Below are positions 1 through 47,935 of a DNA stretch of 47,935 nucleotides, one piece after another. A program made the position numbers and the translations under genes. The notes beneath the pieces were generated by a model. The model ran no database searches. It saw only the letters and a list, made by a program, of their open reading frames with translations, and was not told the origin of the DNA. This DNA comes from Candidatus Poribacteria bacterium (GTDB lineage Bacteria; Poribacteria; WGA-4E; WGA-3G). Each line of letters opens with the position of its first letter. The first letter of the stretch is position 1. The stretch lies in NCBI GenBank assembly GCA_003635305.1, contig PYJE01000120.1:5506-53440 (forward strand), given 5' to 3'.

Positions 1-22
1 CTCGTCAATCCCGAACATGAGG

Positions 23-119
23 GTTACGTATCATCATAACAGCTGTGAAAGGTAGGCGGGTCCTCCCGGTCCCGACTCCCCACTCTGAGTTACGTATCAC
101 CGTAACAGCCTGTGAAAGG
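23..119. repeat. Two direct copies of a ~30-nt element (GTTACGTATCAyCrTAACAGC(C)TGTGAAAGG, 23-52 and 89-119) flanking one family-C palindromic unit (GTAGGCGGGTCCTCCCGGTCCCGA, 52-75)
   Basis: Read directly from the sequence. The same family-C unit recurs at about 4166, 4263 and, inverted, 36551. Confidence 0.6.
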
Positions 120-185
120 GTTAGACTTATCTCCCTAAACACAGGCACACAACCGATAAGAATACCAGAAAATAGGAGAATTTTC

Positions 186-1175
186 ATGAAAACCATATTT
201 TGCTTGATTTTTTCCATCAGTTGGGGTATCCTATTATTAGGACAATTTGATAGCCATGCTGATGGACACGAACCTGGCGAGTTAGAGAAAGTGACGCTGT
301 TGCTGGAGTGGTTTCCGAACGCAGACCACGTTCCGCTTTACGTCGCGCAGGAGAATAACCTGTTTGCCAAGCATGGACTCGCGGTAGAACTCCATTGGGC
401 GGGGGATCCGGACGCGCCGCTCAAATTGGTTGCCGCTGGGAAATATCCGTTCGCTGTGAATTACCAACAGAGCGTAACCATCGCGCGAGCAACCGAAGAG
501 GGAGCCCTGCCGGTGAAATCTATCGGCGTTTTGGTAGAGCATCCGCTCAACACAATTACCTTCCTGAAGAAATCCGGCATTCAAACGCCGGCGGATTTCA
601 AAGGGAAGAAGATCGGCTACACCGTCGCGCCGCTGGATGTCCTCCTTTTTAACGCCATCGCGGGGGCGGCTGGTTTAACCGAAGACGATTACGAATTGAT
701 AAACGTCGGTGCGAATATCATCGCGCCGCTGCTGACAGGGGCCATCGACGCAGTCATCGGCCCGTTTCGGAATTACGAGATTAATGAGTTGAAACTGGAG
801 GGTGCGGCGGCAGGTTATTTCCCGCTGGAAGAGCACGGCATCCCCGACTATTACGAACTCGTCATCATCTCCAACGATGCATTTTTGCAGGAGAATCCGA
901 TGACGGCCAAAAAACTGATGCTGGCGATTCGCGAGGCGATTCAATTCACCAAAGCGAACCCGGACGAGGCATTGAAACTCTACTTCCAAGCGAATCCGGA
1001 TGTCCGCAAGGAGTTAGATGAACTCGCTTTTCGGGATACGTTGGAACTCTTCGCCACAACGCAGGTGCAATCCGCGGAGAAGTGGGCGGCGTTCGTGAAG
1101 TTTGCCCATGAAAAGGGATTGATTTCCAAAACGGTGGCGACAGAAGAGTTGTTTGTCAACGTGTTGGAAGAGTAG
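186..1175 (+). CDS. Periplasmic substrate-binding protein, NMT1/THI5-like (ThiY-type pyrimidine-precursor binding protein of an ABC system)
   Basis: I trimmed ORF 45..1175 to the ATG at 186, which is preceded by AGGAGA. The N-terminus MKTIFCLIFSISWGILLLG is a signal peptide. LLLEWFPNADHVPLYVAQENNLFAKHGLAVEL...LVAAGKYPFAV is typical of NMT1/THI5/ThiY proteins. The gene sits directly upstream of thiO-thiS-thiG. Confidence 0.75.
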   Translation: MKTIFCLIFSISWGILLLGQFDSHADGHEPGELEKVTLLLEWFPNADHVPLYVAQENNLFAKHGLAVELHWAGDPDAPLKLVAAGKYPFAVNYQQSVTIARATEEGALPVKSIGVLVEHPLNTITFLKKSGIQTPADFKGKKIGYTVAPLDVLLFNAIAGAAGLTEDDYELINVGANIIAPLLTGAIDAVIGPFRNYEINELKLEGAAAGYFPLEEHGIPDYYELVIISNDAFLQENPMTAKKLMLAIREAIQFTKANPDEALKLYFQANPDVRKELDELAFRDTLELFATTQVQSAEKWAAFVKFAHEKGLISKTVATEELFVNVLEE

Positions 1176-1207
1176 TTCGCCACTAGAGCGGAAACCGCAC
1201 GTAACTT

Positions 1208-1500
1208 GTAGGGCGAGGGCCTGTCCCTCGCCATGTTGATGCATCCATGCGTGCGCGGTTGCAAACCGCGCCTACGGGGCGAGGGCCTGTCCCTCGCCAT
1301 CTTGATGTATCCATACCTAGTTCGTAGGCGGAAACATAGTTCGTAGGGCGAGGGCCTGTCCCTCGCCATCTTGACGCAACTATACCTAGTTCGTAGGCGG
1401 AAACACGTAGTTCGTAGGGCGAGGGCCTGTCCCTCGCCCTGTTGATGCATCCATACCTAGTTCGTAGGGCGAGGGCCTGTCCCTCGCCATCTTGACACAT
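1208..1500. repeat. REP-like array: 5 family-A units (GTAGGGCGAGGGCCTGTCCCTCGCC at about 1208, 1276, 1343, 1414, 1464) and 1 family-B unit (GCGCGGTTGCAAACCGCGCCTAC, about 1252-1275)
   Basis: Direct reading. The units are about 56-70 bp apart and the inter-unit segments are similar to each other (CATCTTGAyrCATCCATACCTAGTTC). The array fills the whole thiY-like/thiO spacer. Confidence 0.85.
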
Positions 1501-1502
1501 CC

Positions 1503-2657
1503 ATGGCGGAAAACAGAAACGTTATCATCATCGGTGGCGGCGTAATCGGGCTCGGTATCGGGTGGCAGCTGGCGAAGGCGGGTGCTTCTGTCACCCTTTA
1601 TGAACGTGACCGGGTAGGCCGAGCTGCTTCTTGGGCTGCCGCCGGGATGCTCGCACCTCTCGCCGAAGCGCACACCGAAGAGCCGGAACTCCTGACGCTA
1701 GGCTGCCACAGTTTGGCCCGCTATCCGCAGTGGGTGAAGGAATTAGAAGCGGATGCCGACATGTCCATCGGCTATCGCGCGGAAGGCACGCTCATCGTCG
1801 GGTTGGAGCCCGATGATACGCATCAACTTCGGCACCTATATGCTTCGCAACAGCAGTTGGGGTTGGACGCTGAGTGGCTTATCGGGAGAGAGGCGCGTGA
1901 CATTGAACCGGCACTCTCTCCGCGCGTCACGGCAGCAATCCGTTGTGCGGCAGACCATCAGGTGGACAACCGTCGCATGGTTACGGCGTTACAGCGTGCC
2001 TATCAAGCGTGCGGCGGCGTGTTGCATGAAAATAGTTGCGTGGCACACATCGAGGTGAAAAACGGTGTTGCAACGGGGGTGTCAGTAGGAGAGCCCTCCC
2101 GTTCTCGATTGCATGAGGCTGACGTGATAGTTCTCGCGGCGGGGCCCTGGTCTTCACAAATTGCGGGCATTCCGGATGCCATCCGTCCGCCGGTGCGTCC
2201 TGTCAAAGGCCAGATGTTGGCACTCCAGATGGAGGCGGGCATCGCCATCAAAACGGTTATTCGCACGGTGCGGGCACGTCATCCGATATCTGTGTATCTC
2301 GTCCCACGAACCGATGGTAGACTCATTATCGGCGCGACAAGTGAGGAAATGGGGTTTGATACGCGGTTAACAGCGGGTGGCCTGTTTGAGCTTCTCCGCG
2401 GTGCCTGGGAGGCAGTCCCCGGCGTTTATGAACTGCCGATTTTGGAGACATGGACAGGGCTACGCCCCGGAAGTCGAGACAATGCTCCTATCCTCGGGCA
2501 CACGCCGATTGACAATCTCATCGTGGCGACAGGACATTATCGGAACGGTATCCTGCTCACGCCTGTCACCGCCTACGAGATAGCGAAGTTGATTTTAACA
2601 GGGGAGATGTCGCCGACAATCGCGCCGTTTCAGCTTAAACGTTTTTTCAACTCGTAG
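1503..2657 (+). CDS. thiO: Glycine oxidase ThiO (FAD-dependent oxidoreductase, DAO family)
   Basis: The N-terminal Rossmann motif VIIIGGGVIGLGIGWQLAKAGASVTLYERD is present. The protein is 384 aa with DAO-like sequence throughout. It lies in a cluster with thiS and thiG. Confidence 0.85.
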   Translation: MAENRNVIIIGGGVIGLGIGWQLAKAGASVTLYERDRVGRAASWAAAGMLAPLAEAHTEEPELLTLGCHSLARYPQWVKELEADADMSIGYRAEGTLIVGLEPDDTHQLRHLYASQQQLGLDAEWLIGREARDIEPALSPRVTAAIRCAADHQVDNRRMVTALQRAYQACGGVLHENSCVAHIEVKNGVATGVSVGEPSRSRLHEADVIVLAAGPWSSQIAGIPDAIRPPVRPVKGQMLALQMEAGIAIKTVIRTVRARHPISVYLVPRTDGRLIIGATSEEMGFDTRLTAGGLFELLRGAWEAVPGVYELPILETWTGLRPGSRDNAPILGHTPIDNLIVATGHYRNGILLTPVTAYEIAKLILTGEMSPTIAPFQLKRFFNS

Positions 2658-2724
2658 AGAGATTCGGTAAATAGCGAGGGACAGGCCCTCGCGCTACGGT
2701 AAAAGGAAGCCGCCTCGCATAACT

Positions 2725-2895
2725 CGGAACGGCATTCTACTCACGCCTGTCACCGCCTACGAGATAGCAAAGTTGATTTTAACAGGGGAGATGTCGCCGA
2801 CAATCGCGCCGTTTCAACTTAAACGTTTTTTCAACTCGTAGGGACATTCGGTAAATAGCGAGGGACAGGCCCTCGCGCTACGGTAAAAGGGAGCC
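2725..2895 (+). pseudogene. Tandem duplicate of the last ~117 nt of thiO plus its downstream REP unit. This is a non-functional 3' gene fragment.
   Basis: 2725-2895 repeats 2541-2711 with roughly 95% identity by eye (period 184 nt). This includes the thiO stop codon and GCGAGGGACAGGCCCTCGCGCTACGGTAAAAGG. A third partial copy of the REP tail lies at 2932-2974, abutting the thiS ATG. Confidence 0.8.
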
Positions 2896-2974
2896 GGCAG
2901 TTGGTGGAACAACGGCTCTCGCCGTATATCCCAGGCCCTCGCGCTACGGTAAAAGGGAGCCGCCTCGCATAACA

Positions 2975-3181
2975 ATGAAGATACGCATTAACGGCGAAGA
3001 CAGGAATGTCAGTGCCGAGTTAACCCTCTACGAACTGCTGCTAGAAATGGAAATTGAGCCCACTCATCCCGGCATCGCTGTCGCTGTGAATCGGGAAGTC
3101 GTCCCGAAGGGTGACTGGCGAACAAAGTCCATCGGCGAAAATAGCGAAGTTGAGATTATCCGCGCCGTTCAAGGTGGATAG
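2975..3181 (+). CDS. thiS: Sulfur-carrier protein ThiS
   Basis: 68 aa with a ubiquitin-like ThiS pattern (MKIRINGE...EVEIIRAVQGG) ending in the diagnostic C-terminal Gly-Gly. It lies between thiO and thiG. Confidence 0.9.
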   Translation: MKIRINGEDRNVSAELTLYELLLEMEIEPTHPGIAVAVNREVVPKGDWRTKSIGENSEVEIIRAVQGG

Positions 3182-3192
3182 CATTTCCGATA

Positions 3193-3220
3193 CCGTAGCG
3201 CGCGGGCCTGTCTCTCGCTA
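3193..3220. repeat. Single degenerate family-A REP unit (CCGTAGCGCGCGGGCCTGTCTCTCGCTATG)
   Basis: Direct reading. It lies in the thiS-thiG spacer. Confidence 0.6.
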
Positions 3221-3325
3221 TGCAAGTATCGCCGACTATGCCTGATAAGTCAATATCTTCTGCCCAGTTAGGAATAACAAAAATATGAACAGCCCAGGGC
3301 CCCGGTAAACGGAAAGAGAAAACAG

Positions 3326-4105
3326 ATGCAAAAATTACAAATCGCGGATAAAACCTATCACTCCAGGCTGCTTATCGGGACAGCGGGATATCCGAATTTC
3401 CACGTGATGATGGAGGCAGTGGCGGCGAGTGGTGCCGAAATCGCCACTGTCTCAATGCGGCGTGTGAAATTCACGGACAGGTCCGGTGAGAATGTGTTTG
3501 CGTTACTCCGCGAGCGCGGCATCACTATTCTACCGAATACCGCCGGCTGTTTCACGGCGAAGGATGCTGTTCTCACGGCACAACTCGCGCGCGAAGCATT
3601 GGAGACTCCGCTCATCAAACTGGAAGTTATCGGCGATGACCGGACGCTGTTTCCCGATGTGGAGCAGCTGCTCAGTGCGGCGGTGACGCTAGTCAAAGAT
3701 GGGTTTACCGTGTTGCCCTATTGCAACGATGATCCGATTACGTGTAAGAAGTTAGAGGATCTCGGGTGTGCTGTCGTGATGCCGCTGGGCGCGCCGATCG
3801 GCTCAGGGATGGGGATTCGGAATCCCTATAACCTGCAGATTATCCGCGATATCGTGCAAGTGCCGCTTATCGTTGATGCCGGTGTCGGCACAGCATCGGA
3901 TGCCGCGGTGGCGATGGAATTAGGATGCGATGGCGTTTTGCTTAATACCGCGATTGCGAAGGCGCACCGTCCGGTGCTCATGGCAGAGGCGATGAAAAAG
4001 GCAATTGAAGCGGGTAGAGCGGCATTTTTAGCGGGCCGCATTCCGCGCAAACTTTACGCGAACGCCTCCAGTCCTCAGCAGGGACTGATGGATGCGCTGC
4101 TGTAG
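3326..4105 (+). CDS. thiG: Thiazole synthase ThiG
   Basis: 259 aa. The [31 protein letters not shown] and [13 protein letters not shown] blocks are characteristic of ThiG. Confidence 0.95.
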
Positions 4106-4299
4106 GAGAGCCCGACACCGTAGGCGCGCTTTCCAAGCGCGCACTGGAAGTCCCGATGTAATCTTGTAGGCGGGACCTCCCGGTCCCGATGCAATCCTAT
4201 AGGCGAGCCCGACACCGTAGGCGCGCTTTCCAAGCGCGCACTGGAAGTCTCGATGCAAGTCTGTAGGCGGGACCTCCCGGTCCCGATGCAATCCTGTAG
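4106..4299. repeat. Two tandem ~96-bp composite units, each made of a family-B' palindrome (GTAGGCGCGCTTTCCAAGCGCGC) plus a family-C palindrome (GTAGGCGGGACCTCCCGGTCCCGAT)
   Basis: Direct reading. The B' units are at 4120 and 4217 and the C units at 4166 and 4263. Confidence 0.85.
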
Positions 4300-4341
4300 G
4301 TGAGTTCCCCAGTCCCAATATGGGAAAAAAAGGAGAATTTC

Positions 4342-5184
4342 ATGAAAAAATCAATGATATTCCTCGCGATGCTCTTTTCGGCATCGGTGAATCTCCCAAT
4401 CTATGCCGCGAACGTCACCGTCGGCGTATTGGCAGGAAATAATAAACTGGGCGACGTTGAGGAAGCCGCTTACGACTGGGCATCCGACAATTTCCAAACG
4501 ACGCAGCTGCTCGTTGACAAGAGCGGCAAGTTCAAGAATGCGGGCGGCACCGCTGTGCCACCTGAACAATTTGCTGTGCTCTGGCTTTTTTACACCGAAA
4601 CGGACACGTTGCCAGACGCATTCCTTGCGGACGCGACGAAGGACGTAGTGAGCGACTATGTGGAGGCAGGCGGCACGCTGTTTCTCTCTGCCCTGGCACT
4701 CCGCTACGTTGCCGAAATCGGCATTGAAAAAGGCGGCGACCCGAGAGTCTTTATGCCCCTCGGCAAGGACCCGCCGGAAATCGGCGTTGTCCCCACGGCC
4801 GATGGCAAAAACCATCCCGTCTTCGAGGGGTTTGACACCGCCAAACCCGTTTTTCTCACCAGCATGGCGCAAGATGGGTTTACGTCAGATTTCTTCAATT
4901 TTGGTGCAGACCCGGGCGGCGTTATCCTCGGCACGAAGACGCGCGGCGGCGGTGCCGGTGGTGGCGAACGCCCCTTCGTTGAATACGAAGTCGGCGATGG
5001 AAAAATTATCACCCTCGGACATCACAACGGCGTTTTCACCGATGCAAAGTCCAAGGAGGGAGATAATTTGAGAAAACTGACAGCGAATATCCTCAATTAC
5101 CTCGGTGAGAATTCCGCGTTCCTCGCGGTTGAACCTGAGGGTAAGTTGGCAACAACGTGGGGAGTTCTGAAGGCGTTGCGGTAG
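4342..5184 (+). CDS. Secreted hypothetical protein, possibly with a class-I glutamine-amidotransferase-like (ThuA/DUF4960-like) fold
   Basis: I trimmed ORF 4300..5184 to the ATG at 4342, which is preceded by AAGGAGA. The signal peptide is MKKSMIFLAMLFSASVNLPIYA. The segment VVSDYVEAGGTLFLS...HPVFEGF resembles GATase1-like sugar-utilisation proteins. The family assignment is tentative. Confidence 0.6.
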   Translation: MKKSMIFLAMLFSASVNLPIYAANVTVGVLAGNNKLGDVEEAAYDWASDNFQTTQLLVDKSGKFKNAGGTAVPPEQFAVLWLFYTETDTLPDAFLADATKDVVSDYVEAGGTLFLSALALRYVAEIGIEKGGDPRVFMPLGKDPPEIGVVPTADGKNHPVFEGFDTAKPVFLTSMAQDGFTSDFFNFGADPGGVILGTKTRGGGAGGGERPFVEYEVGDGKIITLGHHNGVFTDAKSKEGDNLRKLTANILNYLGENSAFLAVEPEGKLATTWGVLKALR

Positions 5185-5185
5185 A

Positions 5186-5217
5186 GGGTAAGGACGGATT
5201 TCTATATCCGCCCTTAC
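5186..5217. terminator. Bidirectional hairpin between convergent genes (GGGTAAGGaCGGAT-loop-ATCCGCCCTTAC), a member of the recurring GGGCGGAT/ATCCGCCC hairpin family
   Basis: Direct reading. There is no clear T-tract, so terminator function is inferred only from its position. Confidence 0.4.
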
Positions 5218-5290
5218 TACTTGGCGAATTTGGGATTAAACCCCGATTTTGATTGAGGGATAGCCCAGGGTTTGATGCTTCCGGTTTCTG

Positions 5291-5836
5291 TCAGGTTTTC
5301 TGCACCTCCGTCGGGTTGGCTTCTGCTGTTTGGCCTCGGGTCAAGGTGTCTATCTTTTTCTCCAACTCGTCAATTTGCCGCTGTTGGGCCGCGATTTTCT
5401 CGTCCAATTCGCGTTCTTTTTTGCGTTCAAACCAATAAGGGAGCCCGATGATAACGCCAATTAGTGCTATCAAGGCGATAGTCAGCGTGAAGTTTCGATC
5501 CAGCTGTCCGGATACCCGTTTGTCCGTTTCATCCATTGTAATGATGACTTTCGCGTTTTCATGGCCGACGCGTTCTTTCATCCGGACTTCAGATGCAGTG
5601 AGTGCGGCTTGCGTCCGCTTTTCAGATGCAGTGAGTGCCGCCTGCGTCCGCTTTTCGGATGCGTCGATGTATTCCTGCACGCGCTTTTCGGATGCGTCGA
5701 TGTATTCTTGCGTCCGCTTCTCGGATTCCCTGAACATCGTATTGATTTTCGCGAAATCCTCAGTATCCAACCTACCGAATGCCATCGTGTTGCAGAACAA
5801 GAACGCGAGTAGGAAAAATCGGAAACCTAGTTTCAT
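5291..5836 (-). CDS. Small membrane-anchored coiled-coil protein (signal peptide, 11-residue repeats, one TM helix, charged coiled-coil tail). Paralog of 18642..19124.
   Basis: I trimmed ORF 5291..5908 to the ATG at 5836, which is preceded by GAGGGA. The N-terminus is MKLGFRFFLLAFLFCNTMAFG. It has 4 x 11-aa repeats (SEKRTQEYIDA, SEKRVQEYIDA, SEKRTQAALTA x2). The TM helix is LTIALIALIGVIIGLPYWF and the tail contains EKIAAQQRQIDELEKKID. Confidence 0.7.
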   Translation of the reverse strand: MKLGFRFFLLAFLFCNTMAFGRLDTEDFAKINTMFRESEKRTQEYIDASEKRVQEYIDASEKRTQAALTASEKRTQAALTASEVRMKERVGHENAKVIITMDETDKRVSGQLDRNFTLTIALIALIGVIIGLPYWFERKKERELDEKIAAQQRQIDELEKKIDTLTRGQTAEANPTEVQKT

Positions 5837-5998
5837 TTGTTGTCCCTCATTTTGAAGAGGACTTACGCAGCAGCGACTTCGGTAGGCGCGCTTTCCAAGC
5901 TCGCCCACGCCAACGCGGTTTCAACGTTACGTCTGGCGGTAGATTGAATGGCGCAAGTCCTGTTGAAAATTGATAAAGCCTTACCGATGGATTAAAGC

Positions 5999-6185
5999 GG
6001 AGCAGGATTTTCAAGATGTCCAAGATTCACAGGATTAAGAAAGGGTGCGCGGGAACGTTTCTTAATCCCAAGCAGGATTTTCAAGATGTCCAAGATGAAC
6101 CAGGATGAAGAGAAAGTGTCTCAGTGACGGTTTCCTCTTCATCCTGTTCATCGTGTGTATTTTCCTGTTAATCCTGCTTCTGATT
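5999..6185. repeat. Two copies of a 26-nt direct repeat (AGCAGGATTTTCAAGATGTCCAAGAT at about 6001 and 6071), each followed by a different hairpin, plus an inverted partial copy at about 6163-6185
   Basis: Direct reading. Hairpin 1 is GGATTAAGAAA...TTTCTTAATCC. Hairpin 2 is GAACCAGGATGAAGAGAAA...TTTCCTCTTCATCCTGTTC. Confidence 0.6.
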
Positions 6186-6308
6186 CACGCCCTGGCCACC
6201 TCTCATCGCACATCGCAGACGCTGCGGCACTCGCACCGCCGCAAACACCACTGTATCGGATGAGGAATCTGTAGGGGGACAGCTGTCTCTATCCACCCCC
6301 CTACAACA

Positions 6309-9300
6309 TTACTTCACCACCAGCATCTTCCGCGTCGCCGTGAAATCACCCGCCGTGAATGTGTAGAAATACACACCACTCGCAACGCGTTCGCCTAGCG
6401 CATTGCGGCCATCCCAATACGCCGCACGGCTGCGGATACGATAGGCACCCGCCGGTTGATACCCGACATCTAACTTCCGAACCAACTTCCCATCCGCTGC
6501 ATAGATGGATACCGACACATCCGCCGACTTTGCCAACTGATAAGGTATCCACGTCTCCGGGTTGAACGGATTCGGATAGTTTGCAAGCAGCAGCGTCTCA
6601 TCGGGAACTAGCATTGCAAGAAACTGCTCCAGTTTCGCTATACCACGGCGGAACACAGCAGAACCGGTGTTTTCCGCATGCAAGACATTCAGTGCCCACT
6701 CTACCGTTTCAAGCGTCAGCCCTGCAGGGAGCGCAACGTGTGAGGGGGCTGCCGCCGTTCCCTCACCGATGTGTGCAGCGACAAGCGCGAAGTCTTCGCC
6801 ATCAACAACCCCATCCCCATTCACATCCGTGCGAGGGTTCTCGACAGGTTTGCCCATCGCCTGTGATACGAGCGCGAGATCTGCCAGGTTTGTCACGCCA
6901 TCCTCATTCACATCCCACGCGGGAGTGCTAGCGATTTGCCCACCCACATTGATGGTAATAGTAGGCGATGTTGCCGGCATTATCGCACCGGTGGTATCAC
7001 CGAATTGGAGGTTCCTCACTCGCACGCGTGTTTCACCGACTGCCTTCACCCGGAACGTCACCGACACCAACCTGCCGGTGCCAGTGACACCGCCTGCCGT
7101 GAGCCGCGTGCCACTGAGCCCGGTAATCGTGCCGGCCTGGTTGTCAACCGTGCCTTTCCGGAAGAAGGTGCTTGCGCCGCCAGTTTTCAGGAGGCTGCCT
7201 TCGCTGACCTGCGTGGCCCTGAGAGCGGCAGGATCGAATTTCAAATCGAATGCCCACCCAGCTAAACCGGCAACCTCTTCTGCACTGAGATACAGCGTAA
7301 AGGACTGCCCTACCGAAACGCGCGCGGCATCTGGAGAGAAGGCGAGTCTGGTGCCGGCGGGTATGACAGTATATTCCGTGTCCTCTTCAAAGCCAAAGAA
7401 GCCGCTCCAGCCGCCACCGTGCTCGTAAACGGCGACTAACAAGAGGTTTCTCCCCTGTTTCAGGGTAACGGGGGAATGACTTTGGTAATCGTCTGCCCCT
7501 CTGTATACGTGTTCTTCGTGGACTAACTCGCCGTTGAGCCAAACTTTGACAGCATCATCGCTTCCAACAAGCACTTGCGTCTGCTGCTCTCGCGGTGATT
7601 CAATGGAAATTAGGCCGTATGCAACGTGGTTGTTTATATCGCCTCTGCCAAAGCCGAGGTTGTTGGCGAGCTCGTTGATGTTATTGCCACCAGTCGCGGA
7701 AAGAGTGCCAGGTGTCCAGAACCTATCTCCGACAGCATCGCCATCTCTCGCACCGGCCGTGGCAGCCTGCTGTTCCGTTACAGTGCCGCCACTGGCTTGT
7801 GCCAGATAATCTATTCCGGAAGCAGAAGCTTCCGCAGCCCCAATTTCACCCGTTGAGACAATCATCCATAACCACGGCCCCGTGATTTTCGGACTGCCGG
7901 ATGGTAACCCAGGGTTTTCGGAGAGGAGCATGCTCGTCTTCTCGCGTAACCCTTCTAACGCCGAGAAGTCGGCTATCTCATTGTCGCGAAGGTCCAAGTG
8001 TTCCAAGTTGCGTAACCCAGCAAGTGGGGACACATCCGTGATGTCGTTGTGCCGAAGGTGCAAACGTCTCACACCTGTTAATTTCGCGAAGGACGTAAGG
8101 TCTGATATGCCGCAACGCTCAAGGGTTAGTTCTCTCAACGCCGGTAATCCTGCCAGTGGCGTGACATCCGATAGGGTCCCGCCGGTGATTCCCATCCAAT
8201 CCAGTTTACGCAATTTCGCCAAGGGCGAGAGGTCTGTGATGCGGGTGTCCCACGCTGCCAATTCGCTCAAACTGAGCATCCCTGAAAGCGGTGAGATGTC
8301 GGATACGGGGTTACCACTAATCCCTAACCCATCTAACTTCACCAAACCGGAGAGCGGGGATAGGTCCGTTATCCGATTATCCTCCAATCCTAACCACCCC
8401 ACGTTGAGTAACTTTGCCAACGGGGACACGTTGACAATCAGATTATCTCGCAACTTGATGTTCCCGAGACGGGTGAGGTTCCGGAGCGGTGTCAAGTCGC
8501 TTATTGCATTGTGGCGCAGTTCCAACCGTTCCAAATTCGTGGCTAACTCCAGTCCTGTCAAATCGCGAATGCCCTTGCGATCTGCGTGGAGTTCGGTTAA
8601 CCTGAGCATATCCTCCTGCGTGAGTTGGACATTTTGCGGTTTGCCGAGCGTCTTTTGAATTGCTGCACGCAACTGCAAGTCTGAGATATAAACCCCGGAA
8701 ACCGGCGGCGTTGTACCACCAACGGGGATGACAACGGCATCCTCGGAGAACAACGAGGCAACTATGTTCCCGAATTGCGATGTCCACGTATCCCGCTGCA
8801 CACGCCCGTTAGCAAGCAGTAGGGACTGCAGACCGACGAATCCTTGCAACTTGCCGTTCCGAATCTCCTCCTGGAACGCAGACGGTGTCAATCCTACGGA
8901 GGCTGCGGCGTGTGCGACATTCAGGGGTTCCTCAAACTGCCGATGGAAGCGTTCCACCGGCTCGATGCGGCCAAAGATACCCCCAGCGGCTTCCAATGCC
9001 TCGCGGAACCGGCGCGTATCCTCTTGAACGAGCGTATCCATCGTTGCTTTTTCGACATAGAGCCGTAACGCTTGCGCTTTGTCAAAAGGCGGATTCGCTT
9101 GCTGCTGAATGACTTCCCGCACACCATCTTGAAACGGCTTCATCCCCTCCGTATGGCAGCCGATGCAGGAGAGCCCATTACGAACCACCGGATCCCGCGC
9201 CGTCGGATTCGAGACAATGTCCACCGGTGCTTCATCCAGCCGTGTCCCTGCTGCAGTCGAAAGATAGTAGGCCTGCAACCCGTTGGGGAGATTGAAGATA

Positions 9301-10358
9301 ATCTCGCCGCCATCATGCCGAAACGAAAGCGGGTTCGTGAAGATATTCTGACTGCCAACGTTCCCTGCGAAGTCGTAAGACTTCCAATACGCACCATACC
9401 GTGAACGGTGGCGTTCTACCACGCGGTTATTCTCGGAGACGCGCGATTCATTGAACCCGGCGCGCCAGACGCGCACGCCGGGGGCACTCTGGAGATTACG
9501 AGCGACATCCACTTCAAGCCGCGTTTCTAACTCCCTGTCGGTCTGGGGCAAATCGAGGATATCGTGATAAAGCGGCGGCAAGGCGGCAGTGGCCAAGAAC
9601 CAATCCACGTTGATGAACGGCACCTGGCTGTCCGTTTCTTGCTGCAGCGTGGCATATGTCGCCGAACCATAATCAGAAAGGTAAGGATAGACTGCCTCCA
9701 TCTGGCCCCACGCATCGTTGAGATCCCACTCATACTTCCTGATGTCAATGTGGTAGAGCGTCTCGGCGGTGTCGATGGGCTGCGGCTTGATCACCTCAGA
9801 GCCCCAGGAAAGGCTATTAATGAGTTTCGACAGGGCGCGGCGATAGGCAGCAAGTGCGTCGTCGGTTTCCCCGGCGTTATAGAGATGCGTCAGCGTAAAG
9901 TAGCGTGCAAAGGGCCGGTTGAACGTTGAGAGAGAATTCAGGTGCTGCGCAATTGCGGCGAGCATCGCATCGGGTGTGATGAAGTCACGTTCAGTCGGTG
10001 TGACATCCCAATTCGGCGCGCCTGCTTCAATCCAGCGGCGCACTATCTGAATCTCCTCTGGCGTGAGCGGGTCTCGGCCCAACGGCATTCTTTGGTGGAC
10101 AGGGAGATTCGGTAGCAACCGCTGATAAAATTGGGATGCGTTTGGATTTCCGGGGACAACTGCCTCGGATGCAATCAACGCCGGGTGCTGAATCAAGAGA
10201 ATTTCGGCGAAGGCGCGGTTTTCGCCGTGGCAGCTTTCGCAGTGCTGTTCAACGATAGCACGCGCTTGTTGCGCGAGGTTCTGTTGCGCCGGCGCGCTTC
10301 CAACACCGAGCGCGATGAATGTCAAAATCGTTAGCGTCCAATAGTTGAAGTATTTCAT
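6309..10358 (-). CDS. 1349-aa secreted mosaic surface protein: cytochrome-c-like N-terminal domain, a second CxxCH region, LRRs, a jelly-roll domain, a cohesin-like domain, a dockerin and a T9SS-type C-terminal sorting domain
   Basis: A signal peptide is present. CESCH is at aa 40-44 (nt 10227-10241) in a PSCyt1-like context, and CIGCH is at aa 398-402 (nt 9153-9167). The LRRs span about aa 585-815 (LxxLxLxxNxIxDxSPL). The jelly-roll has GSDDAVKVWLNGELV...GWSGFFGFE (about aa 825-1000). The cohesin-like segment FDLKFDPAAL spans about aa 1003-1140. The dockerin is DVNEDGVTNLADL...DVNGDGVVDGEDF (aa 1147-1198). The sorting domain is NYPNPFNPETWIPY...GVYFYTF...KMLVVK. Confidence 0.8.
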   Translation of the reverse strand: MKYFNYWTLTILTFIALGVGSAPAQQNLAQQARAIVEQHCESCHGENRAFAEILLIQHPALIASEAVVPGNPNASQFYQRLLPNLPVHQRMPLGRDPLTPEEIQIVRRWIEAGAPNWDVTPTERDFITPDAMLAAIAQHLNSLSTFNRPFARYFTLTHLYNAGETDDALAAYRRALSKLINSLSWGSEVIKPQPIDTAETLYHIDIRKYEWDLNDAWGQMEAVYPYLSDYGSATYATLQQETDSQVPFINVDWFLATAALPPLYHDILDLPQTDRELETRLEVDVARNLQSAPGVRVWRAGFNESRVSENNRVVERHRSRYGAYWKSYDFAGNVGSQNIFTNPLSFRHDGGEIIFNLPNGLQAYYLSTAAGTRLDEAPVDIVSNPTARDPVVRNGLSCIGCHTEGMKPFQDGVREVIQQQANPPFDKAQALRLYVEKATMDTLVQEDTRRFREALEAAGGIFGRIEPVERFHRQFEEPLNVAHAAASVGLTPSAFQEEIRNGKLQGFVGLQSLLLANGRVQRDTWTSQFGNIVASLFSEDAVVIPVGGTTPPVSGVYISDLQLRAAIQKTLGKPQNVQLTQEDMLRLTELHADRKGIRDLTGLELATNLERLELRHNAISDLTPLRNLTRLGNIKLRDNLIVNVSPLAKLLNVGWLGLEDNRITDLSPLSGLVKLDGLGISGNPVSDISPLSGMLSLSELAAWDTRITDLSPLAKLRKLDWMGITGGTLSDVTPLAGLPALRELTLERCGISDLTSFAKLTGVRRLHLRHNDITDVSPLAGLRNLEHLDLRDNEIADFSALEGLREKTSMLLSENPGLPSGSPKITGPWLWMIVSTGEIGAAEASASGIDYLAQASGGTVTEQQAATAGARDGDAVGDRFWTPGTLSATGGNNINELANNLGFGRGDINNHVAYGLISIESPREQQTQVLVGSDDAVKVWLNGELVHEEHVYRGADDYQSHSPVTLKQGRNLLLVAVYEHGGGWSGFFGFEEDTEYTVIPAGTRLAFSPDAARVSVGQSFTLYLSAEEVAGLAGWAFDLKFDPAALRATQVSEGSLLKTGGASTFFRKGTVDNQAGTITGLSGTRLTAGGVTGTGRLVSVTFRVKAVGETRVRVRNLQFGDTTGAIMPATSPTITINVGGQIASTPAWDVNEDGVTNLADLALVSQAMGKPVENPRTDVNGDGVVDGEDFALVAAHIGEGTAAAPSHVALPAGLTLETVEWALNVLHAENTGSAVFRRGIAKLEQFLAMLVPDETLLLANYPNPFNPETWIPYQLAKSADVSVSIYAADGKLVRKLDVGYQPAGAYRIRSRAAYWDGRNALGERVASGVYFYTFTAGDFTATRKMLVVK

Positions 10359-10460
10359 TGAAAAGTTCCTTTTCTCATTCGTGTTAGGTAGGGCCCTAAC
10401 GAACCCTACGAGTTCAGGTTAAACGGATTTTCCTATGCTGAGGCTATAACCGTATGGGCT

Positions 10461-10525
10461 CGTAGCGCGGGGGCTTGTCTTCCGCGAGCGTGGCCCGGCG
10501 AGGGACAGGCCCTCGCCCTACGCGT
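10461..10525. repeat. Two family-A REP units, one degenerate and one canonical (GGCGAGGGACAGGCCCTCGCCCTACG)
   Basis: Direct reading. Confidence 0.7.
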
Positions 10526-10543
10526 AGATAAGTGGGTTTTGGT

Positions 10544-10741
10544 TTAGTTCTCACCTCCGGCGCGCGGATGCGATTGCCCTTGCAACCGCTCTAATTCATT
10601 GCGCAAAACGGTGACTTCGTTCCGCAACGTGCCAACCTCTTTTTGCAGTTCTGCGACGACAGCTTCCGCTTGTTCGCGGGCGCGTTGCTCACGCTCACGG
10701 CGGCGTTTTTCTCGTATATACATGATATGCTCCCACACCAA
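10544..10741 (-). pseudogene. Truncated tandem duplicate of the 3' third of the coiled-coil gene 10772..11296. It has no TM region.
   Basis: About 10544-10757 repeats about 10772-11027 almost base for base. It encodes (V)WEHIMYIREKRRREREQRAREQAEAVVAELQKEVGTLRNEVTVLRNELERLQGQSHP. The upstream copy carries two extra 21-bp REREQRA units. The fragment begins immediately after the stop codon of the full gene. Confidence 0.6.
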
Positions 10742-10771
10742 ACACGGCGCAACTCCGGACAGGATTCGGCC

Positions 10772-11296
10772 TTAGTTTTCCCTATCTTCGCGCGGGGGAT
10801 GCGATTGCCCTTGCAACCGCTCTAATTCATTGCGCAAAACGGTGACTTCGCTTCGCAACGTGCCAACCTCTTTTTGCAGTGCCGCGACGACAGCCTCCGC
10901 CTGTTCGCGTGCGCGTTGCTCGCGCTCACGGGCACGTTGCTCGCGCTCACGGGCACGTTGCTCACGCTCACGGCGGCGTTTTTCTCGTATATACATGATA
11001 TGCTCCCACACCAAACACGGCGCAATTATCGCCACGCTGAGCCCTACACCGTAATGATAGAGGTGATACCCAAGGTGCCGCATCACCGTCGATACGGCAA
11101 CTAACCACTGCACCGTCGGAAAAATCACGACAGCAATCTCACACGACACAACGATGAGTATCGTTACACAAAACGTGTAGCCAAAAGCGGCGCGCGCACG
11201 GCGTTTCCAAGACTCCGGAATTTCGCTCAGAAAATTGGAAGACGACTCGCTGTATTGTTCGGCGTTCTCTTGTTCGTTTTCTTGTTCTTCTTTCAA
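10772..11296 (-). CDS. Membrane protein with an acidic N-terminus, 3 predicted TM helices and a C-terminal Arg/Glu-rich coiled coil
   Basis: 174-aa ORF. The only available start is the TTG at 11296, directly after an in-frame stop. The tail is IREKRRREREQRAREREQRAREREQRAREQAEAVVAALQKEVGTLRSEVTVLRNELERLQ, whose 21-bp unit is repeated three times in the DNA. Confidence 0.6.
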   Translation of the reverse strand: MKEEQENEQENAEQYSESSSNFLSEIPESWKRRARAAFGYTFCVTILIVVSCEIAVVIFPTVQWLVAVSTVMRHLGYHLYHYGVGLSVAIIAPCLVWEHIMYIREKRRREREQRAREREQRAREREQRAREQAEAVVAALQKEVGTLRSEVTVLRNELERLQGQSHPPREDREN

Positions 11297-11568
11297 CTAT
11301 GATACCTTATTTCCCGCAAGAAGTCAAGTGGATAAAGTAGCAGGGCAGAGGCATTTAGTTTTAGGGTTCCGCTGCAGATCTGAAATTCTGGCAGATATAC
11401 CAAACGTTCTTGACTAGGTGGCGATCAGGCGATCGCCACCTACAGAAATTATCTGTCTGTCCCGATACCCCTCTCCTAGTAGGAGGGACATCCCTGTCCC
11501 GATACCTCCCCTGTCGAGACCGGGAGGTCTCCCCTACTGCTGCATGAGCCATGGAACTACGCAGCCAT

Positions 11569-13977
11569 CTACTTCCGGATAAGCATCTTCCGCGTCGCCG
11601 TGAAATCACCCGCGATAAGCGTATAGAAATAGATGCCGCTCGCGACTGGTTCACCGAGAGCGTTTTTGCCATCCCAATACGCCGCACGACTCCGCTCATC
11701 ATAACGACCGGATGCCTGATGTCCCAAGTCTAACGTCCGAACCAAAGTGCCATCGACAGCATAGAGCCGCAACGTCACTCGCGCCGGTTCGGATAGGTGA
11801 TAAGGTATCCACGTCTCCGGGTTAAACGGATTCGGATAGTTTGGCAGCAGCACCGTTCGTTCCGGACGCATCGCGAGGAGAAGCCGCTGGAGCACTGCTA
11901 TCCCGCGTTGGAACGCAACAGAACCGTCGTTTTCTAATCGCGCCAGAGCTATCCACGCTTCAACCGTGGCGGGAGAAAGCCCACTCTCCATTGCAACAGC
12001 ACTCGGTGCAGCAGCCGAGGCCTCATCAATGTGTTGCGCAATCAGCACCAGATCTGCGATATTGATCTTTCCATCACGGTTGACATCCGTGTGCCGGTTC
12101 ATGACTGCCGATTTCCCAAATGCTTGCCCCACAACAATCAGATCCAGCACGCTCACCTGGCCATCACGGTTCACATCCCAAGGTGGCACTTGGACGACGA
12201 TGCGCGCATCCGGCCGGTTCACCGTATATTCCGTGCCTGCCTCAAACCCAAAAAAGCCGCTGAATCCTCCATGCCCGTGGTTGTCAATAGCGACTAACAA
12301 CACGTTCGTCCCGCGTTTCAGCGCGACAGAGAAGGCATCTTGATAATCGTCAGCACCTCGGACAGTCAATGTTTGGTGCACTAACTCGCCGTTGAGCCAG
12401 ACTTTGACGGCATCATCGCTTCCCACCAACATCGTCGTTGTCTGCTCCCGTGGCGACTGCAGCGAGATGGAACCGTAAACGACATGTTCATAGATCTCGT
12501 GACCTCTCCCCCAGCCGAGGGCTGCTGTCATCTCGTTGATGTTATCATCTCCTGTCGCTGAGAGGGTATGGGCGCGCCATTTGCTACCCCCTACCGCTTT
12601 TCCTTCTGTCGCACCGAAGGTTGCTACTTTTATTTCCGTAGCGGCACCACGAGTGACTTCGGCGAGCAAATCCCGGTCATCCAGTTGGGTTGCTGGCACC
12701 AGCACCCAGAGCCAAGGGCCCTCAATTTTCGGACCTGCGGGCGGCGAACCATTGTAATTATGAACAGCGGCACCCTCATTGAAACCCGGATTGTCAGTCC
12801 ACGTGATAGGTATCCTTTCCGCTAATTCCTCTAACGGTGACATGTCAACGATGTTGTTGCTGCGAAGGTTCAGCCGTTCCAAGTTGACTAACCCTGCCAG
12901 CGGGGATACGTCCGATATCTCATTGCCAATAAGATAGAGCTCTCTCAACCCGGTTGCTCCCGCCAAGGGAGTAAGGTCTGATATCCCACCGCCACAGATA
13001 TCTATGCTTCTGAGTTGCGGTAGGTTCGCAAGGCCCGAGAGATCGTATACCGGCGTGCCCCACGAGTGATAAATTTCTAGATGGAGCAATCCTGCCAAGG
13101 GTGCCAGACTGAACCCCACATTTTCGCTTATCCAAAACCCTCTCAGGTTTTTTAGATTCGCGAGGTGCGTGATGTCAGATATCACGTTATGGCCCAAATG
13201 TAACCAGTGTAAGTTGACTAGACCGGCGAGGGGAGCAATGTCGGATATCAAATTTGAATCCAAATTCAAGTCATCTAATTCGGCTAAGCCGGCAATCGGT
13301 GTGATGTCCGATACCAAATTCTCAGGCAAACCCAATGACTGCAATCGGGTTAAACCGGCGAGCGGCGTGATGTCGGATATGGAATTGCCTTCAAGCCTGA
13401 GTTGTTCCAAGCTGCGTAAACTCGCAAGGTCGGAAATATCTAAGAGCTCGCAGTACTCCAAATCAAGCCGTTCCAAGTTGACTAACCCTGAAAGCGGTGC
13501 CAAGTCGGACACTGGATTGTGATTCAACCCAACCCCGTCCAACTTTGCCAAACGGGTGAGGGGAGATACGTCGGTTATATTGTTCTCCTCCAGCCCGAGC
13601 CACTCAACGTTGACAAGTTGCGCGAGTGGGGAGATGTCGGAGATGTTGTTGCCGCGCAGCTTGATGTTATCCAGCGCGACGAGGCTGGCAAACGGCGCGA
13701 GGTCGGATATCGCATTATGGCGCAGTTCTATCCCTTCCAGATTGACAGCGAATTCCAAACCTGTCAAGTCGCGGATGCCGCGGTCATCGGCGTGAAATTC
13801 GGTGAGCGTTGCAAGTTCCTCGCGCGTGATTTGTGCCCCTTCCTCCTTACCGAGGTGCTCGGCTAGGGCGGTGCGGAGGCTCGCGTCGCGGATGTTCACC
13901 ACTTGTGCGGTGGCGTGCAGTGTTGCGCACAGCATGAGCGCGCAGACGAAAATGAGTGTAGCGTGACGAAGTTTCAT
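11569..13977 (-). CDS. 802-aa secreted LRR + jelly-roll + dockerin protein with a T9SS-type C-terminal sorting domain. Paralog of 6309..10358 without the haem and cohesin parts.
   Basis: The ATG at 13977 is preceded by AGGAGA and followed by a signal peptide. The LRRs align almost residue for residue with the larger protein (HADDRGIRDLTGLEFAVNLEGIELRHNAISDL...). Other shared blocks are GSDDAVKVWLNGELVH, the dockerin DVNRDGQVSVLDL...DVNRDGKINIADL, and NYPNPFNPETWIPY...GIYFYTL...KMLIRK. Confidence 0.8.
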   Translation of the reverse strand: MKLRHATLIFVCALMLCATLHATAQVVNIRDASLRTALAEHLGKEEGAQITREELATLTEFHADDRGIRDLTGLEFAVNLEGIELRHNAISDLAPFASLVALDNIKLRGNNISDISPLAQLVNVEWLGLEENNITDVSPLTRLAKLDGVGLNHNPVSDLAPLSGLVNLERLDLEYCELLDISDLASLRSLEQLRLEGNSISDITPLAGLTRLQSLGLPENLVSDITPIAGLAELDDLNLDSNLISDIAPLAGLVNLHWLHLGHNVISDITHLANLKNLRGFWISENVGFSLAPLAGLLHLEIYHSWGTPVYDLSGLANLPQLRSIDICGGGISDLTPLAGATGLRELYLIGNEISDVSPLAGLVNLERLNLRSNNIVDMSPLEELAERIPITWTDNPGFNEGAAVHNYNGSPPAGPKIEGPWLWVLVPATQLDDRDLLAEVTRGAATEIKVATFGATEGKAVGGSKWRAHTLSATGDDNINEMTAALGWGRGHEIYEHVVYGSISLQSPREQTTTMLVGSDDAVKVWLNGELVHQTLTVRGADDYQDAFSVALKRGTNVLLVAIDNHGHGGFSGFFGFEAGTEYTVNRPDARIVVQVPPWDVNRDGQVSVLDLIVVGQAFGKSAVMNRHTDVNRDGKINIADLVLIAQHIDEASAAAPSAVAMESGLSPATVEAWIALARLENDGSVAFQRGIAVLQRLLLAMRPERTVLLPNYPNPFNPETWIPYHLSEPARVTLRLYAVDGTLVRTLDLGHQASGRYDERSRAAYWDGKNALGEPVASGIYFYTLIAGDFTATRKMLIRK

Positions 13978-14041
13978 TCGGTTTTATCTCCTCTGTTGTG
14001 TAAGTAATGTGTGCTTATGCCTGATTAAAAATTTCGCCGAG

Positions 14042-14191
14042 CCGGTAGGCGCGGTTTCAAACCACGCACCGGTAAGCGGGCGCGCTTACAAAGAACGCCT
14101 ACAAAGTTCAGGCCGCAGCCAACTGAACCGGTAGGCGCGGTTTCCAACCGCGCACACGTGAGCGGGCGCGCTTACAAAGCGCGCCTACCGG
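14042..14191. repeat. Two ~86-bp composite units, each a family-B palindrome (GTAGGCGCGGTTTCCAACCGCGC) plus a B'' palindrome (GGGCGCGCTTACAAAGCGCGCCTAC)
   Basis: Direct reading. Confidence 0.8.
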
Positions 14192-14308
14192 ATTCGTGCT
14201 GCGTCTGTCCTACTAATATGAGACTAATTTTACATGAATTGTGTGCAAATGTCAAGTTTTTCTCAAGAAAAATCCAATCATTAGAATCATCCGAAACCTA
14301 AATAACTC

Positions 14309-14331
14309 AGGACAAGTTAAAAACTTGTCCT
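14309..14331. promoter_or_regulatory. Perfect 10-bp inverted repeat AGGACAAGTT-AAA-AACTTGTCCT in a divergent promoter region
   Basis: Direct reading. It lies between divergent genes whose starts are at 13977 (minus strand) and 14485 (plus strand). Its function is unknown. Confidence 0.35.
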
Positions 14332-14403
14332 CACCGTAGCGCGAGGGCCTGTCCCTCGCGCACCATCCGATCCTCACCGTAGCGCGGGGGCCTGTCCCCC
14401 GCG
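14329..14403. repeat. Two 43-bp-spaced family-A units (CCTCACCGTAGCGCGAGGGCCTGTCCCTCGCG and CCTCACCGTAGCGCGGGGGCCTGTCCCCCGCG)
   Basis: Direct reading. The stems differ by compensatory changes (AGGG/CCCT versus GGGG/CCCC). Confidence 0.85.
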
Positions 14404-14448
14404 ATTGTTCATCAAACTAAATTCCTACAGAATCCAATCAAAACTACG

Positions 14449-14477
14449 TTGACAATTTGCATCATTTCGGATAAAAT
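14449..14477 (+). promoter_or_regulatory. Sigma-70-like promoter TTGACA-17 bp-TAAAAT ending 7 nt before the ATG at 14485, which implies a leaderless or near-leaderless mRNA
   Basis: TTGACA is at 14449-14454 and TAAAAT at 14472-14477. There is no Shine-Dalgarno sequence between the -10 box and the ATG. Confidence 0.45.
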
Positions 14478-14484
14478 AACTAAC

Positions 14485-16398
14485 ATGGAAAGAAAAAACG
14501 TCAGCGCGCGTGCGGTGCTCATCGCACTCCTCTTTACTATCCCTAATTCCTACTGGCTCATGATTAACTGGGGTTCTTCCGGTTACAGCACAGGACAGAG
14601 TTTCCCTACTGTCTCCACGGTCTACTTTAACGTCATCTTTATTGTGCTGCTCCTGATGGGGTTCAACCCGCTCATTCGTGTTTTCCGAAAAAGCGCGTCC
14701 CTCAGCGATGGGGAATTAATGGTAGTCTATCTGCTTTTATCCATCGCCTCCTCCATCGCTGGGCACGATACACTCCAAATTTTGTGGCCTCTCCTGACGT
14801 ATCCGATCTGGTTTGCAAGTCCCGAAAATGAGTGGGGAGAAGTGTTTCAACAGCATATCCCTGAGTGGCTCTCTATCAAAGAACGGAGTGCGCTGGCGGC
14901 GTTCTACCAAGGCGACTCCACACTCCACACCGCGCAACACCTGCAACTCTGGATGACACCGGTGCTGTGGTGGAGTGCTCTCGTTATCGTGCTGACGTGC
15001 ATGATGCTCTGTATCACGCTGCTCATCCGACACCAGTGGGTAACGCACGAGAAGTTGAGTTATCCCGTTATCCAGATTCCGCTGCATCTCACCGAAAACG
15101 GCGGACGTGTGCTTTTGACAAATCGGCTGTTTCTGCTCGGTGCTGTGCTGGCAGGCGGGATGAATTTGCTCAACGGGCTTCACTTTCTTTTCCCTGTCGT
15201 GCCGGGGTTAGGCGGTAGCCTATACAATCTCGGACAGTATTTCCAGACGAAACCGCTCAACGCCATCGGCAGGCTTCCCATCGCAGTCTATCCGTTTGCG
15301 ATAGGCATGAGTTTTTTCATACCGTTGGAGCTCTCGTTTTCGATTTGGTTTTTCTATCTGTTCCATAAACTGACGCGCGTCTGGGGCACGATGGCGGGCA
15401 TTGGGCATCTGCCGGGGTTCCCGTTCCTCGATGCGCAGTCGTTCGGGGCGTGGTTCTGCCTGGGTGTTTCGGCAATCTGGCTCACTCGCAAATCCATCGC
15501 ACGGCAGTTGAAGATGGCCTTCCAAAGTTCGGCGGATGGGAACTCTGCCGAACGCGCACGCATCCGATACGCCATCATCGGGTTGATAGGAGGTAGCATT
15601 TTTATCCTCCTCTTCTTCAAAAGCACTGGCACGCCAATTTTCAGCATATTTGGCTATTTCACGCTCTTCTTCGCGTTAGCCATTGCGATTACGCGTATCC
15701 GCGCGGAAGTCGGGCCACCGGCGCACGATGTGCCCTGGAGACCTGATAAAGTGCTTGTCTCTTTCATTGGCACGCGCCGCATCGGTGCGGAGGGGTTGAC
15801 GACGTTCAGCATGTTTCACGGGTTCAACCGCTCCTATCGTTCACATCCGATGCCGATTATATTGGAGGGTTTCAAGGTTGCACAGGTGCGCGGGTTATCT
15901 CACAACCGCTTTATTACGGCTGTGATTTTGGTGACTATCGTTGGAACGATTTCCTCGGCGTGGGCATATTACGCGCAAGGATATCATTACGGCGGTGCAG
16001 TCTACGGTGAACAAGCGCAGTGCCGCTGGACTTACGAGCAGTTGAAGCAGTGGCTGATTAACCCGCAATCCATTGATGTCGGCGCGGTTTCTGCATCCGG
16101 TGGCGCGATTGCACTCACAACCCTTTTGATGATGTTGCGCCGGCGGTTTATTTGGTGGCCGTTTCACCCGGCGGGCTACGCGCTGTCGCTCAGTTTTTGG
16201 AATACGAGTTGGTATTGGTTCTCGATTTTCTTGTCTTGGGGGATAAAAGCTATTCTGTTTCAGGCGGGTGGATTGCGCACATATCGGCGCGCGATGCCGT
16301 TTTTCATCGGACTCGTCATCGGTGAATTTATTGTGGGCGCGATTTGGACGCTCCTCGGGATTGCACTGGAGCGGCCGATGTATCGGTTTATGTTCTAA
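14485..16398 (+). CDS. Large polytopic inner-membrane protein of unknown function (about 637 aa, 12 or more hydrophobic segments)
   Basis: I trimmed ORF 14449..16398 to the ATG at 14485. Hydrophobic helices run throughout. I recognise no catalytic motif. Confidence 0.7.
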   Translation: MERKNVSARAVLIALLFTIPNSYWLMINWGSSGYSTGQSFPTVSTVYFNVIFIVLLLMGFNPLIRVFRKSASLSDGELMVVYLLLSIASSIAGHDTLQILWPLLTYPIWFASPENEWGEVFQQHIPEWLSIKERSALAAFYQGDSTLHTAQHLQLWMTPVLWWSALVIVLTCMMLCITLLIRHQWVTHEKLSYPVIQIPLHLTENGGRVLLTNRLFLLGAVLAGGMNLLNGLHFLFPVVPGLGGSLYNLGQYFQTKPLNAIGRLPIAVYPFAIGMSFFIPLELSFSIWFFYLFHKLTRVWGTMAGIGHLPGFPFLDAQSFGAWFCLGVSAIWLTRKSIARQLKMAFQSSADGNSAERARIRYAIIGLIGGSIFILLFFKSTGTPIFSIFGYFTLFFALAIAITRIRAEVGPPAHDVPWRPDKVLVSFIGTRRIGAEGLTTFSMFHGFNRSYRSHPMPIILEGFKVAQVRGLSHNRFITAVILVTIVGTISSAWAYYAQGYHYGGAVYGEQAQCRWTYEQLKQWLINPQSIDVGAVSASGGAIALTTLLMMLRRRFIWWPFHPAGYALSLSFWNTSWYWFSIFLSWGIKAILFQAGGLRTYRRAMPFFIGLVIGEFIVGAIWTLLGIALERPMYRFMF

Positions 16399-16423
16399 GG
16401 GCGGAGAGAAACATCCGCCCTTA
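16396..16423 (+). terminator. Hairpin TAAGGGCGGA-loop-TCCGCCCTTA that incorporates the stop codon (GGGCGGA hairpin family)
   Basis: Direct reading. There is no T-tract. Confidence 0.4.
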
Positions 16424-16465
16424 CGAAACTATGGATGCTGCGCCAATAACCGTATTGGAAACCTA

Positions 16466-16487
16466 GCGCGGGGGCCTGTCCCCCGCG
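16466..16487. repeat. Single family-A (G-variant) REP unit GCGCGGGGGCCTGTCCCCCGCG
   Basis: Direct reading. Confidence 0.7.
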
Positions 16488-16568
16488 AACGTCACGCCGA
16501 AGGACAGGTTCTCCCCACACTACAGTTCTGTAGGTTGCGCTTGCCCCATCGCAACGCTTAGGAAATCA

Positions 16569-17840
16569 CTAGATTGCGAAGGTTTTCTCATCGTCAATCA
16601 CCGCGAATTCAAACCACGTCGTGGCATCCGTGTGCCCGAGCATTTTCTTGACAAATGCCCACTCCCTTTCCGAACGCGGTCCCGCTTGCAGCAGCCGTTC
16701 GTTATGTGCGGCGATGTCTGCCGGGTCCTTCGGATAGTTCTCTCGCAACCACGCGTTGACATCGGCATCGGTAGGCAGCGTTTTGAGTGCCGCCGCGAAT
16801 GCGTCAGGCGTGAGGCCAAGGAATTCCAGTGCAATCCTGTCCATCCTAGAATCTTCGCCGTAATAGTAAAGTCCCAGCGAGTCTGAGTTCACTGCGCGCC
16901 CTTTGTCCACCATCCGTGCGACGTGAACGATGCCGCAGATATCGGTGTTCAAGGGGCTGCGCGGCGCGTGGCGTTCCAGATCGACGATGCCGAAGCTGCG
17001 TTCGTCGTCAACGTCTTGAAGCGCGACCCAGGTGGTAATCTCCGCTGGGCTCACGCCGACTTCGCGGCATCGCGATTCAAACCGTTCGCGCGTCTCATCG
17101 TTAGGCGCGTAGTTGACTAACGTGTGGTTGAACGCGTCGATTTCCGCTGCCGATTTTCCGCTGTTTTCCAGAACCCATTCGCCGAGCTCAAGGTTATTCG
17201 GGTTGTTAACGGCGGCTTCCTGAAAGTTATCGGCAGTGATGCCGAGGAACGTCAAGATGCGGACATCTTGTCCGGAGACTTCGCCGAAGAGATAGTCGCC
17301 GATTTTGCCGGCGCGTTCGGCGCGTGCCTTGTCTGCCATGCGTGCGACACCACAGATGCTGCCGACATCCTTCGCCCGCGCACTACGTGGGGGCCGCGCC
17401 TCGAGGTCTGCCTGCCAGAAGCTGCCCCAATCGTCTAATTCCATGGATTGGAGCAGCGTCTTAATATCGGTGCGCCCCGGTGCAAACCGAGCGATGCGTT
17501 GCTGCAACCGCTGTTTGTGCCCATCGGTATCCGGCATGTGAGTGAGCCGCTCTTCGTTGAACGCCGCAATCTCCGCCGCTGTCTTACCACTCGTCTCCAG
17601 CACCCAGTTGCTGAGGGCCGCATCGTCGTCGTGTTCTTTGACGGCTTCCGCGAATTCATCAGCAGAGATGCCGAGGAAGGCGAGCACGCGCTGATCCAAG
17701 CCAGATGTCTCTCCGTAGATATAGTCGCCGAGGGTTTCCTCGTTCGCGGCGCGTGCCTTATCCGTCATTCGTGCCGCGCCGACAATGCCAGCAATGCCGA
17801 GGTTCGTTGGGCGGCGTGGGGGTTGACGTGTCAAATTCAT
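16569..17840 (-). CDS. Protein made of three tandem DUF5069-like modules
   Basis: 423 aa. A ~140-aa unit repeats three times with the pattern P(R)xP...G(I/V)xxxARMxDKxRA...GxYxYGExSxxDxxxLxFLGIxxDxFxEA...WVLExSGKxAAEIxAFN. The match to DUF5069 is from memory of the family signature. Confidence 0.6.
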   Translation of the reverse strand: MNLTRQPPRRPTNLGIAGIVGAARMTDKARAANEETLGDYIYGETSGLDQRVLAFLGISADEFAEAVKEHDDDAALSNWVLETSGKTAAEIAAFNEERLTHMPDTDGHKQRLQQRIARFAPGRTDIKTLLQSMELDDWGSFWQADLEARPPRSARAKDVGSICGVARMADKARAERAGKIGDYLFGEVSGQDVRILTFLGITADNFQEAAVNNPNNLELGEWVLENSGKSAAEIDAFNHTLVNYAPNDETRERFESRCREVGVSPAEITTWVALQDVDDERSFGIVDLERHAPRSPLNTDICGIVHVARMVDKGRAVNSDSLGLYYYGEDSRMDRIALEFLGLTPDAFAAALKTLPTDADVNAWLRENYPKDPADIAAHNERLLQAGPRSEREWAFVKKMLGHTDATTWFEFAVIDDEKTFAI

Positions 17841-17888
17841 GATTCATTCCTTCCGCGTTGCAAATTCAACGCGAATTATGGTATCCTA

Positions 17889-17922
17889 TTTTTTGTGGAT
17901 ATGATATCATATTCACAAAAAA
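17889..17922. promoter_or_regulatory. 34-bp near-perfect palindrome TTTTTTGTGGATATGATATCATATTCACAAAAAA in a divergent promoter region
   Basis: 32 of 34 positions are symmetric. The single mismatched pair would be a G-U pair in RNA. It lies 49 nt upstream of the DUF5069 gene start (17840, minus strand) and 128 nt upstream of the coiled-coil gene start (18050, plus strand). Confidence 0.5.
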
Positions 17923-18049
17923 TGTCAAGAGCGAAGTATACTATGCAGGACAATTCAATTCTCAGACTGCAAGTCCCGATTTCTGTATCTGTCCACCGTT
18001 GGGGGAAATCGGAAAAGATTACCGTTTGTATCAAAAGGAGGAACCGAAC

Positions 18050-18526
18050 ATGAAAGTCATTGTTGTTTTGCTCGTGACGCTGGCGCTCGCACAGGGCCCT
18101 GCGTTCGGCGAGCTCTCCGATTCGGATGTGACAAGGATGGAACAAATGATGAACGCCGCCCTGGCACCGGTGATAGCGGAGCTCAACGAACTGAAGGCCG
18201 AGCTCCAAGCGGTGAAAACGGAACTCGCCGCTTTAAAAAACGACGTAAGCGAATTGAAAGGCGAGGTTCGTCAACAGGGAAATCGAATCACCTCCCTGGA
18301 ATCGCGAATGAATTCGCAGACGAACGCCTTACTGCTTGTGGCAGGGTTGCTGGTGACGGTGCTACTGTGGATGCTCAAGCAACAGTGGGATGCGCGTCGC
18401 GAAGATAACAAAACGATTACGTCGCAGCAAGAGACGATTGTGGCACTGCAAGCGGAGATTGAACGGCTCAAATTGGGCATTGTCACAGGGCAAGGTAAAC
18501 CGGCTACGGACAACGTGGCATCGTAA
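18050..18526 (+). CDS. Small membrane-anchored coiled-coil protein (signal peptide, coiled coil, one TM helix, coiled-coil tail)
   Basis: I trimmed ORF 17858..18526 to the ATG at 18050, which is preceded by AAGGAGG. The N-terminus is MKVIVVLLVTLALAQGPAFG. Heptad-rich stretches include LNELKAELQAVKTELAALKNDVSELKGEV. The TM helix is LLLVAGLLVTVLLWML and the tail contains QQETIVALQAEIERLK. Confidence 0.7.
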   Translation: MKVIVVLLVTLALAQGPAFGELSDSDVTRMEQMMNAALAPVIAELNELKAELQAVKTELAALKNDVSELKGEVRQQGNRITSLESRMNSQTNALLLVAGLLVTVLLWMLKQQWDARREDNKTITSQQETIVALQAEIERLKLGIVTGQGKPATDNVAS

Positions 18527-18540
18527 CCTCATGAGGATTG

Positions 18541-18566
18541 TAAGGGCGGATGGCGATAGCCGCCCG
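18541..18566 (+). terminator. Hairpin GGGCGG-loop-CCGCCC downstream of the coiled-coil gene (GGGCGGA hairpin family)
   Basis: Direct reading. There is no T-tract. Confidence 0.35.
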
Positions 18567-18641
18567 TGCAATCCAAACCAAATAAATAGGCACGAAAACC
18601 GGGCCTAACGATAAACTCCATCTTTATAGAGGCACACCACC

Positions 18642-19124
18642 ATGAAATTAGGAATCCTCTTTATCCTCGTGCTCTCGCTTTTTCACACAGCGGCGTTTGG
18701 GGATATGAGCGTAACAGATTTGGAGAAAATCCGCGACATTACCAAAGAGTCCGAGACGCGGGTGCGCACGGAACTCACCGCTGTCGAAAAGCGACTGAAA
18801 GAGGAAATCGTCGCATCGGAAGAACGGAGCAAGGAGTTCACCTCCCACGAAACCGCGAAAGTCGGTATTAGTGTCAACGCCGTCAAAGAGCAACTCAATT
18901 GGAATTTCCTATTAGTGTTGGCACTGATAGGATTGTTCGGCGTTATCCTCGGTCGGCCGTATCTACAGCAGCGGAAAAACGAACGCGAGCAGGCGGAGAA
19001 AATTGCGGCGCAGCAACGCGAAATCGAGGAACTGCAAAAAGCGAAAATTGCACAGCAACGCCAACTTGAAGCAATGCAAAAGGAATTGGAGGCTCTCAAA
19101 CAGAACCAAAAGCCGAGTGCCTAA
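18642..19124 (+). CDS. Small membrane-anchored coiled-coil protein, clear paralog of 5291..5836
   Basis: It shares MKLG..., AFG, HETAKV, NFLLVLALIGLFGVILGRPY and EKIAAQQREIEEL with the 5291..5836 product. Confidence 0.75.
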   Translation: MKLGILFILVLSLFHTAAFGDMSVTDLEKIRDITKESETRVRTELTAVEKRLKEEIVASEERSKEFTSHETAKVGISVNAVKEQLNWNFLLVLALIGLFGVILGRPYLQQRKNEREQAEKIAAQQREIEELQKAKIAQQRQLEAMQKELEALKQNQKPSA

Positions 19125-19250
19125 CACCAAACTCCCGGCTGTAGGTGGAGAGCCCCTGTAGTTCTGGCATACGGACAAACGAGTTTGACCTGTTCGGATT
19201 CGGGCATTCCCGAACGACTCAGATTCATTCGGGATAATCACGGACAAACT

Positions 19251-20855
19251 ATGGAACGCAACACCCTCTATTACGGCGATTGCCTTGAAGTCATGCGCCC
19301 CTGGCACGACAACTCCATTGACATCATCTGTCTCGATCCGCCGTTTAACTCCAATGAACGCTACAGTTCGCCTTTTAAAAAGAGCGGGTTGAACATTGAC
19401 GCACAAATCAAGGCGTTTGACGATATGTGGCGGTGGGATGAAGCCGCCGCTGAACGCGTCGCCCGACTCACATCGGCACTTGCGAATCCGATTTCTCCTG
19501 TCATCGCGGGGTTTGAGTTGTTTATTCCAAACAGCAAGATGCTCGCCTATACCAGTTATATGGCGGAGCGGTTGATGGAGATGCATCGCCTACTGAAGCC
19601 AACCGGTGCTATTTACCTCCACTGCGATGCGACTGCATCGCATTATCTCAAACTCCTGATGGATGTTATCTTTGGCGAGGCAAACTTCAGGAATGAGATT
19701 ATCTGGCACCGCACCGGCGGTGGTGGAAAAGGAAGTCAGCACAAACCGAAGAAATTCGGGGCAAGCACTGATACTATCTTCTTTTACGCGATGCCCAAAC
19801 ACGAATTTAACGGCAGTTATGAACCAGACCCGGATGCCGAGAGACGCTACCCGAAAGTTGACGAACAAGGGAGACGTTTTGCCTTAACCTCACTTTGGTG
19901 TCGCCCCGCCCACGATGCGCGGCCGAATCTCTGTTACGAATGGCGGGGGTATAAGAACCCATATCCGAGCGGTTGGATGACAACGAAGGAAAACGTTGAA
20001 CGACTTTTCCAAGAAGGGCGCGTCTATTTTAGCAAAACGGGGACACCCTACCGGATTCGCTACATAGAAGAAGACAAGGGGAAACAGGTTGATAACCTGT
20101 GGGCAGATATTTCTCCTTGCCGCGGTAAAGAATTCCTCGGCTACCCGACGCAGAAACCGCTGGCACTGTTGGAGCGCATCATCAAAGCCTCTTCCAAACC
20201 CGGAGAACTCGTCCTCGATCCTTTTTGTGGCTGCGGTACCACCATTGAAGCCGCACGCACTCTCGGCCGCGATGTCATCGGCATTGACGTGTTGCCCAGC
20301 GCGTTAGATATTATCAACACCGAACGCCTCACGCAGAACAAAGGCATCGCACCCCTGAAAATCACCGGCACCCCCACAGACCTGGCGAGTGCAAAACGCC
20401 TTGCCCTGGAGAGTCGCTATAAGTTCCAAGACTGGGCGATTTCGCTCATCAAAGGCTTCGCATCCAATGCCAAGAAATCCGGCGATGGCGGCATCGATGG
20501 ATTCGGCTTGCTGACGCACGCCCCGGACAATTTCGCCTCGCGCGCCATTGTCATTCAGGTGAAGAGTGGGCGCGTTGGCCCAAACGATGTTCCGAGTTTC
20601 ATTTATACGATGGACAAGGTGAACGCGGCGATGGGTATATTCATCACGATGACACCGCATCGTTCACCGAAGGATCTGCGCGAAGCGGCATCGCTTACAC
20701 CACTCCACATGGGGGTGAGTGCCTATCCACGGTTGCAGTTTTTCTCGGTGGCGGAGTATTATGAAAACAGCGCGCAACTGCAGCTGCCGGCGTTGTCTAA
20801 CCCGTGGACAGGGAAACCGATGCAGGGCTCATTGTTTGATAAATTAGGTAAGTGA
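19251..20855 (+). CDS. Beta-class N4/N6 DNA methyltransferase fused to a C-terminal Mrr-like (PD-(D/E)xK) restriction-endonuclease domain
   Basis: I trimmed ORF 19185..20855 to the ATG at 19251. Motif IV is DIICLDPPFNSN near the N-terminus. Motif I is LVLDPFCGCGTTIEAARTLGRDVIGID later in the sequence. The order IV before I indicates the beta class. The C-terminal ~150 aa contain GDGGIDGFGLL...IVIQVKSG, typical of the Mrr catalytic domain. Confidence 0.8.
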   Translation: MERNTLYYGDCLEVMRPWHDNSIDIICLDPPFNSNERYSSPFKKSGLNIDAQIKAFDDMWRWDEAAAERVARLTSALANPISPVIAGFELFIPNSKMLAYTSYMAERLMEMHRLLKPTGAIYLHCDATASHYLKLLMDVIFGEANFRNEIIWHRTGGGGKGSQHKPKKFGASTDTIFFYAMPKHEFNGSYEPDPDAERRYPKVDEQGRRFALTSLWCRPAHDARPNLCYEWRGYKNPYPSGWMTTKENVERLFQEGRVYFSKTGTPYRIRYIEEDKGKQVDNLWADISPCRGKEFLGYPTQKPLALLERIIKASSKPGELVLDPFCGCGTTIEAARTLGRDVIGIDVLPSALDIINTERLTQNKGIAPLKITGTPTDLASAKRLALESRYKFQDWAISLIKGFASNAKKSGDGGIDGFGLLTHAPDNFASRAIVIQVKSGRVGPNDVPSFIYTMDKVNAAMGIFITMTPHRSPKDLREAASLTPLHMGVSAYPRLQFFSVAEYYENSAQLQLPALSNPWTGKPMQGSLFDKLGK

Positions 20856-20861
20856 TAAGCC

Positions 20862-21009
20862 TAGCGAGGGACAGGCCCTCGCCCTACGGTACAGGAGTAG
20901 ATGGTGCCGAGGGCCGCATCGCGGGGGCCTGTCCTCCGCGAACTGCCGAACTAGCCGCGGCACGTTCATTGCAATGCTGCCACGGCGAGGGACAGGCCTC
21001 GCCCTACGG
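20862..21009. repeat. Three family-A REP units (about 20862-20889, 20921-20939 and 20984-21009)
   Basis: Direct reading. Confidence 0.8.
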
Positions 21010-21044
21010 GAGAAGAGGCGTTTTTTCATTAGAGGGCGTGTAAC

Positions 21045-22697
21045 ATGCGCAAACTTGTTCTCATCATTTCCATACTCGGCGTGCTGCTGTCGGTGCTTTT
21101 AAGCGGCATCTATTTTCATTTCTCCTATTTTGAGCCGGACACCGTCTCCTATCTGTTTCAGGCGAAGTTATTCGCGGAAGGGAAACTTTCGGTGCCGGCA
21201 CCGCCGGAACACGGCTTCTCGTCATCGCCGCACATTAACATTCTGAACGGCAAGTGGTATTCAAAATATCCGTTTGGCAATGCGCTGATGTTGACATTCG
21301 GCGTGCTGATAAACGCGCCGTGGCTGATTCCCGCGCTGGCGACAGGAGGCGCGTTGTTTTTGTTGTATCTCCTTGTGAGAGAGATGGACGGGAACTCAGT
21401 TGCACTTATCGCCGTGGTGCTCGGGCTCATCTCGCCTGCAACGCTAGGGATGGGCGCGACGTGGTTTAGTGAGCCGGTGAGCCGTTTTTTCCTCGCGCTT
21501 TATCTGTTTGCGTTGATTAAGACGTTGAACGGAGTGCGCCTATCGGGGTTTAAAACCGGTATTGGATATCCGCTGTTGTCGGGGTTTGCTTTGGGATACG
21601 CGTTTAATACGCGGCCTCTCTCGGCGGTGGTGTTCGGCGTGGTGGGAGCAGGGCTGGCACTCTATCAACTTGTAAAAGCGCGCACGGAAGCACAAAGATT
21701 TCGCCCTTTAATCACACGACTCGGCGTTTTCCTGATGCCCTTTTTCATCATGGTAGGTGTGTGCATGGCGTGGAATGCGCATTTCACCGGCGACGCGTTC
21801 ATGTTTACGCACACCGTGGCGCAACCGAGCGACAAAATCGGGTTCGGCAAGCGGACGGAAGGGTATGAACCGAACCTTGAAAACGCTTTCAATTTCACGC
21901 CAGCATGGGCAATTGAGCGGACATGGAAACACATCCTGCCGTGCATCAGTTTCAACGCGCTCGGTTGGGGTGGGTATCACCACCGGTTGCTGACAGGCGA
22001 ATCGGGATACTCATTCTTCGGTTTCATTATCGCGTTCGTGCCGTTGCTGTTCCCGTGGTGTCTCGCGTTGCTGCCCTTCTTCAGCAACGGGAAAAGACGT
22101 TCCGATTTTACAGAAGAAAGGATATTGCGTAACCGATACAATTGGCTCTGTCTCGCGCTCATCGTTGGGAACCTGTTGCTTTACGCCTTCTTCTATTTTG
22201 AGGGTTCAACGTGGGGTTTCACGCCTGTCAATGCGCGCTATTACACCGAAACCACACTGCTCGCCTTCATTCCGTTGGTGGCGCGCGGGATGTTCATCGT
22301 CTACGAAAACATCAGACAGAGGAAGCCGCTGATTGTCGCGGCGAGTGTCGTGCTTATCTTGCTTAGCGTCAACACGGTGTGGAGTTATGTCCGCATCGGG
22401 CGCGTGTATCAGAATTGGAGTCCTGTCTATCAAAAACTGCCGCCGATGGTAGCCGAACGCGACATCCACAACGCCGTTATTTTCGTTGCAGAACACCGCG
22501 GCGCGCCAATCGGTGACTATCCGTTTCAGAACCTGCAAGAGGCGGACATCGTCTATTTTAAACTGGGGCCCGCCCCTCGCTGGAAGTTGACGAACAGCGA
22601 TTGGCAGCAGGTTTACGCGCAGTATTTCACGGGCAGGGCGGCGTATCTGTATGTGCAGCGTGAAAACAGCCTCACGCGTTTATCGCCGGATTTGTAA
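21045..22697 (+). CDS. Polytopic membrane protein, probably a GT39/ArnT-like (GT-C fold) glycosyltransferase
   Basis: 550 aa with many TM helices. The N-terminal segment HFSYFEPDTVSYLFQAKLFAEG, followed by multiple helices and a soluble C-terminal domain, resembles PMT/ArnT-type enzymes. The assignment is tentative. Confidence 0.5.
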   Translation: MRKLVLIISILGVLLSVLLSGIYFHFSYFEPDTVSYLFQAKLFAEGKLSVPAPPEHGFSSSPHINILNGKWYSKYPFGNALMLTFGVLINAPWLIPALATGGALFLLYLLVREMDGNSVALIAVVLGLISPATLGMGATWFSEPVSRFFLALYLFALIKTLNGVRLSGFKTGIGYPLLSGFALGYAFNTRPLSAVVFGVVGAGLALYQLVKARTEAQRFRPLITRLGVFLMPFFIMVGVCMAWNAHFTGDAFMFTHTVAQPSDKIGFGKRTEGYEPNLENAFNFTPAWAIERTWKHILPCISFNALGWGGYHHRLLTGESGYSFFGFIIAFVPLLFPWCLALLPFFSNGKRRSDFTEERILRNRYNWLCLALIVGNLLLYAFFYFEGSTWGFTPVNARYYTETTLLAFIPLVARGMFIVYENIRQRKPLIVAASVVLILLSVNTVWSYVRIGRVYQNWSPVYQKLPPMVAERDIHNAVIFVAEHRGAPIGDYPFQNLQEADIVYFKLGPAPRWKLTNSDWQQVYAQYFTGRAAYLYVQRENSLTRLSPDL

Positions 22698-22745
22698 CAG
22701 AGTCACCAAAGGTTCATTAGGAGCTAACAAAGGAAGGAGAACCTG

Positions 22746-24002
22746 ATGCACACGAAACGATTCGTCTATATCTTTATCGGGGTGCTCGTCTTAACTTTAG
22801 GGACTTACACGTTTTGGCGCGTTGCCCAAAACCCACCTTCAGTCGTTCAGAAGGTGTTTCGGACGACGCACCCGAGCGATTCAACTAACGGGAGCCCGAC
22901 ACAAGCACCACATAGCTCAGAAGAGCCGGAACTAACAGAAGAAGCGACTTCTTGGCATGCGGAGAGTATTGCGTTTACGAAATCGCTTTTTTCTCAGGAG
23001 CAACTCGCAAAGCCAGATGCACAGCGCATTTTCAAACTCCTTGAATCTGAGGAGTACCAAAGTTTTACTGCAACTCCCCGTACCTTGGAGGAGCGATTTG
23101 AGTTTCTCGCTGACCGCGGTGCAGACGTGCCCCGTAATCTGAACATGCTGTTATTCCGTAAATCGTTTCCGACCGGGGAACCGGCGGATTTTGAACCGGA
23201 GATGCGGCAGAAATTGTTGCACGCGCTTCAAGAGGCAGGCATCGGAGGACCAGAAGAAGTGCCAGCCGAGATTCTCGCGCTTCGCGCCAACCCCAACTTG
23301 ATGACAAAACTCACTCAGGCGGCGGCACTCTTAGAGGAATACGGACAGAAAGAGGGGCTCCAGCGGCTCTATGCGTCGGAGCCGGCTTTGGCACGCGGGG
23401 TTGAGTGGGGATTGCAGCAAGAACAAGCACATGAAAAGAAGCGGGCTGTCCTTCGGACGTTTTGGGACAATAAGCGACATTTTCATTGGCGAATGGGCTA
23501 CTTCAAGGGACACGTTACCGGGGAAGAGGGTTCCAGCGCGTGGGTTAATGAAGTGTTAGCAGGTTTAAGTCCCGCCGCGCCAGCGGTACCGATGTTTGTT
23601 GACTCCACGGAGGGCTTGTCTCCACCCAAAAGCGATCGACAAGTTGAAACCGTCCTTCCTGATATTCCGACTACGCCGCAGGAAAAACAGCATCCGCCAA
23701 GCAGCGACATGCCAACTGTGCAGAAAGTGGCCCCCCGGCCAACAAGCCCCACGGCGACACCGAATCAGGACAAACGCTTGACACCCCTCACGCCGATGAC
23801 TTCCAAATCGTCCCAATTGCCTACCGATGACGATTTTGAAACAGTTCTTCGCGAACGCTTTTCATCAACGCGGTTCAATCGAGCCATGGAGGCATTGAAT
23901 CGCTACGGGCCTGAAGAAGGGGTTCGCCGTCTCAAAGCGTCAGACCCGGAAATGGCGGTGCAGGTGGAACGCCTCCTCCAGAAACAGCAGGAGAAAGATT
24001 AA
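22746..24002 (+). CDS. Hypothetical membrane-anchored protein with an internal repeat and a Pro/Thr-rich linker
   Basis: A good RBS (GGAAGGAGAA) precedes the start and there is an N-terminal TM helix. LEEYGQKEGLQRLYASEPALARGVEWGLQQEQ is repeated as LNRYGPEEGVRRLKASDPEMAVQVERLLQKQQ. Confidence 0.65.
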   Translation: MHTKRFVYIFIGVLVLTLGTYTFWRVAQNPPSVVQKVFRTTHPSDSTNGSPTQAPHSSEEPELTEEATSWHAESIAFTKSLFSQEQLAKPDAQRIFKLLESEEYQSFTATPRTLEERFEFLADRGADVPRNLNMLLFRKSFPTGEPADFEPEMRQKLLHALQEAGIGGPEEVPAEILALRANPNLMTKLTQAAALLEEYGQKEGLQRLYASEPALARGVEWGLQQEQAHEKKRAVLRTFWDNKRHFHWRMGYFKGHVTGEEGSSAWVNEVLAGLSPAAPAVPMFVDSTEGLSPPKSDRQVETVLPDIPTTPQEKQHPPSSDMPTVQKVAPRPTSPTATPNQDKRLTPLTPMTSKSSQLPTDDDFETVLRERFSSTRFNRAMEALNRYGPEEGVRRLKASDPEMAVQVERLLQKQQEKD

Positions 24003-24293
24003 ATGAAAGACATGCGCTTCCGATACGGCCTCGCTACGCTCGTGTTGCTGGCGATTCTTGCAGTACTCGTTGTTTACGCTATGGAGACGCTCACGACGCA
24101 CACCTCTCAGCCGCGGGCACCCGTGAAGACAACCACCCCCACAGTGACATCTAACCCCACGGTCAAGAAGAAATCCTGTGGATGTTGTGCCGAGCGAAGG
24201 GAGCGTCTCCGAAAGATGATTCAACAGGCGCGCCAACGACAACAAGCGAAGCAACGCCCCGTTAACGTTGGTACCTCTACGAGCACTAAATAA
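24003..24293 (+). CDS. Small membrane protein (one TM helix, CGCC motif, basic tail)
   Basis: The ATG directly follows the upstream TAA (TAAATG). The TM helix is GLATLVLLAILAVLVVYA. Confidence 0.5.
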   Translation: MKDMRFRYGLATLVLLAILAVLVVYAMETLTTHTSQPRAPVKTTTPTVTSNPTVKKKSCGCCAERRERLRKMIQQARQRQQAKQRPVNVGTSTSTK

Positions 24294-24407
24294 TTATTGT
24301 TCGTAAGGGCTCACATCTGTAACTTGAGGCGGGCAAAGGATGAAACTCGGTGTAGAATCTGTCCATACTGAGCCCGTCTCTACTTTTTTCGCTTTTTTGG
24401 TAAATCC

Positions 24408-24506
24408 ATGAACCACCTCCACTTCGGCAATAACCTCAGTGTCATGCAAGGCATGTCCGACAACACCGTCAAGTATTGCTACGCCGCTCTGCCCTTCGGC
24501 ATAGTT
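24408..24506 (+). pseudogene. Possible relic of the N-terminus of a DNA methyltransferase
   Basis: MNHLHFGNNLSVMQGMSDNTVKYCYAALPFG aligns by eye with the intact enzyme in this window (TLYYGDCLEVMRPWHDNSIDIICLDPPFN). The DPPF motif has decayed to ALPF. This frame has a high GC3 content. It is a short match and could be chance. Confidence 0.25.
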
Positions 24507-24563
24507 CGGATTCGCCTGAGCCCAAATAGCAGATTTCTCTATCCGCCCGTTTCTCATCCATCG

Positions 24564-25667
24564 CTACTGCACCTGCTCCAAAATGACAATATCCCCCGGA
24601 TTCCACGATTGCGCGATGATATAGAACCTGCCATCAATCTGCCGAAGGACAGCACCGTGCAGATGCTGAAACGTCTCCACGCCGAGCTCCTCCTTCGGCA
24701 TGATGGTTGAGACGAGGTTATTACCTTCCAAAATATAGAGCGGCGCGCCCTTGTTTCTATCTGGGCCGTAGAGGCACGCAACGACAGCATACCCCTCTTC
24801 ATAATCAATACTACACGGAAAAGAACCTTTGATGAGAGGCAGCGTCTCCAGATATGTTCCATCAGGAGAATAGCGTTCAACTTCCGCATTCGCCCGGTCT
24901 GCAATATCCAACCGATTTGTGCCAGCAGGCACTGTGATGTGGTGTCCTGTTCCGAATTGCCCCGGTTCATCGCCTTTTCCGCCGAATGCCAACGGATGCC
25001 ACGCCGCCGCAAACGGCTCAAGACTCGTAATCTTCGCACCCAAAATGTAGTCCAATTTCGAGTAGCCGGTAGTGACGTAAAGCATGCCGTTGATATGCGT
25101 CACGCCTGTCGGCACGAACTGGCCACCTTCACTGAAATAGGTGTTTACTACTTGCCCCTGAAAATCGGTTAGCGCGTCGGGTGCTTCTAGCGTGTGGACG
25201 AGTTCGCCGTCTAGCGTCGTTGTCCACACTTTTCCGACATCGTTCGCCGGAAACGAGAGGTAAGGCGTGCCATCGGTGGCTGTCCAGACGGTGGTATAGT
25301 GCGCATTCGCCGCTTTCAGTGCCGGTGGCGTTTCAATGAGGCGTGTCGTCTTCAAATCCGCGCTGATTTGGATAATGCCGACATCGGGCAGAGCGAAGTA
25401 AGTTTCGCCTCTACCGGGCCGCCTGTCTACGTCAAACCCGCCGTGCGCTTTGTCAATTGCGGCGACGACTTCGGGAGGGAAGTGAGCGCGGGTGTGAAGC
25501 ACTCTGAACTTCAGCGCGCCTTGTCCGCTGACTTTATCTGCCGCGATTTCGTCGCGCGCGGTGAATAGGAAAGTCGGTTTCATTGCCGGGTGTCCGTCCA
25601 CGTGCACGGCAATGTTTCCAAGGGTAATCATGCTGAAGAGGAGCGTGAAAAGCGTTAAATGTTTCAT
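24564..25667 (-). CDS. Secreted beta-propeller protein (NHL-repeat-like)
   Basis: The start is preceded by the RBS AAGGAG. The signal peptide is MKHLTLFTLLFSMITLG. An NHL-like unit GQFGTGHHITVPAGTNRLDIADRANAEVERYSPDGTYL is present. The gene lies 13 nt downstream of the isomerase gene on the same strand. Confidence 0.6.
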   Translation of the reverse strand: MKHLTLFTLLFSMITLGNIAVHVDGHPAMKPTFLFTARDEIAADKVSGQGALKFRVLHTRAHFPPEVVAAIDKAHGGFDVDRRPGRGETYFALPDVGIIQISADLKTTRLIETPPALKAANAHYTTVWTATDGTPYLSFPANDVGKVWTTTLDGELVHTLEAPDALTDFQGQVVNTYFSEGGQFVPTGVTHINGMLYVTTGYSKLDYILGAKITSLEPFAAAWHPLAFGGKGDEPGQFGTGHHITVPAGTNRLDIADRANAEVERYSPDGTYLETLPLIKGSFPCSIDYEEGYAVVACLYGPDRNKGAPLYILEGNNLVSTIMPKEELGVETFQHLHGAVLRQIDGRFYIIAQSWNPGDIVILEQVQ

Positions 25668-25680
25668 GGGGAAAGTCTCC

Positions 25681-26454
25681 TTATTTCTGAATCATCGCTC
25701 GGAATTTCTTGGTAAATTCGCAGCTGCGTTTGATGCTTGCCACGTCTTCCATCTTATATTGGACGACGAGCGGACCCGCGAAGCCGATTTCCTTCAAACC
25801 ACGCGCAAACGTCTCAAAATCAAACACACCACCGCCCGGCTCACCGCGATTGCTTCCGGAGAGATGCACATCGCCGAGGCATGCCTTCATCGCGTGTGCG
25901 GCGGCGCGAGGCTCCGCGCCATCGTTGAAAAGGTGATACGTATCGCATGTCAGATAAACAGGTAACCCTGTCTCCTCAATGAACGCAACCCCTTCGCGGT
26001 AGTTGTCAAGCGGACATCCTTTCTCGAACTCCAGAGCGATTTTGAGGCCGTTTTCTTGACACGGTTCAAGCATGCGCGACAGGTTCTCGGCGAGCGTCTC
26101 CAGCGATTCTTCCCGCGACGCCTCCGCGGAAGGATTCACCCAGACTCCGATAACATCAGCCTCAAAACCGCGCGCAACCTCCAGCACAATCTCGAAGTGT
26201 TTGAGAGCCTCGTCTTTTTTCGCGGGCGTTGTCAAAATATGGTTGCCGAAGCCGATCGTCGGCGCGATAAGGTTATATTGCTCGGCTAGGTTGATTGCGT
26301 CCGTTATCTCGGCGGCTGAGAGCTCACCGAGGAACGCGGCATTCACGGGGATGTTGATACCTTCGTATCCCGCCTCCGCGACAAGGTTGAAGATTTCGGC
26401 ACGCGTCCATCGGCCTAAGGTGCCAGCGTAAGGGTCATAGCAAACAGGTAGCAT
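25681..26454 (-). CDS. Sugar phosphate isomerase/epimerase (xylose-isomerase-like TIM barrel)
   Basis: 257 aa, with the start preceded by the RBS AAGGAGAA. The pattern AGYEGINIP..., ...LEFE..., DTYHL... is typical of the AP_endonuc_2/IolE-like family. Confidence 0.7.
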   Translation of the reverse strand: MLPVCYDPYAGTLGRWTRAEIFNLVAEAGYEGINIPVNAAFLGELSAAEITDAINLAEQYNLIAPTIGFGNHILTTPAKKDEALKHFEIVLEVARGFEADVIGVWVNPSAEASREESLETLAENLSRMLEPCQENGLKIALEFEKGCPLDNYREGVAFIEETGLPVYLTCDTYHLFNDGAEPRAAAHAMKACLGDVHLSGSNRGEPGGGVFDFETFARGLKEIGFAGPLVVQYKMEDVASIKRSCEFTKKFRAMIQK

Positions 26455-26571
26455 TGTTTCTCCTTGAAAGATTTTTAAGGGTATATTAGCATGAATGCAG
26501 TTCTAGTTCAAGACATAATTTTGTTTGAAGAAAACCTCTCTTGAAGTTTACTAACTTCGTGTTATACCCAT

Positions 26572-26719
26572 AAGACTTACGCAGCAGGGCTCCGCTGGGC
26601 GCGGTTGGAAACCGCGCCTACCAGCTAAGAGTTAGCAAGAGGGTTCCGTCTAAAAGTTGCAAGAGGGTTCCGTAGGCGCGCTTTGGAAGCGCGCCAGCGT
26701 CGGAATTTGCGTAAGTCTT
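26572..26719. mobile_element. 148-bp MITE-like element with perfect 12-bp terminal inverted repeats (AAGACTTACGCA ... TGCGTAAGTCTT), enclosing family-B and B' palindromes and an internal 18-nt direct repeat
   Basis: Direct reading. GACTTACGCAGCAG followed by a family-B' unit also occurs at 5869-5913. I see no target-site duplication and the element has no coding capacity. Confidence 0.35.
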
Positions 26720-26761
26720 GTTGGGAGAGTATTAATTTTTCATACCAAAGGAGCATATCTC

Positions 26762-27223
26762 ATGAATCGCATTTTTGGCAGGCTAATTTACGTTGTTGCG
26801 ATGGTGCTGGCGGTGTCTGTGATGAGCAGCTGTTCTCGGACAGATGACTTGACCCTTGGCGACAGCGGTGAAGAATCCAACACCGAATTCGCGCTGGACG
26901 AACAATATGCTCGGGTGCGTAATGGTGCCCGGCTCATCTTGGCATACGACGCGCAGACGAATTCCTTCAAAGGCACCGTGGAAAACACGACGAGCGAAAC
27001 TTTGAAACAGGTGCGCGTGGAAGTCCATTTGTCAAACGGAAAAGAACTCGGGCCGACACCACCGGGAGATCTCGCCCCTGGCGAAACGAGAGACATCGTG
27101 CTTGTGGCAACCAGTTCGGACTTCACCGGCTGGACAGCGCATCCGGAAGTCGGCGGCGGAGAACATAGTGGCGGAGAAAGCCACGGTGAGCATGACAAAG
27201 AAAGTGGAGGTGAACACGATTAG
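26762..27223 (+). CDS. Small lipoprotein with a His/Glu/Gly-rich C-terminal tail
   Basis: I trimmed ORF 26657..27223 to the ATG at 26762. The lipobox is AVSVMSSC. The tail is HPEVGGGEHSGGESHGEHDKESGGEHD. Confidence 0.65.
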   Translation: MNRIFGRLIYVVAMVLAVSVMSSCSRTDDLTLGDSGEESNTEFALDEQYARVRNGARLILAYDAQTNSFKGTVENTTSETLKQVRVEVHLSNGKELGPTPPGDLAPGETRDIVLVATSSDFTGWTAHPEVGGGEHSGGESHGEHDKESGGEHD

Positions 27224-27327
27224 GCGGCAGAAAGGGATAGGGGCACCCGGGTGCGGGCATATGCCTATGCTGTCCAGTTTGGAGGCCATCAATAAAAATG
27301 GAATTATCCGCAATTCTGTCGAAACGT

Positions 27328-27358
27328 AGCGCGGGGGCTCGTCCCCCGCGCTTTTTTT
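27328..27358 (+). terminator. Rho-independent terminator: 10-bp GC stem AGCGCGGGGG-CTCGT-CCCCCGCGCT followed by T7
   Basis: Direct reading. The stem is a family-A (G-variant) palindrome with a T-tract. Confidence 0.8.
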
Positions 27359-27359
27359 C

Positions 27360-27389
27360 TTGCCAAATTCATACAAAATATGCTATAAT
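27360..27389 (+). promoter_or_regulatory. Sigma-70-like promoter TTGCCA-18 bp-TATAAT with an extended -10 (TGcTATAAT)
   Basis: TTGCCA is at 27360-27365 and TATAAT at 27384-27389. AGGAGG lies at about 27410 and the GTG start at 27424. Confidence 0.6.
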
Positions 27390-27423
27390 AAATTCCAACT
27401 TACGCAACTAGGAGGAATTTACC

Positions 27424-28626
27424 GTGGATTGGACACACAACCTCACCGCCGCAATGCTCGCGCTTTGTCTCATCGGCCTGCTGTTCGCACCAGTGGAAAC
27501 GGATGCGTTCATTGAACGGGAATATACCATTCGCGAAGTCCTTGATGCTTGCACTAACATCGTCTTCGGCGAAGTCAAAAGCGTTGACAAACGCCGCCTG
27601 AGAGGTGTCGTCACCGTGCGGGAAGATGTCAAAGGCGAATGCGGCATGAAGGAAATTAATATGAACTTCGCCACTGGACACTACAAACGCGGCACTTCGC
27701 CGGAGAAACTGGCGAATATCCTTAAACCTGGAATGCCTATCATCGTCTTCTACCGCCAACATTATGGCATCGACAGCATGTGTTTTGTTGATAACACGTG
27801 GTTTCAAATGCGTGGCTATACCACCAGTAGACGGACTACCGGTTCGTGGTGGAGTTTTACGCACATCGATGCGATGATGTCGCGCACGTTTGATGGGAAA
27901 ACGAAGGCGTTCCAAAAAATTGTGCGGGAGATGCTCGCCGGGAAAATGTGGGTAGGCGCGCCCGAAAACGCCGTGAAACTTCTCGTCCTTACCGGCAATA
28001 GCACGCACCCGACGTGGAGCCAGGTCCAAGTCTACACCAACACGGCGACGTATGAGTATCAAGCACTCCGCGCAACAAAAGAAGCCGGGAAACGTCCCAT
28101 ATTCTACGAATCTACGCAAGACAGAAAACTCGCCAACCTCAACGAAGCGGATATTCTGTGGGTGGGATACGAGGAAATCTCCAGTTACGGACGCTACCTC
28201 CTCTCGCCGGAAACGGAGAAGAAAATCCGAGACTTCGTGAAGAAAGGCGGCATTGTTATCGTCACTGGGCAAGACAGCAGCGAGGCGAACCCTTGCGGCA
28301 CCGGATGGCTACAGGGCAAACTGAAAGGCGTAGAAAGCCCACCGACGCAACACTTCGCCGTGACAGAAAAAGGGAATTCGCTCTTCTCCACACCGAACAA
28401 GATTGAATCCGGCACAATCTTTATTGATGACGCATGGAAGGAGTGGAATCGGCGCGACGAAATCCTGGCGACGACACCGGATGGGAACGAACTCGTTGTC
28501 GGCGCGCGCAAGCACGGCAAGGGACTCTATATCATCACCAGCCTCCGCAACGATAGTCAGTATACGACGACGATGAACAAGGCATTGATGGCGAACCTGC
28601 TGCATTACGCGGTGGGACGGTTGTAG
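27424..28626 (+). CDS. Secreted hypothetical protein with a C-terminal GATase1-like (ThuA/DUF4159-like) module
   Basis: The GTG start follows AGGAGG. The signal-like N-terminus is LTAAMLALCLIGLLFAPVETDA. The segment ADILWVGYEEI...KKIRDFVKKGGIVIVTGQD resembles class-I amidotransferase-fold proteins. The assignment is tentative. Confidence 0.6.
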   Translation: MDWTHNLTAAMLALCLIGLLFAPVETDAFIEREYTIREVLDACTNIVFGEVKSVDKRRLRGVVTVREDVKGECGMKEINMNFATGHYKRGTSPEKLANILKPGMPIIVFYRQHYGIDSMCFVDNTWFQMRGYTTSRRTTGSWWSFTHIDAMMSRTFDGKTKAFQKIVREMLAGKMWVGAPENAVKLLVLTGNSTHPTWSQVQVYTNTATYEYQALRATKEAGKRPIFYESTQDRKLANLNEADILWVGYEEISSYGRYLLSPETEKKIRDFVKKGGIVIVTGQDSSEANPCGTGWLQGKLKGVESPPTQHFAVTEKGNSLFSTPNKIESGTIFIDDAWKEWNRRDEILATTPDGNELVVGARKHGKGLYIITSLRNDSQYTTTMNKALMANLLHYAVGRL

Positions 28627-28639
28627 TATCCGTGCAGGC

Positions 28640-28810
28640 ACGCGGGGGACAGGCCCCCGCGCTACATTTCGGAATTCCTCGCAGGAACGCGGGGGACAGG
28701 CCCCCGCGCGACGTTCCGGAGGTGCGTTTCAATACGCGGAGGACAATCCCCGCGCGACGTTCCGGGGGATTGCGTTTCACACGCGGGGGACAACCCTTCG
28801 CGCTACGGTA
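28640..28810. repeat. Four ~47-bp-spaced family-A G-variant units (GCGGGGGACAGGCCCCCGCGC), with the third and fourth degenerate
   Basis: Direct reading. Confidence 0.8.
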
Positions 28811-28833
28811 TGAGAAGCGTTGTTGGTTCGCCT

Positions 28834-30021
28834 CTACCGGAACTTCGCGATAATTAAGGTAATATCATCGTTCGCCGCGGCACCACGCTGATGCGCCTCG
28901 AGGTCTGCCAGCACGGCCTGCTTGATTTCAGCAGCCGATAGGTGCTGCATTTCAGATAACAAGGTTTTGAAGCGTTCTACCCCATACATTTCAGAGGCTG
29001 CGTTAAACGCCTCGGTGATGCCATCGGAGTAAAGGACGAGCAAATCGCCCGGATGCCACGCGAGCTCCGTGCTATAGTAGTTAGTCTCTGAATCCAACAG
29101 GAACCTGGCGGTGCCAACAGGCGTAAAGGCCGATTTCAATTCAAGCGGTTCCGTCTTCTGTTCGGCCCGGAAGAGGAGCATCGCCGGATGGCCGGCGTTG
29201 GCGAACTCCAACCGATTATCCGGATGAACAATGACGTAACAGCAGGTCTGGTAGATAAACGCCTGCGCGTCTTCCTCTACGACGCGGTTGACAGCCTTCA
29301 TAACTTCCGGCACGGAGGCATCAAAGCGGATTTGGGTTTGCAAACAACTCTTAGTCATCGCCGCCACCATCGCTGAGTGGTAACCGTGCCCCATCACATC
29401 GCCGAGGAAGAGTGCTACGCGGTTGTTCGGCAGATAGAGATAATCGTAATAGTCGCCGCCGACGCTATTCGTCGGTTTGCAATAGCCGGCGGCGTTTAAA
29501 CACGACGTAGCCATTTCTTCGTTAGGCAGAATGGATTGCTGCACCTCCGCGGCGAGTCGCATCGATTCTTCTTGTGCAATCTCCTTGCGGATAGCATCCA
29601 TTTGAATTTCCAGGTCGCGCCGGATTTTGTCGTTCAGCACCCGAAACATACCGATACCGATGCGCGGCTCCCGTCTCATCGCCTGCAAGAAATCGTGCCG
29701 GGTAATCTGTAGGCACTGGGTTGGGATTACCGTTTTGACGGTGGCACTCCGCGGCTGGTTATCAATCAGGGCTATTTCGCCGATGCAATACCCAGTTTCA
29801 TCGAAGGACAGCACCTCGGTTTCTGCCTTGATGATGCTGACTTCGCCGCTGATGAGTAGATAGAGTGAATCGCCCTGTTCGCCTTCTTCAAACAGCGTTT
29901 CTTCGGCGGCGTAAGTTACTTCGCGGGCGATATCGCAGATTAACTTTAATTCTGTCTGGGGGAGTGCTGAAAACAGCGCGGTCTCCCGCAAAAACCTGAG
30001 TTTATCTTCTTCGGTTAGCAT
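28834..30021 (-). CDS. Cyclic-nucleotide-binding domain fused to a PP2C/SpoIIE-type serine phosphatase
   Basis: The N-terminal segment FSALPQTELKLICDIAREVTYAAEETLFEEGEQGDSLYLLISGEV...IGEIALI is a cNMP-binding fold. The C-terminal segment GGDYYDYLYL...LFLGDVMGHG...VLYSDGITEA is the SpoIIE/PP2C signature. Confidence 0.8.
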   Translation of the reverse strand: MLTEEDKLRFLRETALFSALPQTELKLICDIAREVTYAAEETLFEEGEQGDSLYLLISGEVSIIKAETEVLSFDETGYCIGEIALIDNQPRSATVKTVIPTQCLQITRHDFLQAMRREPRIGIGMFRVLNDKIRRDLEIQMDAIRKEIAQEESMRLAAEVQQSILPNEEMATSCLNAAGYCKPTNSVGGDYYDYLYLPNNRVALFLGDVMGHGYHSAMVAAMTKSCLQTQIRFDASVPEVMKAVNRVVEEDAQAFIYQTCCYVIVHPDNRLEFANAGHPAMLLFRAEQKTEPLELKSAFTPVGTARFLLDSETNYYSTELAWHPGDLLVLYSDGITEAFNAASEMYGVERFKTLLSEMQHLSAAEIKQAVLADLEAHQRGAAANDDITLIIAKFR

Positions 30022-30137
30022 CGTCCATTCAGTCCTCTTGACTTTTTAGAGAGAATTCGTTAACATTCTTGCAAAAAACGCAGGCACAACATGTCATGTC
30101 GTATCACCGTTATGCATGATAACACGAAAAGGAAATT

Positions 30138-33100
30138 ATGTCAATAGCCGATTTTTTTCGCGGGAAGGTTCTATTCATTACGGGCGGCACCGCCTTCCTC
30201 GGACAGCCGATGGTTGCCAAAATTCTGACCGGGCTTCCCGACATCCATAAAATGTATCTGCTCATCCGGAGCCGCACCGATGCTAGAGGAAAACGCATCA
30301 ATGCGCAAGAACGGTTAGAAAACGAACTGTTAACCTCCGATGTGTTCACTGCACTCCGCCAACACCACGGCGGAAATTTTGACAAGTGGGCGAAGCAGAA
30401 GTTGTGCGCCGTTGAAGGCGAACTCACGCACGAACGCCTCGGCCTCAGCGATGAAGAATACCAACGGCTGCAGGACGAAGTGCAACTTTTCATTAACATC
30501 GCCGGTGTTGTTCAATTCGATCCGCCGTTTGACGAATCGTTGAAGGGCAACGCATTAGCAGCCAAGCACGTCGTCACCTTCGCGAAGGGGTGTCAGAACG
30601 CTGTCTTCCTGCACGTCTCAACGGCGTATGTCTGCGGTGACACCCCGGGCCGAGTACCGGAAGAACTCCCGCTGCCTTATGAAATCTACGCCGAGCAGCA
30701 TCAGGCGAAGACTGGCGTTGCCATCCCGCAGACTCTCTCGGCGGAAGTTGAGGCACTGCTGAGTCTGAGCGATGCAATCCACGCCGAGGCAGACTCACCG
30801 GAACGCCTCGCGCAGTTTCAACGGGAGGCGGAGCAGCATAAACGGGGCAGCCGCAAGGCACTGGAAGCGCAAGTCAAGGAGGCGCGAACCGAATGGCTTG
30901 AGGCACAATTGGTAGAGGCAGGGTTGAAGCACGCACGCTCGCGCGGGTGGAACGATACCTACACCTACATGAAATTCCTCGCCGAACAGATGGTGATGGA
31001 ATTGCGAGGCGAACTGCCCACGGCGATTATCCGGCCTTCCATTATTGAGAGCAGCCTCGCGGAACCGGTGCCGGGATGGCTCGGCAAGTTTCGGATGTCG
31101 GAACCGCTGATTGTCGGTTTTGCAAAGGGCCGTTTACCTGATTTTCCGGCAGACCCCGGGATTATCCTCGATATTATTCCGGTTGATTTTGTTGTGAACG
31201 CCATGTTGGCGGCTGCCGAAGCCACGGCGCGGAACGGCGGCATTGCGGTATATCACGTCGCCACTGGCACACAAAACCCGCTCTATTTCCGCGGCATCGT
31301 TGACGCAACCTACGACTATTTTGTCGAAAACCCGATGCTGGAAAACGGCAAACCGATTCAAGTGCCGGTCTGGCAGTATCCTAGTTTAGAGGAATTCCAG
31401 CGGAAATTGGACAGCAGGATGCGGATGCTTGACAAGGCAATTCAGGCACTCGCTCGGTTACCGCTACGCGCCGCAAAACGCCGCCGTCGTCGACTTGTCG
31501 TGAAGCAGAGCAGTATCAAGGCACTCCTCCACTACATCCGCATTTACGCGCCTTACACCCGCACCAACTTTGAATTCGAGACGCGTAAGACGCAAGGACT
31601 GTGGGAGGCACTCTCCCCGGACGAGAGGCAACGCTTTAACTTTGATGTCTCGCAGATTCATTGGAAGCAGTATTTCCATGACATCCACATTCCCGGTATC
31701 AAACGGCACGTGCTGAAGTTGGAAGAACCAACCGCAGGCGAATCCGCCTCGGCGAGGCAGCGTCAATCGGATTCCGATGATGAAGCGGAAGCATCGGCTG
31801 AAGCAGTCAGCGCGCCCGCCCAATCGCGAGTAGCACCTGACAACTGTCAGGACAGATGTCCTTCCAATCCGCCCGATGTCGAAAACCCCATCGACCGGAT
31901 TTCGCCGAAGACCATCGTCGATTTGGTTGAGATACAAGCAAAGCGCATTCCCCACAACATCGCGCTGCAGATGGTAAGCGATGGGGAGTGGCAGCAGTAT
32001 ACCTACGCGGAAACCTACGAACGTTCACGTCAAGTGGCGTTTCAATTGTGGGAAAGCGGACTCCGCAAAGGGGCCCGGGTCTTGCTTGTTTCGGAGAACC
32101 AGCCGGAGTGGTGCATCGCCTATCTCGCCGCTGTCCAGCTCGGTGCGGCAGTAGTCCCGCTTGACGCGCAAACGCCGGTATCCGAAGTGTTAGCCATCGC
32201 CGAATTCACCGAAGCCACATCCATTTTGGTATCCGCTAGCGTCTTGGCGAAGTGCAGTGAAGCGTTGGCCTCGGCAAAACCTCAGGTGCAGAATATCAAC
32301 GAGATGACAGCGACATCGGAGATTCCTGCCGATTTTCCGAAGGTGGAGATTACGCCGGATACCGTCGCTTCGATTATCTTTACGATGGGTACGACGGTGG
32401 ACGCGAAAGGCGCGATGTTAACGCACGGGGGGTTTATTTGTAATGTGCGCGCCGTTGCAAAGGCACTGCCGCCGAGGGATAACGAACGCATTCTATCCGC
32501 GCTGCCGCTGTATCATGCCTTGAGTTTCTCGTGCAGTTTGTTGATGGCACTTTACAGCGGCACCACGGCGATTTACGTCAACGCGCTCCGTCCTACCACG
32601 CTCCTCAAGACGATGCGAGAAGCGAGAATTACCGCCTTTATCGGTGTGCCGCGACTTTTTCAGATGCTCCAAAGCACCATCAAACGGCAAGCATCGCGAG
32701 CCGAAACGCCGGGGCAAACTTTGGCTGAGAAGGCACTTGCCGTTATGGGAGGGGAGATTCGTGTGCTTGTCAGCGGTGGTGCTTCTCTCTCCGACGCTGT
32801 CTACGATGGATTTCAGGCGTTTGGACTCACCCTCTACCAAGGCTATGGCATGACAGAAACTGCGCCGGTCCTCAGCGTCAATCCGTATTTGAAAAGCAAA
32901 CGTGGCTCTGTCGGCCCGGCGGTGGAAGGCGTGGAGTTGCACATCCACAATCCTGACAGCGACGGCATCGGTGAAATCATTGCCAAGGGCCCCAGCACGA
33001 TGAAGGCTTACTACCGAAACCCGAATGCCTCCGCGAAGGCTATTCGCGAGGGATGGCTCTACACGGGAGACCTCGGGTTCATGGATGCGGATGGGTATCT

Positions 33101-34478
33101 CTATATTACCGGGCATTGCAAGGATATTATCGTCCCCGCCTCCGGCAAAAATGTGTATCCGGTGGAATTGGAGGCACTTTATCGGCATCATCCGGCGATT
33201 TCGGAGATGTGCGTCGTCGGCATCCCTTATGAAGATAAGAGCGATACCGCCATCCACGCCGTGATTGTGCCTACAGATACCGCCACGCCACCGGCAAGCA
33301 CGGCTTCAAACGGCGCGCTCGGCGAGGCAATCCAACACCACCTTCAGGCGCGCGCCAAACAGGTGCCGAGTTATCAGCAATTCCACAAAACGCATCTGTG
33401 GGAAGAGGCACTGCCGAAGACTGCCGATGGCACTCTGGATAGGCAGCGCGTCAAAGTGATGCTTCAGGCGCATCTGGCGCACGTGGAAAGCGCGTCTGTA
33501 GATGATGAACTTGAACCTTCATCGGCTATTCCAGAAGAAATTCTAACGTCCCTCGCGCGATTGGCTCGGATGGAAACAAACCAGATTCGCCCAGAAAGCC
33601 GTTTAGACACCGCTCTTGGGCTTGACTCGCTCATGCGGTTGGATCTGTTGCTTCTCCTTGAAGCGCGCCTCGGCCACACCATTCCCGATGCGATGCTCGC
33701 CAATTTACAGACAGTCGGGGATGTCGTTGAGTTAACGCAGACGTTCCAAGCGTCGGATGCTGAAGATAGAGATGCATCTCACGAGCCGAGGCCGGCTGTC
33801 AATATTCGGGATGTGCCGCGGTGGTATGCGCGCGCCTTCCGTTCTGTCGTGCGGAGCATCTATAAGCACTATTTCTCGCTGGAGTGCCACGGGTTGGAGC
33901 ATATCCCGCAGGGGAAGCCCTATATCATCACACCGAATCACACAAGTCACTTGGATACGCTCGCTGTGATAACCGCTCTCGGGCCGAAGGCGTATCAACT
34001 CTGGACGCTTGCTGCGCGCGATTATTGGTTCGCCAACCGTCTGCAAGGCTGGTTCGCGCGCAACTGCCTCAACGCCTTGCCGATCGAACGTGAAGGGAAC
34101 TTCGCTGAGTTCCTCCAAGATTTGCGCGTAGCAAACGAAGTGATGGCGCAAAACAACGGTTTGCTCGTCTTCCCCGAAGGCACCCGTTCGCTTGATGGCC
34201 AACTTCAGCCGTTCAAACAGGGTATCCTCAGTTTGCTCATTTATGCACCCGACGTGCCGATTATCCCTGCGTATATTGAAGGCACTTATCACGCGCTGCC
34301 GAAAGGGAAAAATCTCCCGAAAAAGCATCCTGTCCGGATAGTGTTCGGCGAGCCGGTGACTTTTGATATGCGTGCCGGCGAGCCGCATGGAGACGCGGAT
34401 AGATACCAACATTTTCTCGCACAGGCGCAAAGCCGCGTCGCCGCACTTGGCGCAACCTTAACCAAGGACGGTGCATAA
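30138..34478 (+). CDS. 1446-aa four-module lipid enzyme: fatty acyl-CoA/ACP reductase (NAD_binding_4 + Sterile domains), AMP-dependent acyl ligase, acyl carrier protein domain, and PlsC-type acyltransferase
   Basis: FAR module: GKVLFITGGTAFLG, FLHVSTAYV, YTYMKFLAE, IIRPSIIESS...PGWL, then a Sterile-like C-terminal region to about aa 530. An acidic, Ser/Ala-rich linker follows. Ligase module (about aa 590-1105): TMGTTVDAKGAMLTH, YQGYGMTE, WLYTGDLG, GKNVYP. ACP module: LGLDSLMRLDL with Ser1164 (nt 33627-33629). PlsC module: NHTSHLD (His1268) and FPEGTRS. Confidence 0.85.
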   Translation: MSIADFFRGKVLFITGGTAFLGQPMVAKILTGLPDIHKMYLLIRSRTDARGKRINAQERLENELLTSDVFTALRQHHGGNFDKWAKQKLCAVEGELTHERLGLSDEEYQRLQDEVQLFINIAGVVQFDPPFDESLKGNALAAKHVVTFAKGCQNAVFLHVSTAYVCGDTPGRVPEELPLPYEIYAEQHQAKTGVAIPQTLSAEVEALLSLSDAIHAEADSPERLAQFQREAEQHKRGSRKALEAQVKEARTEWLEAQLVEAGLKHARSRGWNDTYTYMKFLAEQMVMELRGELPTAIIRPSIIESSLAEPVPGWLGKFRMSEPLIVGFAKGRLPDFPADPGIILDIIPVDFVVNAMLAAAEATARNGGIAVYHVATGTQNPLYFRGIVDATYDYFVENPMLENGKPIQVPVWQYPSLEEFQRKLDSRMRMLDKAIQALARLPLRAAKRRRRRLVVKQSSIKALLHYIRIYAPYTRTNFEFETRKTQGLWEALSPDERQRFNFDVSQIHWKQYFHDIHIPGIKRHVLKLEEPTAGESASARQRQSDSDDEAEASAEAVSAPAQSRVAPDNCQDRCPSNPPDVENPIDRISPKTIVDLVEIQAKRIPHNIALQMVSDGEWQQYTYAETYERSRQVAFQLWESGLRKGARVLLVSENQPEWCIAYLAAVQLGAAVVPLDAQTPVSEVLAIAEFTEATSILVSASVLAKCSEALASAKPQVQNINEMTATSEIPADFPKVEITPDTVASIIFTMGTTVDAKGAMLTHGGFICNVRAVAKALPPRDNERILSALPLYHALSFSCSLLMALYSGTTAIYVNALRPTTLLKTMREARITAFIGVPRLFQMLQSTIKRQASRAETPGQTLAEKALAVMGGEIRVLVSGGASLSDAVYDGFQAFGLTLYQGYGMTETAPVLSVNPYLKSKRGSVGPAVEGVELHIHNPDSDGIGEIIAKGPSTMKAYYRNPNASAKAIREGWLYTGDLGFMDADGYLYITGHCKDIIVPASGKNVYPVELEALYRHHPAISEMCVVGIPYEDKSDTAIHAVIVPTDTATPPASTASNGALGEAIQHHLQARAKQVPSYQQFHKTHLWEEALPKTADGTLDRQRVKVMLQAHLAHVESASVDDELEPSSAIPEEILTSLARLARMETNQIRPESRLDTALGLDSLMRLDLLLLLEARLGHTIPDAMLANLQTVGDVVELTQTFQASDAEDRDASHEPRPAVNIRDVPRWYARAFRSVVRSIYKHYFSLECHGLEHIPQGKPYIITPNHTSHLDTLAVITALGPKAYQLWTLAARDYWFANRLQGWFARNCLNALPIEREGNFAEFLQDLRVANEVMAQNNGLLVFPEGTRSLDGQLQPFKQGILSLLIYAPDVPIIPAYIEGTYHALPKGKNLPKKHPVRIVFGEPVTFDMRAGEPHGDADRYQHFLAQAQSRVAALGATLTKDGA

Positions 34479-35167
34479 TGGCATCGAAAACACCGATGGC
34501 ATCCGATACTGTAGCGTTCTTTGACGTAGATGGCACGCTTTTGGATTCCACAATTGTGCATTACTACCTCTGGTTGCGCACGGCAAAACTTCCGTTCTTT
34601 TTGAAACCGTTGTGGTTGGCAGCGTTCCTCCCCAAAGTCGTTTATTACCTGATTTTGGACCGGAGGAGCAGAACGCGGTTCAACCAGGTCTTCTATCGGA
34701 ACTACCGCGGTATGGACGCGGAAAGCGTAAAGGCGTTGTCGCAGGAAATGTTTGAGGACTCCCTGCGCGCCAAAATCTTTCCAGCTGCCATATCGCAAAT
34801 TCAGGAACACAAGGCGCAAGGCGCGACTGTTGTCCTCGTGACAGGCTCGCTGGACTTCATTATGCAACCGCTTGCCGAATTCTTCGCCGTTGACTACGTC
34901 TTAGCACCGCGTCTCCGCGAAGAAGCCGGGCGATTCACGGGCGAACTCACCACGCCGCCGCTCATCGGTGAAGAGAAGGCGAAAGCGATGAAAGCCTTCG
35001 CCGAAGGACACGGCATCGCGTTAGAGAATTGCTACGCCTACAGCGATAGTCAATCCGATCTGCCGATGTTAGAATGCGTCGGCAATCCCGTGGCAGTGAA
35101 CCCGGGAAAATCCCTCCGTAAGAAAGCACTCGCCTCCGGTTGGGAAATGTATGAATGGGTGCTATAA
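34478..35167 (+). CDS. HAD-IB family hydrolase (phosphoserine-phosphatase-like)
   Basis: The start overlaps the upstream stop (TAATG). Motif I is FFDVDGTLLDS, motif II is VVLVTGS, and motif IV is YAYSDSQSDLPML. Confidence 0.8.
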   Translation: MASKTPMASDTVAFFDVDGTLLDSTIVHYYLWLRTAKLPFFLKPLWLAAFLPKVVYYLILDRRSRTRFNQVFYRNYRGMDAESVKALSQEMFEDSLRAKIFPAAISQIQEHKAQGATVVLVTGSLDFIMQPLAEFFAVDYVLAPRLREEAGRFTGELTTPPLIGEEKAKAMKAFAEGHGIALENCYAYSDSQSDLPMLECVGNPVAVNPGKSLRKKALASGWEMYEWVL

Positions 35168-35180
35168 GTTACCACGTGGG

Positions 35181-35248
35181 GCGCGGGCCTGTCCCTCGCA
35201 AGGTTTGGTGCCTCTCTCACGCCAGCGGGCGTAGGCCTGTCCCTCGCC
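35181..35248. repeat. Two family-A REP units
   Basis: Direct reading (GCGCGGGCCTGTCCCTCGC and GGCGTAGGCCTGTCCCTCGCC). Confidence 0.75.
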
Positions 35249-35275
35249 AGGCTAAAACGAAAAAAGGAGAAACTC

Positions 35276-35494
35276 ATGAACGTCACTCGCTATTTTGAAT
35301 CGATGTCTACCCCGAGCGACACCATGTTCGTCGAAATTGACGACAGGCTTCGGTATACGCGTCGCGGCGACGATTGGGCGAAATTCCGCGCTGACCTGAT
35401 TCAGGTGCTGGAGCAGACTGTCTCTACGGAACTTTCCGAAGAGTTCGCCGCTGCGACAGAAGAATGGCTAACATCCAATTCCGCTGATTTGTAA
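35276..35494 (+). CDS. Small acidic hypothetical protein (72 aa)
   Basis: The RBS AAGGAGA lies 6 nt upstream of the ATG. I recognise no family. Confidence 0.5.
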   Translation: MNVTRYFESMSTPSDTMFVEIDDRLRYTRRGDDWAKFRADLIQVLEQTVSTELSEEFAAATEEWLTSNSADL

Positions 35495-35556
35495 GGGCGA
35501 CTGTCGTGAAATAGCCGCCCCGACAAACCCAGCGGATACCGAACGTATCACAAGAT

Positions 35557-36507
35557 ATGCAAAACCCAATCCACCACGCCCAAACGCTAGAGACTGAAGG
35601 CCACCTCGCCGAAGCCATTTGCGCTTACGATACCATTCTTCGCACAAGGGACGAAACGGCAATGTTGGCACATGCCAATTTCCGGCTCGGTGCCATCTAC
35701 CGTGAATGGGGGGAACTCTTCGCCGCGCAACGGTTTCTCGCACAAGCGCATCAACTTGAACCGGACAACGCCGATATCCGCTGCACGATAGACGCACTCA
35801 ACCAACACTTCTCGCAGCATCGAGAATTCGTTGCGGATGAGATGTCTCGCAAAAACAGCGATGCCATCGTCTCGCTTTTCCGCATCGCCACCGGGATTAA
35901 ACTGCTAGCGATGGATAAACCTGTCCAAGCTTACCCGCTGCTAAAGAGCCGCACCAAGATTTTCCCGAATGCCGCCGTAGCGAAGCATCTTCTCACCGAC
36001 ATCAGCATCACCGAGCAGGAAGTGAATTCCGCCATCAAATTCCTGTTGGAGAGAGAATGGCTCATCGGGACAGGCGCGGAACTTTACTCGATAACAACCA
36101 GCGGCCTTTATGCCTTCTATACCGAGCTCGCCCAATTGCACGTCGCTAACGATGCCTATACCGAGGCGTTAACCTGTTATGAGCAGGCATATTGGCTTGA
36201 CGATTCGCAACCCGCGCCGTTGTATCACAAAGTTATTTGTTATGCGAACGCTGATGCGTGGGATGAGGCGGTTGCATGTCTTGCCGAACTTCCCGACGAG
36301 GTGCCGGAAGGTGTAGACAGCGCGGCCTATCATGCCGCTGTTGCGCGGAGTTATCACCACGTCTATTCCCGCACGCAGGATGAAACCGCAAAGCAAAAGG
36401 TGATTCAGGCGTGCAAGGCGGTGCTGCGGCTGGATAAAAAAGACAAAGCGATTTCAAAGCTGCTGGCATCGTATCAGGGCAAAACGAGTTGGTGGCGACG
36501 AAAATAG
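35557..36507 (+). CDS. TPR-repeat protein
   Basis: TPR-like units are present, for example GHLAEAICAYDTILRTRD and ANFRLGAIYREWGELFAAQRFLAQAHQLEPDNADI. Confidence 0.65.
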   Translation: MQNPIHHAQTLETEGHLAEAICAYDTILRTRDETAMLAHANFRLGAIYREWGELFAAQRFLAQAHQLEPDNADIRCTIDALNQHFSQHREFVADEMSRKNSDAIVSLFRIATGIKLLAMDKPVQAYPLLKSRTKIFPNAAVAKHLLTDISITEQEVNSAIKFLLEREWLIGTGAELYSITTSGLYAFYTELAQLHVANDAYTEALTCYEQAYWLDDSQPAPLYHKVICYANADAWDEAVACLAELPDEVPEGVDSAAYHAAVARSYHHVYSRTQDETAKQKVIQACKAVLRLDKKDKAISKLLASYQGKTSWWRRK

Positions 36508-36510
36508 GAT

Positions 36511-36651
36511 AGACGCAGCATGAACCCTGTAGGCGCACGAACAAAAACACATCGGGACCGGGAGAACCCGCCTACTAAGACGCAGCACGAACCCCGTAGG
36601 CGCACGAACCCCGTAGGCGCGGTTTCCAACCGCGCCTACCGGTGGGGAATT
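36511..36651. repeat. Composite REP cluster: an inverted family-C unit (ATCGGGACCGGGAGAACCCGCCTAC, 36551-36575), repeated CCCGTAGGCGCACGAAC motifs and a family-B unit (36613-36639)
   Basis: Direct reading. Confidence 0.75.
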
Positions 36652-36686
36652 CGGGCATTTGCGTTCATCAAAAAGAAATAAGCAAC

Positions 36687-36715
36687 TTGACACAATTCTG
36701 ATTTTCATTTACAAT
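36687..36715 (+). promoter_or_regulatory. Near-consensus sigma-70 promoter TTGACA-17 bp-TACAAT upstream of the ThuA-like gene
   Basis: TTGACA is at 36687-36692 and TACAAT at 36710-36715. Confidence 0.65.
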
Positions 36716-36768
36716 GCATCTAGTTTCGTTCTGATTTCTCACGGTAAGCAACACCAAAGGAGACAATC

Positions 36769-37416
36769 ATGTCAAAAATTCTCGTGCTATCCGGTGAAAA
36801 CCATCGCTTTGATGCGAGTGCGTCCGTTATTCACGACTTTCTTGACGCGGATGCCGATATTTCAGCTATCCTTACCGACGACAAAACTATCTTAGCTTCC
36901 CCCGAATTGAACGGTTACGACGCGTGCGTCTTCGGCACCGGCTTCACCCGCACCGAGCGGAAAGCCGATGGCGCCGTGGCGCGCGTGCCCGATTTAGCGC
37001 CGGACGAAGAAGCAGGGTTGTTCAATTTTGTGAGCGGCGGCAAAGGGCTTGTCGGCATTCACGGCACAGCATGGTGGATAGGCGGCCGCTCCGTAGATTT
37101 AATCGGCGGCCATGCGAACTGGCACCCGCCGGGCTCCACCTTCACCGTCCACATCGAGGATACCGCGCACCCGACAACGCAAGGCGTGGCGGATTTCGAT
37201 GTGGAAGATGAAATTTACATCTCCGCGCACGAACCGAATCTTCACGTGCTCGCTTCCGCCGAGTGGTTCGGCAAGGCACACCCGATGGCGTGGGTGAAAC
37301 CCTACGGTTCCGGGCGCGTCTTCTATACCACTTTAGGCCACGGTCCCGGCACCTTTGAGCGCGCCGGAATGCAGAAGTTTATCACGCAAGCGGCCAAGTG
37401 GGCGGCTAGTGCATAG
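36769..37416 (+). CDS. ThuA-domain protein (trehalose-utilisation-like, GATase1 fold)
   Basis: 215 aa, with the start preceded by the RBS AAGGAGA. GLVGIHGTAWW, HPPGSTFTVHIEDTAHPTTQGV and RVFYTTLGHG are typical ThuA blocks. Confidence 0.75.
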   Translation: MSKILVLSGENHRFDASASVIHDFLDADADISAILTDDKTILASPELNGYDACVFGTGFTRTERKADGAVARVPDLAPDEEAGLFNFVSGGKGLVGIHGTAWWIGGRSVDLIGGHANWHPPGSTFTVHIEDTAHPTTQGVADFDVEDEIYISAHEPNLHVLASAEWFGKAHPMAWVKPYGSGRVFYTTLGHGPGTFERAGMQKFITQAAKWAASA

Positions 37417-37424
37417 GCCTGTCC

Positions 37425-37450
37425 GGGCGGATGGCCTTAACTATCCGCCC
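37425..37450 (+). terminator. Hairpin GGGCGGAT-loop-ATCCGCCC (GGGCGGA hairpin family)
   Basis: Direct reading. There is no T-tract, and the next gene starts only 20 nt downstream. Confidence 0.35.
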
Positions 37451-37469
37451 GTTCGGAGTTTCATATCAC

Positions 37470-38558
37470 ATGCGCACACTCAAAATCACCGCCATAGAAA
37501 CCGAACGCGTTCACGTCAATCACCGCGGCGATTGGCTTTTCGTTAAAGTGCATGCCGAGGATGGCATCATCGGCATCGGTGAGGCATCGCACGGCAGCGA
37601 TGACGCGCGCGTCGCGCATCTCATCGAAACGGTGACACCGGCACTCATCGGGTGGAACGTCTTCCAATTTGAGGCCTTCCGCCATCGGTTTTATCGCGAT
37701 GCCGAAGGACACGCCTATCACACCGCAATCAGCGGCATCGAGCAGGCAACCTGGGATGCAGCAGGTAAGGCGTTAAACCTGCCAAGTCATCAACTGCTGG
37801 GCGGCAGCTGTCGTGACAAGATTCGCCTTTACGCGAACATCAACCGCGCCACGATAGACAGGAGTCCCGAAGGCTTTGCGCGCAACGCGGAAAAGGCGGT
37901 TTCCGAAGGCTTCACGGCGATAAAATGCGCGCCGTTTGACGATGTATCAGTGGCGAATATCTCGCAGGGTAGCCTCACGCCTCCCATCTGTCTCGGCATC
38001 GCTCGGATTCGTGCAATTCGCGATGCCATCGGTGCCGAGGCAGAACTAATGGTAGATTGCCACAGCCGCTTTAACCCCGGCATCATCGTCCAGGTTGCGA
38101 AAGAACTGGATGACTTGAGGCTCTTCTGGCTTGAAGATCCGGTGCCTTTGGAGAATCTGGATGCCTTCGCACACGTGAGTCAATCCACCTCCATGCCTAT
38201 CGCAACCGGGGAACGTTTACGCACGCTTTCTGCCTTCAACCGGCTGCTTCAACAAGGATGCGTTGACTATATTTTGCCCGATGTCAAACACGTCGGTGGA
38301 TTGTTAGGTTTGAAAAAGATAGCCGCCCTCGCCGAGGCACGGAACGTCATGGTAACGCCGCACAATCCGAGCGGACCCGTGGCAACCGCCGCCAGCGTGC
38401 AGTGCATGGCGAGTGTGCCGAATTTTGCCCTTCTTGAATATGCGTGGGGTGAAGTGGAGTGGCGCGCCTCCCTCGTCTCCCCACCCGAAACAATTGTCAA
38501 TGGATTTATTGACGTGCCTCGCCATCCCGGTTTGGGCGCGCAACTTGAAGAACAATAG
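37470..38558 (+). CDS. Enolase-superfamily enzyme (mandelate racemase/muconate lactonising family, sugar-acid dehydratase-like)
   Basis: I trimmed ORF 37431..38558 to the ATG at 37470. The motifs are ITAIETERVHV...LFVKVHAEDGIIGIGEA, MVDCHSRF, FWLEDPV and IATGERL, which include the metal-ligand pattern D/E/E. Confidence 0.8.
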   Translation: MRTLKITAIETERVHVNHRGDWLFVKVHAEDGIIGIGEASHGSDDARVAHLIETVTPALIGWNVFQFEAFRHRFYRDAEGHAYHTAISGIEQATWDAAGKALNLPSHQLLGGSCRDKIRLYANINRATIDRSPEGFARNAEKAVSEGFTAIKCAPFDDVSVANISQGSLTPPICLGIARIRAIRDAIGAEAELMVDCHSRFNPGIIVQVAKELDDLRLFWLEDPVPLENLDAFAHVSQSTSMPIATGERLRTLSAFNRLLQQGCVDYILPDVKHVGGLLGLKKIAALAEARNVMVTPHNPSGPVATAASVQCMASVPNFALLEYAWGEVEWRASLVSPPETIVNGFIDVPRHPGLGAQLEEQ

Positions 38559-38569
38559 GAAAGCGAACT

Positions 38570-39295
38570 ATGAAATGTTTTATCCCTTTTTGCCTTATGT
38601 TGATGGTTATGCTCGGCTGCCTTGGGGGCCGACAGACGACGCAAAAACCAACTGAAGAAGCCGAAGCACCGCAGGCACTCGCGGAAATCCATCTTTCAAC
38701 CCGGCAAACTAGTTACGCCGCGCAGGAAGCTATCCCGCTTGAAATCAGCATCCAGAACGGGAAATTCGACATTCTTGTGTCGTTTGTTACCGTCGCGACC
38801 AAGGCGGCTTTTACCAACCTAAAGGTTACGGATGTGAACGGCGAGGGTGTCAAACGCAAACGTCCGATCACGATGGAGAACCCGCAAAAATATGTGATGC
38901 ATCAGGGAAAATCGGTTCGGTGCATTCGGGGATTTGAACTGAAGGCAGGCGCGCAGCAGGTTGTCTCTCTGGAAGATTTGCGGCAATACTACCGAATGCC
39001 AGCCGGCACTTACACGGCAGCAGTGGAGATGAAATTGGATGTCTACCGAGAATCGATAGTGGAGCCGCCCCCACAGATAGTTGAATTGGAGAAGGACATC
39101 GCGCGGCTCCAGCGCAACACGGATGCCGCGCTCAGCCCTGAGGTAAAGCGCGACGCGATTAACGAAATCCGCGAACAGATCGAGTTTATCAAATCGAAGC
39201 ACAAAAATGAGGAGCGGGATTTGTATCTTCCCATCAAATCGCGCCGAGGACAGGCATCGCTGATGTCCAATAGTATCACGCTGACGGTGGAATAG
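38570..39295 (+). CDS. Hypothetical lipoprotein
   Basis: A lipobox-like N-terminus (MKCFIPFCLMLMVMLGC) is followed by a likely beta-rich domain and a C-terminal helical region. Confidence 0.6.
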   Translation: MKCFIPFCLMLMVMLGCLGGRQTTQKPTEEAEAPQALAEIHLSTRQTSYAAQEAIPLEISIQNGKFDILVSFVTVATKAAFTNLKVTDVNGEGVKRKRPITMENPQKYVMHQGKSVRCIRGFELKAGAQQVVSLEDLRQYYRMPAGTYTAAVEMKLDVYRESIVEPPPQIVELEKDIARLQRNTDAALSPEVKRDAINEIREQIEFIKSKHKNEERDLYLPIKSRRGQASLMSNSITLTVE

Positions 39296-39405
39296 CAGGG
39301 TGCGCGCAAATATTTAACCGGAGGAACCCTCAGGCTCGCTGATACGCGAGGCAATTTGCTCATGAAAAACAACGTAGCTTTTTTGGAAAAAGGAGGTGAA
39401 GCAAA

Positions 39406-39564
39406 ATGACAAGCAAAAAGTCTACGACGACGAAAGTTGGACGCGATGCCCAGACAGCGAAATACATCCCTGTCTGGGAAACCAAGCGTGGTAAAAACCC
39501 ATCTATCCTCCCAAGAATTAGGCGCGCACTTCGACAGAAAAACGAACCTGATTCCCGAAGTTAG
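39406..39564 (+). CDS. Unlisted small basic ORF (52 aa): MTSKKSTTTKVGRDAQTAKYIPVWETKRGKNPSILPRIRRALRQKNEPDSRS
   Basis: A strong RBS (AAAGGAGGTGA) lies 6-7 nt upstream of the ATG at 39406. The ORF is below the 60-aa cutoff of the supplied track. It sits in an otherwise empty 506-bp gap. Confidence 0.4.
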   Translation: MTSKKSTTTKVGRDAQTAKYIPVWETKRGKNPSILPRIRRALRQKNEPDSRS

Positions 39565-39740
39565 GCATCTGTGCCTCATGTCCTGAACCGAAGTTGCTCC
39601 CACGAGAGCAGGTCTTGTCGGGAAATACACCGCGATAGGACAGAAGTGTCCTCGGTTGCCGCACCACGGCGGCACCGAGGGCCTCCGCTCTGTCTCGCAC
39701 GACTGCATGTCAAAAACACAGAAAAAACTGCATTTTTTTC

Positions 39741-39769
39741 TTGCAAAATAACCAAAAATGATATATACT
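39741..39769 (+). promoter_or_regulatory. Sigma-70-like promoter TTGCAA-17 bp-TATACT upstream of nuoA
   Basis: TTGCAA is at 39741-39746 and TATACT at 39764-39769. The nuoA ATG is at 39802. Confidence 0.6.
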
Positions 39770-39801
39770 ATTAACCACAAAACGCTTAAGGATAAAACCA
39801 C

Positions 39802-40212
39802 ATGCTATTTAATTTCGCAAATGTGCTAATTTTCCTCGGGGTCGGCTGTCTCTTTGTCGTCCTCAATCTGACTATCTCTCGCTTACTACACACGAAGTTG
39901 TTCTCCGGCGAGAAATATATCCCATATGAATGCGGCGAAGACCCGGTCGGCGACACGCGGATTAAGTTTAACACGCGTTTTTATGTCATCGCGCTTATCT
40001 TCCTCATCTTCGATGTGGAAGCCGTGTTCCTGTTCCCATGGGCGGTAGTTTTCCGTAAGATGGGAATGTTCGCATTTTTGGAGATGCTGGTATTCATCGC
40101 TATCCTCTTAGTCGGACTCGCCTATGTCTGGGCGAAGGGCGATCTGGAATGGATCCGCTCAACACAACTGGAGGTGCAATCGCTTCGGAGGGAAGAACCT
40201 CATGGTAATTGA
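39802..40212 (+). CDS. nuoA: NADH-quinone oxidoreductase subunit A
   Basis: [43 protein letters not shown] is the NuoA/NdhC signature. Confidence 0.9.
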
Positions 40213-40762
40213 TGAAAAACTTGACAAAAACGTTATCGTCACATCCGTTGATGCTGTCGCCAACTGGGCGCGTTCCTCCGCGCTCTGGCCGATGACGTTC
40301 GGACTTGCCTGCTGCGCAATTGAATTCATGGCGGCGGCGGCTTCTAACTATGACTTGGACCGGTTCGGTGCCGGTGTGCCGCGCGCAACACCACGCCAAT
40401 CCGATCTGATGGTTATCTCCGGCACCGTGACGCTGAAAATGGCAACGCGGATCAAGCGGCTTTATGAACAGATGCCCGAACCGAAATATGTCATCTCGAT
40501 GGGCAGCTGCGCGACGAGCGGCGGACCCTATTGGCAACACGGGTATCACGTCCTCAAAGGCGTAGATAGGATTATCCCGGTTGACGTTTACGTGCCGGGC
40601 TGTCCCCCGCGTCCGGAAGCACTCATCGAAGGGTTACTCAAGTTGCAAGAGAAGATTCGGACGCAGACCGTGGCAAAGCGCGCCCATGTGCCGTTCCTGA
40701 AAAAACTCTTTACTAAAACCGAGTGGTATCAGCACGAAGGCGCAGAAGCCGACACCGAGTAA
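40202..40762 (+). CDS. nuoB: NADH-quinone oxidoreductase subunit B
   Basis: I trimmed ORF 40124..40762 to the ATG at 40202, which overlaps the nuoA end by 11 nt. The motifs are [29 protein letters not shown] and [10 protein letters not shown], which include the N2 cluster cysteines. Confidence 0.9.
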
Positions 40763-40885
40763 TACCAAACGGCGTGAAATCGCCTTGCATCTGCAGGGAA
40801 ATCACCTCCCTGTTTGAAATCATGCGATTTCAAGTTATGGAGCCGGGGAACCCATCTCCCTTCAGTTATGGAGTGAAAAAAACAC

Positions 40886-41371
40886 GTGAAACCCGAAGAA
40901 ATTTATGAAACGCTATCCGAGCAGTTCGGCGATGCAGTGCTCGGTTTTGACGCGGAGCTTGCCGGCGACCCGAGTATTCGCATCGCTGCCGCTTCCATCG
41001 CAGATGTCTGCGCCTATCTCGCCGAAACCGAGACGCTGGCGTTCGATTCGTTGATGTCGCTCAGCGGCGTAGATCTTGGCGCGCGCGATGAGGAATTCAC
41101 CGTCGTCTATCACCTCTACTCGATGCAACATCGGCATAAGGTAGTCATCAAAGCGGCGGTGCCGAAAGCGGAACCGCACCTGCCGAGTGTGGAGCATCTC
41201 TGGAAGACAGCGAATTGGCACGAGCGCGAGACTTACGATCTCTACGGCATCAGTTTTGAGGGGCACAGCGATTTACGCCGCATTTTACTCCCCGATGATT
41301 GGGTGGGGTATCCATTGCGGAAAGATTACAAGGAGCCGGAATTCTATCGCGGGATGCGCGTGCCGTATTAA
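40886..41371 (+). CDS. nuoC: NADH-quinone oxidoreductase subunit C (30-kDa subunit)
   Basis: The gene has a GTG start. The segment NWHERETYDLYGISFEGHSDLRRILLPDDWVGYPLRKDY is the NuoC signature. Confidence 0.85.
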   Translation: MKPEEIYETLSEQFGDAVLGFDAELAGDPSIRIAAASIADVCAYLAETETLAFDSLMSLSGVDLGARDEEFTVVYHLYSMQHRHKVVIKAAVPKAEPHLPSVEHLWKTANWHERETYDLYGISFEGHSDLRRILLPDDWVGYPLRKDYKEPEFYRGMRVPY

Positions 41372-41378
41372 TTTGTGG

Positions 41379-41577
41379 TTTCGGCGCGCTTACAACGCGC
41401 GTCTACCGGTTTTTTGAGAACACGCGCCATCGCAGAATGCACGGACCGTCTTCATCTTTTGACTTCGGCGCGCTTACAAAGCACGCCTACCCGGGTGTTG
41501 AAAACATGTGCAGCAGCAGGATGCATGGGCCGTATTGATTTTTTGACTTCGGCGCGCTTACAAAGCGCGCCTACCGG
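41379..41577. repeat. Three ~85-bp tandem units, each starting with the B'' palindrome TTCGGCGCGCTTACAAAGCGCGCCTACCGG (41379, 41464, 41548)
   Basis: Direct reading. Confidence 0.85.
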
Positions 41578-41594
41578 CTCGGGTTGTTGATAAT

Positions 41595-42446
41595 ATGCGC
41601 CGCAATTACCGCCTCCTCATCTTGCTATTTCCTGTCATCTTTTGGCTCGTCTGCTTCTTTCTTATCCCGCTGATGTCCGTGTTCGCCTACAGTTTTATAG
41701 AACGCGGCACCTACGGCGGCGTGCGGTGGAACTTCACTCTAGAGAACTATCAGCGGCTGTTTGACGGGCTTTACCTCGGCATCCTGTGGCGTTCAGTCTC
41801 CACGGCAACAGTGGCGACAGCCCTCTGTCTACTACTCGGCTATCCGTTCGCCTACTATCTCGCGCGGTATCAACCGAAATGGCGGAACGTGCTGTTATTA
41901 CTTGTCGTTATCCCTTTTTGGACTAATTTTCTTATCCGCACCTACGCATGGATACTCATCTTACGCACGGAAGGAGTTTTAAACAGCCTGCTAGCATTTC
42001 TCATCCCGAATGTCCAGCCGTTGGAACTGCTCAACACGCCGATAGCGGTGCAAATCGGGCTCGTCTACGGCTACCTGCCGTTTATGATTTTGCCGCTCTA
42101 CGCCTCACTGGAGCAGTTGGACTTGGGGTTGATGGAGGCAGCACAAGATTTAGGGGCGTCACCACGCCGCACCTTCTGGCACGTTACCGTGCCGCTCAGT
42201 CTTCCCGGCATCCTCGCCGGCTCGATGTTGGTTTTCATTCCCACCGTCGGCGCGTTTATCACCCCAGAACTACTCGGCGGTGGGAAAGTCAGCTACATCG
42301 GGAACGTCGTCGAACGGCAATTCAAATCGGCGCGAGATTGGCCGTTCGGTTCCGCACTTTCGTTCCTGCTGATGTGCATCGTGCTGGTGGGAACGGTGCT
42401 ATATTTCCGCGCTTTGCAAAGCAGTGAAGACGAAATGAGAACGTAA
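41595..42446 (+). CDS. ABC transporter permease, PotB-like (polyamine/opine type)
   Basis: The protein has 6 TM helices. The EAA loop is EAAQDLGASPRRTFWHVTVPLSLPGI. Confidence 0.8.
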   Translation: MRRNYRLLILLFPVIFWLVCFFLIPLMSVFAYSFIERGTYGGVRWNFTLENYQRLFDGLYLGILWRSVSTATVATALCLLLGYPFAYYLARYQPKWRNVLLLLVVIPFWTNFLIRTYAWILILRTEGVLNSLLAFLIPNVQPLELLNTPIAVQIGLVYGYLPFMILPLYASLEQLDLGLMEAAQDLGASPRRTFWHVTVPLSLPGILAGSMLVFIPTVGAFITPELLGGGKVSYIGNVVERQFKSARDWPFGSALSFLLMCIVLVGTVLYFRALQSSEDEMRT

Positions 42447-43228
42447 TGAAACGCATTCTTGAAATTAACATCTGCCTCGTCTTCCTCTTCCTCTACCTTC
42501 CGATTTTGGCAGTCGTCGCATTCTCGTTTAACAGCGGCGAACAAACCGCGGTGTGGCAGGGGTTCACGTTCGATTGGTATGCGGAGTTGTTTGCGGATGC
42601 GGACTTATGGCGCGCCTGCCGAAATAGTTTGATGGTAGCAGGCATCGCGACACTCATCGCCACCGTTATCGGGACAGCCACCGCACTCGCTATTGAACGT
42701 TACCGATTTCGGTTCCGCGAGGCGTTAGTGCGATGTCTCTACCTCCCGATTATCATCCCCGACATTGTCCTAGCAATCGCACTGCTGACGTTTTACGTGC
42801 AAACGCGCATGCCACTCGGATTAACATCGCTTATCATCGCGCACTCCGTTTTCAATATCGCCTTCGTTACCATCGTCGTCAGGGCACGCTTGCAGGGTTA
42901 CGATAACAGTGTCGAGGACGCAGCGTTAGACCTGGGTGCCACCGAGTGGCAGACGTTTTGGCGGATTACGCTGCCGCTCATCGCACCGGGCATCATCGGC
43001 GGCGCACTGCTAGCGTTCACGCTCTCTATTGACGACTTCGTCACCACCTTTTTCACTGCAGGTGTCGGTTGGACGACACTCTCGGTGCATATCTATTCGC
43101 TGCTCAAATTCGGTATCACGCCAAAAATCAATGCCATCTCAACGATGCTCCTGTTCAACTCAATCGTTTTTATCCTGTTATTTTTGTGGTTCAGAGAGAA
43201 AGGCGCGCGAAATAGCAGCGGCATTTAG
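42446..43228 (+). CDS. ABC transporter permease, PotC-like
   Basis: The start overlaps the upstream stop (TAATG). The EAA loop is EDAALDLGATEWQTFWRITLPLIAPGI. Confidence 0.8.
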   Translation: MKRILEINICLVFLFLYLPILAVVAFSFNSGEQTAVWQGFTFDWYAELFADADLWRACRNSLMVAGIATLIATVIGTATALAIERYRFRFREALVRCLYLPIIIPDIVLAIALLTFYVQTRMPLGLTSLIIAHSVFNIAFVTIVVRARLQGYDNSVEDAALDLGATEWQTFWRITLPLIAPGIIGGALLAFTLSIDDFVTTFFTAGVGWTTLSVHIYSLLKFGITPKINAISTMLLFNSIVFILLFLWFREKGARNSSGI

Positions 43229-43367
43229 TTTTCGGGTTACGTTCTCCGATTGTAAAGGCAGATGTCTCTATCCTATAGAAATCTGTCTGGATAGGGTTCA
43301 TCGGAAACCTGAATGAGTGCGCGAGACGGTTAAACAAAAAAACGCCATCTGTGGTATCATAGATTCC

Positions 43368-44537
43368 ATGACGACATTTTCCCGGACGTGGATAGAAATA
43401 GACTTGACGGCGATTATGGCGAACGCGGCGGCAATCAAGGCGCAAACCGGCACTCGTCTCATCGCTGTTATCAAGGCGGATGCTTACGGACACGGCGCGG
43501 TTCGCGTAGCGCAGGCATTGCACGAAATCGCTGAGATGTTCGCCGTTGCTACGGTGGAAGAGGGTATTGAACTGCGCGAGGCCGGCATCCGCAAGCCGAT
43601 TCTCATTTTGTTCAGTCCTCTCCCAGAATTGGCCGAGGCAATAGTAGCCTATCAACTGACACCGGCGATTGACAATTGGCAGTTGGCACAGAGGTTAAAT
43701 GAAGTTGAACAGGTAGACGCGGTTGAAAGGCGCGCTGTGCATGTTGACATTAACACCGGAATGAATCGGAGTGGCGTTCACTGGACAGAGGCGAAAGCGT
43801 TTTTGGACAGATTGAAGACGCTAAAACGACTTGAAATTGAGGGCGTTTTTACGCATTTCGCAACGGCTGACGAGACGGATAATAGTTACGCCTACGTTCA
43901 ATTGGAGCGATTTTCGCTGCTGCTCGCCAATCTTGTGGAGGAATCGCTCTCCTACAGCAGCACACACATTGTTCACGCGGCGAACAGTGCTGCAACGTTA
44001 ACAATACCAGAAGCGCGTTTCGATGCCGTTCGTCCCGGCTTAAGTCTTTACGGTATTTATCCATCAACAGAAAAACCGATGCCGTTGCAGCCGGCCCTCA
44101 CGTGGAAAACGCGCGTCGGATGGGTAGGGTGGATTGAAGCAGGCGAAGGCGTGAGTTATGGGTTGACGTATCGCGCCCCTAACCGCACCCGCGTCGCGAC
44201 ATTGCAAGTAGGCTACGGGGATGGATACCCGCGCGCACTGTCCAATTCGCTCTCCATCGTAAGGCGAGAGGCTGTCCTGCGCCACACCCCGAGCCGCGGA
44301 GAGGTGTTAATCGCTGGCAAACGCCGCCCGATTATCGGACGCATTTGCATGGACGCGACGCTCATCCAACTTGAACCTTCAGATGACGTTTCCATCGGAG
44401 ACGAAGCGGTGTTAATCGGAAAACAGAGAGACGCTGAAATCGGCATTGATGAGGTTGCCGCCCGCGCAAACACGATTTCATATCACATTCTCACACAGAT
44501 AAGCAGACGCGTTGCACGAAATTACAAACCGTTGTGA
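43368..44537 (+). CDS. alr: Alanine racemase
   Basis: I trimmed ORF 43317..44537 to the ATG at 43368. The motifs are AVIKADAYGHGA (PLP lysine), THFATAD, VGYGDGYPR and IIGRICMD. Confidence 0.9.
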   Translation: MTTFSRTWIEIDLTAIMANAAAIKAQTGTRLIAVIKADAYGHGAVRVAQALHEIAEMFAVATVEEGIELREAGIRKPILILFSPLPELAEAIVAYQLTPAIDNWQLAQRLNEVEQVDAVERRAVHVDINTGMNRSGVHWTEAKAFLDRLKTLKRLEIEGVFTHFATADETDNSYAYVQLERFSLLLANLVEESLSYSSTHIVHAANSAATLTIPEARFDAVRPGLSLYGIYPSTEKPMPLQPALTWKTRVGWVGWIEAGEGVSYGLTYRAPNRTRVATLQVGYGDGYPRALSNSLSIVRREAVLRHTPSRGEVLIAGKRRPIIGRICMDATLIQLEPSDDVSIGDEAVLIGKQRDAEIGIDEVAARANTISYHILTQISRRVARNYKPL

Positions 44538-44543
44538 TTGTGA

Positions 44544-44643
44544 TAGGCGCGGTTGGAAACCGCACCTACCGAAACTGTAATCAGCGCGGTTGGAAACCGC
44601 GCCTACTGAAATTGGAATCAGCGCGGTTGGAAACCGCACCTAC
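44544..44643. repeat. Three ~38-bp-spaced family-B units (GCGCGGTTGGAAACCGCrCCTAC)
   Basis: Direct reading. Confidence 0.85.
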
Positions 44644-44662
44644 CGATGGGGATTCACGAAAA

Positions 44663-45589
44663 ATGGTAATCACACTCAATAATCTCTCCGTATCTTATGG
44701 CACTCGCCCGGCGTTGGATTCACTGTCGTTAGAAGTAAAGGGAGGTGCCATCGGCCTCCTCGGTCCCAACGGTGCCGGCAAAAGCACGCTGCTGAAGACG
44801 CTGCTCGGCTTCGTTCCACCGACTGAGGGAAGTGCATCTATTTTCGGCATGGATGTCCAGACGCACGCCTTGGAAATCCGCCAGCAAGTCGGCTATATGC
44901 CCGAAGACGAATGCTTAATTCCCGGGATGAGTGCGGTGCAATTGGTGGCTTACGCGGGTGAGTTGTGCGGGATGCCGATGCGAGATGCCATGCAGCGCGC
45001 CCACGAAGTCCTCTATTACGTCGGCGTTGATGAAGAGCGTTACCGCCCGGTAGGCGAATACTCAACAGGGATGAAACAGCGCGTGAAACTTGCGCAAGCA
45101 CTCGTGCATGACGCGAAGTTGCTGTTCCTCGATGAACCCACCAACGGCATGGATACAAGTGGACGCGAAGAGATGATTGCACTCGTGAAAGACATCTCCG
45201 CCGATAAAGGCATTAATACCATTTTGTCATCGCACTTATTGCCAGATGTGGAAACGGCGTGTGAGGAGGTTATCGCGCTGCACGATGGGCGCGTCGTCGT
45301 CCACGGCAATATTGAGGAGCTTAAGAAACAACACCATCGCGCGTTCGATCTAAAGATTGTCGGTAACAGCGAGACTTACGTTCGCGCGCTGGAACGTAAT
45401 CGGTATCTAACTGAACTCAAACCGGGCGGCAGACTCCGAGTCACCACACGCGAAGACGCGCGGACTGATGAAACAGACCCGAGATGCTTTTTCAGATTGG
45501 CATTAGAGAGCGGTGTGCAACTGCGTCAACTCCGCGAGGTGAAGCATTCGCTTGAGGATATCTTCGCCGAGGCGATGGGTGTGGAGTGA
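44663..45589 (+). CDS. ABC transporter ATP-binding protein (ABC-2/NatA-like single ATPase)
   Basis: I trimmed ORF 44534..45589 to the ATG at 44663, because the upstream part of the ORF is REP sequence. Walker A is GPNGAGKST, the signature motif is YSTGMKQR and Walker B is LLFLDEP. Confidence 0.85.
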   Translation: MVITLNNLSVSYGTRPALDSLSLEVKGGAIGLLGPNGAGKSTLLKTLLGFVPPTEGSASIFGMDVQTHALEIRQQVGYMPEDECLIPGMSAVQLVAYAGELCGMPMRDAMQRAHEVLYYVGVDEERYRPVGEYSTGMKQRVKLAQALVHDAKLLFLDEPTNGMDTSGREEMIALVKDISADKGINTILSSHLLPDVETACEEVIALHDGRVVVHGNIEELKKQHHRAFDLKIVGNSETYVRALERNRYLTELKPGGRLRVTTREDARTDETDPRCFFRLALESGVQLRQLREVKHSLEDIFAEAMGVE

Positions 45590-46719
45590 ATTTGAAAGTC
45601 TTGCTCATCGCACTTTACCTATTCGTCATCGGTTTTCCCTGGCACGCATTCGCAGACGAGAGACTCCGCATCGTTGGCATGGGCGGCACCCGCATTGCGA
45701 CGCGCGCTGCGGACGCAGGCATCTTTGGCAACCCGGCATCGTTAGTTCACGTTCAAAACCATCATCTCGCTTTCGGAATTGCCACCGAAAATCTGCACTG
45801 GGGAGAACTCCCGAAACGCGAACGCGAACAACTCGTCGTCGAAGCGGGCATTGACGTTTATCCGACAACCTACTATTCGCACGCTTTTGGAAAATGGGGA
45901 ATTAGCATCGGCTATGCGGCGACGTTCACCAGTTCTGCAGATTTCACGGTTGCTGCCACTCGCGCCGAATATGATAGGAGCAACCGAAGGTTTTCTGCGC
46001 AGACAGATTTAAACACAAAATACGCTTTGTTTCGCGAAGGACGGTGGGTGCTATGCCTCGGGCGCGCGATTGGAAAAACAGTCGCGGGGGCACGGCTTAA
46101 GTGGGTAACACAAAATGTGCGGCGCGGCACACTGATGTCCACCTTAAATTTAGCGGCGCGACACGGACTAGACATAGATACGCGCACACCGGAACAATTC
46201 ATTCCTGCAATCGTCGAGGAGTTGCAATTCGGGGACAGGGTTCGCGATATTCTCCACGAAAACCACCCCGAACTTGAGAGGACAGCCGGTGGATTGGAAT
46301 TTGATGTCGGGTTTCAACGCGATGTCCAATTCTCGCGACTCAAACCGATACAGGTAGGCGTGCTTTTTGAAAATCTCCTGCGCGCAGATTTGGTTGAACC
46401 GCTGCCGTTCAGGCTCGGCATCGGTATCGGATATCGCCCTTTAGAATGGATAGTTCTCGCCGCAGATGTCTTTCGTGTTACAGGAGAGCGGGGTATGGAT
46501 TGGGCAATCGGTGCGGAATGCCACACCGGAAAATGGCACACCCATTTCGCCGCAGCCCTCCGCATTGGCACAGGCCGTGTCGCCGGAACGAACCACTTTT
46601 CCATCGGCCTCGCTTTGAGGCTTGGCACGCTTTGGACAGAATACACCTTGCGCCGCCCTTTCACAGGCATACCGATGACAGCGGCGAATCACCTATTGGC
46701 ATTAACGCTGCAGTGGTAG
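45586..46719 (+). CDS. Secreted protein, possibly an outer-membrane beta-barrel (PorV/FadL-like features)
   Basis: The GTG start overlaps the upstream TGA (GTGA). The signal peptide is MNLKVLLIALYLFVIGFPWHAFA. GMGGTRIATRAADAGIFGNPASL lies near the N-terminus. The sequence has an alternating beta-strand-like pattern. The C-terminus ALTLQW ends in an aromatic residue. The family assignment is tentative. Confidence 0.5.
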   Translation: MNLKVLLIALYLFVIGFPWHAFADERLRIVGMGGTRIATRAADAGIFGNPASLVHVQNHHLAFGIATENLHWGELPKREREQLVVEAGIDVYPTTYYSHAFGKWGISIGYAATFTSSADFTVAATRAEYDRSNRRFSAQTDLNTKYALFREGRWVLCLGRAIGKTVAGARLKWVTQNVRRGTLMSTLNLAARHGLDIDTRTPEQFIPAIVEELQFGDRVRDILHENHPELERTAGGLEFDVGFQRDVQFSRLKPIQVGVLFENLLRADLVEPLPFRLGIGIGYRPLEWIVLAADVFRVTGERGMDWAIGAECHTGKWHTHFAAALRIGTGRVAGTNHFSIGLALRLGTLWTEYTLRRPFTGIPMTAANHLLALTLQW

Positions 46720-46727
46720 CCCCGGGG

Positions 46728-47185
46728 GTGAGGGATTTTGCCGGCGTTCTTTGACCATCGTCCTGTTAGGAGAGAGATTGCGAGGGACAGGCCCTCGCAC
46801 TACGGAAATGGGAAACTGCTTGCCCGGAGGGCAAGGGAATTTGCCGGCGTTCTTTGACTTTCGGCCTGCTAGGAGAGAGATGAGGGACAGGCCCTCGCGC
46901 TACGGAAATGGGAAACTGCTTGCCTGGAGGGTGAGGGATTTTGCCGGCGTTCTTTGACCATCGTCCTGTTAGGAGAGAGATTGCGAGGGACAGGCCCTCG
47001 CACTACGAAAATGGGAAGCTGCTTGCCCGGGGGTGAGGGATTTTGCCGGCGTTCTTTGACCATCGTCCTGTTAGGAGAGAGATTGCGAGGGACAGGCCCT
47101 CGCACTACGAAAATGGGAAGCTGCTTGCCCGGAGGGTGAGGGAATTTGCCGGCGTTCTCTGACCTTCGCCGTGCAGGAACTCTCA
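46728..47185. repeat. Tandem array of about 4.5 copies of a 100-103-bp unit (starts at 46728, 46831, 46931, 47033, 47136), each embedding one family-A palindrome
   Basis: Direct reading. The unit is GTGAGGGATTTTGCCGGCGTTCTTTGACCATCGTCCTGTTAGGAGAGAGATTGCGAGGGACAGGCCCTCGCACTACGAAAATGGGAAGCTGCTTGCCCGG(G/A)GG. Confidence 0.9.
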
Positions 47186-47220
47186 GGAAAATATCAAGAC
47201 CGGGGAGAGAGGAAACAGAT

Positions 47221-47935
47221 ATGAAGAATCAACACAACACTCTGGCGGTAGGCGTTGCCCAAGTGGAAATCACGCCGGATTACCCCATCCGACTCAGCGG
47301 CTACGGAAGCCGACGCACTGAGTCCGAAGGTATCATCCAGCGGCTCTGGGCGAAAGCACTCGCCATCGGCAGTGACACAGAAGAACCTGTCATCGTGGTA
47401 ACCGTCGAAAACTGCGGTTTGCCCGATGAACTCACCGAGGAAGTCGCGCACCGTGTCAAACAGAAAACCGGGCTCTCCCGCGCGCATTTTGTCGCCTGTT
47501 TTACACATACACACAGCGCACCGTGCCTCACCAACGCCGCGCCTTTCATTTTCAGTTCAGATATTCCACCCGAACAGCAGGAGAAAATCGAGCGGTATAC
47601 CCAACAACTCGGTGATTGGTTAGAGACGGTTACGCTGGAAGCACTCGCTAATCGCGAACCGTGTCAAGTGGCATGGAATGTCGGTGAATTGGACTTTGCC
47701 AAAAATCGGCGAACGGAGGGCGGCCCGATCGACCACGGTTTACCGATGCTACACGTCACCGATGCAGACGGTGCCTTGCGCGCCGTGTGGGCAAGTTACG
47801 CGTGCCATTGCACGACGTTAGCAGGCTCGGATAACCACATCTGCGGCGATTGGGCCGGCTATGCGCAAGAAGCAATTCAGGCGGCAAACCCCGGCGCAAC
47901 GGCATTAATCTCTATCGGTTGCGGCGCGGATGCGA
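47221..47935 (+). CDS. Neutral/alkaline ceramidase-like hydrolase, N-terminal part (the ORF runs off the window end)
   Basis: This ORF is not in the supplied track because it has no stop codon. The ATG at 47221 follows GGAGAGAGGAAA. The translated sequence is MKNQHNTLAVGVAQVEITPDYPIRLSGYGSRRTESEGIIQRLWAKALAIG...FTHTHSAPC...CGDWAGYAQ, which resembles the ceramidase_alk N-terminal domain. Confidence 0.6.
   Translation, partial: MKNQHNTLAVGVAQVEITPDYPIRLSGYGSRRTESEGIIQRLWAKALAIGSDTEEPVIVVTVENCGLPDELTEEVAHRVKQKTGLSRAHFVACFTHTHSAPCLTNAAPFIFSSDIPPEQQEKIERYTQQLGDWLETVTLEALANREPCQVAWNVGELDFAKNRRTEGGPIDHGLPMLHVTDADGALRAVWASYACHCTTLAGSDNHICGDWAGYAQEAIQAANPGATALISIGCGADA

Follow-up and report, generated by a model that had tools for sequence, protein, structure and literature searches.

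Deletion of elbD from the elbABCDE operon of Myxococcus xanthus (MXAN_1531 to MXAN_1527; MIBiG BGC0000871) blocks the formation of both alkyl and alkenyl ether lipids (PMC9131029; PMC13012113). The i15:0 aldehyde of this organism also depends on elbD, and inactivation of elbE lowers its ether lipids. ACS and ACP activities of ElbD have been demonstrated in vitro (PMC9131029; PMC13012113), and FAR (alcohol-forming) and AGPAT activities could not be detected with the purified enzyme (PMC9131029). M. xanthus makes its ether lipids mainly through ElbD; deletion of the AGPS homologue MXAN_1676 caused only a minor loss (PMC9131029). Fusions of FAR and GNPAT, represented by MXAN_1675 and the Tetrahymena protein TtFARAT, have been tied to ether-lipid precursor supply (PMC9131029; PMC13012113). 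Later papers credit Lorenzen 2014 with reporting elbD and elbD+elbB clusters from Poribacteria; an mSystems article by Loureiro et al. in 2022 (PMC9426513) described poribacterial and sponge-symbiont elbD(+elbB) clusters in which the homologues carry the domain order FAR, ligase, ACP, AGPAT, and a 2026 preprint by Loureiro et al. (bioRxiv 10.64898/2026.06.23.733905) contains GCFs 5-10 with elbD and elbB homologs only. Such poribacterial clusters are already known, and the locus analyzed here is another member of the published set. Newly added are the absence of elbC and elbE near 80 poribacterial elbD loci and the recognition of ligase motifs that are unusual yet conserved.

The window, that is, the whole stretch of 47,935 nucleotides analyzed from Candidatus Poribacteria contig PYJE01000120.1, encodes a protein that, judged from its sequence, is the poribacterial copy of ElbD. 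The gene and its immediate surroundings comprise the following features.

30022..30137, no strand assigned: divergent intergenic region of 116 bp separating elbD from the cNMP-binding/PP2C gene on its 5' side (sequence and consensus scan)
30138..34478, + strand: elbD homologue, encoding a 1446-aa FAR/acyl ligase/ACP/AGPAT enzyme (ORF listing and Pfam)
34478..35167, + strand: elbB homologue, encoding a 229-aa HAD-IB phosphohydrolase (TIGR01490, 158.8 bits vs. a cut-off of 98.3; Pfam HAD, E 1.5e-42)

In the ORF listing of the window, elbD forms one uninterrupted reading frame with an ATG start. Its ribosome-binding site (AGGA, 7 nt 5' of the start) lies in the divergent intergenic region, where a consensus scan also predicts sigma-70-like hexamers on both strands, a prediction that by itself says nothing of function. 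More than 120 database proteins of similar length match the window ElbD (1411-1512 aa, 70-99% identity, at least 97% query coverage) and the full-length ORF is intact in 75 of 80 Poribacteria genome loci, so that elbD is a real gene and no sequencing artefact; a gene split by a sequencing error, a concern raised in the earlier note, can be set aside. Across the 80 genomes the Poribacteria homologues share 50-87% identity with the window protein, the one encoded on a Poribacteria WGA-3G contig (L024) sharing 72%.

Pfam searches placed every domain of the protein above its cut-off, and the modules are distributed along the gene as follows.

30177..31205, + strand: NAD(P)H-binding reductase domain of the FAR, residues 14-356 (Pfam NAD_binding_4, E 1.2e-58)
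31482..31718, + strand: C-terminal Sterile domain of the FAR, residues 449-527 (PF03015, E 1.1e-16, 61.2 bits vs. a cut-off of 35.4)
31719..31928, + strand: acidic, Ser/Ala-rich FAR-ligase linker, residues 528-597 (alignment conservation)
31929..33461, + strand: adenylate-forming acyl ligase (Pfam AMP-binding, residues 598-959, E 3.9e-72; C-terminal subdomain at about 996-1108)
33537..33731, + strand: acyl carrier domain, residues 1134-1198 (Pfam PP-binding, E 2.1e-9)
33879..34277, + strand: PlsC/AGPAT-type acyltransferase domain, residues 1248-1380 (PF01553, E 1.8e-23)

The inventory of FAR, ligase, ACP, and PlsC acyltransferase read from this ORF in the earlier note was borne out, with NAD_binding_4, Sterile, AMP-binding, PP-binding, and Acyltransferase profiles all supporting the domain boundaries, and the motifs it had placed were found at their positions. 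The FAR carries the Rossmann motif GGTAFLG at residues 16-22 and the catalytic YTYMK at residues 275-279, and its assignment to the eukaryote type with a Sterile region agrees with the PF03015 match and with its best solved relative, the fatty acyl-CoA reductase 7eoz, which covers the whole FAR (E 9e-81). This alignment falls into two stretches (residues 2-176 and 256-540), a charged insertion of ~80 aa (roughly residues 177-255) being present relative to the plant-type 7eoz, and the Sterile region aligns with the C-terminal part of that structure. In the ligase, the Pfam AMP-binding_C match spans residues 1010-1098. The predicted phosphopantetheine site of the carrier is Ser1164, the DSL serine, within LGLDSL (residues 1160-1165); this serine is unchanged across all motif variants listed for the Poribacteria alignment. 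The acyltransferase shows HTSHLD (HX4D; H1268..D1273) at residues 1268-1273 and FPEGTR at residues 1345-1350, and its closest solved structure is the Thermotoga maritima PlsC (5kym, E 1.6e-14). According to the motif tables, the catalytic motifs of FAR, ACP, and acyltransferase are conserved in Poribacteria as well as across the family. Mean identity to the window reaches 72-79% for the FAR subdomains, AMP-binding core, ACP, and acyltransferase, 66% for the C-terminal subdomain of the ligase, and 30-42% for the linkers; the FAR-ligase linker averages 40%, a single column of its 70 being invariant, and certain Poribacteria have elbD divided there into two genes. All ElbD domains are under similar purifying selection.

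For the comparison with M. xanthus ElbD (ABF88003.1 in strain DK1622) and ElbB, orthologues from two related Myxococcaceae, Corallococcus interemptor (L162) and Myxococcus dinghuensis (L205), served as stand-ins. The Corallococcus gene (L162:1630-6057) is flanked by elbC and elbE, and in BLASTP its product aligns with the window ElbD from residue 1 to about 1425 (31% identity, 592 bits, E 0), which upholds the kinship with Myxococcus ElbD and ether lipids that the earlier note had proposed. Its Pfam order is NAD_binding_4, Sterile, AMP-binding, PP-binding, Acyltransferase. The four-domain N-to-C order, this end-to-end collinearity, and the FAR, carrier, and acyltransferase motifs are the grounds on which we assign the window protein to ElbD. 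The permuted domain order claimed in the earlier note does not hold: M. xanthus ElbD itself is described as having its FAR1-like domain at the N-terminus, after which come the ACS, ACP, and AGPAT-like domains (PMC9131029), and both the Corallococcus protein and the sponge-symbiont homologues (PMC9426513) display the order found in the window. The ligase-ACP-reductase order given there is that of carboxylic acid reductases and NRPS-like reductases, probably misattributed to ElbD. A new megasynthase whose reductase has moved to the N-terminus is practically ruled out by the collinear Myxococcaceae ElbD and the published architecture (PMC9131029).

The ligase departs from the canonical motifs in several places. 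Its A5 (GYGMTE) and A7 (TGD) are intact, A3 (FTMGTTVDAKG) and A8 (GHCKD) are both atypical, and A10 reads PKTADGT, with Thr1099 in place of the canonical lysine; in the alignment to 5bsm, Thr1099 faces the lysine of the 4CL2 segment 'pkspsgkilr'. The corresponding A3/A10 motifs in Corallococcus are FTSGTTGTPKG/PRTSTRK, and the canonical subfamily generally has GRxKD at A8. Despite the missing A10 lysine and the atypical A3 and A8, the ligase is strongly conserved, to the same degree as the FAR and the acyltransferase. Since these motifs differ, the acyl-loading step may also differ from that of the Myxococcus enzyme. A bolder reading, which we regard as doubtful though worth stating, is that the poribacterial-type ElbD forms a functionally distinct branch, having lost the A10 lysine and acquired atypical A3/A8 motifs under strong purifying selection, and having ElbB as its sole partner without ElbC and ElbE. 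If Poribacteria do make alkyl glycerol ethers with this ElbD, a two-gene module would be enough for AGPS-independent ether-bond formation, and the carrier might be loaded by noncanonical chemistry, for instance with another residue as the catalyst or with acyl-CoA or acyl-ACP as the direct acyl source.

The ATG of elbB overlaps the elbD stop codon (ATGA), so that elbB is translationally coupled to elbD; the two probably form a two-gene operon. The encoded ElbB carries the DxDxT nucleophile motif (FFDVDGTL, residues 14-21) and shares 38% identity over 217 aa with M. dinghuensis ElbB (E 3e-51). Of the 80 Poribacteria loci, 79 have elbB directly 3' of elbD, and in other phyla the two genes are neighbors at 43 of the 47 loci that could be used. 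Neither this coupled elbB nor the published poribacterial elbD had figured in the earlier note. For elbC and elbE, tblastn at E<=1e-5 returned no match in the window or within ±8 kb of elbD in the 80 Poribacteria loci, and neither family was seen in Pfam scans covering most ORFs of 150 aa or longer in the window.

We consider it probable that this gene pair represents the elb ether-lipid system as it occurs in Candidatus Poribacteria, with a 1-O-alkyl-glycerol (monoalkyl glycerol ether) membrane lipid as the predicted product, because of the domain architecture, the Corallococcus collinearity, the ElbB homology, the elbD-elbB adjacency, the purifying selection, and the conserved motifs, taken with the elbD genetics in M. 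xanthus, the published poribacterial clusters, and sponge glycerol ethers: monoalkyl glycerol ethers with C14-C18 chains, some of them iso-, anteiso-, or methyl-branched, are present in the sponges that host Poribacteria. By homology to the in vitro activity of M. xanthus ElbD, the ligase would activate a long-chain fatty acid (probably C14-C18, possibly methyl-branched) and load it as a thioester onto the phosphopantetheine at Ser1164 of its own ACP. The N-terminal NAD(P)H-dependent FAR would then reduce an ACP- or CoA-bound acyl chain, yielding an aldehyde and probably also the corresponding alcohol, and the HX4D and FPEGTR motifs suggest that the C-terminal AGPAT acylates a glycerol-phosphate-type acceptor (G3P, DHAP, or 1-alkyl-G3P). 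The reduced chain would be ether-linked at sn-1 of glycerol phosphate independently of AGPS, and ElbB, given its intact HAD-IB motif and tight gene linkage, may strip phosphate from a pathway intermediate.

The ether-bond step could instead follow a eukaryote-like division of labor, resembling animal FAR1/GNPAT/AGPS or the fused FAR-GNPAT proteins (Tetrahymena FARAT and MXAN_1675), in which ElbD supplies fatty alcohol through its FAR and acyl-DHAP through ligase, ACP, and acyltransferase while an AGPS encoded elsewhere forms the bond. The FAR does carry a Sterile domain and belongs to the eukaryote type that forms alcohols, agps matches occur in some elbD-carrying MAGs, Poribacteria included (bioRxiv 10.64898/2026.06.23.733905), and such fusions are known in M. 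xanthus and ciliates (PMC9131029; PMC13012113). However, the minor effect of losing MXAN_1676 in M. xanthus indicates that the type enzyme is independent of AGPS (PMC9131029), no AGPS-type family appeared among the Pfam-scanned ORFs of the 48-kb window, and the tightly linked ElbB would be left without a role, which makes this division of labor unlikely.

The preferred reading of a poribacterial elb system also has to be weighed against the literature, which has assigned no lipid to Poribacteria, and against Pontiella (Verrucomicrobia), whose cultures carry elbD homologues and yielded no detectable ether lipids (PMC11868695). The missing elbC and elbE nearby, the unusual ligase motifs, and the undetected FAR and AGPAT activities of M. 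xanthus ElbD likewise count against it. The Pontiella cultures, together with the undetected acyltransferase and alcohol-forming activities (PMC9131029), would suit a non-ether product, either Aas-like acyl recycling or remodelling, in which a free fatty acid is activated, loaded onto the ACP, and used to re-acylate a lysophospholipid, or fatty alcohols and aldehydes for wax-like storage or signalling. The ligase part does match the Aas model NF006386 (E 1.8e-57), but this match concerns the generic ligase region only, at 195 bits vs. a cut-off of 1221. The wax or alkyl ester product proposed in the earlier note gained no specific support, and the enzymes known for wax ester synthesis are WS/DGAT, not PlsC-type acyltransferases. 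Since all available genetics of the family ties it to ether lipids (PMC9131029; PMC13012113) and bacterial-type monoalkyl glycerol ethers are abundant in host sponges, a non-ether product seems quite improbable.

Set beside other known enzymes, the window protein resembles three further arrangements. In the FAR-GNPAT fusions, too, a single polypeptide has a FAR at its N-terminus and a glycerol-phosphate-type acyltransferase at its C-terminus, but those fusions lack ligase and ACP and are paired with a separate AGPS, and an assignment to them was rejected on account of the ~600 residues of AMP-binding and PP-binding between FAR and acyltransferase. Carboxylic acid reductases and NRPS-like A-T-R enzymes likewise combine adenylation, carrier, and NAD_binding_4-type reductase, but with the reductase C-terminal, and are not known to have a Sterile domain or an acyltransferase. 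This assignment was also rejected, the window protein having an N-terminal reductase, a C-terminal acyltransferase, and a weak match to the carboxyl_red NCBIfam model far below its cut-off (152 bits vs. 1300). Aas (2-acyl-GPE acyltransferase/acyl-ACP synthetase) is likewise a fusion of PlsC-type acyltransferase and acyl ligase, but in the opposite order, with the acyltransferase first, a free ACP, and no reductase.

The Myxococcaceae ElbD is closer, with the four domains identical in kind and order (1446 aa in the window vs. 1476 aa), FAR, ACP, and acyltransferase motifs in common, and the HAD-IB partner ElbB. The systems differ in that the window has neither elbA nor elbC (encoding a Lar_N domain protein) nor elbE (encoding an NAD epimerase/dehydratase) nearby, that elbB follows elbD where in Myxococcus it precedes it, that the ligase A3, A8, and A10 motifs diverge, and that the FAR-ligase linker is mostly gapped against Corallococcus ElbD; the genetic and lipid evidence comes from Myxococcus. 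With the published sponge-symbiont clusters, the locus shares the phylum, the core architecture, and the minimal elbD+elbB core, and even their split Re|A variant is also seen among loci related to the window, so that no substantive difference separates it from them.

The forward strand of the window carries a single elbD gene with AGGA 7 nt 5' of its start, and the Pfam matches of its product, which all exceed the curated cut-offs, are given below together with its motifs.

Features of the window elbD gene and its product
30138..34478, + strand: elbD, intact single ORF, 1446 aa, ATG start
residues 14-356: NAD_binding_4 (Pfam E 1e-58)
residues 16-22: GGTAFLG
residues 275-279: YTYMK
residues 449-527: Sterile (Pfam E 1e-16)
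residues 598-959: AMP-binding (Pfam E 4e-72), plus AMP-binding_C
residues 1134-1198: PP-binding (Pfam E 2e-9)
Ser1164: carrier serine, in LGLDSL
residues 1248-1380: Acyltransferase (Pfam E 2e-23)
residues 1268-1273: HX4D
residues 1345-1350: FPEGTR

The profile scan recovered each of the four modules named in the earlier note (reductase, ligase, ACP and acyltransferase), and the motif positions quoted there, Ser1164 included, were all as stated. Solved structures agree with these predicted domains: the reductase (FAR) aligned with fatty acyl-CoA reductase 7eoz over both FAR subdomains (E 9e-81), the ligase domain matched fatty-acyl-, feruloyl-, malonyl- and 4-coumarate-CoA ligases, and the acyltransferase domain matched T. 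maritima PlsC 5kym (E 1.6e-14). The FAR Rossmann domain also holds a charged insertion of ~80 residues relative to the plant-type FAR 7eoz (window 30666-30902, residues ~177-255), which may be family-specific because the ElbD of Corallococcus aligns across it.

In M. xanthus ElbD, the published description places 'an N-terminal domain similar to FAR1' ahead of the ACS, ACP and AGPAT-like acyltransferase domains, in that sequence (PMC9131029), and elbD homologues of sponge symbionts share this domain order (Loureiro et al. 2022, PMC9426513). As proxies for M. xanthus DK1622 ElbD (ABF88003.1) in sequence comparison, we used Corallococcus and Myxococcus dinghuensis. These Myxococcaceae loci (Corallococcus spp. 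and M. dinghuensis) were found by searching for the canonical A10 adenylation motif as a degenerate DNA pattern; Myxococcus was not among the loci found with the high-G+C representative P0140 as query, which were Acidobacteriota, Binatota, Verrucomicrobiota and Myxococcota MAGs. The gene order in M. dinghuensis was elbA, elbB (HAD), elbC, elbD, and in Corallococcus interemptor a 1476-aa ORF is flanked by elbC, a Lar_N-domain gene, and elbE, an NAD-epimerase gene. The Pfam order of the Corallococcus protein is NAD_binding_4, Sterile, AMP-binding, PP-binding and Acyltransferase, and the window protein is collinear with it from residue 1 to ~1425 (31% identity, 592 bits, E 0). With this identical order and end-to-end collinearity, the window protein is by architecture an ordinary ElbD. 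The ElbD family was the right lead, and the permuted-order megasynthase that the earlier note had also proposed is refuted by the Corallococcus Pfam order, the collinear alignment and the published description of an N-terminal FAR in M. xanthus (PMC9131029).

The best 80 genome matches to the window ElbD were all full-length and all from Candidatus Poribacteria MAGs or single-cell genomes (50-87% identity), and the best 120 protein clusters listed at 90% clustering were 70-99% identical and had the same Pfam set. elbD is therefore a gene conserved in this phylum of sponge symbionts and not an assembly artefact. Beyond them, a search with query residues 1-1200 among 50%-identity cluster representatives yielded more than 50 further proteins of the same architecture (1350-1700 aa, 28-58% identity), whose genome loci belong to Acidobacteriota, Planctomycetota, Verrucomicrobiota, Binatota ('delta proteobacterium'/Binatus), Myxococcota and Actinomycetota. 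A fusion or split of elbD by sequencing error is ruled out by the intact ORF and by the same length of 75 of the 80 relatives. The remaining five Poribacteria genomes carry elbD in two pieces, a FAR gene and a ligase-ACP-acyltransferase gene, which meet at the following junctions.

Junctions of the split elbD loci
L006 (Poribacteria locus): 9620-9770
L021, L023 and L025 (Poribacteria loci): stop at ~9677-9686
L059 (Poribacteria locus): 1579-1694

At the first four loci the junction reads 'GGAGG(A/C)G TAG GNT ATG', in which the FAR part stops at TAG, the Shine-Dalgarno GGAGG overlaps the last FAR codons and an in-frame ATG follows 3 nt past the TAG; the spacer of L059 is longer, at ~115 nt. The break falls in the poorly conserved FAR-ligase linker, and the five junctions show a real stop, Shine-Dalgarno and ATG with no frameshifts. 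Judged from these junctions, the split loci are real, translationally coupled two-gene versions. They match a variant, also reported in a 2026 preprint (bioRxiv 10.64898/2026.06.23.733905), in which the break separates the reductase from the adenylation domain.

The gene directly downstream of elbD encodes a HAD-IB hydrolase (TIGR01490, 158.8 bits, cut-off 98.3) with a DxDxT motif, which is 38% identical to Myxococcus ElbB over its whole length (E 3e-51).

Genes accompanying elbD
34478..35167, + strand, window: elbB, ATG overlapping the elbD stop codon (ATGA)
L162 (C. interemptor locus), 23-1633: elbC
L205 (M. dinghuensis locus), 1409-3172: elbC

Across Poribacteria, elbB lies 3' of elbD in 79 of 80 loci, the lone exception being a contig that ends ~100 nt past elbD. 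Outside the phylum the usual order is elbB-elbC-elbD, and in loci with enough flank elbB adjoins elbD in 43 of 47 and elbC in 44 of 47. In none of the 80 Poribacteria genomes searched did the ±8 kb around elbD contain an elbC or elbE homologue, and the window has none either. ElbC itself, whose function the literature calls unknown, matches the lactate racemase N-terminal domain Lar_N (PF09861, E 2e-35).

We rejected the idea that the window holds a larger biosynthetic cluster, as the neighbouring genes are unrelated to lipid synthesis; they encode TPR, ThuA, enolase-superfamily and LRR proteins, Nuo subunits, ABC transporter components and a DNA methylase. Divergent from elbD and 116 bp 5' of it lies a gene that joins a cyclic-nucleotide-binding domain to a SpoIIE/PP2C phosphatase (28834-30021, -), which, together with an unannotated 400-aa ORF (27424-28626), keeps its position in 54 of the 80 Poribacteria loci; it could represent plain synteny or a regulator. 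Farther away, two genes (6309-10358, -, and 11569-13977, -) encode proteins of 1349 and 802 aa with leucine-rich repeats and dockerin, cohesin and FlgD-Ig domains, which may belong to the repeat-protein classes reported from sponge symbionts. A fusion of a DNA methylase (N6_N4_Mtase) with an Mrr-type restriction endonuclease domain (19185-20855, +) is followed by three ORFs with no Pfam match (21045-24002 and 24564-25667), and a DUF6785+DUF6784 protein (14449-16398, +, E 1e-139) is encoded beside a gene with three DUF5069 repeats (16569-17840, -).

The ligase domain departs from canonical adenylation motifs at three sites.

Non-canonical ligase motifs in the window
32379-32411, + strand: A3 P-loop, FTMGTTVDAKG
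33111-33125, + strand: A8, GHCKD
33432-33434, + strand: A10 position, Thr1099 in PKTADGT, canonical lysine replaced

Poribacteria show FTMGTTV[DE][AP][KR]G at A3 against the canonical TSGTTGxPKG, and mostly GHCKD at A8 against GRxKD. Thr1099 stands opposite the lysine in 'pkspsgkilr' of 4-coumarate-CoA ligase 2; variable residues occupy this position in Poribacteria, and none of the motif variants listed from the alignment of 81 Poribacteria sequences has lysine there. Unlike these proteins, members of the Myxococcota-type ElbD subfamily have the canonical motifs FTSGTTGxPKG and LPRTxTRKVKR, and intermediate relatives form a motif gradient between the two states. The adenylation half-reaction of ANL enzymes normally requires the A10 lysine, and active fatty acyl-AMP ligases tolerate atypical P-loops. 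A decaying ligase domain was rejected on conservation, which equals that of the other domains: mean identity to the window among Poribacteria is 76% in the AMP-binding core (107 of 362 columns invariant), 73% in FAR and 79% in the acyltransferase, against 30-42% in the linkers. This argues for a functional ligase domain, though its adenylation chemistry may depart from the textbook scheme; the motif deviation is not taken as a sign of inactivity.

In M. xanthus, ElbD performs ATP-dependent acyl activation and self-loading of its ACP, i15:0 aldehyde depends on elbD, and elbD mutants lose alkyl and alkenyl ether lipids (PMC9131029). The absence of ether lipids from cultured Pontiella despite its elbD homologues (PMC11868695) is the main support for a product other than an ether lipid, which we nevertheless hold to be improbable. 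In the reading that we hold to be likely, which leads to an ether lipid, FAR would reduce an acyl group tethered to the ACP or bound to CoA, AGPAT would acylate a glycerol-phosphate-type acceptor, an AGPS-independent step would yield the 1-O-alkyl bond, and ElbB would dephosphorylate a pathway intermediate. That the ether bond is instead made by an AGPS-dependent, eukaryote-like scheme seems unlikely, if marginally less so than a non-ether product.

Alkyl glycerol ether lipids are unusually abundant in sponges. In the host sponges, C14-C18 monoalkyl glycerol ethers have been shown (bioRxiv 10.64898/2026.06.23.733905). According to PMC9426513 and bioRxiv 10.64898/2026.06.23.733905, Lorenzen et al. 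2014 had already noted an elbD homologue in Poribacteria; widespread NRPS-like elbD clusters were reported from sponge Poribacteria and Acidobacteriota (Loureiro et al. 2022, PMC9426513), and the same group's 2026 preprint catalogues 92 elbD-type clusters and notes that Poribacteria have never been shown to make ether lipids (bioRxiv 10.64898/2026.06.23.733905). The system is thus known as a prediction and unproven as a function. With the family, its poribacterial occurrence and the elbD+elbB core already published, the locus adds little as a discovery, and its modest interest lies in the chemistry by which the ElbD route makes an ether bond without AGPS, in the atypical ligase motifs and in the minimal elbD-elbB form. 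The small size of elbD+elbB makes a convenient heterologous-expression construct, which could settle both the sponge-producer and the ether-chemistry questions. The window and the 80-genome neighbourhood match the published description of poribacterial gene-cluster families with 'only elbD and elbB homologs' (bioRxiv 10.64898/2026.06.23.733905), and this pair, which 79 of the 80 genomes have kept, is the system in its smallest natural form.
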